From positions 256,001 to 320,000 of the forward strand of contig CBEUCH010000001.1 in NCBI GenBank assembly GCA_965541585.1: DNA of 64,000 nucleotides. The letters run 5' to 3'. The position numbers and the translations under genes are program-made. Shown here in pieces: positions 1-64,000 of the stretch; position 1 is the first letter of the stretch; every line of letters starts with the position of its first letter. Source of the DNA: an uncultured bacterium. GTDB taxonomy: Bacteria > Zixibacteria > MSB-5A5 > UBA10806. The notes under the pieces were generated by a model. It was not told the origin of the DNA. It made no database searches and saw only the letters and a program-made list of their open reading frames with translations.

Positions 1-160
1 TTTATCCCTTTGGGTGCTGTCGGGCGATCCGGAGGTAGCATTAAACTATTGACTTCAGCCGTATTTCCTAATATCATATTACATCGACTCATCATTTTGT
101 CCGCAGAGCGTCGGTCAGGTAGCTTGACGGACCATTACTTGAAAACGGGGAGGATAGAGA

Positions 161-943
161 ATGATGAATTGCAAAATAGCCGGGATATTTCTTATGATCA
201 CTTTATTCACGAGTTGCGCTACTACCATTCCGGAGACAAAGTACATGCCTAAGGAGAGTGATGACGTATTTCCTTTTTTTACAGAAGGCCAGCCCATTGC
301 GGCGGTGCAGTCTACCAACGCTTTTATGTTAATGTCGATAGAACCAACTATTCTTGCTGATCGACGTTACGTTCGTCTTTGGATTCTCTATCAAAATACA
401 TCTGAAGAGCCATATCTATTGGAACCAAAGAGTTTTGTTTCCCTAACTATAACCTCAATATCCAAAGGAAAAACAGGCACGAGTACTCCTGAATCACCTA
501 CGAAAATTCTGGCTGATATCTCGAACGAAAAGGCCCTATCTATGATAATGCAAGCTATTGGCGGGACACTACAGACGATGGCGGCTAGACCGACAACCGC
601 GGAAACAAGATTTAATGACGGATCTTCAGCTACTACAACAATCAATGACCAACAAGAAAAGCGAGATATGGTAGCCGACCGAACAGCCGATGCCATGGCA
701 AACACAGCAATGTGGTATGAAATTTATCAAAATAGCATCAGCGACGGGATCCTCAGGAGAAATACCGTCTTCCCCGGGCGGAGCGTCAATGGATTCATTT
801 ATTTTCCATTTCCCGCTCGTAGGAAATGGAATGATGCGGATAATGAAAATTACCTTTCTAGCGCGAATGAATTTCTCAAAGTTGATCTTAACTTACCTGG
901 AGAAAGCCGAACTATTTACTTTACGCCCATTGAAGGCGAATAA
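161..943 (+). CDS. hypothetical lipoprotein
   Basis: 260-aa ORF with a signal peptide and lipobox LFTS-C. Purine-rich RBS (GGGGAGGA) upstream. No family recognised. Confidence 0.7.
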   Translation: MMNCKIAGIFLMITLFTSCATTIPETKYMPKESDDVFPFFTEGQPIAAVQSTNAFMLMSIEPTILADRRYVRLWILYQNTSEEPYLLEPKSFVSLTITSISKGKTGTSTPESPTKILADISNEKALSMIMQAIGGTLQTMAARPTTAETRFNDGSSATTTINDQQEKRDMVADRTADAMANTAMWYEIYQNSISDGILRRNTVFPGRSVNGFIYFPFPARRKWNDADNENYLSSANEFLKVDLNLPGESRTIYFTPIEGE

Positions 944-1003
944 TATGATCATCTTGGATTCTGTACCGACAAATGACATGGTTTCTGAAATATAAATAAA
1001 AAA

Positions 1004-1028
1004 GGACAGAACAATGTTCTGTCCCTAC
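1004..1028. repeat. REP-like palindrome ending in CTAC
   Basis: GGACAGAACA-A-TGTTCTGTCC followed by CTAC (GTAG on the - strand). Confidence 0.7.
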
Positions 1029-1093
1029 AGATAAATTGACCACTATATCGAAAGTGCGGGGTATGGCCGAACCCGAAAACACCCTGTCTATTT

Positions 1094-1753
1094 TCAGTTC
1101 ACACCCTTTCCAAGCAGAAGGCTCAGGCCGACGCTGAATTCCGGGCCGCTGTAATTTCTGCTTCCGCCGATAGGTTCATCGAAATCGCTCATCAGGTTGT
1201 ATCCGAGCCCGACACCCAGCATGAAATATCGACCCAGGATAAAGTCGACGCCGGCGCCCACCTGTCCGCCGAATACGGTTAGTGACCTCGATTCAACAAT
1301 GACTCCGTAAATGCCCTCCTCCGTTCTTTCCTGCTGGCCGATAAATGGTCCGACAGCCACTTTCACCATTGGTCTCACCGACGAATTTAATGTCGATCCG
1401 GGGAAATAGTATTTCACACCGAGCAGTATCGGTGCAACGAAGGCTGTTTGCGTGGATACCCCGGCGATGCCTGTTTTTGTCTCAAAATCCGCCAGTATTC
1501 CCCCGATGGTTATATTCAGAGCCAGGTTTTCCTGCAGCCAGTGATCATAAAACAGGCCGCCGAAGAAACCACTGGCTTCTGTAGACGTGGTTACCCTGCC
1601 GATACCTACTTCGGTTCTGTTGCTTGTTACCTGGTTCCACATGCCTAGCCTCAATCCAAGTCCATGTCGCTTCTCCAGGGGACCCGCACTGGAAACTAAT
1701 GCCAGCGTGAGAATAATACAGGTTGTAATCAAGATTAATCTTGGAAAATTCAT
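1094..1753 (-). CDS. outer-membrane beta-barrel protein (OmpW/OmpA-barrel-like)
   Basis: Signal peptide followed by Gly/aromatic amphipathic strands (LGVKYYF, GAGVDF, GVGLGYN). 219 aa. Confidence 0.7.
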   Translation of the reverse strand: MNFPRLILITTCIILTLALVSSAGPLEKRHGLGLRLGMWNQVTSNRTEVGIGRVTTSTEASGFFGGLFYDHWLQENLALNITIGGILADFETKTGIAGVSTQTAFVAPILLGVKYYFPGSTLNSSVRPMVKVAVGPFIGQQERTEEGIYGVIVESRSLTVFGGQVGAGVDFILGRYFMLGVGLGYNLMSDFDEPIGGSRNYSGPEFSVGLSLLLGKGVN

Positions 1754-1848
1754 TTTAACGCTCCATTGTTGAATTGGTTGACTATAATACCTATCTTAGC
1801 TACTGCAATTGCGGCTCTAAAGTTGCGCTATATTCCGACTTTTATTCT

Positions 1849-1963
1849 GCAGGGGCTGGTCTAAGACCAGCCCGAAAGAAGCGGGTCGATCTGAGATCGA
1901 CCCCTACAAAACGATATCTATTTTCTGGAAATAGAAAAAGGGCGAACAGCAGTTCGCCCCTAC
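1849..1963. repeat. cluster of three GTAG/CTAC-type REP palindromes
   Basis: GCAG-GGGCTGGTCT-A-AGACCAGCCC (1849-1873), GGGTCGATCT-G-AGATCGACCC-CTAC (1883-1907) and GGGCGAAC-AGCA-GTTCGCCC-CTAC (1940-1963). Confidence 0.8.
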
Positions 1964-1975
1964 AACAAGATTTCT

Positions 1976-2002
1976 TGGTTCCCAAGCGCCGCTTGGGAAC
2001 CA
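1976..2002. repeat. palindrome TGGTTCCCAAGC-GCC-GCTTGGGAACCA
   Basis: Perfect 12-bp arms. A related copy lies at 3320-3346, on the other side of kbl. Confidence 0.75.
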
Positions 2003-2012
2003 GAGATTGTGC

Positions 2013-3215
2013 TTACCCTATCACGCTGTGCTTCTTGCCGATCTTGATGAAGGCTTCAATGGCCTTATCGATATGGCTCATCTCGTGGGCGGCGGAAAGC
2101 TGAACACGGATGCGAGCCTGGCCTTTCGGCACCACCGGGTAGGAGAATCCGATCACATAGATCCCCTCGGTCAGCATGTCTTTTGCGAAATCCTGCGCCA
2201 GCTTAGCGTCGTTTTCAAACTTGCCGAACATGATGGGCACGATGGGATGATCACCGGGCACGATATCGAAACCGGCGGCAGTCATTTTCTCACGGAAGTA
2301 ACGCTGGTTGTTTTCGAGTTTATCGCGAAGATCGGTTGTTGCCATGAGGATATTGAATATCTCCAGGGTTGCGCCCGCTACCGCCGGAGCCAGCGTATTG
2401 CTGAAAAGATATGGACGTGATTTCTGACGAAGCCATTCGATCATTTCTTTGGGTCCCGCGGTGCAGCCGCCGCCGGCACCGCCGAGGGCCTTGCCGAAGG
2501 TGGTGGTTATGATATCGACTCGATCCATGACGCCGTTGTACTCATGCGTGCCGCGGCCGGTCTTGCCCATGAAACCGGTGGAGTGCGAATCATCGACCAG
2601 GACCAAAGCATCATACTTATCGGCCAGGTCGCAGATGCCTTTCAGATTGGCGATGTTACCGTCCATGGAGAAGACGCCATCGGTGCAGACGATACGGTAT
2701 TTACAGCCTTTGGCTTTTTTGAGGCATTCTTCGAGGTCGTTCATATCATTGTTGGCGTAGCGGAACCGCTGGGCTTTACAGAGCCGAACACCGTCGATGA
2801 TGGAGGCGTGGTTTAAAGCGTCGGAAATGATAGCCGATTCGCTTGTGAAAAACGGCTCGAAGACCCCGCCGTTGGCGTCGAAACAGGCGGCGTAGAGGAT
2901 AGCATCCTCCGTGCCCAGAAACTCCGAGACCTTGGCCTCTAGCTGCTTATGCAGATCCTGGGTGCCGCAGATGAAGCGCACTGATGACAGGCCGTAGCCC
3001 CATTTATCGAGCGTCTTATGGGCCGCCTCGATCAGTTTCGGATGGGATGACAGCCCCAGGTAGTTATTGGCGCAGAAATTGAGCACCGTCTCGCCGGTCT
3101 TGACTTTGATCTCGGCGCCCTGGGGAGTCATGATAACTCGTTCTTCCTTGTAGAGGCCGGCTTCGCGTGTCGCCTGCAATTCTCTGGCCAGATCTTCTTT
3201 GATTTTACCGTACAT
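2013..3215 (-). CDS. kbl: glycine C-acetyltransferase (2-amino-3-ketobutyrate CoA ligase)
   Basis: Motifs [41 protein letters not shown] (PLP Lys), SRPYLFSN and ARIRVQLSA. Confidence 0.96.
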
Positions 3216-3319
3216 TATCGCTCTCCTGTTATCAAACGTTCACCACACAGATTCGTTTTCAGGGTTTCCAATCTAATCAAAGGGCTGTTTTTTGGCAACG
3301 GGTTTTTGGGAGAACAATT

Positions 3320-3346
3320 TGGTTACCCAGCGGCGCTTGGTAACCA
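3320..3346. repeat. palindrome TGGTTACCCAGC-GGC-GCTTGGTAACCA
   Basis: Variant of the palindrome at 1976-2002. Confidence 0.7.
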
Positions 3347-3352
3347 GAAGGA

Positions 3353-3548
3353 TGGATGCCGCATCGAGTGCGGCATGACAGAGAGAGAGCTTTCGTCATT
3401 CCCGTGTAAACGGGAATCCAGAGGGGGGAGGGTGTGTTCTGGTCCTACGGATCCGTAGGAATTCCCAATCAAGTCCTACGGATCTGTAGGATTGGGAATG
3501 ACAATGGGATGTCAATGCGTATGCTATCAGGAGAGGATTCCTGACGGC
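3353..3548. repeat. composite dRS3/RPE-like palindromic element with nested 18-bp palindromes
   Basis: Units: TGGATGCCGCATCGAGTGCGGCATGACA (3353-3380); GTCATTCCCGTGTAAACGGGAATCCA (3395-3420); TGG-ATTCCCAATCAAG-TTGGGAATGACA interrupted by TCCTACGGATCYGTAGGA at 3443-3460 and 3474-3491; GCTATCAGGA..TCCTGACGGC (3523-3548). Confidence 0.85.
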
Positions 3549-3558
3549 GCGGAATTTT

Positions 3559-4443
3559 CTATTGAGTTGTATCTGAGACTATGTTTGAAACGTTTGAAAA
3601 GTAGCCTTCATTTGAAATCGTCGTCATACCAAACCAATAGGTCGTAGAATCCTGGAGGTTTTCCACGGTCATCGTGTCACGCGATCCGGGAGCCGAAGGA
3701 GTGGGTTCGCCGACTGCAGTGTCAGCAACGGTCCAATCGCTCCAGTCGCCTGATTGCCATTCATGGTCGAGATACCGAAGATCGTATTCCACAGGGTATA
3801 AATTCTGGTTGCCGGGGACCGTCCAGGCCAGAGTTACCGAGCTACTATCTGTTTCGACAACTTCGAGATCATCCACAGGAGGCGTAGGATAAATGGGTGG
3901 AGTCTTATTATGTACGAGAATGCCATTGGCTATAAAATTATTAAACGGTGAACCGACAGTTATATCGAAAACCCTGATCTCTTCTGAATCGATTTTTGAA
4001 ATCGTTGCAATAGCTGTTTTTAATTTATTTTGCTCAACAATATAGACTTTCGATAAACCATCGAACTGCCACGATGATGCTTTTTTATATGTCATTGTCT
4101 CTGGGGAATATACAGGATGGTCAGCAGAAACTTTGAGCGTATGACCTGAATCGGATCGGAACTGGATACATTTTCCGAAGCCCTGTTTTATACCGGTGAT
4201 CCTTGCCGGTGACAGGACGTTTTGACCAAAATCGTAGGACATGACATAATCACCGACCTTCAGCGATTTTACAGGCACGTAGCCTTCCGGAGTCAGAATG
4301 GTAGTGTCACCGGAAACACATGCAATTGTAGGCCCGATATCGCAGCTTATAAGCAAAATTGCAAAAGACAGCGTGAGACAATTTACGAAAAGATGATACC
4401 TCCTTGCGATCTGTTTGCCGGGATTGTTTAACTTTATCATCAT
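3559..4443 (-). CDS. lipoprotein with Hint (bacterial intein-like) domain and C-terminal Fn3-like domain
   Basis: Lipobox LLIS-C34. Hint block A CVSGDTTILT, block B KVSADHPVY, blocks F/G VFDITV..NFIANGILVHN. Then Fn3-like SSVTLAWTVPG..YDLRY..VENLQDSTTYWF..SNVSN. Confidence 0.85.
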   Translation of the reverse strand: MMIKLNNPGKQIARRYHLFVNCLTLSFAILLISCDIGPTIACVSGDTTILTPEGYVPVKSLKVGDYVMSYDFGQNVLSPARITGIKQGFGKCIQFRSDSGHTLKVSADHPVYSPETMTYKKASSWQFDGLSKVYIVEQNKLKTAIATISKIDSEEIRVFDITVGSPFNNFIANGILVHNKTPPIYPTPPVDDLEVVETDSSSVTLAWTVPGNQNLYPVEYDLRYLDHEWQSGDWSDWTVADTAVGEPTPSAPGSRDTMTVENLQDSTTYWFGMTTISNEGYFSNVSNIVSDTTQ

Positions 4444-4607
4444 TCCCTCCCGGATGGCCGGACGTTTCGTATAGGAATATTATCTTATCTCCATTTGTAG
4501 ATTGTCAAAAGATAAGACTCCATTTCCCGATACCGTTTTGATTTATCACCCTGTCTAATATACAGTGCAGATGTGAATTTATTCCATGATTATCAGTTTT
4601 TTTTGAG

Positions 4608-4731
4608 GTCATTCCTGCGGAAGCGGGAAGTTAGGGAACCATAGGCTGGTCACCATTCTGGATTCCCAATCAAGTTGGGAATGACAATGGCTTATCTATT
4701 CGCATGCTATCAGGAAGAGATTCCTGACAGC
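4608..4731. repeat. composite dRS3-like element
   Basis: GTCATTCCTGCGGAAGCGGGAA (from 4608), uninterrupted TGGATTCCCAATCAAGTTGGGAATGACA (4659-4686) and GCTATCAGGAA-GAGA-TTCCTGACAGC (4706-4731). Confidence 0.85.
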
Positions 4732-4743
4732 TCGCGAAGGTTC

Positions 4744-5820
4744 TTATCCCTTCGTATTAATATAGAAGTTGTTCTGGAAATCGTGAGATAGTCTTTTGAC
4801 CTCTACCTTGCTGAAGCCGGCATCATTGAGCATCTCGCGAGCTTTTTCCTCCCCCCACATTGCGCCCAGTCCTGCTCCGCCTTGGGCCAGCGAAACAGAC
4901 ATGCAATGCATGCAGGATATCGTGTAAAGAAACGGGCCTATAGGATGATCGACGTTTTTATGGACATGACTGGAACCAGCTATATCCTGCATCAAAAAAG
5001 TACCGTTGGGCCGAAGAACACCTGCAATTCCCGATAGAACCTTCCCGGGACGCGCTTGATCGTGGATGGCATCAAAAGCTGTTATCAAATCGAAATTCTG
5101 GCCGTCAAGGTCGAAGGATGTCAAATCCTTCGACTCGAACCTGACGTTCGTAAGAGATTCTTTCGACGCGTCCGACCGCCCCATGGCAATTGCCTCCTCC
5201 GAGAGATCATACCCCATAAAACGACTATCGGGATATGTTTTCGCAAGCAGATTTAACGCCCGGCCGGCTCCGCATCCGACGTCCAGCACGTCGATACCGC
5301 GCTTAAGATTGCCGATAAGCCCGGGGACCAGGGGGAGGATATGCTCGATCAGAGCGGCAACCACGGTCTGACCGCTATCCTCGGCCATCACCTCGTGGAA
5401 TCGGCCGTATTCGGAGTAGGGGACACCGCCGCCATTTTCGAAGCAGTCGATGATTCTATCCTCGACCGTACCCAATAACGGGATATATTGAGCGAAAACG
5501 GCAATATTATCCGGGGCGGATTCGCGAGTAAGGAATGCTGCATGCTCTGCCGGCAGCGAGTATTTCGAGGATTCGGCATCGTAATCGACAATCCCCCCGG
5601 TAACCATAGCGCCCAGCCATTCCCTGACATATCGTTCATTCAGTTTGCCATGTTGAGCTATCTGTTGACTTGTGCTCGGCGGCAGTATGCTCATCGTATC
5701 ATAGAGGCCGGTACGATGGCCGATAGATACCATCAGGGAAAGAGCCCCCTTGTTCAGCATATCGATCAAGCCCTCGGCGAATGCCTCGGCTTTGGCGGTA
5801 TCAATCTGTGAACCTGACAT
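4744..5820 (-). CDS. class I SAM-dependent methyltransferase with N-terminal HTH (Rv2258c-like)
   Basis: Motifs LNERYVREWL, VLDVGCGAG, FDAIHD, SCMHCMSVSLAQGG and GAMWG. Start placed at ATG 5820 because a GAGGAGG RBS precedes it. Confidence 0.9.
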   Translation of the reverse strand: MSGSQIDTAKAEAFAEGLIDMLNKGALSLMVSIGHRTGLYDTMSILPPSTSQQIAQHGKLNERYVREWLGAMVTGGIVDYDAESSKYSLPAEHAAFLTRESAPDNIAVFAQYIPLLGTVEDRIIDCFENGGGVPYSEYGRFHEVMAEDSGQTVVAALIEHILPLVPGLIGNLKRGIDVLDVGCGAGRALNLLAKTYPDSRFMGYDLSEEAIAMGRSDASKESLTNVRFESKDLTSFDLDGQNFDLITAFDAIHDQARPGKVLSGIAGVLRPNGTFLMQDIAGSSHVHKNVDHPIGPFLYTISCMHCMSVSLAQGGAGLGAMWGEEKAREMLNDAGFSKVEVKRLSHDFQNNFYINTKG

Positions 5821-5960
5821 ATTATTTTCCTCCTCTGCATGAAAGGCAGTGCCTGTCATACCGATTTTGCAATCAACGATTAAATGGATCGCTATTATCC
5901 ACAAACGAAAATATGTTTTCGGGCTTATTCTGTCAATCGGTTTTGTTGAGCGGAAAGTCC

Positions 5961-6118
5961 TGGATTCCCAATCAAGTTGGGAATGACAGAGGGGGGCGTA
6001 AGTGTCATTGCGAGGAGGCCGAAGGTCATACGACTCGTATGAGCCGACGAAGCAATCTCTACTTGAATCATGGTTTGAGATCGCTTCGCCCCGATCTTCG
6101 ATCGGGACTCGCGATGAC
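5961..6118. repeat. dRS3-like palindrome plus GTCATTGCGAG...GCAATCTC inverted pair
   Basis: 5961-5988 is identical to 4659-4686. 6004-6059 and 6077-6118 are inverted partners. The palindrome TCATACGA-C-TCGTATGA is nested at 6026-6042. Confidence 0.8.
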
Positions 6119-6367
6119 GGGAGAGTTCACGTGTCATAATTTATTATGACCGTTTCCAGCGTGCGGTCAGGAACCGGTGATAGGTCCGGTGGAGCACGAT
6201 CAATACCGCTGGTGCGATTTCAAGACGGCGATGGAGATGCTTTATTGGGAAGGAAATAAGGAGGCGCTAAGGCGGTGCGATGAGCGGGCGCAGTAATTAC
6301 CGAGCATCATAATCGCGGGCGCAACGTGCGATGGCCGGGTTGATTGGCATTAGCTTGCGGTTAATGA

Positions 6368-7639
6368 TTACTTAAATTGACTTCTCGGCCCCGCCGCGGT
6401 TATAATCCAGTCCTTAAAAATCCTTTCCACCTGATACATCATTTCCTTCCTTCCCGTTTGCGCGAATATAAGCATGACCGAGTCGCTCTTATTATAACCC
6501 GAGACTAATATCGGAATTCCCCCTAGCTGGTCGTTGTATTGCAGGGTGCCCCAGGGAATTTTATCCTGTAAAAACATGGCGTTAAGTGAATTTGTATAAT
6601 ATTCTACTTTATTATTCCCGATTACGGATAACAAATAGATATTCACCCTCTCGTGGCTGTCCGTAAATAATTTCAACACGGCCCTTACCGCCAGGTCTAT
6701 ATCCGTCGGCTTATCTAATCCGGGCCCGAGAGGATTTATATCCAGCCCATCCATGATCCCATCGCCGTCTGTATCGGCCTTGGCGGGATCGGTCCCGAAT
6801 GCGTTCTCCTCGACATTATAGAATCCGTCGTTATCCCAGTCTCTGGTCAAATATCTGGGCGATACCAGCTGATAAATGCCGTCCTGCGAATTCTTAAGGT
6901 AGGGGAGATTGGCAAATATATTAAGTATTGAATCGGATTCGGTTACAGGATTCTGCCGGCAAAAACCAGTAAACCAGGGTCCCTGCCAAGTATCGGAGTC
7001 AATTTCCTTTCTAATCAGCCAGAGGTTGTATAGGCTATCAGGGTAATCCCGCCTGTATATCAATCCCCACTTTATGCCGTCAGGCCCCGAAGTCTCGGCG
7101 ACAATTTTCTCGGCATCGATCTTGAGCCCGTCTTGCGACGGCCTTTGGAAAGTTCGTCTTCTTTTGCCGGTGTGATAATATTCTAATAATATGTCTCTGA
7201 AGCGTGATGTATGTCGTTCGCCCATCATCAGGGCGAGCTTTGTCCGATAAGCCCAAAACGCGCTATCCGAGTCGAAAATATACCTGTATTTTTCGGTCAA
7301 TAGAAATTCGCGCATGGTCTCGTAATCGACGCTATAGTCAGCGAACATGGAATCTATAACCAGAAGCTTCGATTGAGCTTCGGCGTCTAGAAATCTGTCT
7401 CGCCAAATCCGGCGGTAGTGTTCCGGCTCCCAACTATCTATGTATTCCTTCGTATTGCCTAATCTAATGGCATAATCCGTATTGGCATGTAGCAGGGAAT
7501 CGAAGAGCGTTTGTTTTTCTGCTCTTCCCGATTTTACCAGTCTCTCCAACATCAAAGAGTCCTCGTAATCGGAACCGTATGCTAATGAACTTATCCCGAG
7601 TATCAGAGTAATTGCCAAAGGCAAAATCCAAGCTCGCAT
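6368..7639 (-). CDS. secreted hypothetical protein with TSP3-like Ca-binding repeat
   Basis: Signal peptide. Contains DWDNDGFYNVEENAFGTDPAKADTDGDGIMDGLDINPL. Confidence 0.7.
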   Translation of the reverse strand: MRAWILPLAITLILGISSLAYGSDYEDSLMLERLVKSGRAEKQTLFDSLLHANTDYAIRLGNTKEYIDSWEPEHYRRIWRDRFLDAEAQSKLLVIDSMFADYSVDYETMREFLLTEKYRYIFDSDSAFWAYRTKLALMMGERHTSRFRDILLEYYHTGKRRRTFQRPSQDGLKIDAEKIVAETSGPDGIKWGLIYRRDYPDSLYNLWLIRKEIDSDTWQGPWFTGFCRQNPVTESDSILNIFANLPYLKNSQDGIYQLVSPRYLTRDWDNDGFYNVEENAFGTDPAKADTDGDGIMDGLDINPLGPGLDKPTDIDLAVRAVLKLFTDSHERVNIYLLSVIGNNKVEYYTNSLNAMFLQDKIPWGTLQYNDQLGGIPILVSGYNKSDSVMLIFAQTGRKEMMYQVERIFKDWIITAAGPRSQFK

Positions 7640-7761
7640 ATCTATCCCTCCTGAGCTAATTTACTATTGCCCTTTATAATAAGATACGAATTTATGGCTG
7701 TTTTATTCCCCTTGCCAAATCCGCTCCCGAACCCTAAATTCCTGCCGATCGCGTGCGTCGT

Positions 7762-7790
7762 GCGGTCAAGTCTCCGCACTCGACCGCTAC
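7762..7790. repeat. degenerate REP-like palindrome ending in CTAC
   Basis: GCGGTCAAG-TCTCCGCA-CTCGACCGC-TAC. Confidence 0.5.
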
Positions 7791-7929
7791 CAAAGCCTCA
7801 GGATGCCATTCCATTCCATCCTGACGCATAATACATTTCCTCCTTGCCATAATCCCCATAAAAAATTAAATTGCGCAACTGATGTATGCGCGTATGCGAT
7901 GATGTTAACCTGAACGAATAGAGAGCGGG

Positions 7930-8910
7930 ATGAAGAAACAGATGAAAAAGATACTGGTGACCGGGGCGGTGGGGCAGATCGGGTCGGAACTGACTATGGA
8001 GCTGCGCAAACGTTACGGCGCGGAGAACGTGATCGCCACCGGGCGGAAAACCAAACCGTCTGATGAACTGAAAAACTCCGGGCCGTTTCATTTTATCAAT
8101 GTCAATGACATAGACACGGTGGAGGAGATAGTCAGGAAATACGATATCGATACGGTCTATCATATGGCGGCCATACTCTCGGCGGTGGGGGAGAAGAATC
8201 CGCAGTTCTGCTGGGATGTCAACATGAACGGCACCATAAATATTCTCGAACTGGGTATAAAATACGAGATGGCGCGGATTATCATACCGAGCTCCATCGC
8301 CGTCTGGGGCGCGGGCGTGCCGCTGGATAACACACCGCAGGAATCGGTGCTAAAACCGACAACCATGTACGGTGTCACCAAGGTTTGCGGCGAGCTTCTT
8401 TGCGATTACTATGTCCAGCGCTTCGGACTGGATATCCGCGGGTTACGTTACCCCGGGATCATCTCCTACGAGACCCTGCCCGGCGGCGGCACCACCGATT
8501 ACGCCGTGGCCATCTATTATGAAGCGGTCGAAAAAGGCAAATACACCTGTTTCGTTCGGGAGGATACCAGGCTTCCCATGATGTATATGCCGGATTGTTT
8601 CGAGGGGACAATTCAGTTAGCTGAAGCTGATTTCTCAAAGCTGAAACATCATTCCGATTTCAACTATGCCGCCATGAGCTTCTCGGCCGGAGAACTGGCA
8701 GCCGAGATTAAAAAGCATATACCGGATTTTACAGCCACCTACGAGCCGGATTTCCGGCAGGCAATCGCCGATTCCTGGCCTAACTCCATCGACGATTCCG
8801 CAGCCCGTGAGGAATGGGGCTGGAAACCGCAATGGGATCTGGCAGCCATGACCGAGGATATGCTAAAAAATCTCAAGGAGCGAAAGGCGACAGGGACTCT
8901 GTATAAGTAA
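7930..8910 (+). CDS. tdh: L-threonine 3-dehydrogenase, extended-SDR (GalE-like) type
   Basis: Motifs TGAVGQIG, HMAAILSA, PSSIAV, YGVTK, PGGGTTDYAV, LPMMYMPD and RQAIADSWP. Kbl, the next enzyme of the pathway, is nearby. Confidence 0.9.
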   Translation: MKKQMKKILVTGAVGQIGSELTMELRKRYGAENVIATGRKTKPSDELKNSGPFHFINVNDIDTVEEIVRKYDIDTVYHMAAILSAVGEKNPQFCWDVNMNGTINILELGIKYEMARIIIPSSIAVWGAGVPLDNTPQESVLKPTTMYGVTKVCGELLCDYYVQRFGLDIRGLRYPGIISYETLPGGGTTDYAVAIYYEAVEKGKYTCFVREDTRLPMMYMPDCFEGTIQLAEADFSKLKHHSDFNYAAMSFSAGELAAEIKKHIPDFTATYEPDFRQAIADSWPNSIDDSAAREEWGWKPQWDLAAMTEDMLKNLKERKATGTLYK

Positions 8911-8916
8911 TCGAAA

Positions 8917-8942
8917 GCCGTCAGGTCAGGAGACCTGACGGC
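8917..8942. repeat. palindrome GCCGTCAGGTC-AGGA-GACCTGACGGC
   Basis: Perfect 11-bp arms. Same family as 3523-3548 and 4706-4731. Confidence 0.7.
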
Positions 8943-8963
8943 AAGGTAGATTAAGCATTTTTT

Positions 8964-9033
8964 AACGGTCTGGCGCTATCGCCCGGCCGTTTTTCATATT
9001 AAAAAAAGCCGCTTCCGAAATGAAGACGGCTTT
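8964..9033. terminator. paired intrinsic terminators between convergent genes
   Basis: AACGGTCTGGCG-CTAT-CGCCCGGCCGTT followed by a T run (+ strand), and A7-GCCGCTTC..GAAGACGGCTTT (- strand). Confidence 0.6.
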
Positions 9034-9056
9034 CGGCAATAAAGGAGGTATCTTAT

Positions 9057-9473
9057 TTATTTTTTATGTGATCTGCACATGTCCATTACGTTATGAGTCT
9101 TGCACCATGAAATGGTCACGGCGCCTATAGTATACGATTCGACGTCGAGTTGGTTAGCATCCGCGTAATAAACACCGTGCACGGAGACCTCTTTATTGTG
9201 GTAATCTTTACCTTTAAAAAGATTTTCGGAATATACGTTTTCCAGAAACGTAATGAACTTGCCGTCCTCTGTTTTTAGCGCGTGTGTGTGACCGTATTTG
9301 CTGCATTCTGACCGGGCGCCTTCCTCGCTCTTGAGCGTACAGCCCAGACATACAAGTTTGCCTTCAAAAGTGGCACGCTTACCTTCCGCAAATGTCTGTT
9401 CCGCGCCGGCGATAAACAAGGCTCCCCAAAAGAGCGCCAGTACTACAGAAAGTGAAGTTAATCTCGCGGTCAT
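9057..9473 (-). CDS. secreted Cys/His-rich hypothetical protein
   Basis: Signal peptide, then GKLVCLGC, ECSKYGHTH and C-terminal CKTHNVMDMC. AGGAGG RBS. Confidence 0.7.
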   Translation of the reverse strand: MTARLTSLSVVLALFWGALFIAGAEQTFAEGKRATFEGKLVCLGCTLKSEEGARSECSKYGHTHALKTEDGKFITFLENVYSENLFKGKDYHNKEVSVHGVYYADANQLDVESYTIGAVTISWCKTHNVMDMCRSHKK

Positions 9474-9612
9474 TTTTCCTCCTGGTTGTCGTTTTTGATA
9501 TTGACTTCTATATTCATAATTATTATAACGTGATTGATCGGCTTCGGGTTCCTTTTGTGGCTGAATTAATCGCGGTTAAATAATTAAGTTTACATTCCTG
9601 ATCCATCAAAAA

Positions 9613-9852
9613 TGGATGCAGCATCACGCCCGGCATGACAGGGAGATGGCACCCTGTGGATGCAGCATCACGCCCGGCATGACAGGGAGATGGCACCCTG
9701 TGGATTCCGCATCAAGTGCGGAATGACAAGGGCGAAAAGGTTGTCATTCCCGCGTAATCGAAGATCCCCGAAGGGCAAGCGGGAATCCAGAGGGGGAGCC
9801 GTATTCTGGTCCTACGGATCCGAAGGAATTCCCAATCAAGCTGGGAATGACA
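9613..9852. repeat. 44-bp exact tandem duplication followed by a composite dRS3-like element
   Basis: 9613-9656 equals 9657-9700. 9701-9852 is colinear with 3353-3503, including the nested TCCTACGGATCCGAAGGA (9810-9827). Confidence 0.85.
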
Positions 9853-9972
9853 TGGCAGGTCGCGCGGCATACTATATCCGAAAGATTGAGCCGTGAAGGA
9901 AGGCCGTCAGGGTATACTATTTTTGATTGACAATGATGATATGGCACGTATGTTGATTCCCGGAGAAAACTT

Positions 9973-11160
9973 ATGCTGCCGCTTCTGTTGCTCTTTCTTT
10001 TAATAATCGTTCTGATCAGGTTTAAAATTCCTATAGGATTATCTCTTCTTGCCGGCGCTCTGTTTCTCGGAATCTGGAACTACGGATTGGGAAACGATCT
10101 CTGGATACTGCTCTATCAATCCTTCATCAATATCAAAAGCTGGAATCTTGTAATAACAGTAATCCTGATTTTGACATTTGCCAACCTGTTTGAGTCGGCG
10201 GGCCTGGTGAAATCGATGGTGTCATCGCTGGAATCATTTTTATCGCCTCGCTGGGTCGGTCGGGCAGCTCCGGCAATCATCGGGCTTTTACCGATGCCGG
10301 GAGGCGCCATGGTCTCAGCGCCTATTGTCAGGGAGATCGGGAGGAATACCGATACCAGGCCGGAGGTCTTCACGGCCGCCAACTACTGGTGGCGTCATGT
10401 CTGGGAGGCGACCTGGCCTCTTTACCCCAGCATAATACTGGCGGCGGCGGTATTGAAGATCTCCGTTTGGGACGTGGCTATTGTCAACTTCCCTATCAGC
10501 GTCACCTGCATTGCTGCCGGTCTTTTGCTGGGGAAAATCGGCAATTCTCAAAGGTCGGGAGCCAGGCCCGATTTGCTGCTTCTTCTAAAGTCGCTCTGGC
10601 CTATATTATTTATAGTCCTGCTGGGTCTGGTGCTGAAAGTCGATCTGATTTTCTCGGTGGTATTCGTAATTCTGATCCTGGTTTTTGCGTACCGGATCCG
10701 GTTTCCGGCAGTGAAGAGGGCCTTTCTGAAAAGTTTCTCTCCGAATATCATAGTCCTGATATTCGGGGTAATGACCTTGATGTATACCATGGAGATAACC
10801 GGTACGGCGGGGCTTTTCTACGAGGAACTTCTCCAGATAAATATCGCGCCGGCTTTTGTTGTTTTTGCAGTGCCTTTTGTTGTCGGAGTTCTGACCGGAG
10901 TAACATCGGCATATATCGGAGTTAGCTTCCCGGTTATCCTGCCGCTTCTGGGAACTGAGTCGTTATCCTTTAAATCCGGGATGCTTTTAGCGTTTGCGGG
11001 CGGATTCATGGGGGTTATGGCTTCCCCGGTCCATCTTTGCCTGGTGCTGACCAAGGAATACTTCAGGGCCTCACTGGGGAAAACCATGGTGCTTTTGGCT
11101 CTTCCGATCGTCATAACGTCATGTATGGCATGGGTCTTAGCCGGCATCCTGTATAGCTGA
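9973..11160 (+). CDS. DUF401-family multi-pass membrane protein (putative transporter)
   Basis: Motifs PAIIGLLPMPGGAMVSAP, NYWWRHVWE..WPLYP and GVMASPVHLCLVLTKEYF. TTGACA-N16-TATGTT starts at 9927 upstream. Confidence 0.85.
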   Translation: MLPLLLLFLLIIVLIRFKIPIGLSLLAGALFLGIWNYGLGNDLWILLYQSFINIKSWNLVITVILILTFANLFESAGLVKSMVSSLESFLSPRWVGRAAPAIIGLLPMPGGAMVSAPIVREIGRNTDTRPEVFTAANYWWRHVWEATWPLYPSIILAAAVLKISVWDVAIVNFPISVTCIAAGLLLGKIGNSQRSGARPDLLLLLKSLWPILFIVLLGLVLKVDLIFSVVFVILILVFAYRIRFPAVKRAFLKSFSPNIIVLIFGVMTLMYTMEITGTAGLFYEELLQINIAPAFVVFAVPFVVGVLTGVTSAYIGVSFPVILPLLGTESLSFKSGMLLAFAGGFMGVMASPVHLCLVLTKEYFRASLGKTMVLLALPIVITSCMAWVLAGILYS

Positions 11161-11216
11161 TTTATTTTCTAAGGGCTGGTTATAGATTTCCGATATTACA
11201 AAAGGAGAGAGAAATT

Positions 11217-11414
11217 ATGGGAGAAATGACCGGCATCATAATCGGGATATCAGTTGTGGTTTTGACATGGGTGGTGGCCAAGCTCAACGAGAAGGTTGAT
11301 AAACATATCAAGCGTTTTAAGCGGTTTGAGGACGCACTCAGAAAGAACGCCACAGGGCGAGTTGGCAGACAGGCCACCGATCACAAGAAGCAGCCCCAAG
11401 ACGTTTATCCTTAA
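11217..11414 (+). CDS. small single-TM hypothetical protein
   Basis: 65 aa with AAAGGAGAG RBS, an N-terminal hydrophobic segment and a basic tail. Confidence 0.55.
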   Translation: MGEMTGIIIGISVVVLTWVVAKLNEKVDKHIKRFKRFEDALRKNATGRVGRQATDHKKQPQDVYP

Positions 11415-11456
11415 TAAGATAGACAAATCCACTATTATTCTCTGGTGAAATTGTTG

Positions 11457-11484
11457 GGAACTCCCCATCAGCAATCGTGTATAA
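11457..11484 (+). promoter_or_regulatory. ECF-type promoter candidate (autoregulation)
   Basis: GGAACT-N16-GTATAA lies just upstream of the ECF sigma gene. Confidence 0.5.
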
Positions 11485-11510
11485 TGATGTAAGAGGAATT
11501 GCGGAGACTT

Positions 11511-12134
11511 ATGGAAACCGATTCTGGAAAAACAAAAAAGCCGGCAATCTCGGATAAAGAGCTAATGGAACTAATCCAGGCCGGGGATGATAAAGCCTTC
11601 GGATTGTTGGTGGGGCGATTTCAAGACCGCCTGCTGAACTTCGTTGGGCGGATCGTCACGGATCGCGAAACTGCCGAGGAGCTGGTTCAGGAAACCTTCC
11701 TGAGAATCTTCAACCAGAAGAACAGTTACACTCCCGAATATGCCGTTTCGACGTGGGTATATACGATAGCACTCAATCTGGCACGATCCGAGCTTCGCAA
11801 GAGAAAATTACGGCGTTATTTGAGTCTCGATTTCATCAAGGAAGAGGCTGATATCGAGTTGCCGGCCAGGATTAATCTCAAGGCTGTGAGCCTGGCCCCG
11901 ATTATTCAGCAGGCGATAGAGAAACTCCCTGAGGATTACAGGACAGCATTCGTATTATGCGATATTCAGAGGCTACCTTATCAGCAGATAGCCGAGGTTA
12001 TGAGGGTTCCGGTGGGAACGGTCAAATCGAGAATAAACCGAGCAAGATCGATGTTGAGAGATAAGCTTAAGCCATATAAGGAGATATATTATGAATTGTC
12101 GAGGGGCGTCCCGCAGACTATCAGCCTATATTGA
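11511..12134 (+). CDS. ECF RNA polymerase sigma-70 factor
   Basis: Motifs AEELVQETFLR, STWVYTIALN, and region 4 YQQIAEVMRVPVGTVKSRINRAR. Confidence 0.93.
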   Translation: METDSGKTKKPAISDKELMELIQAGDDKAFGLLVGRFQDRLLNFVGRIVTDRETAEELVQETFLRIFNQKNSYTPEYAVSTWVYTIALNLARSELRKRKLRRYLSLDFIKEEADIELPARINLKAVSLAPIIQQAIEKLPEDYRTAFVLCDIQRLPYQQIAEVMRVPVGTVKSRINRARSMLRDKLKPYKEIYYELSRGVPQTISLY

Positions 12135-12684
12135 TAAAGACCTTTCCCCTGGTATAAGGCAATCGGTGGAGGAACACCTGCAAACCTGCAGATCCTGCAA
12201 ACAGAAACTCGCCGAATTGAAAGCTATCGTCGTGGCGGCTCATAGTATGCCGCCGATGAAGGTTTCCAGCGGTTTCAAGGAACGGGTTTTGGCCGCCGTC
12301 CATGACGACAGTAGATCGTCATTGGGATCAAGGGCTATTCGCCTGAGGCTGGCGCTGGCCGGGACGGGATTCGTGATGTCGGCGGCGCTGGTATTTTTCC
12401 TGGCAGGCCCGCCATCCTCGTCGGTAACAACTTCCGGCACCGATGGAAAAATCCAGGTTACAACGGATTCTCAGGGGCAGGTCGATGCACCGGCGGCTCT
12501 TGATTTCACCGAGGATCCCCGGATAAAGATAGAATCTTTCCCGGTTCCGGAAGAGGCTGCGAATATTGATCTGACACATGATGACAGTTTACTGTTCGCC
12601 GATTCTACCTCCAGGATTGATGAGTTCATACTTCCCGTGATCGAAAAATCCCGGGAGCGGGAGAACGTCAACGTTGAATTTTAG
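12091..12684 (+). CDS. zf-HC2 anti-sigma factor
   Basis: MNC..LSAYID..HLQTCRSC zinc motif, one TM segment, overlaps the sigma gene. Confidence 0.88.
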   Translation: MNCRGASRRLSAYIDKDLSPGIRQSVEEHLQTCRSCKQKLAELKAIVVAAHSMPPMKVSSGFKERVLAAVHDDSRSSLGSRAIRLRLALAGTGFVMSAALVFFLAGPPSSSVTTSGTDGKIQVTTDSQGQVDAPAALDFTEDPRIKIESFPVPEEAANIDLTHDDSLLFADSTSRIDEFILPVIEKSRERENVNVEF

Positions 12685-12694
12685 AAGGGACGAG

Positions 12695-13900
12695 ATGAAA
12701 AGAAAGCTAAAGATTTTCACGACTGCGCTGACTATTTTTTTGATCTTTACCGGGGGAACGACTTATGGTGGTGTTCTAAAATCCCTCGATGAAGAGTTGA
12801 CCTCGCTGGTAGAGAAGACCGAACCTTTTCTGGTTACGGTTAAAGGCAAAGGGGCCTGGAGAAATTTAATAGCTACCGGGATCGTGTATGACAAAAGAGG
12901 CCATGTGATTACATCATCGCATGTTTTCAGCGCGGATAAGTTCGAGATTACTTTCAAAGACGGAGCGGCGTTTTCCGCAGAGAAAATAGGTGTCGATAAT
13001 CAAACCGGCCTGGCGGTATTGAAGATTGATAGCGACGATTTGAATCCCCCGGATTGGGGAAAAGTCTCAAAACTTAGAGACGGGGCCTGGATACTGGTGG
13101 TGGGCAATTCTTACGGCATTCCTGCCACCATGAATATCGGTACCTTCTCCGGGGATACAGAGGAGGGTTTTCTTCAGCTAAGCGTCGATGTCAGGCCAGG
13201 GGCCTCGGGGGGAGCGGTTCTGAATACCGATGGCAAGATTGCCGGAATATTGATAGCCCGTGAAGCGGATCCCAGGATCGCGATCCAGAGTCGGGGTCGT
13301 GATGACTTCTTGCGAAATTATGAAGGCGGCCTGAAGTTCTTCGATCTGATGCGGAAATCCGAAGACAGGGCCATTGCGATTCCCAGCGGGATGGTCGTTG
13401 ACGTTGCCGACCAGCTAATCGAGACCGGGGACGTCAAACGGGGATTTCTCGGAATCAGTCAGAAAAACCTCTCCTCAACGGAGCGCGACGAATACGACCT
13501 CCAGAGCGGAGTTCTGGTGGTCGATGTTGTCGAGGAGTCTCCTGCCGAGGAGGCCGGGCTGGAAGAGGGCGATATAATAACCGCCGTCGAGGATAAGCCC
13601 ATACAGGATACTTCCGATCTCTTCAGCTTAATTCGTTCCCATAAGCCGGGGGACAGGGTGATGATCGCATATTACCGCGGCGGCGAAAAGCAGACGACTG
13701 AAGCCATACTGGAAACCGCCGACGATGTTGATCTATTCGGTAAATGGAAGATACGAGAGATTGTTCCGAAGCTGAATGTGGACAATCGGTTATGGCTGCC
13801 AAACGCGACCGATCTTAAAGAAGATATGTCTCGGCTAAGGGATGAATTGGATCGTCTTCAGGACGATTTTGACGAGTTAAGAAAAAGGCTGAAAGAGTAG
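12695..13900 (+). CDS. HtrA/DegP-like trypsin protease domain plus PDZ
   Basis: Signal peptide, VITSSHV, PGASGGA, RGFLGI and PDZ SPAEEAGLEEGDII, with a C-terminal coiled coil. The catalytic Asp position reads Gly. Confidence 0.88.
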   Translation: MKRKLKIFTTALTIFLIFTGGTTYGGVLKSLDEELTSLVEKTEPFLVTVKGKGAWRNLIATGIVYDKRGHVITSSHVFSADKFEITFKDGAAFSAEKIGVDNQTGLAVLKIDSDDLNPPDWGKVSKLRDGAWILVVGNSYGIPATMNIGTFSGDTEEGFLQLSVDVRPGASGGAVLNTDGKIAGILIAREADPRIAIQSRGRDDFLRNYEGGLKFFDLMRKSEDRAIAIPSGMVVDVADQLIETGDVKRGFLGISQKNLSSTERDEYDLQSGVLVVDVVEESPAEEAGLEEGDIITAVEDKPIQDTSDLFSLIRSHKPGDRVMIAYYRGGEKQTTEAILETADDVDLFGKWKIREIVPKLNVDNRLWLPNATDLKEDMSRLRDELDRLQDDFDELRKRLKE

Positions 13901-14069
13901 CCTCTTAGAGAATAGTTTTTTTAGAGTTAGTCTGATATCGGAGTCGCTATCGCATGATCTATCCGCACCCATTATAAAACCCTATATCGCCCAGAATCTG
14001 GAACTCAAGACTTTCCCATTCTGTTGGTTACGTTAGTTAGAGTACCTAACTGTGGGAGGATTTTAGGAG

Positions 14070-14098
14070 TTGACTGGATAGCCAATCTATGGTATATT
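14070..14098 (+). promoter_or_regulatory. sigma70 promoter of the pilin operon
   Basis: TTGACT-N17-TATATT with a TG extension. Confidence 0.6.
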
Positions 14099-14216
14099 TT
14101 ACACTGGGGAGAGTATATTTCTTTTAGGGGTTCAAAGCAGCAAGCTATCTGGGAGGTTTTAGAGGTGGCTTGTTTGGATTTGAAGAGCAGATAATCGTGT
14201 GAAGGAGGTAATCTCA

Positions 14217-14612
14217 ATGAAGAAACTACGCAAGGCCAGCGGCTTTACGATGGTTGAGTTGGCTATCGTGCTGGTCATTCTCGCAATTCTGGCAGCTATC
14301 GCCGTTCCCATCTATCTGCAGTATGTCGAGAGCGCCCGCGCCGGAGAGGCACAGGAGGCTATTGCGGCGGTCTGGGCGGCAGCTAAGGTCCATCATGCCG
14401 AAACGGGAAAATGGGCCACCCAGATCTCTCAGTTGAGAAGGCTTCACCTCGAACAGGTTACAGAGGATAGATGGAGATTCACCATTACGCCCGGCTCCAA
14501 CGGAATTAGGAATATCCGGGCGACATCTAAGGGTCTGATGCCAGGGGGAGCGGGCAAGGTTGTCGCTTTTGATGCCGAACGAGGCACCTGGAGCGGCTAC
14601 GGATTCGATTAA
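14217..14612 (+). CDS. type IV pilin (PilA/PilE-like)
   Basis: Class III signal G|FTMVELAIVLVILAILAAIAVP and strong RBS AAGGAGG. Confidence 0.92.
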   Translation: MKKLRKASGFTMVELAIVLVILAILAAIAVPIYLQYVESARAGEAQEAIAAVWAAAKVHHAETGKWATQISQLRRLHLEQVTEDRWRFTITPGSNGIRNIRATSKGLMPGGAGKVVAFDAERGTWSGYGFD

Positions 14613-14640
14613 TCATTAACTCTTTCCAAGGACTGGCGCA

Positions 14641-15729
14641 TTGGAGGACTACGAAACCGTAGGCGGGGTAGTTTCGGCTGAGAAACCGCTTACCATTGAC
14701 GACCTATTGATGTTTACCAAGGAGCAGGGAGCTTCGGATTTGCATCTTTCCGAAGGTTCTCCTCCGATGATTCGGATCGATGGTCGCCTGCATAAACTGG
14801 ATCTCCCGGGTTTGACCCGAGAGGGGATAAAAGATCTGCTGTTGGGTGCAATGAGCCCGGATCAGCGCAAGCGTTTCGACGAGGGATATGAGGTCGATTT
14901 CGCCAAGGAAATCGATGATAATACCAGGTTCAGATGCAATATCTACAAGCAGATTCAAGGATTGGCGGGAGCCTTCAGGACCATTCCGGCGGAGATCCGT
15001 ACGTTTGAAGAACTCGGTTTGCCGGATATTCTAAAATCACTATCGCTTATGGATCGTGGTCTGGTGCTGCTAACCGGGCCGACAGGTTCCGGTAAGACAA
15101 CTACCCTGGCCACCATGGTGGACTGGATCAACCAGCATAAGGAATGCCATATAATTACTATCGAGGATCCTGTCGAGTATTTCCAGAGAAGCAATCACAG
15201 CCTGATTAACCAGCGCGAACTGGGGGCGAATACTCATTCTTTTTCAAATGCCTTACGTGCGGCATTGCGTGAAGATCCTGATGTTATACTGGTTGGTGAG
15301 ATGCGTGATCTGGAGACGATATCGCTGGCCTTGACCGCGGCCGAAACCGGCCATCTGGTGCTTTCCACCCTGCATACATCATCGGCCACAAAGACAATCG
15401 ATCGTATAATCGATATCTTCCCCGCCGGGCAGAAGAGTCAAGTTCGCTCGATGTTATCCGAATCGGTGCAGGCGGTTCTAGCCCAGTCCCTCCTTCCCAA
15501 GAAAGACAAGGGGCGCGTGGTCGCCTGCGAGGTCATGATAGCCACGGTGGCCGTCAGAAACTTAATTCGGGAGGACAAAATCTATCAAATTCCATCGGTT
15601 ATCCAGTCCGGAGGCAAATCCGGCATGCAGTCTTTGGATCAGCACCTGCTGACCCTGGTATCGGAGGGCAAAATAGAGAGGACTGTGGCGGCTCAAAAGG
15701 CCGACAATCCGAAACTATTCTTAGATTAA
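14641..15729 (+). CDS. pilT: type IV pilus retraction ATPase PilT (copy 1)
   Basis: Motifs ASDLHL, GPTGSGKTTT, TIEDPVE, ALREDPDVILVGEMRD and AVRNLIRE. Confidence 0.93.
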   Translation: MEDYETVGGVVSAEKPLTIDDLLMFTKEQGASDLHLSEGSPPMIRIDGRLHKLDLPGLTREGIKDLLLGAMSPDQRKRFDEGYEVDFAKEIDDNTRFRCNIYKQIQGLAGAFRTIPAEIRTFEELGLPDILKSLSLMDRGLVLLTGPTGSGKTTTLATMVDWINQHKECHIITIEDPVEYFQRSNHSLINQRELGANTHSFSNALRAALREDPDVILVGEMRDLETISLALTAAETGHLVLSTLHTSSATKTIDRIIDIFPAGQKSQVRSMLSESVQAVLAQSLLPKKDKGRVVACEVMIATVAVRNLIREDKIYQIPSVIQSGGKSGMQSLDQHLLTLVSEGKIERTVAAQKADNPKLFLD

Positions 15730-15772
15730 CTTTGAGGGGTATCGCGTAAAGATCGATTATCGAAATAATCTG

Positions 15773-16183
15773 TTGAATCAGAGGGGCCTGACCCTGGTTG
15801 AGTTGATGGTTGCGCTTGTCGTAATCTCGATATCCGTTCTGGCCGTTTATCAGATGTTTATTACGGGAAGGGCATTGATTGTCGAGCAATACGAACGGCG
15901 TTACGCGCTGGAGAGGGCCGAGGCCTGGATGGAAAAAATGAAATATTACGAGAATGAACTCGATACCGTTCCCCTGGATTTTGCAAGATCATTCGTCGAT
16001 ACTTTGGTGCCGTCGAGCGATGAACATGTCGGGATCATGGCTGAATGTGTCATTGACGTTGAGCATAGTAACGAAAGAGATCCCGGGACAGGGATACCTT
16101 ATTATAGCACTGTCTCGGTCACTTATGAATGGGAATCTCTATCGGGTCGGGAATACAGCATAGAATTGAGGTCTATGTTTTAG
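15773..16183 (+). CDS. minor pilin (PilV-like)
   Basis: Prepilin signal G|LTLVELMVALVVI. Confidence 0.82.
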   Translation: MNQRGLTLVELMVALVVISISVLAVYQMFITGRALIVEQYERRYALERAEAWMEKMKYYENELDTVPLDFARSFVDTLVPSSDEHVGIMAECVIDVEHSNERDPGTGIPYYSTVSVTYEWESLSGREYSIELRSMF

Positions 16184-16207
16184 GGATTGGCATTTTATTA
16201 GGAAAAT

Positions 16208-16786
16208 ATGAGAGTATTTCAAAAAATATTAGAAATGAGATCGGGCATGACCCTTATAGAGGTCGCAACCGTTATAGCTATTTCGGCGCTTTTATTTACG
16301 GGGGTGCTCATTGCCTTTACCGAAGGCGTAGGCCACTGGGGAGATACCTCCGAGGAGTTTACTCATTATAATGAAGGTACTGCTGCGCTGGCGTTGATGG
16401 GAAGATTCATAAGAAACGCCAGTTTCATCTCGATCAAGAGTTATTCCGGCGCGGCATTTGCCAAGCTGGAGCTGGATTATCCGGAGGATATCGGGAGCGC
16501 CGCTTTCTATTTCGTGAAGGAGAGTGGTAGTCTTAAATGGAACGATCAAACCGAGGGGCGCAATAAGTTTAACTTAAGACTCCTGCCAGCAGTGGAGTAT
16601 AGACAGGAAAGAGGCGAAAAGCCGTATTTGACGGTAAAGAGAGCCAGGTTTATTCCTCTTGATGATCTGGGTTTTGGGAGTCCCACTCTGATCGGCTACT
16701 CGCTGATAAAAATCGAACTTATCCTGGAGGATCCAGACAACGATACGTTATATTTGTCATCGGTGGTATCCAAGCGAAATAAATGA
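16208..16786 (+). CDS. minor pilin (PilW-like)
   Basis: Prepilin signal G|MTLIEVATVIAI. Confidence 0.8.
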   Translation: MRVFQKILEMRSGMTLIEVATVIAISALLFTGVLIAFTEGVGHWGDTSEEFTHYNEGTAALALMGRFIRNASFISIKSYSGAAFAKLELDYPEDIGSAAFYFVKESGSLKWNDQTEGRNKFNLRLLPAVEYRQERGEKPYLTVKRARFIPLDDLGFGSPTLIGYSLIKIELILEDPDNDTLYLSSVVSKRNK

Positions 16787-16836
16787 GATTTTTTGAAAGA
16801 CTCAAAGGACGGAGACGATCCGGAAGGAGATCTGTC

Positions 16837-18225
16837 ATGAATATCCGGAAATATAGATGTGAGCAAGGCAGCGTGTTGGTGATGGCGGCGGTGCTGTCGT
16901 TTTCCATGTTTTTGCTGGGGCTGTCTTACCTGGGATTCTCGAACGATATAATGATGGAGACGGAGGAGATGCTGGCCAGCGAGCAAATTCACTATGCGCG
17001 CTATGCCGGCATCACGATGGCCGATACTTATACAAGAACGAACTTTCCCGGGTCCAATTACCACGGGGGATTGAAAGAACTTAGCGATGGCGTCTGGTAT
17101 GATAGTTATATCTATTTCGGGGGTTATCAAGGGGGATATTACAGGACCGATGCCAATTATACTCTTGTCGGAATGGGACGTGTTAAAAGGCATTCGGGGG
17201 TTGAGCGGCAGTCAGAAGCCTACAGAAGCATAAAGCTGGAGACCTTCGCCGATTATCTTTATCTGTCCGATGTAGAGCGGGATCCGGAACGGGACGAGAT
17301 AATAAGGTTCTGGACGCCAGATACTCTGGATGGCAAGGTTCATTCGAATGATACCCTGCACATTATGGGTTCGCCCAGGTTTATGAAGAAAGTGACATCG
17401 GCCGCCTCCTATATCGATCCCCCTTGGAATAATGCCACGTTCGACGAGGGATTGACTTTAAACTCCAGGGAAATAGTCTTCCCTGATTTTGCGGATAGTA
17501 TTAAATTTTACAGCGGTTATAGTGGCTGGGGGACATTTCATCCCGACTCTTCAACTGAAATCACATTCAGCGGCCCCTATATTTATCGCAGATACTGCCA
17601 GCAATATAATAATCCCCCCCAACCGCCGATACTGTGTTTTCCGCCATTAATAGCAGATGCTCCCATGTTCGAGATACCCTCAACCGGCGCGCTATTTATC
17701 CAGGGCAAAGTATTCATAAAAGCCAATCGCGCAGGCGTCGATTTGATGGATGGCAACTTTCGGTCCATCGGTTACGAGGGACGACTAACGGTGGCATCAT
17801 CCGATACCATGATAATCTATGACAATCTTATCTACCGATTTGCCAGGGCAGATAATTCGATCCCCGGTACGATCGGTGAGATTAGAGACGTCCTGGGCCT
17901 GATTTCAGAGAATTTCATCATGGTGGGCAAAGATGTCGGGGATACCGTATATATAAACGCTGCCATGGCGGCCCTGAGAGGTTCGATATCGGTTCAGGAT
18001 ATTTACGATTATTGGGTCTTCAACGAAAAGCAATCGCTTTTCATATATGGCTCCCTGGCTCAGAGGAAAAGGGGGATTGTCCACACCACGGACTACAACA
18101 TCAGAGGATTCATCGAGAAAGATTATCATTACGACACAAGACTGCAGCAGTATCCGCCTCCTCATTTCGTTTCCACCGGCAATCATAAATCTATCTATAA
18201 CGAAGGGTTCTTTAGTGATGATTGA
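16837..18225 (+). CDS. large PilX-like pilin, paralogue 1 (DUF4900-like C-terminus)
   Basis: G|SVLVM without Glu5 (PilX/GspK type), followed by DTLDGKVHSND, LGLISEN and YHYDTRL..PPPHF. Start at ATG 16837 behind AAGGAG. Confidence 0.8.
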   Translation: MNIRKYRCEQGSVLVMAAVLSFSMFLLGLSYLGFSNDIMMETEEMLASEQIHYARYAGITMADTYTRTNFPGSNYHGGLKELSDGVWYDSYIYFGGYQGGYYRTDANYTLVGMGRVKRHSGVERQSEAYRSIKLETFADYLYLSDVERDPERDEIIRFWTPDTLDGKVHSNDTLHIMGSPRFMKKVTSAASYIDPPWNNATFDEGLTLNSREIVFPDFADSIKFYSGYSGWGTFHPDSSTEITFSGPYIYRRYCQQYNNPPQPPILCFPPLIADAPMFEIPSTGALFIQGKVFIKANRAGVDLMDGNFRSIGYEGRLTVASSDTMIIYDNLIYRFARADNSIPGTIGEIRDVLGLISENFIMVGKDVGDTVYINAAMAALRGSISVQDIYDYWVFNEKQSLFIYGSLAQRKRGIVHTTDYNIRGFIEKDYHYDTRLQQYPPPHFVSTGNHKSIYNEGFFSDD

Positions 18226-18341
18226 TTGGGCTACAGATTGTAATGAAAATATATGAGATATCGGGTTTGTAAGAAGCCAGAACGTATAGAATCTCCCAAC
18301 CTCAGATGCGATCTGCAGGGACCTTTCTCAAGGAGAAAGAG

Positions 18342-19718
18342 ATGATTTTTTCAGAAATGAATAATAGGAGTCAGAGAGGTTCTGTACTGGTAATGGCGGC
18401 GGTGCTATCGTTTGCCATGTTTTTGCTGGGGCTGTCTTACCTGGGTTTCTCCAACCAGGTAATGATGGAGACGGAGGAGATAGTGACCGGAATGCAGGCG
18501 TATTACGCCGCCGCAGCCGGTGTCATAGAGGGCATCGTATATACTACACTATATGAACCTGGCACCAATAGCAAGATAAAGACGAAGAAGTTCTATGAAA
18601 AAGTTCAGTATGAGGGATATATCTACTTCAGCGGCTATGATATCGGGATTTATTCTCTCAACGCCGACTATATTGTAACCGGAACGGGAATTGCCAGTTC
18701 CTATTCGGGGTTTGAACGGCGGTATACCATTTCCAGCCAATTTGTCAAGGAAACGTTCGCGGATTATCTCTACCTGACCGTCGATGAACACGATTTGGTT
18801 TATGGCAACCGGATATATTTCTGGACCCCGGATACCCTTGACGGTAAGGTTCATACTAATGATGTCATAAGTATAATGCCGTGGTCTGATCGGCCGGTAT
18901 TCAAAAAGCGAGTTACATCGTCGGCGGGCTATATATCTCCTCCCGACAACCATGCCAGGTTCGATGAGGGATTATTCTTGAACCAGCCGGAGATCATATT
19001 TCCTGATCGAGCGGAGGAGGTTCGGCACTATGCCGGCGACATGTACACTTACGGCAGTAACCATCCCGATTCGGTTTATTGGCTGGCCTTTCTCGGTCCC
19101 GGCTACAAGCTGCGAAAATCGGGGGATCGGGGCGACACCTGGGCTGCAGATTGGCCGGAACTGCCATTGATACCATTACCGCCCTCAAGAGCAATTTACA
19201 TCGACGGTAAATCCTGGATTTCAACCACGCAATTTCCTGATTCTGCCAACCCCCGTGACGGCCGCCTGGATGGCCGGGTGACAGTCGCGAGCTCTGATAC
19301 AATGTACATCCGGGGGCAGACTCTCTACTCGTGTTTTGACGAGGCTAACAATATCGTGCCCACGAATTGCAATGATGCCCTGGGCCTGATCTCTGAGAAA
19401 TGGATTCTGGTATCGGACAGGCTGCCCGGCTGGCATTATGGAATTAAGATTAACGCCGGGATGGCGGCATTGCGCGGCTCGTTTTCTGTGGATAGGATTT
19501 ATAATTACAGTGCTCAGGAGCACCAATCGCTTTTCGTTTACGGTTCAATTGCTCAATACCACAGGGGAATAGTGCATCGCGGTTCATGTGGTTCGGGGGT
19601 GGGGTATTGTCAAAAAGATTACAAGTATGACGATCGGTTCAGGAAGAATCCGCCGCCGCACTTCATATCGATCGATAACAGAAGGCCCATTTATCGTGAG
19701 GGTTTCTACGTGGGGTGA
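18342..19718 (+). CDS. large PilX-like pilin, paralogue 2 (DUF4900-like C-terminus)
   Basis: Same architecture: G|SVLVM, DTLDGKVHTND, LGLISEK and YKYDDRF..PPPHF. AAGGAG RBS before ATG 18342. Confidence 0.8.
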   Translation: MIFSEMNNRSQRGSVLVMAAVLSFAMFLLGLSYLGFSNQVMMETEEIVTGMQAYYAAAAGVIEGIVYTTLYEPGTNSKIKTKKFYEKVQYEGYIYFSGYDIGIYSLNADYIVTGTGIASSYSGFERRYTISSQFVKETFADYLYLTVDEHDLVYGNRIYFWTPDTLDGKVHTNDVISIMPWSDRPVFKKRVTSSAGYISPPDNHARFDEGLFLNQPEIIFPDRAEEVRHYAGDMYTYGSNHPDSVYWLAFLGPGYKLRKSGDRGDTWAADWPELPLIPLPPSRAIYIDGKSWISTTQFPDSANPRDGRLDGRVTVASSDTMYIRGQTLYSCFDEANNIVPTNCNDALGLISEKWILVSDRLPGWHYGIKINAGMAALRGSFSVDRIYNYSAQEHQSLFVYGSIAQYHRGIVHRGSCGSGVGYCQKDYKYDDRFRKNPPPHFISIDNRRPIYREGFYVG

Positions 19719-19754
19719 GAATGAGTTTTCAGTCTTGCTAAATCGGGGAGTTTT

Positions 19755-20810
19755 ATGGCGAAATCGTTTTTTGGATTAGATATCGGAACCTATTCGGTGA
19801 AGCTGGTGGAGATCGATAATGAAAACGGCCGTTACAGGCTCAAGAATTATTCCATTGTCGACCTCTACAGGGAAGGCGAAGAATACGATATTGAAGGGAC
19901 AAGCTATAGCCGTCAGAGCGAAGCACTGAAGAGTTGTTTTAGACAATTGAGGTTGAATCCCAAAAGGGTGAAAAATTTGAACTGCTCTATGGGGGGCACG
20001 ACCATTGCGGTCAAGCAGATAAGATCGATTCCCCTTGGAGCCGAGGAAATGGAATCGTCTCTATCTTTCGAAGCTCGTAAGCATCTACCGCTCGACGACA
20101 CGGATGCTATTCTGGATTTTCAGATTCTGGATGGTGGTGCCGACGCGCCTCATATGGATATATTGCTTGTAGCAACCACCAAGAAAGCATTCCAATATCG
20201 GGTGAAGCTTCTTCGGGAACTGGGGATCAGACCGAAGATTGTGGATGCCGAGAGCACCGCCATCGTCAATTCCTACCTTGTGCCAAGAGGCAAACCGGCC
20301 GGTGAGGGCGCCCTGATATTTCTTGATGTGGGCGCTAAGTTTTCAAACCTGACGATTTTTTCAGATCAGAGTATGTTTTTTTCACGTGATATTCCGATAG
20401 GCGGGCATAAGCTTACTGAGGACGTGAGATCCTTGCATGATCTTGAATACAAAGAAGCCGAGAACCTGAAAAGGGAGAAAGGCATGGGCGCGTTTTTAGG
20501 CGGATCCGAAGGCGGGAATTCATCTATCCGCGTGGAGCGCCGGATGGCGATCGATGGATTGATAGATGAAATACGAAGATCGCTTCGGTATTATACCAAG
20601 GAAACCGGCACTAGGGAATTTGAAAAAATATTGATGAGCGGCGGTTCGGCATCGATGCCCAATTTCAATTCTCACCTGGCCCAGGCGCTGTCGATGAACG
20701 TCGAGATCTACAATCCTTTCGAGCTATTTACGGTTCCGCCCGGTTTCTCCGATTCGGTGGCAGCCCAGATAGCAACGGCCTGCGGTTTGGCCTTGAGGGA
20801 GGAGCAGTGA
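19755..20810 (+). CDS. pilM: type IV pilus assembly protein PilM
   Basis: Actin-like motifs GLDIGTYSVKLV, LDVGA, EIRRSLRYY, MSGGSA and ACGLALR. Confidence 0.92.
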   Translation: MAKSFFGLDIGTYSVKLVEIDNENGRYRLKNYSIVDLYREGEEYDIEGTSYSRQSEALKSCFRQLRLNPKRVKNLNCSMGGTTIAVKQIRSIPLGAEEMESSLSFEARKHLPLDDTDAILDFQILDGGADAPHMDILLVATTKKAFQYRVKLLRELGIRPKIVDAESTAIVNSYLVPRGKPAGEGALIFLDVGAKFSNLTIFSDQSMFFSRDIPIGGHKLTEDVRSLHDLEYKEAENLKREKGMGAFLGGSEGGNSSIRVERRMAIDGLIDEIRRSLRYYTKETGTREFEKILMSGGSASMPNFNSHLAQALSMNVEIYNPFELFTVPPGFSDSVAAQIATACGLALREEQ

Positions 20811-21385
20811 GGGCACGATATTATTCAATCAACCTTAATAAGGCCTCGAACCAGCTCGATCAATTCGAGCAGGCACAAAAGAGAAGGAGGGTTCTCTCTC
20901 TCGCCTTTCTGTTTGCAGTCATATTTGCTGCCATGGGAGTTGTAGGCTATAAGACTTATCAGGTTCAGAAAACGATAGAGAAGTATAGATCGGAATACAG
21001 ATCGATCGAGGATAGAATTACACAGCTTGAAGCCTCCAGCGATTATCTTTCGCCCGAGGATGTATTCACTCTCGCGGAAATCACCAGGGAAAGACTGACG
21101 TGGTCGGAAAAGCTTTCCGTCCTCGGCAACATTCTGCCGAAGGACGTGGCCATAACCGAGCTTACATTTGACGGAAACCTGAATGCCTTCTTGATCAAAG
21201 GGATTTCCAAAGTCAAACCGGGATTGAAAGATCTCGATCTTGTAGTAGCCATCATTAATCTGGTGAAGGCCCAGGAAGGTTTCAGTGCCGATTTTTCGGA
21301 GATTAAATTCCAATCATCTCAGAGAGTGAGGCACCGCGAGCAGGAAATGGTTAGATTTGAGATTGCCTGTTTAATAAAGAGTTGA
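20807..21385 (+). CDS. pilN: PilN-like alignment protein
   Basis: SINL motif, TM segment, coiled coil and LPKDVAITEL. Follows pilM with a GTGA overlap. Confidence 0.8.
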   Translation: MRARYYSINLNKASNQLDQFEQAQKRRRVLSLAFLFAVIFAAMGVVGYKTYQVQKTIEKYRSEYRSIEDRITQLEASSDYLSPEDVFTLAEITRERLTWSEKLSVLGNILPKDVAITELTFDGNLNAFLIKGISKVKPGLKDLDLVVAIINLVKAQEGFSADFSEIKFQSSQRVRHREQEMVRFEIACLIKS

Positions 21386-21398
21386 ACCCGGAGAAACG

Positions 21399-22007
21399 AT
21401 GAAGACAAGTCTGATTATCTTCCTGTTGATGGTGATTCTACTTGGAGGTAATTATTTCTACTATGATCGTGTTATAGTACGCCAGCCTCAGGAGGTTGAA
21501 ATGCTCTTGAGGCAGATAGATGAAAAGAACAAGCAGCTTCTGGCGGCGCAGATTTTAGCGGAGAAGAGGGAAGGCGTTACTATGTTAATTCATAGTAACC
21601 TCGTCGAGAGCCCAAGTGATTCGCTGGCGGAGAAAGCCTCCATTCCGTTCTTACGCTATCTGACATCGACCATGGATAGACTGGGCATTCGGCTTGTATC
21701 GTTAACGCCCCGGGAAGTGATAGGTACAGACGACCCGATATCGATGAGCCAGAAGGAGTATATCGAGGTTCCTTACGAGATGAAGGTGATTGCATCGTAT
21801 AAGGAGTTTGGAAGGTTTCTGGATGTACTGGAGAAATCGCCGCACCTCATAAAGGTAAACGCTTTTGTATTAACCAACGATATCGAGCAGTCCGTTTTTA
21901 CCGAGGAGATTATCGGCAAGCCCAGGCAACATCCGATTCAGCTGGAGATAAGCACTTTAGCAATTTTGAAAGCGAGTTATAGAAGTGAATCAGGAGAGCA
22001 TTTTTAA
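21399..22007 (+). CDS. pilO: PilO-like alignment protein
   Basis: TM segment, coiled coil and EYIEVPYEMKVIASYKEFGRFLDVLE. Confidence 0.82.
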   Translation: MKTSLIIFLLMVILLGGNYFYYDRVIVRQPQEVEMLLRQIDEKNKQLLAAQILAEKREGVTMLIHSNLVESPSDSLAEKASIPFLRYLTSTMDRLGIRLVSLTPREVIGTDDPISMSQKEYIEVPYEMKVIASYKEFGRFLDVLEKSPHLIKVNAFVLTNDIEQSVFTEEIIGKPRQHPIQLEISTLAILKASYRSESGEHF

Positions 22008-22548
22008 AGGTTTGGCCGTGGTCGCGGTCACGGCTCTGGTTATTTTCATAGGCTATTCATTGTTCAGAGTCTACTATTGGGCGCCCGGGCAGGAGCATGG
22101 CGGAGCAGGTGCATCAGTGACTCTGGAGGAAAACATTGCGTTGAAAGCCTCCATAGACACGCTTGAGACGATGTGGAACGATCGTCAAAACTATGTTTTC
22201 AGGTTGGCGCAGGATCCGTTACATCTTGGACGCGTGATAAAGAATTTTGAGTACGCCAAGGCCGGCCAGTATGAATCGGAGGAGGAAGACGTAATCAGAC
22301 TATCCGCCACCGTCATAGACGACAATCCGAAAGCCATTATCAAATATAGCGGTAAGAGTTATGTGGTGCAGGTGGGTGATATGATAGGCAAGAATATCAA
22401 GGTATTGAAAATAGAAAAAATGCAGGTCATTATTGACAACCGGGGCAAGAGAATGGCGCTGATGAATAAGCCGATATCGGGTTCCGGGAATTCTCTGGAG
22501 GGTTCTGCTTATTCCAACAACTCCAAAAACACCATCTACAATTATTGA
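21985..22548 (+). CDS. PilP/GspC-like protein
   Basis: Lies between pilO and pilQ. Contains DPL and IRLSATV..KAII..YVVQVGDMIG..KVLKIE. Has a TM anchor rather than a lipobox. Confidence 0.7.
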   Translation: MNQESIFKGLAVVAVTALVIFIGYSLFRVYYWAPGQEHGGAGASVTLEENIALKASIDTLETMWNDRQNYVFRLAQDPLHLGRVIKNFEYAKAGQYESEEEDVIRLSATVIDDNPKAIIKYSGKSYVVQVGDMIGKNIKVLKIEKMQVIIDNRGKRMALMNKPISGSGNSLEGSAYSNNSKNTIYNY

Positions 22549-22555
22549 ACATGAT

Positions 22556-24106
22556 GTGCGGGTAATTTTTAAGGAGGAGATTTTGACTAAGGCATCTGTG
22601 TGGGGTACAATTATAGTATTAGCTGTGTGGTTTTTTGGGATATCGCCGGGAGCCGTCCTGGGACAACCCTCGCCAGAGAGTGATGCATTACCTGAGGAAT
22701 TGCAGCGCGGGTTGGCCAAGACGGTAACCCTCGATGCAGATGATGCTTTTCTGCCGTCGATTCTTACCATCCTGGCCGAGAAATCGGGTTTCAATATTGT
22801 AACTGGTCCCGGGGTAAACACCAGGGAGCGAATCTCCGTCCATCTCAAGGATACACCGATTGAAGAAGCCATAAACCTGGTGGTCAGGGCCGCCGGTCTT
22901 TCGTATGAAATCGTCGGGAATTCTTTTCTGGTTGCTGAGGCCGAGGCTCTGGAACAGGAGATAGGAATATCAGCGCACGTAATCGATCTTAAATACGCCA
23001 GCGCGAACGAGATGAAAGAATTGCTGCAGGACCTGACGGAAAGAATACAGATCGATACATCCGGCAACAGGATTCTGGTGATGGCCAGCCCGAAGATAAT
23101 CTCAGACATAAAAAATATTGTTCAGAGTATAGATAAGCCTGCAAGCCAGGTCTTGCTGGAGGCCAGGCTGATTGAAGTGGCCACCGACGATCTCGATAGG
23201 ATGGGAATCGATTGGGAGAAGCTCTCTCACCTTACCACGATACTCGCTGAATCGCCTCTAGTCAGGGAAAGTTTCACCGGCGCCACGGATGGCTCGTCGC
23301 GTCCACCGAACGAAACTGATTTTGGCGGCGAGTTTCCGGATCTGGATGAGCTTCCCGAAAAATACACCTTCGAGAAGATTGAAGGATTAGACAATGTGTT
23401 TCAATTCTCCCGTCAATTGAACGCTTTCGATATTACACTGGATTTTCTGATAAAGCGTAATAAGGCCAAGGTACTGGCTCACGCCCAGTTGACCACCATG
23501 AACAATCGCGAGGCGACCATCCTGATTGGCGAAACGATGATCTTCGCCGTGACGTCGAGGGAAAATGCCATCGTAATAAGAGACTCTATTGGTATCAAAC
23601 TGCATATTACTCCCACAATTAATTCGGATGATTTTATCACCGTGAAGGTCATGCCGGAGGTCTCTTCCATAATAGAACTGGTTCTCGACCTGTATCCTCG
23701 CAAAAAAATCAGAACGGCATCCACAACTGTGCTCGTCAAAGACGGTCAGAAGATCTTTATCGGCGGATTATTCTCAGTGGACGATTCAGAAGTTGAATTC
23801 AGGATTCCTCTGCTCTCAAATCTGCCTTTGATAGGGAATCTCTTCAAGCATTCATACTACGCCACCAAGAAGACGAATCTTCTGATCGAGGTAACCCCGC
23901 GTATTGTCAGGCAGGATGTGAGTTATTCGGATGCGGCGAATTTGACGAGCAATGGTAATCGTATTCTGGATGATGGAGTTATCACGGATTTAGAAAACCT
24001 CGAGCCCGATATTAGAGATTTAAAGGAATTCAAACCCGACGTTGAAGAAATAAAAAAGAATCAGGAGGAGATGACAACTCCTCTCGAAGAGAGATTAGAG
24101 GAGTAA
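22556..24106 (+). CDS. pilQ: secretin PilQ/GspD
   Basis: Motifs QVLLEARLIEV, MGIDW, IGIKLHITPTI, VLVKDGQKIFIGGL, IPLLSNLPLIGNLFK and LLIEVTPRI. The true start may be TTG 22583, behind AAGGAGG. Confidence 0.92.
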   Translation: MRVIFKEEILTKASVWGTIIVLAVWFFGISPGAVLGQPSPESDALPEELQRGLAKTVTLDADDAFLPSILTILAEKSGFNIVTGPGVNTRERISVHLKDTPIEEAINLVVRAAGLSYEIVGNSFLVAEAEALEQEIGISAHVIDLKYASANEMKELLQDLTERIQIDTSGNRILVMASPKIISDIKNIVQSIDKPASQVLLEARLIEVATDDLDRMGIDWEKLSHLTTILAESPLVRESFTGATDGSSRPPNETDFGGEFPDLDELPEKYTFEKIEGLDNVFQFSRQLNAFDITLDFLIKRNKAKVLAHAQLTTMNNREATILIGETMIFAVTSRENAIVIRDSIGIKLHITPTINSDDFITVKVMPEVSSIIELVLDLYPRKKIRTASTTVLVKDGQKIFIGGLFSVDDSEVEFRIPLLSNLPLIGNLFKHSYYATKKTNLLIEVTPRIVRQDVSYSDAANLTSNGNRILDDGVITDLENLEPDIRDLKEFKPDVEEIKKNQEEMTTPLEERLEE

Positions 24107-24150
24107 GGAAATTTAGAATCTCGGAAACTCTAAATGACCAGGAGGATCCC

Positions 24151-26955
24151 ATGTTATTAAGAGGAAAGGCCAGGCCGGTGATTGCCGGGATTATAACGCT
24201 GGCCATGATGATCACCATAGCCGTGATATCCTGTGACAGGAGGCATGGAGTAGATCCAATAGCCTTGCAGGCAGGTAATGTGGATGATATTATCATAGCC
24301 TTAAGCCCGCCCCAGGTATATTTGCCATCGCCGGAAGATATCGACACGGTGCTTGTCCTTATCGCTGTGATAAATGAGGATGGTGTGGGCATGGAGAGTG
24401 TCGCTGTTAGAGTCACCTGTTCCCCGGTCATCGGGGTTATCAGTCAGCCGGGCCAAACAGATTCCATGGGTACCACCTACGCCGCATTCGTAAACGCACC
24501 CGGGGTCTACGGTGCTACCACCATCGAGGCAACTGCCGGCTCGATGTCCGCCGCCAGAGAACTATATATTTCCGGGCCCTCCGAATTCTCCATGAGCCTG
24601 AATTACTCGCCGCCGGAGGAAAAACTCATCGATCATGAGGGCGATCCTTACAATGTCACCGTCACGCTGGTCGACACTACGCAGAGAGGAGTGGCCGGTC
24701 AGCAGGTTAGATTCTCTATTCTGAATCGTGTCGGCAGGCTTTCTTTTGAGGACACTACGACCACCATACCGGTGACTAATAGCGAGGGAATGGTAACCGC
24801 TTTATTTTACAACACACAGGATGACGAGATTAATAATCCCGATACTGCAAAGGTTCAGGCGGTAACCACCTCGCCCTCGGATCCCTCGAATCCAATTGCA
24901 GCAACGGTTTCCATTCCCCTCCGTCCCGTGCAGAATTCCATGATCGTGGAGGCCGTTTCCGAGACCGTCTATGGCGACGGGTCGGATTCGACAATTATCA
25001 GAGCGTTCCTGCTCGATACCTACGGTCATGGTATTGTCGGCGATACCGTTGTCTTCACCAATCTGGGGAGGGATGGCCAGATTCCGCCCAAAGTGGTTAC
25101 TGATGGCAGCGGGGTTGCCGAAACCGCGTTCAGGCCCTACGCCGACCATCTGGGGGTAACGGAAATATTGGCCGGCTACAGAGAAGACACCATCCATGAG
25201 GCCATTGATACGGTGGAGGTGGAAATTCTGCCGGTTCGCGCAATCGCCGTTATAACGGTATCACTGCAGACACAAACCGTTATAGCCAACGGGCAGGATT
25301 CGTCAACCATATTTATCTTCGTTCAGGACTCGTCCGGAGGATCGATAGCCGATGGTACCTCGGTCTTTCTTGAGAATACGGGCACCGGGAGTCTCTCGCA
25401 TTTCCAGGTTGAGACCACCAATGGTCAGGCAAGGACTGCGATCAGGGCGCCTGCCAATATCGAAAGCGGCCCGAAGGTCGATTCGATCTTCGTCTGGGGA
25501 AATTCCAGCGATACGACAATCGTGGCGGATACCGCCGTCGTTACTTATGTTCCCGATGTCGTTTATGAATTGGTGATTATCAGGCCTGATTCGACTGTAA
25601 CATTAGTAGCCGGGTCGAACGCGTCCGATACCGTGCAGGTTTTCGCTAAAGACGCCAACGGCAATCCGGTGGCCAATGGGACTCAGATCAGCTTTGTAAA
25701 TGAGATTCCTTCTTCAACCATAGTTCCCCAAGAAGCCCAGACTGTGGACGGTATCGCCACGGCCGTTTATCTCGTGGGTACCGAAACTGGGAATGACAAC
25801 GTTAAAGCCTTCGTGCCTGATCCCGGTGAACCGACAGATACAATCTGGTCGGTGCGTCCGGCTGTTTTCCGCATCATATCCTCCGAAGCTACAACCCTGG
25901 TGCTGTCTTCGAGCGAGGATCACATTGCTGTGGGCGGAGCGTCGTGCCAGATAATAGCGACACTCCAGGATGCCAACGGCAACCCCCTCTCGGAGGGTTA
26001 CTTCGTTGCCTTTGAGATAGTAACTGCAAGCGGGAGCCCTACCGCACCGGACGAGTGGCCCTCCTTCGATACCGAGTGGGGAGTCTATTTTGATACCGTT
26101 GAAACTGATATAATTGGCCAGGCAATAGTGCAGATTTATTCGGGAACGGAAGCGGGGCCGGTTTCGATTGAGGCCTGCACCATACCGTTGCCTCCGGATT
26201 CTCTTTTCGTGTGCGACGAAAGGTCGTTGATTACGATCTCCTCCGGTCCCCCAGCCTTCGTTAGCGTTTCCCCCGCTCCCGTAGCGGAGGCCTCAAATCC
26301 TAACTATCCGGAGAGATTCGTCCAGGTCGGGGCAGGAGTCTGGGATGAATTTACTAATCCGGTACAATATGGAACCGCAGTTCACTTTTCCCTGATTCCC
26401 AATTATATTGCCGAGGTGGAGGGTAACTCATTTACCGGTGGAGCAAAACCGTATCATCCGGATTCGGTTGACGGATGGGCGTTCTCTCGCATCATATACG
26501 GGTGCTATGAAACGTTAGCCAGTCTGCAGGTGGTGGCGACGTCCGGCGGCGAAGACAGAGAACAGGTAGCTGACACATCTGCCGAGTTTAAGCTCCCGAT
26601 CTACAACCCCAGTGTCTTTCTCTCGGCAAATCCCGGGAACCTGCGGTGCGCCGGCCCGGGCGATAATGAATGCGACCAATCGTCAATCACGGCCCTGCTT
26701 ACGGACGGCGGAGGCTGTGCTATTCAATACGGTACAGTTAATTTCTCCGCCCTGGTGGCCGGTTCCATTATCGGGCCGACGGAGGTTATAACCGACGAGA
26801 ATGGGATTGCTGAAACCACCTATGAGATATGCGGCGACGAAATACCCACACCACCGGATGGTATCCCCCGAATTGAAACGAAAGTCCGGGCCGTCCTGTT
26901 TGGATATTCTGAGATTGAAGCGGAGGTCGATCTCGTCTGCACCCGCCCGCAGTGA
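24151..26955 (+). CDS. lipoprotein with tandem invasin/intimin-like Ig (Big_1) domains
   Basis: Lipobox VIS-C. Repeated motifs ANGQDSSTI, KDANGNPVANGTQISF, QDANGNPL and TDENGIA. Confidence 0.8.
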   Translation: MLLRGKARPVIAGIITLAMMITIAVISCDRRHGVDPIALQAGNVDDIIIALSPPQVYLPSPEDIDTVLVLIAVINEDGVGMESVAVRVTCSPVIGVISQPGQTDSMGTTYAAFVNAPGVYGATTIEATAGSMSAARELYISGPSEFSMSLNYSPPEEKLIDHEGDPYNVTVTLVDTTQRGVAGQQVRFSILNRVGRLSFEDTTTTIPVTNSEGMVTALFYNTQDDEINNPDTAKVQAVTTSPSDPSNPIAATVSIPLRPVQNSMIVEAVSETVYGDGSDSTIIRAFLLDTYGHGIVGDTVVFTNLGRDGQIPPKVVTDGSGVAETAFRPYADHLGVTEILAGYREDTIHEAIDTVEVEILPVRAIAVITVSLQTQTVIANGQDSSTIFIFVQDSSGGSIADGTSVFLENTGTGSLSHFQVETTNGQARTAIRAPANIESGPKVDSIFVWGNSSDTTIVADTAVVTYVPDVVYELVIIRPDSTVTLVAGSNASDTVQVFAKDANGNPVANGTQISFVNEIPSSTIVPQEAQTVDGIATAVYLVGTETGNDNVKAFVPDPGEPTDTIWSVRPAVFRIISSEATTLVLSSSEDHIAVGGASCQIIATLQDANGNPLSEGYFVAFEIVTASGSPTAPDEWPSFDTEWGVYFDTVETDIIGQAIVQIYSGTEAGPVSIEACTIPLPPDSLFVCDERSLITISSGPPAFVSVSPAPVAEASNPNYPERFVQVGAGVWDEFTNPVQYGTAVHFSLIPNYIAEVEGNSFTGGAKPYHPDSVDGWAFSRIIYGCYETLASLQVVATSGGEDREQVADTSAEFKLPIYNPSVFLSANPGNLRCAGPGDNECDQSSITALLTDGGGCAIQYGTVNFSALVAGSIIGPTEVITDENGIAETTYEICGDEIPTPPDGIPRIETKVRAVLFGYSEIEAEVDLVCTRPQ

Positions 26956-26976
26956 TTTGAATATTAGAGAGGATTG

Positions 26977-28680
26977 ATGGATAAACTCGGAGAGGTTCTA
27001 CTAAAAGAGAATCTGATAACCGAAGATAAGCTCAGGTTAGGCTTAGAAAAACAGCGGGAGAACGGCAAGAGGCTTGGCGAGGCGCTTCTTGCGGAAGGCC
27101 TGATCGCCGATGAGGATCTGGCCAGGGGACTCTCCAAGCAACTTCAAATCCGCTTTGTAACGGCTGAGGATCTGCTTAAGGTCGATAAAGAGGCCCTGGA
27201 ATTTATCCCCGAGTTTTTTGCCAGGGAATACCATTGTCTGGCTTTTGCCCACGAAGAGGATCAGCTTCATGTTGTAATGGTTGATCCCGAAGACATTGTT
27301 ATTATAGACAATCTCCAGAAGATAACCTCCAGGCAGATTATAGTCGGCATCGGGGCGTTGGGAGTAATCGATGAGGCGATTGAGAGACATTATAAGGAGC
27401 TAAGGGCAACCGGCGAGGTATCCGAGGCGCTCTCAGGAATGGATTTTATCGTCTCCGCCGACGGCCAGGATCTTGATGATATAGACGTTAACGAGCTGAA
27501 AAAGGAGCTGGACGAGGCTCCTATCGTCAAACTCGTCAACCTGATTATCTCCGAGGCCATAAAAAGCAGGGCTACTGATATTCATGTCGAGCCTCTATTC
27601 GATTCTCTCCTGATACGTTACCGGGTCGATGGCGCTCTACAGGAGATAATGACTGCCCCTCTTAAATCGGCCATGGGGATTATCTCGAGGATCAAGATCA
27701 TGTCCAATCTCAACATTGCCGAGCGCCGCCTGCCTCAGGATGGCCGCATTTCAATCAAGACTCCGGATAAAGAAGTCGACGTCCGTGTCTCCGTGCTCCC
27801 GACGGTAAGAGGCGAAAAGGTGGTCTTGAGGCTTCTGGATAAGAAGGGCTTCGATTTTACTTTGACGAACCTCGGTTTGGAAAACGATATGCTCCAGATT
27901 TTCAGGAAGTGGATCAGAATGCCTTATGGAATGGTTATCGTCTCCGGTCCCACAGGGTGCGGGAAATCTACAACCCTGCATGCGGCGTTAAAGGAGATAC
28001 AGAATGAAGAGGACAATATCGTTACCGTTGAGGACCCGGTAGAATACCAGATCGACAAGATTAATCAGGTGGCTACGAACGAATCTATAGGATTGTCGTT
28101 CGCAACGACACTCAGAACGGTACTGAGGCAGGATCCTGATAAAGTCTTGATCGGCGAGATTCGCGACAAGGAGACGGCGGACATCGCCATTAAATTCTCT
28201 CTGACCGGACACCTTGTTTTCACCACGCTGCATGCCAACGACGCTCCATCCACGATGACGAGGCTTCTTGATATAGGTGTGCCGAGATATCTTGTCGGTT
28301 CGGTTACCAATCTTGTGATGGCCCAGAGGCTCGTGAGGACCATCTGCGCCGGCTGCAAGGAGGAATATAAGCCCACCGAGGAAGAGATTCTTTCGTTGAG
28401 AATGAGCCCTGATGAACACAAAGACTCGGTTTTTTGCAAAGGTAAGGGGTGCGTCCGGTGCCGCAACACCGGATATTTCGGGCGCACCGCCCTGTTTGAA
28501 TTGCTGGAGATGAAATTACCGATCAGAAAAATCGTCTTTGAGGGCGGCAATGAAGATGACCTGAGAATAGAAGCGGTAAATAACGGCCTTATCAATTTGA
28601 GAGAGGCTGGAATTCGCAAGATTCTGGCCGGTACTGTGACGGCAGAGGAAGTACTTAAGAAAACCATCGATGAAGATTAG
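26977..28680 (+). CDS. pilB: pilus assembly ATPase PilB/GspE (copy 1)
   Basis: MshEN-like KLGEVLL/RLGEALL, ERRLPQDG, GPTGCGKSTT, LRQDPD and two CxxC Zn motifs. Confidence 0.92.
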   Translation: MDKLGEVLLKENLITEDKLRLGLEKQRENGKRLGEALLAEGLIADEDLARGLSKQLQIRFVTAEDLLKVDKEALEFIPEFFAREYHCLAFAHEEDQLHVVMVDPEDIVIIDNLQKITSRQIIVGIGALGVIDEAIERHYKELRATGEVSEALSGMDFIVSADGQDLDDIDVNELKKELDEAPIVKLVNLIISEAIKSRATDIHVEPLFDSLLIRYRVDGALQEIMTAPLKSAMGIISRIKIMSNLNIAERRLPQDGRISIKTPDKEVDVRVSVLPTVRGEKVVLRLLDKKGFDFTLTNLGLENDMLQIFRKWIRMPYGMVIVSGPTGCGKSTTLHAALKEIQNEEDNIVTVEDPVEYQIDKINQVATNESIGLSFATTLRTVLRQDPDKVLIGEIRDKETADIAIKFSLTGHLVFTTLHANDAPSTMTRLLDIGVPRYLVGSVTNLVMAQRLVRTICAGCKEEYKPTEEEILSLRMSPDEHKDSVFCKGKGCVRCRNTGYFGRTALFELLEMKLPIRKIVFEGGNEDDLRIEAVNNGLINLREAGIRKILAGTVTAEEVLKKTIDED

Positions 28681-28761
28681 ATCCGCGCTGTTTTCCCGAA
28701 GGGCCTTAGGGAATTCTCATAAATCTCTACCATCAAATGCTGCTAAACGAGATTAGAATTT

Positions 28762-30015
28762 ATGGCAACCTTTTCGTACGTAGTCAAAGACACTAAAGGC
28801 AATAAACACGACGGGACATTAACGGCCAGTTCTCTCGACGAGGCTTTAAATAAGCTTCGGGAATCAGGGCAAACCGTTATCTCCGTAATCGATTCCAGAA
28901 AAGCGGAGGGCGGTAAGAAAAAAGGTCTGATAGATGAGATCTCCCTTTATATCCACAAGAAGCGAACAGCCGTGCCACTCAGGACACAGGTGTTTTTCAC
29001 CAGGCAGTTGGCCACGATGATCTCAGCAGGCCTGACTATAGAGAAGTCGTTGAATAACCTCCTATACGAAGAGTCCCAGAAGAGATTCAGAAAGGTCGTA
29101 GCCCAGCTCTTAAACGATGTCAAGAAGGGTTTCGCCCTGTCGGACGCTTTTGATAGGCATCCCGGCATCTTTTCGCCGCTATATGTTGCCCTGGTCAAGT
29201 CGGGGGAGGTTTCGGGGTCGCTTCATACAGTTCTGGAGGAGCTGGCCGATTATCTGGAGTTCATACAGGATACCAGGCGGAAGATAGTCTCCGCGCTGGT
29301 TTATCCATCGTTAGTTGTAGTGATGCTTGTAATTGTGACTACGATTCTCATGGTGTATGTCGTCCCACAATTCGAAAGCGTATATTCGAGGTTCGGGGCC
29401 AGTCTTCCGGTTCCTACCCAGATCTTGATAAAGGTATCGGATGTAATAGGCGCCAACTTTTTTGCTACGTTTATCGGATTGATCCTGCTGATGGTTCTTA
29501 TCAAGGTCGCGAGTCTTACGTTCACGGGCAGAAAGGTGATTGACAGGGTCAAGCTGAGTCTCCCGCTTTTCAAGCAGATCCTTACAAATTCAATGATGAG
29601 CAAATTCTGTCGCACTTTCGGGATGTTGCTGACCGCGGGCGTTCCGGTGGTCGATTCCTTGAACCTGGTGTACCGGGTCATGGACAACGTCCATTATAAG
29701 GCCGCCGTCAGACAGGCAACAGGGCTGATCAGAGACGGTTTCTCGATATCGGCGTCGTTGAAAAAGACCGGTGCTTTTCCTAATACCCTTCTCTCCCTCG
29801 TAGCCACGGGAGAGGAGACGGGGGATATGGATAAAATGCTCGGTAAAGCTGCAACATTCTATGATAAGCAGCTGGAGGCGGTGATAATCAGGATGACATC
29901 CCTGATAGAGCCGATCCTCATCGTACTGATCGGTATCGTGATCGGCACGATCATCATAGTTATCTATCTGCCGTTCTTCAAGATGGGGTCTGCATTCAGA
30001 AGGGGTCTGACTTAG
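28762..30015 (+). CDS. pilC: pilus platform protein PilC/GspF (copy 1)
   Basis: Motifs FTRQLATMISAG, GEVSGSL, ALVYP, GEETG and LIEP. Confidence 0.92.
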   Translation: MATFSYVVKDTKGNKHDGTLTASSLDEALNKLRESGQTVISVIDSRKAEGGKKKGLIDEISLYIHKKRTAVPLRTQVFFTRQLATMISAGLTIEKSLNNLLYEESQKRFRKVVAQLLNDVKKGFALSDAFDRHPGIFSPLYVALVKSGEVSGSLHTVLEELADYLEFIQDTRRKIVSALVYPSLVVVMLVIVTTILMVYVVPQFESVYSRFGASLPVPTQILIKVSDVIGANFFATFIGLILLMVLIKVASLTFTGRKVIDRVKLSLPLFKQILTNSMMSKFCRTFGMLLTAGVPVVDSLNLVYRVMDNVHYKAAVRQATGLIRDGFSISASLKKTGAFPNTLLSLVATGEETGDMDKMLGKAATFYDKQLEAVIIRMTSLIEPILIVLIGIVIGTIIIVIYLPFFKMGSAFRRGLT

Positions 30016-30035
30016 GGACATATTTTTTTTGACGG

Positions 30036-30071
30036 CCACCGTTTCACACCATAGAAACGGTGGTTTTTTTT
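30036..30071 (+). terminator. intrinsic terminator ending pilus cluster 1
   Basis: CCACCGTTTC-N8-GAAACGGTGG followed by a T8 run. Confidence 0.85.
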
Positions 30072-30084
30072 AAAGGGAATTGAG

Positions 30085-30819
30085 ATGCGGATTGATCCTG
30101 AACTGGCCTTAGATCTTCTGGGGAGTAAGAAATATGCAGTGATGAAGCGGATGATGGCCAGAGAGAGATTTTCAGAGCATTTGACGCTGGTGTCTTCCAT
30201 CGCCTCACTGCAAGCCTCTGGTGATAGGCAAAATCTAACAGCGATATTGGATCTGGCGATCACCGACGGCGATGATTTAATGATCGCCTATGAGTTGTTG
30301 TTGCAGGGATATCTTTTCTGCGGATTCCCTTCGGCCATAGAATCCTTTTTCTGCCTGGAACAAGCTCTAAGAGGAAAATACGGTCTCGATTTGAATGATA
30401 TTTCACCACGGCCACTCGAATCGTCAGCCATTATGCAGGAACTCGGAGCTATGACCGGAAGAGAAGTGCATGGGGACAGATTCGAAAGAATCGAGAATAA
30501 AATTAGTGCGCTCTGTCCCGATTTAGGCTATTTAATGATAACCGCGGGTTACGGGCATATCCTGTCCCGGAGAGGATTGGATATCAAGACCCGCGAACTG
30601 GCAGTGGTTTCATCGCTGACGGCTCTGGGAGCCTATCGCCAGCTGAACTCCCATATCAGGGGATGCAGAAACGTTGGATGCGAGGATTCTGAGATCTACG
30701 AGACAATATTCGCCTGTTTATTGTGGATCTCCCCGGAGCGGGTTGTTGATTCGCTCAAACTCTGGTCTAATATCACCGACGAAGAGCTTTCCGAATCCAT
30801 CGACTATTATATATATTAG
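30085..30819 (+). CDS. carboxymuconolactone decarboxylase/AhpD-like family protein
   Basis: Motifs LFCGFP, GYGHILSRRGLDIKTREL and QLNSHIRG. Confidence 0.75.
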   Translation: MRIDPELALDLLGSKKYAVMKRMMARERFSEHLTLVSSIASLQASGDRQNLTAILDLAITDGDDLMIAYELLLQGYLFCGFPSAIESFFCLEQALRGKYGLDLNDISPRPLESSAIMQELGAMTGREVHGDRFERIENKISALCPDLGYLMITAGYGHILSRRGLDIKTRELAVVSSLTALGAYRQLNSHIRGCRNVGCEDSEIYETIFACLLWISPERVVDSLKLWSNITDEELSESIDYYIY

Positions 30820-30834
30820 GACGTATAAAATCTT

Positions 30835-33800
30835 ATGAGGACAGTCCTGAAAATACCGGTCTATATTGTTGGCGTTGTATTGCTGTTTGTTTTAACCGCT
30901 GCATACCTGTTCTATTTCACCACGCTCCCGGAGATGGAACTGAATAACTGGATAGCCTTTACAGCCTCTCGCAAGAGCGGATTGAATGTCGGCTTCGAGC
31001 GGATAAACCGAGATCTCTGGAACCGTCTGACCCTGGAGGGGATCAGGATTTCGCCGGCTGCAGGCAATGGGGGCCCGTATGTGAGGATTGCGCGACTTGA
31101 ACTTGACTATGACCTGCTGAGATTACTCAAAGGTCATTATGTCTTCGATAGCCTTGCCCTAGATTCGGTTCTAATATCCTACCCGGACAGACCCGAAGGC
31201 GAAGAATCTCGCGGGGATAGTACTGGCTCCTTCTCGCTGCCCTTTTCAGCCTCGATAGATAAGATCCGGATCAATGATATTCAAGCAGTAATCCGGGACG
31301 GCGATATTATCTTTATCGACTCGCTGATTTTTTCTGCCTCCAGCGAAGAAAATGTCTCAGAATTGGAAATACATAGCGTCGCCGCCCGCTGGCCCGGCAG
31401 GGAATTTGAAATCAAATCTATAACCGGTAAGCTCTCCACGACCACTGACGGGTTCTATCTGGACAATATAGACGTGGTCACGGGCGGATCGAACCTATCT
31501 CTAAACGGTCACATCGACTCCTCATTTAAGAGTGGCATGGATCTCACATTTGATTTTGCGCCTATCGATCTTGATGAAATCAAAAGGCTTACTGGTGTAA
31601 AGATCAAAGGGATGTTGACCGCAAGCGGTACGATCCGGAACGCTATAGGTGATTTTGGCGGCGAAACAGTGGTAACCGGAATTTTCATGGGTAAACCGTT
31701 TGACGATGTAAGCCTGTCATATCGCTTCAGTAATAAGAGATTATCATTTTCGTCTATTAATGGAGATGTTTTCCAGGCTGGTTTTGCGGGAGCCGGGGAG
31801 ATTGACTTCAGCTCAAAACCGGAGAAGTACAAATATAATGGCAGAGTCGAGCATCTGAATCTTCAGGAGATCGCCCCTGATATCAGGACTGATTTTACAG
31901 GCAACATTGAGTTAAGCGGCCAGGGTTTCGACAAGGCTCAATTCATGATGCTGATAGGCTGTAATCTTGACTCTGTTAGAATAGAGGACTACTTTTTTCA
32001 TAAGGTTACCGGTGAGGTGAAGTTTGATCTAATGAAAATAGATTTTCTACCGGGCTTCGAGGCAAGGTACAAAAATACAATTCTGAGCGCTGCCGGCGGA
32101 ATGGAATACGAAGGGGACATCGATATTATCGGAAACGCCGATTTTGGTGACCTGACCGATTTTACGAATCAGATTTTTTTGAGAAAACTGGGAGGCAGGG
32201 GCTCGGCCGGATTCCATCTGACCGGTCCCACTCAGGATTTCACAATCGATGCCTTTTTTGATTCGGATTCATGCTGGACGTACGGCCTTGTACCCGGAGA
32301 GATTCATATTCTTGCAGATTTGAGATCATTTATCAGTCACCGTGTAGGAACGGTTTCCGGCGAGTGGACGGGCGGAGAATTGTATTCGGTGCCGATAGAC
32401 TCCGGTCATTTTGAAACCAGCGTCTCAGGCGAAAGAGCATTTCTGGATACGGTTTATGTGGCGGGATTGGACGGCGGATTATGGCTGAAAGGCAGCTATG
32501 ACGGTACGCAGATGCCCCCGACTTTCGAAGTCGATACACTGCAGGCCGAGATCTATGGAAACAGATTCTCGTCGATCGCCCCGATAAAAGTGAGTATCTA
32601 TGACAGGGAGACCCAGTTTGATGATTTCAGGCTGGGATACGAGACCGGCATAATCGAACTTAAGGGAATGGTAACCAATGATCTGGAATTGGGGCTTGAT
32701 GTCCACGCTGAAGGATTCCAGATTCAGCCGATATTATCCCAGATCTATCCGGAAAGGGAAATCAGAGGGATCTGGAATGGGTCCGCGCGATTGAAAGGTG
32801 ATTTCGAAAATCCGCTTATTGAATTCGATGTCGAGATCGATAGCTTCTCTATAGACAAAGTAAACATGGGGAGACTCGAAGCATTAGCCAGCTATTCCGA
32901 TGGCTATCTCTTGACGGAATCGGCCAGCCTGGCCTCGAAGCATGGTAACCTTGTCTTATCCGGGCGGCTGCCCATGAATCTTTCATTCGAGGAAGTCGAC
33001 GAACGGTTCCCCGATAACCCTTTAGATTTCCGCATAAGTACATCGGGAACCCGGCTTTTGTTAGCCGAAGCTTTTATATCGAATATTGAACGTTTTGATA
33101 CAGATTTCTTCTTTGAGATTAACTTATCAGGTTCGTACGGCAGTCCCGCCATAGCTGGACATGGAAACCTGACAGATGGGATTCTAAAAGTACTGGATCT
33201 TGTAAACCCCCTTACGGATATTAAAGCCCATCTTCGAATGGAAGATGAAACCGTATATATTGACAGTGCTTTTGCCACCGTGGAAAAGCTGCCGCAAAAG
33301 AAGGGCGCTAAAGAAAAACCGCCGATCACAGTTTCGGGTACTCTAAAGTTGTTGGGATTGGGAGATTTTCTTTATGATCTTGATATGGATGGAGAGAGTG
33401 CTTATTTCATCGCGGACGCTTATGATGTCAGCGGACTGGCGGATTTCGACCTGAAGGTTGAGGGGGAGACCCCTCCGACTGTCAGCGGCGATATGTTTCT
33501 CGGAAGACTTGATATTCGCGATGAGTTCGAGAACTTTGCCGGCCCCGATTATGACCCGGCGTTTTCGACCGTGGAGGATTCCACGATCTGGGATCTCGAC
33601 CTGAACATCGTGGCGCCGAACAATATCTGGATCAAAAACAGTGTGATCGACGCCGAATTTAAGGCCGATATCCGCGTCCAGAGAAAGCTCGGCATATTAA
33701 GATTCCTCGGGACTCTGGAGGTAATTAGAGGATCTTATAACCTCATGGGCCAGAAATTCCGGTTTGTCTCCGGCAACCTGACCTACCAGGATCTGGCGAC

Positions 33801-34305
33801 GGTTGATCCCGATATCGATTTCGTTGTCAGCACACGGATTAGAGCATCCGGGGCGGAGGCCGAGGGACCTCAAACCGTGGAATTACATATTACAGGCACG
33901 CTCCTGGAGCCGACTATAAGTTCCTCCGGGCTATCGAAGGAGGAACTCTTGAGGACTTTGCTTGCCGGAAGTTGGGCAGGTGGGACCATATCCGAAGGAG
34001 GGTCTGCTCAAGATATTGTAGGCAGCGTTACTGCTATCGCGTCATCCATGGGTTTAGACCCGCTGACGGCTCAAGGCATTTTTGAAGAATTCGAGATCGG
34101 GCAGTTTGAGAAGGAGACGCAAATATCGGTTGCAAAATATATCTCTCGTAATTTATATGTTCGATATTCCAGAGGGCTGAGCAGGGATGAGCTCGGTGTG
34201 GAATATTACTTCAATGACAGCATTTCATTCAGGGCCATTCAAGAGTGGGTAGATTCTAAAGATGAGGACATCTCGTTCGACCTTAATCTCAATTTCGAAT
34301 TTTAG
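30835..34305 (+). CDS. tamB: translocation and assembly module TamB
   Basis: 1156-aa beta-rich protein with an N-terminal TM and TamB C-terminus (LHITGTLLEP, VAKYISRNLYVRY, LGVEYY). Confidence 0.8.
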   Translation: MRTVLKIPVYIVGVVLLFVLTAAYLFYFTTLPEMELNNWIAFTASRKSGLNVGFERINRDLWNRLTLEGIRISPAAGNGGPYVRIARLELDYDLLRLLKGHYVFDSLALDSVLISYPDRPEGEESRGDSTGSFSLPFSASIDKIRINDIQAVIRDGDIIFIDSLIFSASSEENVSELEIHSVAARWPGREFEIKSITGKLSTTTDGFYLDNIDVVTGGSNLSLNGHIDSSFKSGMDLTFDFAPIDLDEIKRLTGVKIKGMLTASGTIRNAIGDFGGETVVTGIFMGKPFDDVSLSYRFSNKRLSFSSINGDVFQAGFAGAGEIDFSSKPEKYKYNGRVEHLNLQEIAPDIRTDFTGNIELSGQGFDKAQFMMLIGCNLDSVRIEDYFFHKVTGEVKFDLMKIDFLPGFEARYKNTILSAAGGMEYEGDIDIIGNADFGDLTDFTNQIFLRKLGGRGSAGFHLTGPTQDFTIDAFFDSDSCWTYGLVPGEIHILADLRSFISHRVGTVSGEWTGGELYSVPIDSGHFETSVSGERAFLDTVYVAGLDGGLWLKGSYDGTQMPPTFEVDTLQAEIYGNRFSSIAPIKVSIYDRETQFDDFRLGYETGIIELKGMVTNDLELGLDVHAEGFQIQPILSQIYPEREIRGIWNGSARLKGDFENPLIEFDVEIDSFSIDKVNMGRLEALASYSDGYLLTESASLASKHGNLVLSGRLPMNLSFEEVDERFPDNPLDFRISTSGTRLLLAEAFISNIERFDTDFFFEINLSGSYGSPAIAGHGNLTDGILKVLDLVNPLTDIKAHLRMEDETVYIDSAFATVEKLPQKKGAKEKPPITVSGTLKLLGLGDFLYDLDMDGESAYFIADAYDVSGLADFDLKVEGETPPTVSGDMFLGRLDIRDEFENFAGPDYDPAFSTVEDSTIWDLDLNIVAPNNIWIKNSVIDAEFKADIRVQRKLGILRFLGTLEVIRGSYNLMGQKFRFVSGNLTYQDLATVDPDIDFVVSTRIRASGAEAEGPQTVELHITGTLLEPTISSSGLSKEELLRTLLAGSWAGGTISEGGSAQDIVGSVTAIASSMGLDPLTAQGIFEEFEIGQFEKETQISVAKYISRNLYVRYSRGLSRDELGVEYYFNDSISFRAIQEWVDSKDEDISFDLNLNFEF

Positions 34306-36241
34306 TCTCTTTTTCATCCTGCTTCTAACCTTTTCCGCTGCCGGACAGGATGACTCACCCTCCTCCAGGGCAAGTGAGGTCAGGCGGCAGGTGGTTAAAA
34401 AGGTCGAATTGCAGGGTGTGAGATCATTCCCTCCGTCAGAGATTGAGGGACTTCTGTTCACTAAACCGAATCACTGGTATAATTTCTTAAAGAAAAGTCG
34501 GTTGTCGAGATCAAATGTCATATACGATGAAAGGACCATCGAGCGTTTTTACAAGAGGCGAGGCTTTCTTTCTGCCTCGGCCGGCAATTCCGTCATGATT
34601 AATGAGGACGACAAAGCCACCGTTACATTTAATGTGGAAGAGGGTATCAGGACCTATCTCTCCAGTCTCGTCATCGAGGGTGGTATTGAAAAAATAAATA
34701 CCAATTTCAATAAAACCCTCTGGCAATTCAAAATGGGGGAGCCGGTAAATGCCAGTCAGGTGCTTTCCGGAAGTTTCATATTAAGAGATATTTATCATGA
34801 CAATGGTTATCCTTACGCAAAAATCACCAGCCGGTATGATTTCAACAACGACAGCACTGAAACCTTCATCAGATATGTTGTTGCAGAATCGGTTTACACT
34901 GTTAATGGTGAAACCACGATCGAGAAAGATGGAATTACAAATCTTAATGTTATTTTGAGGGAACTTAAAATCAAAGTCAGTGAGGAATACAAGCGTGAAG
35001 ATATCATCGAATCAGAAAGAAGGCTTTACTCCACGGGGCTATTTAAGTATATGGCCATCAGTCGGGACGATTCTACTTTTCAGATGAATGAAAACTCTCC
35101 GGCCAGGGTCGGCTTCTCTTTGAACTTTGAAGAAAGAAAGCCGTTTTTTGTAAATCTGGGGCTTGGTATAGGTCGCGAGGAGGATTTCGAAATGGTACTT
35201 CGAGGTTCGGCGCGATTCGGAAACAGGAATCTCATGGGCACGGGCCGGAAATTGTATCTGGGTTTTGAACCGCGTTTCCAGATCTTCGATCCGGATACCA
35301 CACGAACATCTAACCTGTTAGATTTCATGAAAAAACTAAAGTTTATTAAGCCCATCAGGACATCGATTGAATTAAATTATGTTGAGCCCTGGTTTCTTAA
35401 CCAGCGGATACCTATGTCAGTCAGGTTGATTTATGAGCCCGATACGTTCAATCCCACTCTCGAGAAAAGATACGACCGAGCGGGTGCGGAATTGCGCTTC
35501 GCCTACGAATTGGATCATTTTACCACGGCTCGCCTGACAGGGGCCGCCGAATATGTAAACTTCAGGGATATTCCAGAGGAACAGCAGGAGGTCTACAGGG
35601 CCGAGGGTGATAATCAGATCAGAAGAAAAATCAAGATCTACGGGGAGAGAGATACCAGAGACAATCTTTTCCTCCCCCAGCACGGCTCTTATTCGTTTGT
35701 TGGAGTCGAATACGTGGGAGGTGTCCTGGGAGGGGATTTTGGGTACCGCAAGGTTCAGTTTTCATGGAGCCGATATCAAATGCTCGTCGGACAGAATATT
35801 GTGGCCTCAAGGATATCAGTAGGCTTGCTTGACGATATGGGGGAAAATGACAGGTCAAGTGTAGACGATAGATTTCTTATCGGCGGCGGGACCACCATAA
35901 GAGGCTATGCGGAAAACAACCTCGGGCCAATTTTCACCGAGGCCGATGATGCGGGCGATCTGGTGGAAAAACCCAAGGGTGGTCGATATCTTCTTATGGG
36001 TAACATAGAGATTCGCCGTCCTCTGTTCTGGAGGTTCGGGGGCACCGTTTTCGTCGATGCCGGCAATACATATTTCAATTTTGATGACATTACTCCGCAT
36101 TCAGTGGCTTTTACTTCCGGCCTGGGGCTACAATTCTTCACCCCGATCGGCCCGATCAGGTTTGATTACGGCGTACGTATGAAAAAGGATTTCGATCTGG
36201 CTGCAGGAAGCTACCATCTTTCAATATTATATGCTTTCTAA
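34262..36241 (+). CDS. tamA: Omp85-family protein with POTRA domains (TamA-like)
   Basis: POTRA motifs (FYKRRGF, YHDNGYPYA, LYSTGLF), TIRGY, FVDAGN, TPIGPIRFDYG and terminal YAF. Start codon uncertain. Confidence 0.85.
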   Translation: MRTSRSTLISISNFSLFFILLLTFSAAGQDDSPSSRASEVRRQVVKKVELQGVRSFPPSEIEGLLFTKPNHWYNFLKKSRLSRSNVIYDERTIERFYKRRGFLSASAGNSVMINEDDKATVTFNVEEGIRTYLSSLVIEGGIEKINTNFNKTLWQFKMGEPVNASQVLSGSFILRDIYHDNGYPYAKITSRYDFNNDSTETFIRYVVAESVYTVNGETTIEKDGITNLNVILRELKIKVSEEYKREDIIESERRLYSTGLFKYMAISRDDSTFQMNENSPARVGFSLNFEERKPFFVNLGLGIGREEDFEMVLRGSARFGNRNLMGTGRKLYLGFEPRFQIFDPDTTRTSNLLDFMKKLKFIKPIRTSIELNYVEPWFLNQRIPMSVRLIYEPDTFNPTLEKRYDRAGAELRFAYELDHFTTARLTGAAEYVNFRDIPEEQQEVYRAEGDNQIRRKIKIYGERDTRDNLFLPQHGSYSFVGVEYVGGVLGGDFGYRKVQFSWSRYQMLVGQNIVASRISVGLLDDMGENDRSSVDDRFLIGGGTTIRGYAENNLGPIFTEADDAGDLVEKPKGGRYLLMGNIEIRRPLFWRFGGTVFVDAGNTYFNFDDITPHSVAFTSGLGLQFFTPIGPIRFDYGVRMKKDFDLAAGSYHLSILYAF

Positions 36242-36974
36242 AAGACCGAAAATAGGTATCACACTCTCGGAGGCGGAGGATGGCGATGCTAACCGCTGGC
36301 CTTTAAGGAGGGGATTCGATTATATCAAGCGGCAATATTATGAGGCCATCCTGAAATCAGGCGGTATTCCGATCCTGCTGGCTAATGTCGAGCAGCGTTA
36401 TGCGATCAAATCCCTTATGGAATCGGTAGACGGGCTTCTGGTTACCGGGGGACCGGACCTGCACCCCAGACACTTCGATCAAAAACCGCACAAAAAGCTT
36501 TCCCGGACGACCGAAGCGCGCGATCGATTTGAACTGGAGGCCATAAGAATAGCATTGAAAAGGAATCTACCTGTTTTAGGTATTTGCCGGGGCCATCAAA
36601 TTTTGAATGTCGCATTCGGAGGGACGCTTTATCAGGACCTCTCATGTATCCCCTCGAGAACTATCGTCCACGCCGATCCGCGTCAGACCGGAAGGATATT
36701 CCATAAAGTGAAAATCGAAGAGGGGAGTAGATTGTATGACATCATCGGCCGGACGGTTATCGAGGTCAATTCCAGCCATCATCAGGCAATAGACAAACTG
36801 GGTAACGGGCTGCGTGCGAATGCCATCGCGCCTGACGGTGTAATCGAGGGGATAGAGCATCAGGGTTTTCGTTTAGTTTTGGGCATCCAATGGCACCCGG
36901 AGAGCATTTATGGAAGGATGCACAGCAAGAGGCTATTTAGCGCTTTTATAACAGAAGCCGCCACAGGGAGTTAG
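36231..36974 (+). CDS. peptidase C26 / gamma-glutamyl-GABA hydrolase-like glutamine amidotransferase
   Basis: Motifs GLLVTGG, LGICRGHQ, VNSSHHQA and GIQWHPE. Confidence 0.9.
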   Translation: MLSKRPKIGITLSEAEDGDANRWPLRRGFDYIKRQYYEAILKSGGIPILLANVEQRYAIKSLMESVDGLLVTGGPDLHPRHFDQKPHKKLSRTTEARDRFELEAIRIALKRNLPVLGICRGHQILNVAFGGTLYQDLSCIPSRTIVHADPRQTGRIFHKVKIEEGSRLYDIIGRTVIEVNSSHHQAIDKLGNGLRANAIAPDGVIEGIEHQGFRLVLGIQWHPESIYGRMHSKRLFSAFITEAATGS

Positions 36975-36989
36975 CACTCCCGGTTGATA

Positions 36990-37018
36990 TTGACATACTC
37001 TCCTGCCAAACCTATATT
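36990..37018 (+). promoter_or_regulatory. sigma70 promoter upstream of the cysteine desulfurase
   Basis: TTGACA-N17-TATATT. Confidence 0.7.
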
Positions 37019-37045
37019 GCCTGTAGAGCAAAAAAGGAATTTCAG

Positions 37046-38215
37046 ATGAGAACCGTCTACCTTGATCACAACGCCACGACCCCTGTTCATCCTGAGGTCT
37101 TCGAGGCAATGAAGCCGTATTTCACGGAGGTATACGGGAATGCCAGCTCGATTCATCAGAGCGGACGTGAGGCAAAGGCGGCTCTGGAGGAGGTCAGGCA
37201 GACCATAGCCGATCTTCTCGGCTGCAAACCATCGGAACTCTATTTCACCTCCGGCGGTACCGAATCCGACAATTTTGCAATCAAGGGCGTTGCCTATGCC
37301 AATAGAGCTAAGGGAAAACATATAATTAGCTCGCCTATCGAGCATCATGCGGTAGTCGCGTCATGCGAATTCCTGGAGAAGGAGGGGTTCGAGGTATCCT
37401 ATTTGCCGGTCGATTCCGAGGGCTTCGTCGATCCGGATGAATTGAAAAGGACTATCCGCCGGGATACAATACTGGTGACAATTATGCATGCCAATAACGA
37501 AACCGGCGTGATACAGGACCTGAAGGCATTAGCCTTAGTTGCGAGAGATGCGGGCGCATATTTTCACACTGATTCAGTTCAGGCGACGGGGAAGATTCCA
37601 TATAAAATAAATGACCATGGCAGCGATCTACTCTCAATATCCTCCCATAAATTATACGGTCCTAAAGGAGCAGGATTAATCTACATAAAATCGGGGACGA
37701 AGATTCAGCCCTGGAATGAGGGCGGCGGGCATGAGCGAGGACGCCGTGCCGGAACAGAAAATGTTGCCGGGGCAATTGGCTTGGCCAAAGCCTTAGAGAT
37801 TGCAGCCCGGGATATGGATACTGAAACGAAGAAGATGATTTCCATGACCACCCGGTTTTACGAATTGGTGAAGGAGAGAATCCCCGATATCAGGCTCAAT
37901 GGCAGTTTCCGGCGACGAGTCCCCAATACTCTGAATATCTCGTTCCGGGCGGTCGAGGGAGAAGCCATAGTGCTCAGCCTCGATCTCAAAGGCATTATGG
38001 TATCATCCGGCTCCGCGTGCACGTCCGGCGCCACAGAGCCCTCGCATGTTCTGGAGGCTATGGGGGTACCGCCGGAGATGGGGCAGAGTTCGATTCGCTT
38101 TTCGTTCGGCAGAGGAAATAAAGAAGATGATGTGGAATATGTCGTGGATATACTCGCCTCTGAGGTTGGACGTCTTAGAGATATTTCACCTTTATACGCT
38201 CAATCGAAAAAATAG
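37046..38215 (+). CDS. iscS: cysteine desulfurase (IscS/NifS type)
   Basis: Motifs YLDHNATT, FTSGGTESDN, SSHKLYGPKG and SSGSACTSG. Confidence 0.93.
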   Translation: MRTVYLDHNATTPVHPEVFEAMKPYFTEVYGNASSIHQSGREAKAALEEVRQTIADLLGCKPSELYFTSGGTESDNFAIKGVAYANRAKGKHIISSPIEHHAVVASCEFLEKEGFEVSYLPVDSEGFVDPDELKRTIRRDTILVTIMHANNETGVIQDLKALALVARDAGAYFHTDSVQATGKIPYKINDHGSDLLSISSHKLYGPKGAGLIYIKSGTKIQPWNEGGGHERGRRAGTENVAGAIGLAKALEIAARDMDTETKKMISMTTRFYELVKERIPDIRLNGSFRRRVPNTLNISFRAVEGEAIVLSLDLKGIMVSSGSACTSGATEPSHVLEAMGVPPEMGQSSIRFSFGRGNKEDDVEYVVDILASEVGRLRDISPLYAQSKK

Positions 38216-38238
38216 AATGGGCGAGATTCGTTAAAGGA

Positions 38239-38263
38239 GCCCCGGAGCTCCGGGGCCTTTTTT
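38239..38263 (+). terminator. terminator-like hairpin between iscS and mnmA
   Basis: GCCCCGGA-GC-TCCGGGGC followed by CTTTTTT. Confidence 0.55.
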
Positions 38264-38266
38264 GTA

Positions 38267-39355
38267 ATGGATAAGAAAAAAGTCCTGATAGGTTTATCCG
38301 GGGGCGTCGACAGCTCCGCTGCGGCTGCTTTGCTTGTCGAACAGGGGTATGATGTTATCGGAGTTACTCTGAAACTCTATGATTATGCTGAACTCGGTTT
38401 TGATCCTCCCGATGGCGGCTGTTGCTCTATAGATTTGATCGATGACGCTCGAAATGCCTGCTCTCGACTCAATATAGCTCACTATGTACTGGATCTGAGG
38501 GATTCTTTTCAAAAAAATGTAATCGACGATTTCATTGAATCATACAGCCGCGGGCAAACTCCCAATCCCTGCGTTAACTGCAATACATATATCAAGTGGG
38601 GGGAGATGCTCAAAACGGCCGATAAACTCGGATGCCAGTATATTGCTACGGGGCATTACGCCCGGATTGATCGTTCCTTTAAGATCCCGCGCATGCTAAG
38701 AGGATCAGATAAATCCAGGGACCAATCTTATGCCTTATGGGGGATCCCTCGTGAAACCCTGGCGCGCACGTTATTTCCGCTCGGAGGACTCTCAAAGAGC
38801 GAGACGAGGGAAATAGCAAAGCGCAATAATTTCCGCAACGCGGATCGCCCCGACAGTCAGGAAATTTGCTTCGTCCCCGCCGGCGATTATTCTCATGTAA
38901 TCCGCCGGAGATTCGGTAATGACGATAGGTCGTTAAGGCCCGGCCCCATTTACGATAGCGAAGGTAAGGTTGTCGGAGAGCATAAGGGTTACGCCAATTA
39001 TACGATCGGTCAGCGGCGGGGGCTGGGCATATCTTTTCCATCGCCTCATTATGTCACCGGGATCAATCCGGATGAAGGGAGTATTACGGTTGGTATCGAG
39101 GAGCGCTTGCTTGCAGGACATTTTACGATTGTGGGAGTGAATCTCCTGGTATCAGATGACGCGATACCGGGGAAAGTCGATGTGAAAATAAGATATCTTC
39201 ACCAAGCACATGCCGCCACCGTGAGGCTGGAGGGCGGTATGGGAGAGGTGATCTTCGATAGGCCGCAAAGAGCCATTACGCCCGGCCAGTCGGCAGTGTT
39301 CTACGACGACGATCTTGTGATAGGGGGCGGGATTATAGACAGAATCCTCGCTTGA
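38267..39355 (+). CDS. mnmA: tRNA 2-thiouridine(34) synthase
   Basis: Motifs SGGVDS, TPNPCVNCN, ATGHYAR, DQSY, DSQEICF, YTIGQRRG and TPGQSAVFY. Confidence 0.96.
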   Translation: MDKKKVLIGLSGGVDSSAAAALLVEQGYDVIGVTLKLYDYAELGFDPPDGGCCSIDLIDDARNACSRLNIAHYVLDLRDSFQKNVIDDFIESYSRGQTPNPCVNCNTYIKWGEMLKTADKLGCQYIATGHYARIDRSFKIPRMLRGSDKSRDQSYALWGIPRETLARTLFPLGGLSKSETREIAKRNNFRNADRPDSQEICFVPAGDYSHVIRRRFGNDDRSLRPGPIYDSEGKVVGEHKGYANYTIGQRRGLGISFPSPHYVTGINPDEGSITVGIEERLLAGHFTIVGVNLLVSDDAIPGKVDVKIRYLHQAHAATVRLEGGMGEVIFDRPQRAITPGQSAVFYDDDLVIGGGIIDRILA

Positions 39356-39434
39356 ATGTCTGCAATCCGGATAATTGGGTTGACACAAAGACATAGTCGC
39401 GATAAATTCATATCGAAGACAGGGAGGATATAAT

Positions 39435-40121
39435 ATGGTGAAAGTCACATTTATAGGACACTCGTGTTTCTTTCTGGAGAGCGGTTCTCACAAAATTTTG
39501 ATTGATCCCTTTATCACGGGAAACCCGGTCGCCAGAGCCTCGGAGGAGCATAAAAAGGCCGATTTCATCCTTATTAGCCATGGGCATGCCGATCATTTGG
39601 GAGATGCTGTTAAGCTGTCGAAAAACTCAGGGGCCACGGTCATTTCGAATTTCGAAATCTGCACATACTGTGACTCCCAGAAGGTTGCGAAGACTCATCC
39701 TTTGCACATCGGTGGTGGCAATGAGTTTCCTTTTGGTTCTGTGAAATTGACCATTGCCCATCATGGTAGCACCCTGGGGGATAATCTCGAATATGGCGGA
39801 CTTTCTGCAGGGATGATTATTCGTATCGATGGAAAAGTGATATATCATTCGGGAGACACGGGATTGTTCCTGGATATGAAACTGATCGGCGAGCTCGACG
39901 ACATCGACCTTGCGCTTCTGCCGATCGGCGGCAATTTCACTATGGATATTCCAGACGCCATCAAGGCCGTGGAATTCTTAAAACCGAAAAAGGCGATCCC
40001 GATGCACTATAATACGTTCGACCTCATAGCCTGTGATCCCGGGGATTTTGTAAATGGCATCAAGTCATTGGGAGTTGAGGGTATTGTCCTCGGATTCGGT
40101 GAAAGCTACGAATTGAATTAA
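39435..40121 (+). CDS. UPF0173 metal-dependent hydrolase (MBL fold)
   Basis: Motifs GHSCF, IDPF, SHGHADH, YHSGDT and PMHYNTF. TTGACA-N17-TAAATT at 39380-39408. Confidence 0.9.
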   Translation: MVKVTFIGHSCFFLESGSHKILIDPFITGNPVARASEEHKKADFILISHGHADHLGDAVKLSKNSGATVISNFEICTYCDSQKVAKTHPLHIGGGNEFPFGSVKLTIAHHGSTLGDNLEYGGLSAGMIIRIDGKVIYHSGDTGLFLDMKLIGELDDIDLALLPIGGNFTMDIPDAIKAVEFLKPKKAIPMHYNTFDLIACDPGDFVNGIKSLGVEGIVLGFGESYELN

Positions 40122-40125
40122 TGAG

Positions 40126-41094
40126 ATGATGATTTTCGCTCATGAAGCCCGGAAATCAATTCTGGGCTTTTGTCTTATCGCTGTTTTATCGGTACCATCA
40201 GGCGAATCATGGTCACAGGCGACTGCAACCGGGCTATTCGAGGTTCTCCCCGCCGATGATATCTATGCGGATTCCGCCGGTTACTATTTAGAATACTTCC
40301 AGCATATTCTCGCCGATCTGTTGGGAGAGCCGCTTGATACAACCGTTACCGCATACCTGGCCGCAAGCGAAGAAGAGTTTTTGAGAACGACGGGGCCGTC
40401 GATCCCCGACTGGGGCGCCGGCGTGGCCTTATTGGAGCAAAATAGAATTGTCATTAAATCTCCGAAATATATGAAGACTGGAAAATCTTTCAGGGAATTG
40501 ATCGGCCATGAACTGACCCACATCATGCTTCACCGAGCGGCTGAAGGCCGCTGGCTGCCGCGATGGATTCACGAGGGATTGGCCATGCGTGTTTCCGGTG
40601 AATGGAATATAGGCCAGGATATACTGGTAGCCAGGGCTGCCTGGACGAATAATCTTATTCACCTCCATCGCCTGGAGGGGATGTCCGTATTCAACGGGGC
40701 CAAGGCGAATCTGGCATACACCGAATCGTACATGGCAGTATCGAGTCTTCTCAAAGGGGGAGATCCCTATCGGCTTGCAGATCTTCTGGCCATGTATCGA
40801 GAAACCAATGACTTTCTCCAGAGCTTTCATGCGGTGGTCGGTACCGATTACAGTCAATGGATCCATGATTGGTATGAGAGGACATCTATGCAATATCAAT
40901 TTCTGCTGTTTATTCTCGATTGGAAGCTGTTCTGGCTGGCCTTACCCTTTTTTATCATACTCTTGTTTCTTTTGAAAAAAAGACAAAACGCGAAAACCAA
41001 AAGACGCTGGAAGAGCGAGGAGCGGTTCAATCCGCCGGACGATAGCTATAACCAATATTTCGACGGCTACTACGATGAAGAAGATCAAGCATAG
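40126..41094 (+). CDS. peptidase MA-like zinc metalloprotease, membrane anchored
   Basis: HELTH followed by PRWIHEGLA. Signal peptide and C-terminal TM. Confidence 0.8.
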   Translation: MMIFAHEARKSILGFCLIAVLSVPSGESWSQATATGLFEVLPADDIYADSAGYYLEYFQHILADLLGEPLDTTVTAYLAASEEEFLRTTGPSIPDWGAGVALLEQNRIVIKSPKYMKTGKSFRELIGHELTHIMLHRAAEGRWLPRWIHEGLAMRVSGEWNIGQDILVARAAWTNNLIHLHRLEGMSVFNGAKANLAYTESYMAVSSLLKGGDPYRLADLLAMYRETNDFLQSFHAVVGTDYSQWIHDWYERTSMQYQFLLFILDWKLFWLALPFFIILLFLLKKRQNAKTKRRWKSEERFNPPDDSYNQYFDGYYDEEDQA

Positions 41095-41956
41095 GCTTGA
41101 ATATTTCTCCGTCGTTGCGCTGATTTTCGTATTAAATCTCATTCCCTACAGATTGGCGCTTTTAGTCGGGGATATAATTGGCTTTCTGGGCTTTTCCGTC
41201 CTTAGAATCCGGAGGAAAGTCACCCTGGATAATCTGAAAAAGTCGTTCAAAGATCAATTCAGCGATCAAGATTATGTGAGAATTGGCGCCAGATCATACA
41301 GGTACATAGCCCGGGGGATGATAGAATATGGGTTGTTTCCAACACTTAAGAAGAAAAATCTTCAGAAATTCTTAACCATACAGGGGTTGGAGAATCTTCA
41401 GAAGATCAGCGGCGGGGGCCGGGGGTGTGTGTTGGTAGCTGGCCATTTCGGAAGCTGGGAGCTCATGGGAGCTTTTGTGGCTGCAAACGGCTGGCCCATC
41501 GATTACCTCGTGGGAGAACAGCATAATATTCTGGTTAATAGATTAATGAACAATCATCGCCGGATGTTCGGGATCGGCTTGATCGAGATGGGAGTCGCAG
41601 CCCGGGGAGTGATTAGGGCGGTTCGCAACGGCCGCATGGTATGCATGCTCTCGGATCAGGATGCCGGTTCCGACGGTGTGATAGTAGAGTTTCTTGGCCG
41701 GCCCGCATCCACCCCCAGAGGGCCGGCGGCATTTGCATTGAAAACGGGTGCGCCTCTGGCCTGTGGCTTCATTGTTAGAGAAGGATCCAAGCAGAGAATT
41801 GTGATAGAGCAACCCTTCGATTTCACTCCCACAGGGAACAAAGACGCAGATATCAAACAATTAACGCAGGCATATACCAGCCTGCTGGAGAAATACGTCA
41901 GGGAATACCCCGATCACTGGTTCTGGCCTCACCGGCGCTGGAAATCGACGTCGTGA
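41075..41956 (+). CDS. lipid A biosynthesis acyltransferase (LpxL/HtrB family)
   Basis: Motifs GHFGSWE, LSDQD, EFLG and PDHWFWPHRRWK. Confidence 0.88.
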   Translation: MKKIKHRLEYFSVVALIFVLNLIPYRLALLVGDIIGFLGFSVLRIRRKVTLDNLKKSFKDQFSDQDYVRIGARSYRYIARGMIEYGLFPTLKKKNLQKFLTIQGLENLQKISGGGRGCVLVAGHFGSWELMGAFVAANGWPIDYLVGEQHNILVNRLMNNHRRMFGIGLIEMGVAARGVIRAVRNGRMVCMLSDQDAGSDGVIVEFLGRPASTPRGPAAFALKTGAPLACGFIVREGSKQRIVIEQPFDFTPTGNKDADIKQLTQAYTSLLEKYVREYPDHWFWPHRRWKSTS

Positions 41957-44286
41957 TTGCCCAAAATCGATCAATCTTCTCCGGACGTCCAGCGTTGGTT
42001 ACCCTCCTTTTATACATAGCCGGTATATTCCTTTCACTGCAACTTGAGGTGCATTATCTGATCCCCCTGACTCTGACTGTAGCATCTTTAATTGTCGTTA
42101 TCTATGTTTATTTGAAAGAAGCCGGGAAATGGATAGTTTGGTCTGCCGCTTTGCTTCTGGTCTTTCTGGGCTGGTCAAACACGAATTTGTCCACCGGGTC
42201 GTTCCCCCCTAACCATATCAAGAACCTCGCCGATCTGGGTGGAATGGTAGAGTTGGCAGGCCGCGTAGTTGAAGAACCGGATATCAGGGAAGATAGAACG
42301 TATTTAGTTGTGGAGGCCGATTCCATTTCAATCGGGCGATACTGGATTCCGTCCATGGGCAGGGTCCGGGTGAAAGTAAACAACGGCGGCAGTCGTTACA
42401 ATCACGCGGATGTCGTATCATTAACCGGCTACCTGTACGAGCCTAAAGGGCCGAGAAATCCGGGTGGTTTCGATTATGGCGCCTACCTCCGGGCCAGGGG
42501 TATATTCGCCGCCATGTCTGTCAGCGGCCCCCATTCTGTTACAGTAATTGAAAAGGGGCAGTCATTCTTATCGACAGTTGTGACACCATTGAGGAGCTAT
42601 CTTATATCGAAGACCAGGGAGCATTTATCACCGGTACCGGCGGCTATCTTATCCGGTTTCATTCTGGGAGAAAGGCGAGATATCCCTGAGGAATATCAGA
42701 CACTTTTCAGGAACACCGGTACACTTCATCTGATGGCCGTATCCGGCTCTAACGTTGCAATCGTGATAGCGATTTTTGCATTTCCTCTGGCATTCTTTGG
42801 CCTCCCGCGAACAATAAGAATTATATTACTTCTGGGGGTCATCGTCTTCTTTGCGATCTTGACTCGCCTGGAACCATCGGTGGTTAGAGCGTCTATAATG
42901 GCCTCCGTGGGGCTTTTGGCCTACGGCTGGATTCGGAAACCGGATTATATCAATGTACTGGGCTTCGCCGGCCTGATAATGTTAATATGGAGACCGATGC
43001 ACATTTTCGATGTCGGCCTGCAACTATCATTCGCTGCGACATTCGCAATAATATATGCATTACCCCACATTTTGAGCTGGCTGTCGTTTCTAAGCCGGAG
43101 AAAATTACGATGGTTAACGTGGATCCTGGTGATCTCTCTCAGCACCGTGGCCGCTCAAATGGCGGTTATGCCGCTTCTGGCACGATATTTCAATAACGTG
43201 CCGCTGGTCGGTGTGGTGGCCAATATCCCCGTCGGTATTCTGGCTGGTTTATCCACCGTGGCCGGTGTCGCATTCTATTTTTTGACATCTCTCGGTGGCT
43301 GGGTGTCCAGTATTGCGGCGGCACCCCTGGAGTTGATCCTCCATATTGTGATCTATTTATTGAAATTCTTTTCATCGCTTCCACATGCCAACATAAAGGT
43401 TTCATCTCCCGGATGGCCGCAAATCGCTCTCTATTGGGTATTATTATATGTAGTATATGAAATGTTCATCCGACGTCGGACAAGCAGGACAGGGATTATA
43501 GCCGTTCTGGCAATGTTCAGCATCGTTGTCTGGTCTGGTCTTGCCGAAAGCAGGCCCTCGTGGAAGGTGGAATTCGTCGAGATTGGACGGAACCGCGCCT
43601 GGATATTTTCTGATAAACGAGGCACCACAATCGCCTCCTACGATTGTTATAGATCGGAGGATAATCCCAATGGAGCGTTGATACCTCACATCCTGGATTT
43701 CTATGGTGGGCGGCTTGATTATCTTTTTTCTAATACAGCGGATTCTCCCGAAGTGCTGGAGCTAAAAGAGATATGTTCGTCGAGGCTATTCCCTGCCGAC
43801 AGCGTTATTTATCTGCTAAACCGTCAGTCGAAAGGCGCAGATGAAACGGGAGATAATCTCGCGGGTGAGGGTCTTCCCCCGAACATTAAGGTTGTATGGG
43901 GTGAACCCGATAATAGAGAAGAAGAGAAGAATACTCTTCCTGCTCTGCAGATTGATGCAGGGGATTGCATTTTATTATTTGCGGGGTGGTCTGATATACG
44001 AATTTTAGCAGGGTTTCAAGCCGATGAGAAGGTGAGACTTCTGGAGATGCCATGGAGCGCTTATTCACAAAGCCTATGCCGAAATCTGATAAGCAGCCTG
44101 GATCCTGAAGTGACTATTTTCTCACCGGATCGCCTGTCGAATATCATGCCCCGAGCCAGAGAGGAGCTGACCCATTCGGAGGATAGGCTCTATTCGACGT
44201 CAATTTGCGGTGGATTTGAAATAGCTGAATTCGGGTCTGAGTTGATGGTCAGGACAATGAGAGAAGTCGTCAACGAGAGGGAGTAA
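41953..44286 (+). CDS. comEC: DNA uptake channel ComEC/Rec2
   Basis: OB domain (PRNPGGFDY) and competence domain (GTLHLMAVSGSNV, PSVVRA, GLQLSFAA). The C-terminal MBL-like domain lacks HxDxDH. Confidence 0.88.
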   Translation: MIAQNRSIFSGRPALVTLLLYIAGIFLSLQLEVHYLIPLTLTVASLIVVIYVYLKEAGKWIVWSAALLLVFLGWSNTNLSTGSFPPNHIKNLADLGGMVELAGRVVEEPDIREDRTYLVVEADSISIGRYWIPSMGRVRVKVNNGGSRYNHADVVSLTGYLYEPKGPRNPGGFDYGAYLRARGIFAAMSVSGPHSVTVIEKGQSFLSTVVTPLRSYLISKTREHLSPVPAAILSGFILGERRDIPEEYQTLFRNTGTLHLMAVSGSNVAIVIAIFAFPLAFFGLPRTIRIILLLGVIVFFAILTRLEPSVVRASIMASVGLLAYGWIRKPDYINVLGFAGLIMLIWRPMHIFDVGLQLSFAATFAIIYALPHILSWLSFLSRRKLRWLTWILVISLSTVAAQMAVMPLLARYFNNVPLVGVVANIPVGILAGLSTVAGVAFYFLTSLGGWVSSIAAAPLELILHIVIYLLKFFSSLPHANIKVSSPGWPQIALYWVLLYVVYEMFIRRRTSRTGIIAVLAMFSIVVWSGLAESRPSWKVEFVEIGRNRAWIFSDKRGTTIASYDCYRSEDNPNGALIPHILDFYGGRLDYLFSNTADSPEVLELKEICSSRLFPADSVIYLLNRQSKGADETGDNLAGEGLPPNIKVVWGEPDNREEEKNTLPALQIDAGDCILLFAGWSDIRILAGFQADEKVRLLEMPWSAYSQSLCRNLISSLDPEVTIFSPDRLSNIMPRAREELTHSEDRLYSTSICGGFEIAEFGSELMVRTMREVVNERE

Positions 44287-44288
44287 AG

Positions 44289-45455
44289 TTGAGTTTCACC
44301 GGCAACCTTAAGACTGTATCTTTACCCGATATATTCCAACTGATTTTTTCTTCAAAAAAGACCGGGGTTTTAGATGTTGGCAAGGATAATTCTCTGCGTC
44401 AGATCTACTTCCGGAACGGGTCGTTAATATATGCATCCTCCAATGATGAACAGGATCTTTTCGGCAACCTCTTGCTGAAAAAGGGGAGAATCTCTAAAGA
44501 GGAGCTGAATAAGGTCCTTGTGAGCCAGAAAGAAGGCAAAAGGATAGGTGCGCTGCTGGTGGACAAAAAGCTTTTCACGCGAGAGGAAATATTCGAGTGT
44601 CTGAAAATGCAGATCGAGGAGATAGTCTACGGGTTGTTCGGGTGGAAGGACGGTGAATTCAAGTTCGAGGAGAATCAGGAGCCTCCGGCAGAGACGATCC
44701 AGACTGAACTCAATCCCATGAACCTGATAATGGAAGGTACCAGGCGGATCGACGAATGGGAGGAACTCAAAAAGGTCCTGCCTGCCGATAATACCACCGT
44801 GGAACTCGTGCGCGATCCCGCAATTAAATCCGAGGAACTTAAGATTTCCAAAGATGAAATCATTGTTATGGCTGTGATTGGCTCCGGCAAAGAGATATCC
44901 AAAATTCTTGAAGAGTGCTATCTGGATCGTTTTCTGACGTCGAAAGCGCTGGCAAACCTGTTTCGGATGAACCTGCTCAAACCGGTTAAGAAAGCGGTCC
45001 AGAAGCAGGGAATAGAGGATGAGCAGAAGACACTGGCAGAGGTTTTTGCACAGATATATTTAAGCAACCTTGGATATATTTTCGAGAACCTTCGCGAAAA
45101 GCTGGGAGACAAAGGGGAACGAATCATAGCCGAGACTTTTGAGGAGAACAAGGAATTCTACCCTCTGCTGAGCAGTGGTTTTTCCAAAAACGGCGGGCAA
45201 ATCAACTTCGATTTGTTTATAGAACTTTACAAAAAACTCCCTCAGGAAGCGAGGATCTGGAAAATTGTATCAAATTTCAACGCATTATTAAACGATTATC
45301 TCAACGTGGTCAGAAAGAGTCTGGGGAATAAGATCTACAGGCGATTGCTTTCGGAAATAAAGATCAATATCCAGAACACGATTAATAGGAATAGGCAACT
45401 ATCGCTTAAGTACGGCCTGGAGGAAGAGTTTTCTCGGGCGTTGCGGGATAGATAG
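44289..45455 (+). CDS. DUF4388 (PATAN-like) domain protein
   Basis: Motifs FTGNLKTVSLPDIFQL..KKTGVL, IYFRNG, LFGWKDGEFKF and LIMEGTRRIDEW. Confidence 0.85.
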   Translation: MSFTGNLKTVSLPDIFQLIFSSKKTGVLDVGKDNSLRQIYFRNGSLIYASSNDEQDLFGNLLLKKGRISKEELNKVLVSQKEGKRIGALLVDKKLFTREEIFECLKMQIEEIVYGLFGWKDGEFKFEENQEPPAETIQTELNPMNLIMEGTRRIDEWEELKKVLPADNTTVELVRDPAIKSEELKISKDEIIVMAVIGSGKEISKILEECYLDRFLTSKALANLFRMNLLKPVKKAVQKQGIEDEQKTLAEVFAQIYLSNLGYIFENLREKLGDKGERIIAETFEENKEFYPLLSSGFSKNGGQINFDLFIELYKKLPQEARIWKIVSNFNALLNDYLNVVRKSLGNKIYRRLLSEIKINIQNTINRNRQLSLKYGLEEEFSRALRDR

Positions 45456-45458
45456 GAA

Positions 45459-45824
45459 ATGAATAGATTAACAGTTTATCTTACGGTCGGTTTTATCTTA
45501 TTACACTTTCGCATGGCGGGAGCAGTATCAACTCATACTTATAACCTCGTGCAGGATTCGATATTCTTTATAATTTCTATGGGTTGTCTGATCCTGGCCC
45601 TCAGCATCTTTGTCACCCTCAAAGGCGGCAGCCTCGGAATTCCCTGGATTTTCTTTATCATAGGATTTGCAATAGCGGCCGTAAGCGGCGCCATCCATCT
45701 GCTCGATTTTTTCAAGATCGTGGTTTATGAATACGACTTACGGCTGGCCACTCTTATAACGAGTTGCGGGTCTATGTTATTTCTGTTTATCGGACTTTAT
45801 TTTTATAGAAGAGGATTACAATAA
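45459..45824 (+). CDS. small 3-4 TM membrane protein
   Basis: Hydrophobic 121-aa ORF containing LKGGSLGIPW, tightly packed in the operon. Confidence 0.65.
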   Translation: MNRLTVYLTVGFILLHFRMAGAVSTHTYNLVQDSIFFIISMGCLILALSIFVTLKGGSLGIPWIFFIIGFAIAAVSGAIHLLDFFKIVVYEYDLRLATLITSCGSMLFLFIGLYFYRRGLQ

Positions 45825-45843
45825 TATCCTTTTGACATAACTC

Positions 45844-45870
45844 TAAATATCCATCAGCGCTTGTCGATAA
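45844..45870 (+). promoter_or_regulatory. sigma28 (FliA/WhiG/SigF)-type promoter candidate
   Basis: TAAA-N15-GTCGATAA, compared with the consensus TAAA-N15-GCCGATAA. Confidence 0.6.
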
Positions 45871-45903
45871 TCTATATGGTTGAATTTAACTGTGGGTGGA
45901 AAT

Positions 45904-46761
45904 ATGTTTGAATCCGTAGAATTAGATGATCGCATTGCAAAATGCGAAAAAATCTTGGGCGCTGACGAAAACAGCCAGATTTTCGCAGCGCTTGCCGAGG
46001 CATATCGGAAAAGGGGAGACCTACAAAAAGCCCAGGATGTTTGTCTTCGGGGTCTGACGATTCATCCCAATTACGCATCTGCCAGGATCGTCATGGCCAA
46101 AATATTTATAGCTCATGAAAACTATGATTCCGCGTGGCAGGAACTCCAGAAAGCAACCGCCTCCTCGGGGAGGACGCGCACCATAGACATCCTGGAATCA
46201 GAGATACTGATCCGAAATGGGAAGAAAAGCGAGGCCAAGGCGATTCTTGAAAAACTCTATTCTTCAGACCCTGACGACGAGAGCATTAGGAATCTCATGA
46301 CATTGATCGGAGAAGAAAGACCCTCTCGATTGTCATCCGCAATCGTTATGCCGGATTTCCAGATTGGAAGAAGCAAGAAAAGGAAACTCACCTTATCCGA
46401 GGCGATCAGTATCCTCAAGGTTTTGCCCAGGGTCCTCGGCGTCGTAGTCGTCAACAACCAGGGATTAGCCCTTGAAGGTCGCTTCGATGGTTCATATTCA
46501 AGAGAAGAGGTGGCCGCTCTGTCAAAGGGTATTTATGACATAGCCAGGGCAGGAAGCTTAAGGGTAGGTATGGAGGAGACGAGGGAGATCCTGATAGAGA
46601 CGCAAGCGTCGAAACTCTGGATATTCAACAGGGAGAGTTTTTTGCTGGTCATTTATACCCGTGACGATGTCAGCATGGGTTCATTGAGATTGAAGCTCGA
46701 AGATCTATTGCAGAGAGTAGATCAATTGGGGACGAATGCAGAACAGGAGCGTGCAGGTTGA
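45904..46761 (+). CDS. TPR-repeat plus roadblock/LC7 domain protein
   Basis: TPR FAALAEAYRKRGDLQKA..GLTIHPNY, then C-terminal VLGVVVVNNQGL..VAAL..SMGSLRL. Confidence 0.8.
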   Translation: MFESVELDDRIAKCEKILGADENSQIFAALAEAYRKRGDLQKAQDVCLRGLTIHPNYASARIVMAKIFIAHENYDSAWQELQKATASSGRTRTIDILESEILIRNGKKSEAKAILEKLYSSDPDDESIRNLMTLIGEERPSRLSSAIVMPDFQIGRSKKRKLTLSEAISILKVLPRVLGVVVVNNQGLALEGRFDGSYSREEVAALSKGIYDIARAGSLRVGMEETREILIETQASKLWIFNRESFLLVIYTRDDVSMGSLRLKLEDLLQRVDQLGTNAEQERAG

Positions 46762-47204
46762 AAGCGACAAACCAGCTGGACAGGTTCCAGGTTTCGGTTG
46801 AGTATCTCACTGAATACTCTGGCGTCAAGGGGGCTGTCATAGCTGACCGTGAAGGCCTGGTGGTCGCCACCAGTCCCAGGAAAGGTTTTGATGCTGAGAT
46901 TTGCGCGGCCATTGGATTGGACTTAGTCGAGATTATAGACAGAAACCTGGTCAGGCTGATAGATCCTGGATGTAAGTTCCTATCGGTCAAAACCGGTAAG
47001 GACTGGATCACGGTGGCGCAAACGTCGATCTTCTATCTGATTGTAATGGCGGACCGAAAGGCGGACGACCTTATAAACATTCGTATTTCCAGATCATTAG
47101 ATATGATCTCGTCACATATGAAGGAAAAATACCCGGCCCTTCTGTTTTCCGACGAGCCGGCGGAGCAAAAATCGGTGAAGAGCGTGGAGGCTACACATGT
47201 ATAA
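46758..47204 (+). CDS. roadblock/LC7 domain protein
   Basis: GVKGAVIADREGLVV..ICAA. Confidence 0.8.
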   Translation: MKATNQLDRFQVSVEYLTEYSGVKGAVIADREGLVVATSPRKGFDAEICAAIGLDLVEIIDRNLVRLIDPGCKFLSVKTGKDWITVAQTSIFYLIVMADRKADDLINIRISRSLDMISSHMKEKYPALLFSDEPAEQKSVKSVEATHV

Positions 47205-47535
47205 TGTTCTTGGCGAATTAAACAAAACCTCCGGGGTCAGAGGATCCATGTTGGTGGGTACCGATGGCATAATCATCGCTGCCGATTTGGACTCCCAACT
47301 CGAGGACGAAACTGTCGGGGCCCTGGCGGCTTCAATTGTTTCAAACGTTTCGAAGGCTATGGGAAAGCTGAATAAGCAAAATCCCGATCGCATAACGATC
47401 GAAGCGGACCAGGGTAAGGTATTCCTTAATGATGCAGGTGTGGGAATATTGGCTGTGATAACCGATCCTGCGGTAAATGTTGGTATGGTGAGGTTGGAAA
47501 TCAAAAACGCGATCTCCAGGATAAAAGCGGAGTAG
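47197..47535 (+). CDS. roadblock/LC7 domain protein
   Basis: GVRGSMLVGTDGIII..VGALAA..NVGMVRLEIK. Confidence 0.85.
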   Translation: MYNVLGELNKTSGVRGSMLVGTDGIIIAADLDSQLEDETVGALAASIVSNVSKAMGKLNKQNPDRITIEADQGKVFLNDAGVGILAVITDPAVNVGMVRLEIKNAISRIKAE

Positions 47536-47551
47536 AAGGAATAAAAGCCTT

Positions 47552-48670
47552 ATGGCATCGATAAATTACGCATTTAAGGAGATAATCTCAAAGATCGTCT
47601 ATTACGGCCCCGGACTTTCCGGGAAAACGACTAATCTGCAGTATGTCTTCAAGAAAGTGCCGTCCGATACCAGGGGGGAATTGATAAGTCTTGCCACTGA
47701 TGCCGACAGGACGTTGTATTTCGATTTTCTGCCCGTTAACGTGGGGACTATTCGGGGGTTTGCTACCAAGTTTCAGCTTTATACCGTACCCGGCCAGGTC
47801 TACTACAATGCTACGCGCAAGTTAGTGTTAAGGGGGGTGGATGGTCTTGTTTTTGTGGCAGACAGCCAGCCGGATAAGATGGAAGAAAATAAAGAATCTC
47901 TCCGGAATCTGAAAGATAATCTCGAGGAGTATGGCTACGACATGAGTGAGTTGCCGATGGTGATCCAGTATAATAAGCGGGATCTTCCGAATATTTCTGA
48001 GATAGACGAACTGGAGAGGAATTTAAATCCGGGAGGATTGCCATATTTTGAGGCGGTTGCTGTAACAGGCGAGGGCGTCTTTAAGACTCTTAAGACGATA
48101 AGCAAAATGGTCCTTGACGAGGTCCGAAAAAGCTCTGAATCAACACCGAAAATCGTGAAATCCCGGCCAGCGGATGTTGCAGCTCCGGAATCGTCACCAC
48201 AACTATCATCGGAGAAAACGGATCAAGCGCCCGTTCAGGCCTCTGAGCCCCGGCGCGTCACGCCGGGAATCATGGCCGAGTCCGACACGCTTGCGAATGT
48301 GGTGGTTTCCGATAGTCCTGATCAGAAGCAGAAACCCGTTGCGGAGCCCGTTGAGGAGGGTACCGATTCAGTTATCGAGCAGACTGTCCTGAAGGAAGAA
48401 AACAACGGAGCAACAAAAGAAGAGAAGACCGTGCAAGAATATCCCGATTCGGAGGATAACCGTGAAGCCGGGGATGATTCCCTGTATAAACCGTTCTATG
48501 GTGGTTTATCAGACAGCGACGGTTTCGATGAGGAGGCAACTCAGATTTCTGATCTCAGTCTAAAGAGCCCATTGCCGCTTGGTAAGCCGCAGATGGCCGA
48601 GAGCAGAAAGGTAAAAGGTAGAAAGGGTAAGTTAGGCTTCTTCAGTTTATTCAGGAAACGAAAGAAATAA
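47552..48670 (+). CDS. mglA: MglA-family small GTPase with long C-terminal extension
   Basis: Motifs KIVYYGPGLSGKTTN, DRTLYFDFLP, YTVPGQ, VADSQ and NKRD. About 180 extra residues end in KGRKGKLGFFSLFRKRKK. Confidence 0.92.
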   Translation: MASINYAFKEIISKIVYYGPGLSGKTTNLQYVFKKVPSDTRGELISLATDADRTLYFDFLPVNVGTIRGFATKFQLYTVPGQVYYNATRKLVLRGVDGLVFVADSQPDKMEENKESLRNLKDNLEEYGYDMSELPMVIQYNKRDLPNISEIDELERNLNPGGLPYFEAVAVTGEGVFKTLKTISKMVLDEVRKSSESTPKIVKSRPADVAAPESSPQLSSEKTDQAPVQASEPRRVTPGIMAESDTLANVVVSDSPDQKQKPVAEPVEEGTDSVIEQTVLKEENNGATKEEKTVQEYPDSEDNREAGDDSLYKPFYGGLSDSDGFDEEATQISDLSLKSPLPLGKPQMAESRKVKGRKGKLGFFSLFRKRKK

Positions 48671-48697
48671 TTTTATTAGGATACAAGGAGGTCACCA

Positions 48698-49183
48698 TTG
48701 TCTCAGGAGCAGCAGGTCCTTTATGAGGACCAGATAAAGAAGATCGACAAGGCCCTGACCCGGATTATCAAGGAATCCGAGGCCAAATGCGCTCTCCTGG
48801 TTGATAAGGACGGGCACCTGATAACTCGCCAGGGTTTCACCCATACTCTCGACACCACAGCGCTGGCAGCATTATTGGCCGGGAGTTTCGCATCGACCAA
48901 AGAGATCGCAAGACTGGTAGGGGAACCAGAGTTCTCGGTTTTATTTCATCAGGGTAAGCGGGATCATATACATATTTCATTGATTGGTGAACGGACCATA
49001 CTGGTGGTGATTTTTGATGACCGCACGACCATAGGCATGATCAGGCTTTACGCAAAAGAGGTCGGAGAGACTCTGAAGAGCATTCTCGAAAGCAGCCCGG
49101 AGAGTGCGGATGGCGAAATGGAACTGGGGGAAGAATTCTCTGATTCCGCCGATGCCAAGTTGGACGACATTTTCCAGGAATGA
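48698..49183 (+). CDS. mglB: MglB GTPase-activating roadblock protein
   Basis: Motifs ALLVDKDGHLI, DTTALAALLAG, ARLVGEPEFSVLFHQG, IFDDRTTIGMIRL and acidic tail LDDIF. Confidence 0.9.
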   Translation: MSQEQQVLYEDQIKKIDKALTRIIKESEAKCALLVDKDGHLITRQGFTHTLDTTALAALLAGSFASTKEIARLVGEPEFSVLFHQGKRDHIHISLIGERTILVVIFDDRTTIGMIRLYAKEVGETLKSILESSPESADGEMELGEEFSDSADAKLDDIFQE

Positions 49184-49233
49184 GGCTAAGGCCTCAAGGT
49201 TTCTCATCTTAGTTTAATCATTGGAGTTTCAGG

Positions 49234-50925
49234 ATGGCTCTTGAACTCGGCAAAATGCTGGTTAAGGCCGGCAAGATTACCGAGGACCAACTACAGCAAG
49301 CGCTGGAGGTGCAAGAAAGCGGCACTGGCAAGCTCGGTGAAATCCTCGTCAAGATCGGCGCTGTGCCCGACGAAAACATAATATCGGAGTTCATAGGAAA
49401 ACAGCTCAATATTGGCGCCCTGCGTTTAACTGATATTGAATTGAATCCCGAGATTGTCAAGCTGATTCCACATGACATTGCGAGCAAGTTCAACGTTCTT
49501 GCCATCTCAAAGCTTTACAAAACCCTCATAGTTGCCATCTCCGATCCCAATAATATATATGTACTGGATGCTATAAAATTTATAACGGGCTGCAATATTC
49601 AGCCGGTAATCTCACCGGAGAATACTATTTCAAAAGCTATCGAGACATATTATGACGATAGTAGCGCACTGAATGACATAATTAAGGATATGTCGTCCGA
49701 GCTGGAGGTTGTGGAGGAGACCGAAGATGATCTCTCGGAGCAGGATCTGCAGTCGCAGGTGCAGGATAAGCCGCTGGTCAAACTTGTGGACGGCCTGATC
49801 GCTGATGCCATTCGCAAGGATGCTTCCGATATTCATTTTGAGTGTTATGAGAAACGGATAAGAATTAGATATCGTATTGACGGCGCTCTTCAGGAGACGG
49901 CGCCGATCCCCTTTAAATATCGTGCGGCCATAGTCTCGCGAATGAAGATCATGGCCGATCTTGATATTTCAGAACGTCGCCTTCCGCAGGACGGTAGAAT
50001 CAAGGTCAAGCTGGGAGGAAGAACGGTCGATCTGAGGGTCTCGGTGCTGCCAACGATTTTCGGCGAAAAGGTGGTCATGAGGATTCTCGATCCCAAATCT
50101 CTGATGGTCGATCTGACCAAACTGGGATTTCCGGATCTGGCCCTGAAAAATTTCGACGATGTTATTCATCTTCCTTACGGGATGATCCTCGTGACCGGGC
50201 CTACCGGTTCCGGAAAAACCACCACTCTATATTCCGCGCTGAAAACGCTGAATTCGACCGATGTTAATATTATGACGGCAGAAGATCCGGTGGAGTTTAA
50301 TTTCGAGGGCATAAATCAGGTGCAAATCAGATCTGATATCGGTCTGACTTTTGCCGCCAGCCTCAGATCATTTTTGCGACAGGATCCGGACATAATAATG
50401 GTGGGTGAGATTCGCGATGGAGAGACGGCCGATATTGCGATCAAGGCCGCTCTTACCGGACATCTCGTCTTCTCGACACTGCACACCAATGATGCGCCAT
50501 CCACCATCAACAGGTTGGTGGATATGGGAGTTCCAACCTACCTGGTGGCCGCCTCTACGAAACTGATCATGGCCCAGAGGATGATTAGAAAGATTTGCGG
50601 TAATTGCAAGGAAGAGGTGGAGATCACCTCGGAGATGCTGGAAATGCTTCATCTGACCAAAGAAGAGGCAGCCGGATTGAAGATATTCCAGGGAAAAGGC
50701 TGCGGGCATTGCAATAACACCGGTTATTCGGGTCGGACAGGGCTTTTCGAGGTTATGCTCATTACTCCCATGATAGAAAAGATGATAATTCAGGGATCAT
50801 CGTCATCCGAGATCAGAGAGCAGGCGGTCAAAGAGGGAATGATGGCTCTAAGATCGGCGGGTCTCGAAAAGCTGAAAAATGGTATAACATCGCTTGAGGA
50901 GGTCGTCGCCGAGACTACCATCTGA
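49234..50925 (+). CDS. pilB: pilus assembly ATPase PilB (copy 2)
   Basis: MshEN-like LGKMLV/LGEILV, GPTGSGKTTT, TAEDPVE, FLRQDPD and two CxxC motifs. Confidence 0.94.
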   Translation: MALELGKMLVKAGKITEDQLQQALEVQESGTGKLGEILVKIGAVPDENIISEFIGKQLNIGALRLTDIELNPEIVKLIPHDIASKFNVLAISKLYKTLIVAISDPNNIYVLDAIKFITGCNIQPVISPENTISKAIETYYDDSSALNDIIKDMSSELEVVEETEDDLSEQDLQSQVQDKPLVKLVDGLIADAIRKDASDIHFECYEKRIRIRYRIDGALQETAPIPFKYRAAIVSRMKIMADLDISERRLPQDGRIKVKLGGRTVDLRVSVLPTIFGEKVVMRILDPKSLMVDLTKLGFPDLALKNFDDVIHLPYGMILVTGPTGSGKTTTLYSALKTLNSTDVNIMTAEDPVEFNFEGINQVQIRSDIGLTFAASLRSFLRQDPDIIMVGEIRDGETADIAIKAALTGHLVFSTLHTNDAPSTINRLVDMGVPTYLVAASTKLIMAQRMIRKICGNCKEEVEITSEMLEMLHLTKEEAAGLKIFQGKGCGHCNNTGYSGRTGLFEVMLITPMIEKMIIQGSSSSEIREQAVKEGMMALRSAGLEKLKNGITSLEEVVAETTI

Positions 50926-50928
50926 TAT

Positions 50929-50955
50929 TATAGTCCAGGTAATATTTGTCGATAA
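50929..50955 (+). promoter_or_regulatory. sigma28-type promoter candidate upstream of pilT copy 2
   Basis: TATA-N15-GTCGATAA fills the short intergenic gap. Confidence 0.5.
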
Positions 50956-50977
50956 TTAAGGGGGAGGAAATACATTT

Positions 50978-52084
50978 ATGATAACGCTTCGTGAACTTCT
51001 CGAATTGATGGTCAAGAGAAAAAGCTCCGACCTGCATATTACGGTTGGATCTCCGCCGGTTCTGCGGATTGACGGCAAACTGGTGAAAACCGATTATGAT
51101 GTTCTTACTCCTGAACAAACTAAGAAGCTGGCTTATTCGGTAATGAATGAGAGACAGCGTCAGAAATTCGAGGAGAATTCGGAGATGGATCTCTCCTTCG
51201 GTGTGGAGCAGCTTTCCAGATTTCGCTGCAACGTTTTCATGCAGCGAGGCAACGTGGCCGTGGCATTACGCCAGATTCCTCATATGATTCAAACGTTCAG
51301 CGAGCTGGGATTGCCCGAAGTGGTGCCGAAGTTGGCGGAGCTTCCCCGGGGGTTGATACTGGTCACCGGACCCACCGGATCCGGGAAATCGACCACGCTG
51401 GCGGCTCTTATTGATAAGATCAACGATGAAAGAAACCTGCATATAATAACAGTTGAAGATCCTATTGAGTATCTTCATAAGCATAAGAATTGCCTTATTA
51501 ATCAGCGAGAAGTTCACTCCGATACCAAGAGCTTTTCGGCATCGCTGAAATACGCGTTGCGGCAGGATCCGGATGTTGTTTTGATCGGTGAGATGCGGGA
51601 TCTGGAGACGATGGAGGCGGCGTTAACGATTTCGGAAACCGGCCACCTGGCATTCGCCACGCTGCATACTAACTCGGCGGCGGAGGCCGTCAACCGTATT
51701 GTGGATGTTTTCCCGACAAATCAGCAGGAGCAGGTAAGGGTTCAGCTATCATTTGTTCTGCAAGGGATAATAAGTCAGCAATTGATTCCGCGAATAGGCG
51801 GCGGCAGGGTGCTGGCTGTAGAGATACTGGTTGCGACGCCGGCGGTGAGGGCCGTAATCCGCGATGATAAGATTCATCAGATCTATTCGTTGATACAGGC
51901 CGGCCAGAAGTTCGGTATGAGAACCATGAATCAATCTATCTATGATCTTTATAAAAAGAAGAAGATCAATTACAACGACGCCATCGGTCGGTCATCCAAT
52001 ATCCATGAATTGGACGAAATGATTCAGAGACAGGGTCCGCAGGGCAGCGTAAAAAAAGGCCTTACATATCAGATTGAGAGGTAG
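50978..52084 (+). CDS. pilT: retraction ATPase PilT (copy 2)
   Basis: Motifs SSDLHI, GPTGSGKSTT, ALRQDPD and AVRAVIRD. Confidence 0.93.
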   Translation: MITLRELLELMVKRKSSDLHITVGSPPVLRIDGKLVKTDYDVLTPEQTKKLAYSVMNERQRQKFEENSEMDLSFGVEQLSRFRCNVFMQRGNVAVALRQIPHMIQTFSELGLPEVVPKLAELPRGLILVTGPTGSGKSTTLAALIDKINDERNLHIITVEDPIEYLHKHKNCLINQREVHSDTKSFSASLKYALRQDPDVVLIGEMRDLETMEAALTISETGHLAFATLHTNSAAEAVNRIVDVFPTNQQEQVRVQLSFVLQGIISQQLIPRIGGGRVLAVEILVATPAVRAVIRDDKIHQIYSLIQAGQKFGMRTMNQSIYDLYKKKKINYNDAIGRSSNIHELDEMIQRQGPQGSVKKGLTYQIER

Positions 52085-52087
52085 TCC

Positions 52088-53287
52088 ATGCCTGTATTCG
52101 AATATAAAGGAAAGACGCGTGGAGGAAAACAGGTCCAGGGTGAGCTGAAGGCTAAAAACAGGGCGGAGCTTGAAAGGCTTCTGAGGGCCAACAAGATCCT
52201 GGTGACAGGTGTTTCCAAAAAGCCGGCGCAGATTCAGATAAGGTTCGGTTCCGGCATAAAGAGGGTAGATATATCGAGATTCACAAGGCAGTTCGCCACC
52301 ATGATATCGGCCGGTTTGCCCATGGTGCAGTGCCTGGAGATCCTCGGCACGCAGATGGAATCAGCGGAATTCCGTAAGATTATCGTTATGGTCAAGGAAT
52401 CCGTGCAATCAGGTGCGACGCTTTCCGAGGCCTTGGGCAAACACAAGAAAGTTTTCGATGATCTATATGTCAATATGGTAGAGGCCGGCGAGATCGGCGG
52501 CGCCCTGGATACTATCCTGATTCGGCTGGCGCAATACAAAGAGAAGACCGACAAGCTGATCAGAAAGGTCAAGGGGGCTCTGGTTTATCCGATCGTGGTG
52601 ATGGTGGTGGCCATGGGTGTAACCTTCGCTATGCTGAGGTATATTGTCCCGATCTTCGCCAAGATGTTTTCCGGCCTGGGAGCTGAATTGCCGGCGCCGA
52701 CCCAGGTTGTTCTGAATATCTCTAATTTCCTGAAGGAAAACACGCTGCTGATTATATTCATTCTGGTGATCGCCGGCATTGCCTTTAAGCTGTTTTTGAG
52801 AAATCCCAAAGGAAGACTGATTTTCGATGGTTTCAAGCTGAAAATGCCGCTTCTGGGCAGTTTAATCAGGAAAGGCGCCATCTCCAGGTTCACTAGAACT
52901 CTTTCGACCCTTCTTTCGTCCGGCGTATCGATTCTGGATGCCCTCAGTATTACAGCAAAGACTTCGGGCAACATGGTTCTTCAGAATGCCATCAAGAAAT
53001 CAACGGTCTCGATTGCCGAGGGTGAAACCATCACCCAGCCTCTGAAAGAGGTCGGGGTCTTTCCACCAATGGTGACGCAGATGATCTCTGTAGGCGAGAA
53101 AACCGGCGGTCTCGACGAGATGCTCTCCAAGATAGCGGATTTTTACGATGACGAGGTTGATGCTGCCGTAGCTGCCTTAACGTCGATAATCGAGCCAATC
53201 ATCATAGTTTTCATGGGGGCCATGATCGGTTGTATACTTATTGCCATGTATCTGCCGATGTTCGATATAATCGGTCAAATCGGTTAA
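52088..53287 (+). CDS. pilC: platform protein PilC (copy 2)
   Basis: Motifs FTRQFATMISAG, GEIGGALD, GALVYP, GEKTG and IIEP. Confidence 0.94.
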   Translation: MPVFEYKGKTRGGKQVQGELKAKNRAELERLLRANKILVTGVSKKPAQIQIRFGSGIKRVDISRFTRQFATMISAGLPMVQCLEILGTQMESAEFRKIIVMVKESVQSGATLSEALGKHKKVFDDLYVNMVEAGEIGGALDTILIRLAQYKEKTDKLIRKVKGALVYPIVVMVVAMGVTFAMLRYIVPIFAKMFSGLGAELPAPTQVVLNISNFLKENTLLIIFILVIAGIAFKLFLRNPKGRLIFDGFKLKMPLLGSLIRKGAISRFTRTLSTLLSSGVSILDALSITAKTSGNMVLQNAIKKSTVSIAEGETITQPLKEVGVFPPMVTQMISVGEKTGGLDEMLSKIADFYDDEVDAAVAALTSIIEPIIIVFMGAMIGCILIAMYLPMFDIIGQIG

Positions 53288-53300
53288 GAGAACTGCTCCG

Positions 53301-53337
53301 AAACCGCTCTTTTCAAATAAGAAGGGAGCGGTTTTTT
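53301..53337 (+). terminator. intrinsic terminator after pilC copy 2
   Basis: AAACCGCTCTTTTC-N6-GAAGGGAGCGGTTT followed by a T run. Confidence 0.75.
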
Positions 53338-53341
53338 CATC

Positions 53342-55041
53342 ATGGATAAGTCAAAGAAATATAACCACTCGACGCCCGCCGATCGAAGTTTCTGGTTCTT
53401 ATCATTGCGATCGGTGATAATTCTATTGCTTTTCGGCTCCGGGCTGATCTTCCTGAGACCCTCGGAATTTAGCTATATACTCCTTGGCATTTATGGTTTT
53501 CTGGGAATCGTCTATTTTGTTTATAACGTTTCGGTAAAACATTATTCCGAGGAATTCGTCAGAAGCATCATAATAGCCCAGCTGGTTTTCGAGCTTCTTC
53601 TTGAGGGATTACTGGTTAACCATGTAGGAGGCAGCTTTTCACCGTTTACTTTATTCTTCATCATAAGCATCGTGGTGACCGCACTATATTTCCGTCTGCA
53701 GGGCTCGATACTGGTGGCCACTTCAGCCGGGCTTTTGTATTCTCTTCCTGTATTCTTCGATTTGTCGTTTATCTACGAGGGTCTAATCGAACCTCCGAGG
53801 TTGGCCGGGCTGGGCATCTCATCGGATGAAGCGTTCTATACCGTATTTCTGCATCTTTGCCTGTTTTACTCTTTCTCATTCATATCCGGATACCTGGCGC
53901 AGAATCTCTTCGTCACGACGCGGGAACTGAGGAGATTAAGAGTCGAGACCAGCGAAATCCTGGAGCAGATGCGTTCGGGCCTGCTGACTGTCAATGCCGA
54001 GAAACGAATCGTATATTTCAATAAAGCGGCCGGTGAAATCCTGGGGCTTGATCCCGGAGATGTGCGTGGTGGACATATTCTTAATGTGTTCGGGAAAGGC
54101 TGCAGAGAGTTTCGACGACGACTCGACGCTGCCCTGGATTATAAGCGGGCGGAAGACCGTACGGAAATCATCGTCGAACACCACCGAAGCGGCACAATCC
54201 CGCTTGGACTTTCGATATCCATTATAAGAGACGATGAGGAGGAGTTAAGAGGAATAATAGCTGTTTTTCAGGACTTGACGGAAGCCAAGAAACTTGAGGA
54301 ACGGATCAGGGCGGCCGATCGGCTGGCGGCGGTCGGCCAACTGGCAGCCGGCATCGCTCATGAAATCAGAAACCCGCTGGCATCGATATCGGGCTCGGTA
54401 GAGGTCCTGAAAGACGAACTCAATCCTGACGGTGATAACCTTCGCCTGATGCAGTTGATCTTAAAGGAGTCATCGAGGCTCAACACCATACTGACGGATT
54501 TTCTCAATTTCGCCCGCATAAACAGAAAATCCACAGATAGGAGTGATCTCAGCGTGGTGATTCCAGAGGTGATTGAACTCGCAGCAGGTGATAGCAAGAT
54601 CAATGATTCCGTTGAGATTACGCATAATCTGCATCAGCAAAATATCCTGGTGGCGGGTAGTGAGGATCAGATTAAGCAGATTCTCTGGAATTTGATTTTA
54701 AACTCCGCTCAGGCGATGGGGGGAAAGGTGGAGTGATCCGGATCTCCACCGAGAATTATTGTTCCGACGTGGGTATTCAAATGGTCAAGCTGATTGTAAC
54801 TGATGAGGGCCCGGGCGTTCCTGCCGGGATCAGAGATAAGATTTTCGACCCGTTTTTCTCGACCGGGCAGGATGGCACCGGTTTAGGGTTGCCGATTGTG
54901 GTTCGCCTCGTGGATTGCCTGGAGGGTAAAATCGACCTTGAATCTTCGGCGGAAACCGGCACGAGATTTTCGATATGCCTGCCCATAGAGCAGGCCAAAA
55001 AGAAGAAACCCAAAACGCTGCAAGAAGTTATGACAAGCTGA
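53342..55041 (+). CDS. pilS: PilS-like sensor histidine kinase split by a -1 frameshift (ORFs 53342-54736 and 54733-55041)
   Basis: ORF1 carries the TM region, PAS, H-box AHEIRNPL and N-box QILWNLILNS. ORF2 carries G1/F/G2 boxes DEGPG, FDPFF and GTGLGL. A -1 shift at 54721-54727 joins them. Confidence 0.85.
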
Positions 55042-55078
55042 AATTTCTTCGGTTTTTTCTTTCAGCTATATTTTTTTC

Positions 55079-55107
55079 TTGACGATTGAACAAATGAACA
55101 GTATATT
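55079..55107 (+). promoter_or_regulatory. lexA sigma70 promoter with candidate SOS box in the spacer
   Basis: TTGACG-N17-TATATT. The spacer contains TGAAC-AAAT-GAACA. Confidence 0.65.
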
Positions 55108-55183
55108 TCTTTGCAGGTCCATACGGACTCGCGCGGACAACTTATGGATTGGAAATTGAAAATAAAAATAGAGGAGGGCAATC

Positions 55184-55810
55184 ATGGCTAAGGATTTGAC
55201 TGCCAGACAGCGAGAGATCTTCGAGTTTATCAAGGGGATGATTCGCAGTAAGGGGCGGCCGCCATCCATAAGGGAGATCGGGGAGCAGTTCGCCATCCGT
55301 TCCACAAACGGCGTCAGGGCCGTTCTGGAGGCCCTGGAGCGCAAGGGGTATATCCGTCGAGATAGATACACATCCCGGGGAATTGAGCTTTTGAAAGAGG
55401 CCGACGAGATAGTGTCATCGGGGCGCCTCCGGGAGATCTTCTGGGTCGGTCGGGTGGCCGCCGGCACGCCGGTCTGGGCCGAGGAGAATATTGAGGGCAG
55501 TTTCCTCATAGACCGGGAATTCGTGCCGGGCGAGGAGGTCTTCTCGCTGAAGGTGCAGGGCGATTCCATGATCGACGCCGGCATATTCGACGGCGATTAT
55601 GTGCTGGTTAGAAAACAGCCCAACGCCGACCCCGGCGATATGGTGGTGGCGCAGATCGGCGATGAGGCCACGGTCAAGAAGTTTTTCCCCGAGAGAAAGA
55701 GAATCCGCCTGGAGCCGGCCAACACCGATTACGGCCCCATAATCATAGAGAAAAGCACCCCCGGGTTTTCAATCGCCGGCAAGGTGATCGGGTTGTTAAG
55801 GAGGATGTAG
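55184..55810 (+). CDS. lexA: SOS repressor LexA
   Basis: Motifs LTARQ, PPSIREI, LERKGYI, cleavage site VAAG, GDSM (Ser) and ATVKK (Lys). Confidence 0.96.
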   Translation: MAKDLTARQREIFEFIKGMIRSKGRPPSIREIGEQFAIRSTNGVRAVLEALERKGYIRRDRYTSRGIELLKEADEIVSSGRLREIFWVGRVAAGTPVWAEENIEGSFLIDREFVPGEEVFSLKVQGDSMIDAGIFDGDYVLVRKQPNADPGDMVVAQIGDEATVKKFFPERKRIRLEPANTDYGPIIIEKSTPGFSIAGKVIGLLRRM

Positions 55811-55879
55811 GGGGGAGCGGGAATATATGTTATTTGGGGGGTAATGTTTATATTTGGAATTGGATATTTTGTATGTATC

Positions 55880-56017
55880 GTAGGGGCGAGGTTACCTCGC
55901 CCCTACGGAAAAACCCAAATGGGGGTGTGATATGATTAATATGAGGATTGATATTATTCGGAGGGAATCCCCCTCTGCGGGTCGATCTGTCTGCCCGTAT
56001 GGGAGATCGACCCCTAC
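55880..56017. repeat. REP elements upstream of the RAYT
   Basis: GTAGGGGCGAGGT-T-ACCTCGCCCCTAC (55880-55906) and GCGGGTCGATCTG-[14 nt]-AGATCGACCCCTAC (55977-56017). Confidence 0.85.
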
Positions 56018-56056
56018 AGAATGTGGGAAGGGAATCGGTGAAGTGGAAGAAATGAG

Positions 56057-56644
56057 ATGAAAAGTGGGTCAAAACTGCCAAGAAAGCGATCAATACGATT
56101 GAAAGATTATGATTATTCGCAAAATAACGCCTATTTCGTGACGATTTGCACGAAAGATAGGTTACCGACGATAGATTCCGGCATTATTCGCGGAATTATC
56201 CAAAAAGCCTGGGAAAACCTTCCAAACCATTATCCCACAGTTATTCTGGATGAATTTGTGATTATGCCCAACCATGTGCACGGGATAATCATAATAAATG
56301 ATCAAAATAAATATGGCTTCTGTAGGGGCGAGGTTACCTCGCCCCTACGAAAGAAAATAACATTAGGCCAGATTGTGGCCTGTTTTAAATACCAATCGAC
56401 AAAATCAATAAATCAAATCCGCGGATCTATTGGTGTTCCATTCTGGCAGCGCAATTATTACGAACATGTAATACGAAACGATGATGATTTACATAAAACC
56501 AGAAAATATATCCGGGAGAATCCTTTGAAATGGGATCTGGATGAGGAGAATCCCAATAATATTTTGCAAGTAACTCGGGGGGCAACGTTAACCATGGGGG
56601 GTAAACATTGTACCAGGATATCGAGGAACAGGTCGATGTCATAG
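56057..56644 (+). mobile_element. REP-associated tyrosine transposase (RAYT, Y1/HUH)
   Basis: Motifs RKRSIRLKDYDY, YFVTICT, HUH IMPNHVHGII, FWQRNYYEHVIR and YIRENP. Contains an internal REP copy at 56322-56348. Confidence 0.9.
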
Positions 56645-56856
56645 CCATCTTCGAGACTGGTCGGATGCGGCCGATCAAGTTCCGGTGGAACGGACGGGCT
56701 ATCAAGATAAAAAAAGTCACCGGCGCCTGGAAATCGGATGTGGGGGCGCACAAGATCCGCTATTTCGCGGTGCTCGATTCGGCCTCTAATTTTTTCCAAC
56801 TCGCCTACGACGAGAGAAACACCGTCTGGGTTTTGAACAAGATATGGGTGGAATAA
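56608..56856 (+). CDS. small conserved-looking protein (DUF6504-like) upstream of dinB
   Basis: 82 aa with PIKFRWNGR..IKKV..W, RYFAV and FQLAYD..WVL. Overlaps the dinB start. Confidence 0.7.
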   Translation: MYQDIEEQVDVIAIFETGRMRPIKFRWNGRAIKIKKVTGAWKSDVGAHKIRYFAVLDSASNFFQLAYDERNTVWVLNKIWVE

Positions 56857-58055
56857 AAAACGACTCGGTCTGGCGGGGGTGCAGGGCGATCATGCATATC
56901 GACATGGACGCCTTCTTCGCTGCGGTGGAGCAAAAAATCAACCCCGATCTGAGGGGAAGGCCTGTGATCGTAGGCGGCACTCCCGATTCGAGAGGGGTGG
57001 TTTCCACATGCTCGTATGAGGCCAGAAACTACGGAGTGCATTCCGCCATGCCGATGAGGCAAGCGTACAAACTATGCCCTCAGGCAGTATATATAGACAC
57101 ATCGGGGGGCAAGTATTCGTATATGTCGGTCAGGGTATTGAATGTCTTGAAAAACTACTCGCCCAATGTCGAGCCGGTATCAATAGATGAAGCATTCGTG
57201 GATATCACCGGTGTGCACGAACGGTATGGGGGACCTGAAAAGCTGGCGGCAAGTGTGAAGCGAGATATAAAAAAAGAGCATGGCCTGACATCATCAATAG
57301 GGATTGGTCCGAACAGGTTCGTGGCCAAGATGGCATCATCTGCGAACAAGCCGGACGGCCTGGTGATAATTCCACGGGAAGAAGTGAGGCAATTTTTATG
57401 GGTCCAGCCGGTAAGACATCTCTGGGGGGTAGGCCCGAAATCGGAGGAAGCTTTTAAAAGGATCGGAATAGAAACTATAGGCGATCTGGCTAAGACCGAC
57501 GGGGGCAAGCTAAAAAAGATGTTTGGGATAGCAGGACCGGCATTGAAAAAAATGGCCACCGGAGAAGGCGATGACGATGTCCGTCCCAGCGATATTGATC
57601 ACGAGGCTAAATCGATGGGGCATGAGCACACGTTCCACCGCGACACGAACAATCAGGATGAAGTTATAGGATTGTTATTGTACCTCTCTGACAGGGTATC
57701 CCGTCGCCTGAGGCAATCCGGTTGCGAGGGGAAAACGGTTGCGTTAAAGATCAGAAAATCAAGTTACAAATTGGTTACCCGGTCCTCTACTTTAAAAGAA
57801 TATTTCGATACGGAAAAGACAATTTTCCGGACTGCAAAGATGTTGTTGTTGAAAAATAGATTTCTCGATGAACCGATCAGGCTCTTAGGCGTGAATGTTT
57901 CTAACCTCAGGAGTAAGAGAGATCCATATTATAATGAATTGCTATCGGGAGATGATCCTCGAATAAAAAGCGAGAAAATCGACCTACTGTTGGATTGCCT
58001 GCGTGACCGGCATGGCGAGGAATCTATATTTTTCGCCGGTTCGCGTGTTTTTTAA
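56844..58055 (+). CDS. dinB: DNA polymerase IV (Y family)
   Basis: Motifs HIDMDAFFA, SYEAR, SIDEAF, AKMAS..KPDG, LWGVG and IRLLGV. Confidence 0.95.
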   Translation: MGGIKNDSVWRGCRAIMHIDMDAFFAAVEQKINPDLRGRPVIVGGTPDSRGVVSTCSYEARNYGVHSAMPMRQAYKLCPQAVYIDTSGGKYSYMSVRVLNVLKNYSPNVEPVSIDEAFVDITGVHERYGGPEKLAASVKRDIKKEHGLTSSIGIGPNRFVAKMASSANKPDGLVIIPREEVRQFLWVQPVRHLWGVGPKSEEAFKRIGIETIGDLAKTDGGKLKKMFGIAGPALKKMATGEGDDDVRPSDIDHEAKSMGHEHTFHRDTNNQDEVIGLLLYLSDRVSRRLRQSGCEGKTVALKIRKSSYKLVTRSSTLKEYFDTEKTIFRTAKMLLLKNRFLDEPIRLLGVNVSNLRSKRDPYYNELLSGDDPRIKSEKIDLLLDCLRDRHGEESIFFAGSRVF

Positions 58056-58135
58056 AACGAATATCCTTGACATAAATAGACCTCTTTTCTTTATTGCCCG
58101 TGGCATGAAAGTGATTAAATTAAGGCGGGTGTAGC

Positions 58136-59353
58136 ATGGGTAGCGAAGATGTGATGGAAAAGGCGATGCCTTTATTGGACCGTTGGCAATTTTCAGCCAG
58201 GGCAATAAGTTTAGAAAGCTCAATCATAAGGGAGATTCTCAGGGATTCATCTCAACCCGGGGTTATTAATTTCGCCGGTGGGCTGCCCGCCCCCGAACTT
58301 TTCCCCATTGATGACATCAAATCTGCCTGCGAGCGAGTCTTAGCCGAATACGGCCCTAGTTCACTACAGTATTCCCTGACCACCGGAATTCCCCCTCTCA
58401 GAGAATATCTCGCCGGGAGGGTTTCTATCGGCGGTATAGAATATTCCCCCGAATCGATTCAGATCACCTGCGGCGCCCAGCAGGGTCTTGATATCATCGG
58501 GCGGGTTTTTCTGGAACCGGGTTCCGTGGTTCTGACGGAGGAGCCAACCTATGTGGGAGCCATTCAGGCCTTTTCTTTCTACGATGCCCGATTCATCTCC
58601 GTCGTCACCGACACTGACGGCATGCTTCCCGACGATCTGGAGAAAAAGGTCATCAAGTATAAGCCGACCATGATATACCTGGTTCCTAATTTTCAGAATC
58701 CCTCCGGCATAACGATGTCGAAATCACGTCGGCAGGCAGTTATCGAACTGGCGATAAAATATGATGTTCCTATTATCGATGACAATCCTTACCGTGAGTT
58801 GCGCTACATGGGTGAGCATGTGCCGTCGCTGAAGGCCATGGACAGGGAGCACGTCATCCAGCTGGGAACATTTTCGAAGATAATCTCGCCGGGGCTCAGG
58901 ATTGGCTGGATTGTCGCGGAACCCGAGGTCATTTCCTTATGCGAAAGAATGAAACAGGCCTGCGATCTTCATACCAATACTTTTGCCCAGTATGTTGTCT
59001 ATGAATTTGCCGCCAGCGGCGACCTGGAAAAACATATCGATAGGTTGATTGAATCTTACAGTGTTCGCCGTAACGTTATGATCGAGGCTCTGAGAAATTA
59101 TTTCGACGACGGAACGACGTGGACTGAACCAGAAGGCGGTTTATTCCTCTGGGTCAGGTGTCCCGCGGGGATATCGGCATCCGCGTTACTGCCGAAGGCC
59201 CTTGAGGCCGGGGTCGCTTATGTGCCGGGCAAATATTTCTACAGTCAAAAACCCGACGATGCGACTATCCGGCTTAATTTCTGCAATGCCACCGAGGAGA
59301 AGATTGTGGAGGGGGTCAGGAGACTGGCAGGAGTTATCAAGACGGCCGTGTAA
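58136..59353 (+). CDS. PLP-dependent class I/II aminotransferase (LysN-like)
   Basis: Motifs FAGGLP, GAQQGL, PNFQNPSG, DDNPY, TFSKIISPGLRIGW and IRLNF. Confidence 0.9.
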   Translation: MGSEDVMEKAMPLLDRWQFSARAISLESSIIREILRDSSQPGVINFAGGLPAPELFPIDDIKSACERVLAEYGPSSLQYSLTTGIPPLREYLAGRVSIGGIEYSPESIQITCGAQQGLDIIGRVFLEPGSVVLTEEPTYVGAIQAFSFYDARFISVVTDTDGMLPDDLEKKVIKYKPTMIYLVPNFQNPSGITMSKSRRQAVIELAIKYDVPIIDDNPYRELRYMGEHVPSLKAMDREHVIQLGTFSKIISPGLRIGWIVAEPEVISLCERMKQACDLHTNTFAQYVVYEFAASGDLEKHIDRLIESYSVRRNVMIEALRNYFDDGTTWTEPEGGLFLWVRCPAGISASALLPKALEAGVAYVPGKYFYSQKPDDATIRLNFCNATEEKIVEGVRRLAGVIKTAV

Positions 59354-59368
59354 TAGCAGCGCTGGCTC

Positions 59369-60211
59369 ATGGAAATACCTTTTATAAAAATTCAGAGTGC
59401 CGGGAATGATTATGTCTATATTGAAAAAAAGTCGATCTCTCGTCTGAAAACGAACACTCCCTCCCTTGCTCGACGCATGTCAGACAGGAACAGAGGCATC
59501 GGATCGGACGGCCTGATTATTGTCGATATGCCTGACAAAAATGCAGCCTTTATAAGGATTTACAATGGTGATGGTTCGGAGGCTGAACTTTGCGGCAATG
59601 GACTCCGCGGGGCGGCCTTATACCTCAGGAGGGCTCAGAAGAGTCGGGCGCGGAGATTTCTAATCTGCACTCGCTGGAACGATTATCGGGTGGAGGTGGT
59701 TAGTCTTTCCGAAGATGCCGCTATTATTCGGGCATCTCTGAGCGGGCCATCATTTAACGCCAGGGCAATAGGGTATTCGGAAGATGAAAGTATCTGTATG
59801 GGCGTCCCCGTATCCGTTGGTGAATGCCGGAGAGATCTTTATTGCGTCGCCATGCCCAATCCTTTCGCGGTGATTTTTGTTGACAATTTCGATTTTGACT
59901 GGCAGAAAGAGGGTCGGGCCATCGAGAATAGCCCGATATTCAAGAATAGGATAAACGTTATGTTTACAAGGATCGATTCTCGCAGACAGATTACAGTTGT
60001 GCCCTGGGAACGGGGCTCTGGCGCTACGCTGGCTTGCGGATCGGGGGCGGCAGCGGCCATGGCGGTTTCGGGATTGCTCGGCTATACCGGTGGAAGAGTT
60101 TCCGTCATAATGCCCGGGGGGACGCTCAAAACATCATGGAATATCGAGGACAACGAAATCCACCAGGAAGGACCGAGCAGGGTCGTTTTTACGGGATCAT
60201 ATAAGATTTGA
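59369..60211 (+). CDS. dapF: diaminopimelate epimerase
   Basis: Motifs GNDY, GIGSDG, YNGDGSEAELCGNG and WERGSGATLACGSG, with both catalytic Cys present. Confidence 0.85.
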   Translation: MEIPFIKIQSAGNDYVYIEKKSISRLKTNTPSLARRMSDRNRGIGSDGLIIVDMPDKNAAFIRIYNGDGSEAELCGNGLRGAALYLRRAQKSRARRFLICTRWNDYRVEVVSLSEDAAIIRASLSGPSFNARAIGYSEDESICMGVPVSVGECRRDLYCVAMPNPFAVIFVDNFDFDWQKEGRAIENSPIFKNRINVMFTRIDSRRQITVVPWERGSGATLACGSGAAAAMAVSGLLGYTGGRVSVIMPGGTLKTSWNIEDNEIHQEGPSRVVFTGSYKI

Positions 60212-61920
60212 GGAAATATAAAAATCATATAGCTGAGAGAATTTCCAGGCTGGTCGGGGTCGGGAAGCCGGACGTGGAATCGTATATCGAGGTACCGCCA
60301 TCGGAGGAGATGGGGGATCTGGCATTCCCATGCTTTTCTCTGGCAAAAACCCTGAGGAAATCGCCTGCGGATATCGCCCGGGATCTCCAATCCGGACTCA
60401 CCAGCGATGATTTGATCGAGCGAATCGAGGCCAAAGAGGCTTACCTCAATTTCTTCTTTGTTAAAAACGCTCTCATGGCAGATGTTATTTCTGAAATCTT
60501 ACGGGCGGATGAAGATTACGGCAAGAGCAGCGCTGGCTCGGAGAAAACGATCGTCATTGAATATTCATCTCCGAATATCGCCAAGCCTTTCGGAATAGGC
60601 CATCTGAGATCTACCGTCATCGGGGCAGCCCTTAAGAGGATTTTCCGCCACCTGGGGTATAAGGTGGTCGGCCTCAATCACCTCGGGGATTGGGGCACAC
60701 AGTTCGGGAAGCTATTATACGCCTTCAGGAATTGGGGGAATGAATCGGAGTTGCAGAGGAAACCGATAGAGCATCTTTATGATCTCTATGTAAAAATCCA
60801 CCAGCAGGAGGAGGAAGATCCTGCTCTACTTGAGTCAACCAGAGCCGAGTTTAAAAAGCTCGAGGAAGGTGATCCGGAGAGCCTGGCTTTATGGAAACGT
60901 TTTTCCGATCTCAGCAAAAGGGAATTCGAAAAGATATACGATATGCTGGGGACTGAGTTTGAAGGCGATGCAGGAGAATCGTTTTATATCGACAGGATAC
61001 CGGAAACCGAGAATATTCTAAAAGATGCATCGCTTATCGTGGAAAGTCGCGATGCCACCATAGTAGATCTTGAAGAATACGGTATGCCTCCCATGCTGAT
61101 AAGGAAAAGCGACGATACGACACTATATGCCACACGGGACTTGGCGGCAGCCATCTATAGAAAACAAGAATACGACTTCAACGAGATGGTATATGTGGTA
61201 GGCGTGGCGCAATCCCTCTATTTCCAGCAATTATTCAAAGTCCTGGAGCTGATGGGATTCAGCTGGGCTGCAAATTGCCATCATATCAGCTTCGGATGGG
61301 TTAAGCTGGGCGATGAGATGATGTCCACGCGCCGGGGCAATATTGTCTTTCTGGATGACGTTATATCGAGAACCATTGAAAAAACAGAGAAAATCATCGA
61401 GGAAAACAGCCCGGATTTACCGAATCCCGATAAGGTGGCGTTCGACGTGGGGATTGGGGCGGTGATTTTTGCCGATCTTTCCTGCCGCCGGGAGACCGAT
61501 ATCGCTTTCGATTGGGACAGGATGCTCGATTTCAAAGGGTATTCTGGTCCTTATCTGCAATACTCTCATGCCCGAATCTGCAGCGTTCTGCGAAAATACG
61601 GAAAGGAATTGCCATCGAGCTGCGACGCTCGGCTGTTGCAACTGCCTGAGGAGTACGCCCTCGCTAAATTGCTGGCCTTATATCCCGATATAATAGAAAA
61701 GGCCGCAAAAGAATTCGAACCGTATCATATTTCATCTTTTTTACTTGAGCTTTGCGGTATTTTTAACACATATTATCAGAAGTATCGATCTCCGGAGGAC
61801 CGGATCCTTTCGTCGGATGCAGATACTACAAGGTCGAGGCTGGCATTGACCGGATGCATCAGGATCGTACTTAGCTCGGGTTTGAAGCTGCTTGGGCTTT
61901 CAGCACCGGAAATGATGTAG
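60208..61920 (+). CDS. argS: arginine--tRNA ligase
   Basis: Motifs EYSSPNIAKP, GHLRS, HLGDWGTQFG, YATRDLAA, MSTRRG and GPYLQYSHAR. Confidence 0.96.
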   Translation: MRKYKNHIAERISRLVGVGKPDVESYIEVPPSEEMGDLAFPCFSLAKTLRKSPADIARDLQSGLTSDDLIERIEAKEAYLNFFFVKNALMADVISEILRADEDYGKSSAGSEKTIVIEYSSPNIAKPFGIGHLRSTVIGAALKRIFRHLGYKVVGLNHLGDWGTQFGKLLYAFRNWGNESELQRKPIEHLYDLYVKIHQQEEEDPALLESTRAEFKKLEEGDPESLALWKRFSDLSKREFEKIYDMLGTEFEGDAGESFYIDRIPETENILKDASLIVESRDATIVDLEEYGMPPMLIRKSDDTTLYATRDLAAAIYRKQEYDFNEMVYVVGVAQSLYFQQLFKVLELMGFSWAANCHHISFGWVKLGDEMMSTRRGNIVFLDDVISRTIEKTEKIIEENSPDLPNPDKVAFDVGIGAVIFADLSCRRETDIAFDWDRMLDFKGYSGPYLQYSHARICSVLRKYGKELPSSCDARLLQLPEEYALAKLLALYPDIIEKAAKEFEPYHISSFLLELCGIFNTYYQKYRSPEDRILSSDADTTRSRLALTGCIRIVLSSGLKLLGLSAPEMM

Positions 61921-61972
61921 AAGAAAAGAACGTATCGAACTAATAGAAAGTCATAGGAATGAGAATTCGGAT

Positions 61973-63346
61973 ATGGATAAGGTAATAAATCCCATAAAGA
62001 GCCTCAGGGCTACCGTGAGATTACCCGGCGATACTGCGATTTCCCACAGGGCGGCCCTTCTTGCATCCATATGCAACGGCCAGGTGGAGATTAAGAATTA
62101 TTCCGCGGGGCTGGAATGCCACACCACTCTGGACTGCCTGGCTCAACTGGGCGTCGAGATCGAACATGACGAGAGTAATCTCGTTATCCATGGCAAGGGG
62201 CTTAAGGGAATTGAGCAGCCGGACGGGCCCGTTAACGTTAAGAATTCGGCGGCGACGGCGAGAATGCTTTGCGGGATTCTTGCGGCCGCAGAATTTGAAT
62301 CGGAACTCGTCTGTGGCGAATCGATATGCAACCTGCCGATGCGGCGAGTAATAGAGCCGCTGAGGCAAATGGGCGCTGAGATTGAATCCGATAATTACAA
62401 AATGCCCTTGAAGATAAAAGGAGCAAAGCTTCAGGGGATCCAATACGCCATGCCGGTTTCATCATCGCAAGTAAAGGGAACGCTTCTCTTGGCCGGATTG
62501 CTGGCCGACGGCAAGACTGAAATTATCGAGCGCATTTCCAGCCGGGATCATTTTGAGAGGTTGCTGACATATTTCGGCATCAAGTTGAAGAAGAGCAGGA
62601 TAGAGCCTAAACCATCCGATGAGGATCCGCTTATAAGAAGATTCAAGAAGGAAACCGGAGTTGTCTCGCCCGATCTGAAAGGTGATATGATCACGATCAT
62701 GGGAGGGCAGCAGATCGCCCAGAGATCGCTGACCATCCCCGGCGATATTTCCTCAGCCGCTTATTACATAATTGCAGGATTGCTTGTGAAGAATTCGGTG
62801 GTGAGAGTGGAGAATGTCAGCCTGAATGCCACCCGCATGGGATTTGTGGATGTCCTGCAAAAAATGAGGGCTCCGATAACGGTCGAGCAGGTGGGAGAGA
62901 TGGGTTTTGAACCGTACGGCACCATTGAGATCAAATCGGCGGAGATAAAGGGCAGGAGAATGGTTGGAGAGCTTATCCCCAGCATCATAGATGAGCTGGC
63001 GGTAATGGCCATAGTGTCCGCGGCTGCCCAGGGGACATCTGTCATTCGCGACGCATACGAGTTGCGTAACCAGAAGATAGACAGGATCAAATCGATAGCC
63101 ACCAATCTGAGAAGAATGGGGATCAAAGTCGGAGAACTCGACGATGGCATGGCAATCGATGGCGGTACCGGTCTGGAGGGAGCAGAGATTGACAGTTTCG
63201 GCGATCATAGAATCGCCATGTCGTTTGCCGTCGCCGGCCTCATAGCCGACGGCCCCACGGTAATCAAGGATGCAGAATGTGTCGATATTAGCTATCCGGG
63301 ATTCTGGGATGATTTTGATCGTTTCGCAAGCGGGCAGTCAGTTTAG
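61973..63346 (+). CDS. aroA: EPSP synthase (AroA) homologue with altered active-site motifs
   Basis: Class II fold motifs PMRRV, SSQVK, RDH, PGDISSA and GDHRIAMS, but PGDTA, KNSAAT and LRNQKIDR deviate from consensus. Confidence 0.75.
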   Translation: MDKVINPIKSLRATVRLPGDTAISHRAALLASICNGQVEIKNYSAGLECHTTLDCLAQLGVEIEHDESNLVIHGKGLKGIEQPDGPVNVKNSAATARMLCGILAAAEFESELVCGESICNLPMRRVIEPLRQMGAEIESDNYKMPLKIKGAKLQGIQYAMPVSSSQVKGTLLLAGLLADGKTEIIERISSRDHFERLLTYFGIKLKKSRIEPKPSDEDPLIRRFKKETGVVSPDLKGDMITIMGGQQIAQRSLTIPGDISSAAYYIIAGLLVKNSVVRVENVSLNATRMGFVDVLQKMRAPITVEQVGEMGFEPYGTIEIKSAEIKGRRMVGELIPSIIDELAVMAIVSAAAQGTSVIRDAYELRNQKIDRIKSIATNLRRMGIKVGELDDGMAIDGGTGLEGAEIDSFGDHRIAMSFAVAGLIADGPTVIKDAECVDISYPGFWDDFDRFASGQSV

Positions 63347-63429
63347 CTGGCAGGCAAGGAAACTGGGTCATTAAAAGAAAATTTATTCTCGCAAGCAGCA
63401 TAGGATTCAGGCGGGGAGTCTCCGTTTTT

Positions 63430-63798
63430 GTGCAGCTTTGCACCATAATCATACCTGTTTATGTTGTAACGGCATTGCTCAAACTCACTCCCTTCTTTGA
63501 ATACGTGGGCGGGATATTCGAGCCTTTCATGAAATTTATCGGCCTGCCGGGTGAATCCGCTGTAGCGATTGTCACGGGAACATTCGTGAATCTCTATGCG
63601 GCGGCGGCTGTGGTGGCCGATCTTGAAATGGATGCCAGACAGCTGACGATTCTGGCGCTGATTCTGGGCATATCCCACTCACAGATTATGGAAACAGCAA
63701 TTATCGGCAAAATGCGAGCCAGGCCATATCTGGTGACACCCCTCAGGGTGATATTTTCGCTTTGCGCCGGGTTCATTTTGAATCTCATGTTAGTGTAA
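63430..63798 (+). CDS. nucleoside-recognition (Gate) domain membrane protein
   Basis: Motifs PFMKFIGLPGESA, NLYAAAA and ISHSQIMETA. The start is probably upstream, since the frame is open from 63319. Confidence 0.75.
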   Translation: MQLCTIIIPVYVVTALLKLTPFFEYVGGIFEPFMKFIGLPGESAVAIVTGTFVNLYAAAAVVADLEMDARQLTILALILGISHSQIMETAIIGKMRARPYLVTPLRVIFSLCAGFILNLMLV

Positions 63799-63802
63799 GA
63801 TC

Positions 63803-64000
63803 ATGCAATTTTTGCTGGATACAGGCCTGGGACTGCTTAGCCTTCTGGTAAAGGTCTTCCTCATAGTTGTTCCCTTAATGATGCTGCTTGAGATCTTTCG
63901 AGAATACGAGCTGCTTGATAAGATAACGGGCGCTGTCCGTCGCCCGGCAGGGAAACTGGGATTCAAACGGAATTCCATTTATCCGTTGCTGGCGGGTGTC
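63803..64000 (+). CDS. second Gate-domain membrane protein, truncated by the window edge
   Basis: My translation, MQFLLDTGLGLLSLLVKVFLIVVPLMMLLEIFREYELLDKI...SIYPLLAGV, is open to the end of the window. Confidence 0.7.
   Translation, partial: MQFLLDTGLGLLSLLVKVFLIVVPLMMLLEIFREYELLDKITGAVRRPAGKLGFKRNSIYPLLAGV

Follow-up and report, generated by a model that had tools for sequence, protein, structure and literature searches.

An enlarged MglA/MglB switch predicted directly upstream of the main type IV pilus motor genes in Zixibacteria

The nearest described system to the locus analyzed here is the polarity module of Myxococcus xanthus, which comprises MglA, MglB, MglC, RomR/RomX and RomY, with SgmX, FrzS and SopA as outputs to PilB. 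In this organism MglA-GTP stimulates formation of type IVa pili (T4aP) and is bound by SgmX, a large protein with 14 TPR repeats (both reported in PMC11580455). Group 1 MglA proteins are defined by an intrinsic arginine finger beside the G2 Thr, by TVPGQ as G3 and by NKxD as G4 (PMC4316618). The same survey (Wuichet and Sogaard-Andersen 2015) describes Group 1 neighborhoods with PATAN and two MglB proteins in Chloroflexus and Herpetosiphon, and its Table S2 includes long Group 1 members, among them Fisuc_0226 of Fibrobacter succinogenes, which has mglA before mglB and a 313 aa MglA. Where that survey deals with PATAN/MglA modules, it brings up no connection to pil genes and no membrane tail. 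In Synechocystis two-hybrid assays, PATAN domains bind PilB1 as well as PilC's N-terminal domain (bioRxiv 10.1101/2021.06.11.447907). As an analogy only, eukaryotic Ragulator/Rag and the actinobacterial conservons (AGPS) also unite several roadblocks with a membrane anchor and with a small GTPase; the conservon consists of the CvnA kinase, CvnB, CvnC (DUF742) and a Group 2 GTPase (PMC13343842).

We analyzed a window of 64,000 nucleotides whose source genome is a Zixibacterium, in keeping with the non-myxobacterial lineage supposed by the original prediction. Domains were called with Pfam and NCBIfam family cut-offs and structural homologues were sought through PDB searches. Ten open reading frames, all on the + strand at 44289..53287, run in the order PATAN (DUF4388)-membrane protein-TPR:roadblock-roadblock-roadblock-mglA-mglB-pilB-pilT-pilC, with intergenic gaps of -8 to +55 nt (79 nt if the TPR gene begins at a conserved ATG at 45904). 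Family matches bear out the predicted tight, co-oriented run with four roadblock domains, one Ras-like GTPase and mglA before mglB; Robl_LC7 is above cut-off in 46758-47204, 47197-47535 and 48698-49183, and a further Robl_LC7 domain lies within 45880-46761. The order from PATAN through pilC, and then pilS, is colinear in 80/80 related loci as far as the contigs reach, 53 of which hold the complete PATAN-to-pilC run, so the arrangement is not due to chance; loss of gene order in relatives, which the original prediction had named as grounds for abandoning it, was not seen. An mglA match is present in 99 of 101 genomes of the phylum, once per genome save for one copy divided between two contigs. 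pilB follows mglB in all 76 loci containing both (median gap 45 nt), and in the two loci without pilB the DNA stops no more than 175 nt past mglB.

The MglA G domain (aa 1-193; 47552..48130, + strand) matched M. xanthus MglA in the PDB search (E 9e-79), and MglB (48698..49183, + strand; Robl_LC7) matched M. xanthus MglB (E 3e-35, residues 5-161) and clusters with Deinococcus MglB in a quick tree (support 99). Judged by sequence, both are orthologous to their Myxococcus namesakes. The G1, G2 and G3 motifs occur in 81/81 MglA homologues and G4 in 80/81. The presence of the intrinsic arginine finger and TVPGQ assigns MglA to Group 1 by motif, with the reservation that its length of 372 aa (313-649 aa among relatives) exceeds the limit of 240 aa for single-domain Group 1 members. 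MglB has the features of a coupled-clade, cognate roadblock regulator at the level of primary structure, namely orthology, a C-terminal helix, and an Asp (D36) three residues ahead of an invariant Gly (G39), both invariant in 30 sequences. R115 of MglB is kept in 79/79; together with D26 and I28 of MglC, this residue has been modelled as the MglC-MglB contact (PMC10329633).

The remainder of MglA is a C-terminal extension (48131..48670, + strand) composed of an acidic low-complexity linker and a basic-aromatic tail, about 180 residues here and 118-454 aa in 79 complete homologues, as compared with a total of 195 aa for Myxococcus MglA. The tail occupies the last 20 aa (about 48608-48667), and tails of this type were found in 72/79 MglA homologues versus 33/2409 ORFs of the genome. 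Conservation of the tail exceeded that of the linker in 9/9 pairs, and the mean maximal hydrophobic moment was 0.55 in tails versus 0.35 in linkers. Because the hydrophobic moment of the source genome's own tail is modest (0.40 versus 0.38 in its linker), the tail in this branch looks polybasic more than amphipathic. A PDB search with one MglA tail returned no match. The tail may resemble a MinD-type membrane-targeting sequence, that is, a C-terminal basic amphipathic helix with aromatics for anionic membranes, and its composition and C-terminal position fit this type. The tail is probably a membrane anchor. A GTPase with its own predicted anchor, along with the membrane domain that roadblock 2 carries in most relatives (see below), are the most unusual features of the module. 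Neither was part of the original prediction.

The three roadblock genes preceding mglA are separated by gaps of -4 and -8 nt (medians of +10 and -14 across loci), and RB1, RB2 and RB3 each form a separate group across the sample in the quick tree. RB1 (45904..46761, + strand; TPR and Robl_LC7) is a 285-aa TPR:roadblock fusion, for which we took the conserved ATG at 45904 as the start where the ORF finder gave a TTG at 45880. It consists of a conserved N-terminal TPR domain, a variable linker and a divergent roadblock, with the TPRs confined to about residues 20-145. An identification of RB1 with SgmX was rejected, as a 285-aa protein with TPRs over only part of its length and a roadblock is not the large 14-TPR protein. 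The TPR:roadblock architecture also occurs in Atlas clusters, most commonly from Gemmatimonadota, and in further lineages. In one other lineage (37 loci) the homologous TPR:roadblock gene lies near pilus genes, downstream of pilMNOPQ-aroCKB, and is followed by a stand-alone roadblock that is a true MglC orthologue, which RB3 is not clearly. pilQ is present in 21/37 of these loci, and mglA, mglB and PATAN were not seen in the fetched DNA of any of the 37. The occurrence of such relatives beside pilus genes in another lineage counts in favor of the pilus switch proposed below.

RB2 (46758..47204, + strand; PF03259) is a soluble protein of 148 aa in the source genome, while in most relatives it is about 300-350 aa long with an N-terminal membrane domain. 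Of 79 loci, 59 encode a long form with a predicted transmembrane N-terminus (57 complete, 2 cut) and 20 a short form, and 52 of the 57 complete long proteins have 3-4 hydrophobic segments. The short forms all fall on the same side of a branch with support 92, such that the membrane N-terminus is absent only in the source genome's branch.

RB3 (47197..47535, + strand; 112 aa; Robl_LC7) is better conserved than the other two extra roadblocks and has an MglC-type Asp-Gly-Ile motif, with D23 and G24 in 80/80 and I25 in 79/80. An Asp immediately before the invariant Gly is the orphan-clade (MglC) signature; it is a weak test for MglC because Zixibacteria MglB also has Asp at that position. RB3 retains equivalents of D26 and I28 of the MglC FDI face, with F not retained. 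Equivalents of R106 and R110 of the KRR face are kept but are also found in MglB, and the K104 position is Leu/Met in 80/80. An HMM built from true MglC orthologues ranked RB3 top of the four roadblocks (30 bits versus 13, 7 and 1), and RB3 fell on the MglC side of the quick tree (SH-aLRT 91, unstarred, 112 columns). In PDB searches neither the single RB3 sequence nor its 30-sequence profile matched MglC at E<=1, nor did the RB2 profile, whereas a true MglC orthologue used as positive control (from locus L085) matched MglC (7ct3) at 8e-21. The RB3 model scores higher against the folds of MglB (Z 18.8), LAMTOR2 and Asgard roadblocks (Z 18.8-20.4 for the three) than against 7ct3 (Z 12.4, rmsd 3.0). 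We therefore rejected RB1, RB2 and RB3 as clear MglC orthologues, RB3 having no detectable orthology where the control matched.

The PATAN protein (44289..45455, + strand; 388 aa) matches PF14332 above cut-off (E 7.7e-36) as well as NF053729 and is encoded by the only PATAN gene of the genome. Its model (pLDDT 81) contains an MshEN-like alpha-clip insert at about aa 55-111, which resembles PilF-GSPIIB 8pdk (rmsd 1.0) and MshE 5htl, a winged helix at about aa 166-237, and a C-terminal domain made up of helices only; the PF14332 match and the insert identify it as a PATAN (DUF4388) protein. The MshEN c-di-GMP receptor consensus has two tandem RLG-type motifs with Arg first. Against this consensus, first-position Arg is found in 3/53 PATAN proteins and 0/41 PilB despite the fold and the NF053729 match; in the first MshEN motif of PilB an acidic residue replaces Arg, position 4 being Glu in 39/41 and Asp in 2/41. 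Downstream of the PATAN gene is a small membrane protein (45459..45824, + strand; 121 aa) with an N-terminal hydrophobic segment and three transmembrane helices predicted by hydropathy, and with no match in Pfam or NCBIfam. In 68/71 loci a small membrane ORF occupies the interval from PATAN to TPR, and in the remaining 3 an HMM match is found there in frame.

The motor genes encode PilB (49234..50925, + strand; TIGR02538, 724.7 bits versus a cut-off of 675.65), the PilT retraction ATPase (50978..52084, + strand; TIGR01420, 504.6 bits, above cut-off) and the platform protein PilC (52088..53287, + strand; PF00482 twice; best NCBIfam match NF052606, 511 bits, below the 700 cut-off). They are followed by a PilS-like sensor kinase (53342..55041, + strand) in two frames, with 6TM_PilS (weak), PAS and HisKA in ORF 1 and HATPase_c in ORF 2; tblastn places the frame break near 54720 in the assembly, and 48/51 loci have the kinase as one ORF of 550 aa or more. 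In the branch of the source genome, lexA comes after pilS. pilB, pilT and pilC are each present in the genome in three copies. PilB at window positions 26974-28680 scores 553 bits, below the T4aP PilB cut-off, and the third pilB is on contig C20. The module's motor had been called a second set; with a PilB extension ATPase above the T4aP cut-off and pilS following, it is in fact the canonical one. Nor is the module self-contained as proposed, since pilMNOPQ is found on contig C8, genes for two PilA-like pilins lie on C33 along with an ORF resembling a prepilin peptidase, and a RomR-like protein is encoded at C1:144053-145123, outside the window. By gene content, the T4aP set (PilB, PilT, PilC, PilMNOPQ, pilins) is complete in the genome, and the PilMNOPQ set presumably pairs with the module's motor. 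The RomR-like protein has a receiver, an unstructured linker and a C-terminal helix; this architecture is found in 20/30 fetched loci, 19 of them adjoining the same rhomboid-type gene, and the other 10 are unrelated regulators. The invariant Trp and Pro that define RomR-C (PMC3441718), of which the Trp is needed for MglC binding (PMC12719032), were not seen in the C-terminal helices examined. CheW is absent from the source genome and unmatched in 33/101 phylum genomes, so a Frz-like input for reversals is not universal.

The Zixibacteria module shares with M. xanthus an orthologous Group 1 MglA, an orthologous MglB that has the C-terminal helix, an additional roadblock bearing the Asp-Gly motif of MglC type, and canonical PilB-PilT-PilC followed by a PilS-like kinase; a RomR-like protein with receiver, linker and helix, encoded apart from the block, is a further shared feature. 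It differs in forming a single co-oriented block with the motor genes, in having mglA ahead of mglB, in the tailed MglA extension, in three extra roadblocks (one TPR-fused, one usually membrane-bound), in the PATAN and small membrane proteins, and in the absence of CheW from the source genome and of any TPR protein as large as SgmX from the block. With the 2015 neighborhoods it shares PATAN adjoining mglA (Chloroflexus) and, in Fibrobacter, a long MglA encoded ahead of MglB, whereas four roadblock domains as opposed to two per GTPase, the TPR and membrane fusions and the direct linkage to pilB-pilT-pilC set it apart. Its PATAN domain, like those of the cyanobacterial regulators PixE, PixG and LsiR described in the bioRxiv report, has an alpha-clip insert and is encoded beside PilB and PilC, the partners bound in Synechocystis; unlike these regulators it has a winged helix and helical C-terminal domain in place of a receiver, and it is paired with a GTPase instead of a chemosensory kinase. 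Zixibacteria MglA is not a Rag, as it lacks a fused roadblock domain and has Group 1, not Group 2, motifs, and the block has no CvnA-type kinase and no DUF742 gene (Pfam). The suggestion of an undescribed system thus holds in part: mglA-mglB order and PATAN linkage are already known from the 2015 catalog, while an enlarged MglA/MglB switch, with a tailed GTPase and three extra roadblocks directly upstream of the main pilus motor genes, appears from its gene makeup to be new.

We propose, with a probability of roughly 0.55, that the phylum's single MglA/MglB switch is membrane-tethered, heads the T4aP motor operon and gates where or when pili are assembled via PATAN/TPR adaptors. The predicted polarity switch for pili is retained here insofar as Group 1 MglA/MglB is tightly linked to pilB-pilT-pilC, though such proximity of genes does not by itself establish coupling. 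By homology, MglA would cycle between GTP and GDP using its intrinsic arginine finger, with dimeric MglB stimulating hydrolysis; tail conservation suggests that MglA would be attached to the inner membrane by way of its long flexible linker. RB1, RB2 and RB3 may form a scaffold that positions MglB in the manner of MglC without acting directly on MglA, with the conserved Asp/Ile face of RB3 contacting MglB and with the scaffold anchored in the membrane by RB2 across most of the phylum and perhaps also by the small membrane protein. Where MglA-GTP persists, PATAN, a candidate output adaptor by analogy with Synechocystis, and/or the TPR domain could relay to PilB and PilC in SgmX's place, giving either a reversible leading pole or a static on/off site. 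A bolder version, which we consider unlikely, is a circuit in which the polybasic-aromatic tail holds the GTPase on the membrane without lipidation, a membrane-anchored RB1-RB2-RB3 hetero-oligomer with MglB switches it as a bacterial Ragulator analogue, and the signal passes by way of PATAN straight to PilB. If true, a tail-held bacterial GTPase would parallel the membrane attachment of eukaryotic Ras-family proteins minus lipidation, and the whole circuit would be legible from one operon, independent of chemosensory arrays.

Extending the heteromeric GAP/GEF idea of the original prediction along Ragulator lines, the extra roadblocks could instead act directly on MglA as membrane heterodimers, serving as exchange factor or co-GAP in place of RomR/RomX/RomY. 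The overlapping or nearly touching roadblock genes, each its own group, and the prevalence of membrane-type RB2 agree with such a role, as do RB2 and RB3 profiles that match archaeal roadblocks ahead of MglB (RB2 also dynein light chains and LAMTOR2 first) and the known theme of heteromeric roadblock GEF/GAP complexes (PMC9481161). We nonetheless find this quite improbable: MglC, the one studied extra roadblock, is reported neither to interact with MglA nor to detectably affect its GTPase activity (PMC4719450), MglB by itself can display GAP and GEF behavior (PMC13408092), a RomR-like protein is still encoded, and the LAMTOR2 resemblance is generic fold similarity.

Two further readings differ in what the switch controls. 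A DNA-uptake role in place of motility is allowed because comEC (41953..44286, + strand; PF03772 and PF13567), encoding the DNA-uptake channel, abuts the block, its stop lying 2 nt ahead of the PATAN gene; MglA would then activate the motor where ComEC imports DNA. Of the 62 loci that include over 1.5 kb of upstream DNA, 51 have comEC ahead of PATAN, and the missing CheW and the lexA position in the source branch also fit. We regard this as distinctly doubtful and treat comEC as context, not as an invariant part, given that the module is intact in the 11/62 loci where comEC was not found upstream, that comEC is itself the last gene of a run with housekeeping functions (hydrolase, peptidase, lipid A acyltransferase), and that the studied Group 1 MglA proteins in the literature examined act on motility or predation. 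The block might alternatively be a merger of a TPR:roadblock pilus scaffold with an MglA/MglB/PATAN switch for another polar process (gliding-type motility, secretion or division), with MglA not controlling the module's PilB. Consistent with a merger are the TPR:roadblock-MglC pairs beside pilMNOPQ that lack mglA and PATAN, the two further PilB/PilC sets in the genome, and the PATAN-MglA-MglB neighborhoods of many phyla, for which pil genes go unmentioned in PMC4316618, whose Table S2 does not list such genes. This too seems improbable to us, as precedent from functional work on M. xanthus and Bdellovibrio favors pili, and the mglB-pilB junction stayed intact in every informative locus while comEC upstream was lost in some.

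An ORF check found the ten genes of the original prediction, from a DUF4388 gene to pilC, all present and closely packed on the plus strand at window positions 44289-53287. Family scans returned, in order, DUF4388, which is the PATAN domain (bioRxiv 10.1101/2021.06.11.447907), a membrane ORF without a family, a TPR protein with a roadblock domain (RB1, 45904-46761), two stand-alone roadblocks (RB2, 46758-47204, and RB3, 47197-47535), a Ras-like GTPase, a fourth roadblock, PilB, PilT and PilC, followed by a PilS-like kinase split over two frames. PDB sequence searches matched the GTPase to Myxococcus xanthus MglA (E 9e-79) and the fourth roadblock to M. xanthus MglB (E 3e-35), including its C-terminal helix. 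The P-loop, arginine finger and TVPGQ motif that define Group 1 MglA (PMC4316618) are kept in 81/81 MglA proteins, namely the one in the window and those of the best 80 of 369 relatives confirmed in GTDB genomes by a G-domain scan, a sample that is consequently biased to close kin. The expected synteny held throughout this sample, with the order colinear in 80/80 loci as far as the contigs extend and the entire PATAN-to-pilC run contained within 53/80. Most titles of the relatives say Zixibacteria, Ignavibacteria is also a frequent label and Terriglobales occurs once; because relatives with either of these last two names are mixed among the Zixibacteria in the MglA tree, we take the names to be depositor labels. 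Across the window's phylum, roadblock domains were matched in 149/151 genomes and mglA in 99/101, the two genomes without a match to either (G053 and G089) each being 96% complete. These data establish the identity of the parts, their motifs and their conserved linkage.

A scan of the region for promoters and terminators gave 32 promoter-like sites versus 22.2 +/- 4.6 in shuffles and 23 terminator-like sites versus 16.3 +/- 4.1, and yielded nothing usable on the operon ends. The frame of pilS (53342-55041) breaks near 54720 where 48/51 relatives have a single ORF, and both a lesion and an assembly error are possible. After pilS, positions 55184-58055 hold lexA, an ORF for an IS200-like transposase, another with a weak DUF6504 match and a gene for a DinB-type polymerase; lexA adjoins pilS in close relatives.

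MglA has a C-terminal extension of 118-454 residues in the 79 complete proteins from the window and the best 80 of 369, two contig-cut proteins being left out. This extension is mostly low-complexity and acidic and ends in a basic-aromatic tail (KGKLGFFSLFRKRKK in the window protein). When a tail is defined by two or more Phe/Trp and a net charge of +5 or above within the final 20 residues, it is found in 72/79 of these homologues versus 33/2409 ORFs of 150 aa or longer from the window's own genome, the homologues sharing ancestry, so that their count measures conservation and not 72 independent events. The tail was more conserved than the linker in 9/9 pairwise comparisons. Mean maximal hydrophobic moments among the complete proteins of the same sample were 0.55 for tails versus 0.35 for linkers, with the window's own MglA giving 0.40 in the tail versus only 0.38 in the linker. 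From these sequence features we infer that the tail is a membrane anchor, which may be of a kind with the MinD targeting helix and the polybasic tails of Ras; one such tail, searched against the PDB, returned no match. Among long-MglA look-alikes in the Atlas, one cluster has Fibrobacterota as its commonest phylum, and Fibrobacter Fisuc_0226 is tabulated with mglA before mglB and an MglA of 313 aa (PMC4316618 Table S2), both of which are traits shared with the Zixibacteria block. The only literature match for MglA with an amphipathic helix concerns Asgard Arf proteins, whose helices are described as N-terminal (PMC11914678). A plasmid search for MglA produced one Deinococcus mglB-mglA pair, and no pil genes were present in the stretch fetched around it.

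The extra roadblocks were compared with MglB and MglC. Each forms a separate group in a quick tree, and PDB searches and fold do not place RB3 as a clear MglC orthologue. RB2 has 148 aa in the window. In 59 of 79 loci of the best-80 sample (57 complete, 2 cut) it runs to approximately 300-350 aa, and 52/57 of the complete long forms have 3-4 hydrophobic segments. The short forms, that of the window included, make up one side of a branch with support 92 and have a long form as nearest neighbour, which in this tree without an outgroup fits a single loss of the RB2 membrane domain. RB3 is the best conserved of the extra roadblocks. It retains the Asp-Gly that marks the MglC-type clade (PMC4719450). 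It also has the Asp and the Ile which a model of MglC places opposite MglB R115 (PMC10329633), and Arg occupies the R115 position in 79/79 MglB proteins of the best-80 sample. On average, an HMM of true MglC orthologues scored RB3 at 30 bits, RB1 at 13, MglB at 7 and RB2 at 1. We nonetheless rejected RB3 as a clear orthologue of MglC: neither the single sequence nor a profile matched MglC in the PDB, where a true orthologue used as positive control did so at 8e-21; the RB3 model is closer to Asgard roadblocks (Z 20.4), MglB (18.8) and LAMTOR2 (18.8) than to MglC (12.4); and the position of MglC K104 is hydrophobic. RB3 may thus work in an MglC-like way without being classed as MglC.

We rejected RB1 as SgmX, which has 14 TPRs (PMC11580455), and also rejected membership of the block in the conservons. 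TPR:roadblock fusions are widespread beyond this locus. A profile search listed 120 close relatives among its matches, of which the 6 with a taxon label were Zixibacteria, 'GN15' or unclassified, and a homologue search from one of ten distant matches found a near copy alone. One chain (P0186) carries a TPR and two roadblock domains, and such a naturally fused protein would be consistent with roadblocks forming heterodimers. Synteny outside the phylum covers one lineage, represented by 37 metagenome loci that were retrieved by aligning 10 distant TPR:roadblock relatives and searching with the alignment. An MglC-type roadblock occurs in 31/37 of these and, wherever its place was inspected, comes immediately behind the fusion; pilQ is present in 21/37 and aroC in 26/37, and all 37 gave no detection of mglA or PATAN. 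The arrangement in this lineage (loci L083-L117) is pilC-pilA-pilD-pilMNOPQ-aroC-aroK-aroB-TPR:roadblock-mglC, then an ORF for a membrane protein and a gene of the DivIC family. Because this lineage also pairs a TPR:roadblock with a roadblock beside pilus genes, the pairing is not peculiar to the Zixibacteria block.

The PATAN protein is encoded by the only PATAN gene of the genome. In its model (pLDDT 81, pTM 0.49) an alpha-clip insert overlays the domains with which PilF and MshE bind c-di-GMP. The model also has a winged helix and, at its C-terminal end, a helical domain without a clear fold match in searches with the whole protein (best Z 7.7). The first c-di-GMP motif has its Arg in only 3/53 PATAN sequences, and the block's PilB has Glu or Asp at the first motif position in 41/41. 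On these residues we rejected a confident assignment of c-di-GMP sensing, which is doubtful for either protein; the genome encodes two full GGDEF domains.

We propose that MglB would act as GAP of a membrane-tethered MglA, with RB1-RB3 as a putative scaffold for MglB that would be membrane-bound through RB2 in most of the phylum, and that the MglA-GTP signal would pass through PATAN and/or the TPR protein to PilB and PilC. We assign this whole scheme a probability of roughly 0.55. The original prediction had the roadblocks acting as heteromeric GAP or GEF partners. Such direct GEF or co-GAP action seems unlikely, as PMC4719450 reports MglC without effect on MglA GTPase activity, and GAP plus GEF behaviour is reported to be possible with MglB alone (PMC13408092).

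The target of the switch could also differ. In 51/62 informative loci of the best-80 sample comEC lies upstream of the block, and a switch gating a DNA-uptake pilus is conceivable, if improbable. We likewise doubt that switch and motor are co-located and uncoupled: pilB directly follows mglB in 76/76 loci of that sample with both genes (median gap 45 nt). In Synechocystis, PATAN is reported to bind PilB1 and the PilC N-terminal domain (bioRxiv 10.1101/2021.06.11.447907). A complex prediction of PATAN(1-236) with PilB(1-300), both supplied as alignments, scored 0.00 twice and weighs neither way.

All parts of the block belong to known families. Already described are the MglA/MglB pair, GTPases with two roadblocks each, PATAN next to mglA, the reversed gene order and PATAN-PilB binding. 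PATAN proteins beside mglA have reportedly been noted since Makarova et al. 2006, according to papers that cite it. In literature that covers subscription journals thinly, we found no account of the locus, of an MglA membrane tail or of an MglA system whose roadblock is bound to the membrane, and no work joining Zixibacteria with MglA or with roadblocks. We know of no cultured host of the block. In M. xanthus, SgmX is described as localising PilB 'by an unknown mechanism' (PMC11580455). Here one conserved unit joins GTPase, regulator, candidate scaffolds, PATAN and motor, and thus supplies a small set of soluble proteins to reconstitute. If true, a bacterial Ras-like GTPase with its own membrane tail plus a membrane-bound roadblock would constitute a second design for spatial control and would bear on the origin of membrane anchors in roadblock-GTPase systems. 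Genomes of the short-RB2 branch, with the MglA tail present and no membrane domain on RB2, offer a natural comparison.

Regarding inputs, no CheW was found in the window's genome (98% complete) and none was matched in 33/101 phylum genomes, so the module is retained even where chemosensory arrays are missing. On contig C1, positions 144053-145123 (6054-7124 of fetched locus L119) encode a receiver-linker-helix protein next to a rhomboid-type gene, kept in the phylum; 20/30 fetched loci show the RomR architecture. RomR-C carries an invariant Trp and Pro (PMC3441718), the Trp being required for MglC binding (PMC12719032). Both are absent from the C1 protein, which we class as RomR-like. Its phospho-acceptor position seems substituted and is variable among homologues. 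A TPR protein on contig C33 (8-1126 of fetched locus L120) precedes a tyrosine-autokinase-like gene on the same contig as two pilA-like genes; its N-terminus has a possible likeness to RomY, and a PDB search with that N-terminus gave no match.

The genome holds 3 pilB, 3 pilT and 3 pilC genes. The block was originally described as a self-contained switch beside a 'second' motor set, and neither term survives: the canonical motor is that of the block, whose PilB scores above the T4aP PilB cut-off, the PilB at 26974 falling below it, and pilM, N, O, P and Q-like genes are on contig C8 (pilM and pilQ by tblastn, the others by position and inspection), and two pilins on C33 have the myxobacterial PilA model as best match, under its cut-off. 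Window positions 14199-30015 form a separate, complete type IV filament set with a pilin, pilT, two minor pilins, pilM/N/O/P/Q, pilB2 and pilC2, inside which are two paralogous 470-480 aa proteins (weak DUF4900) and a 934-aa Big_1 (Ig-like) repeat protein. By inspection, a third PilB/PilC/pilin/secretin set lies on contig C20 (32661-43017) and a third pilT on C5 (60097-61230), flanked by accB-like and accC-like genes. Separating the window's two pilus clusters, positions 30835-36241 hold a tamB-tamA pair with a CMD-family protein gene upstream; sgmX and Bd2492 are neighbours of tamAB-like genes. A lipoprotein-like ORF at 3559-4443 on the minus strand combines a Hint/intein-like domain with a following fibronectin type III domain.
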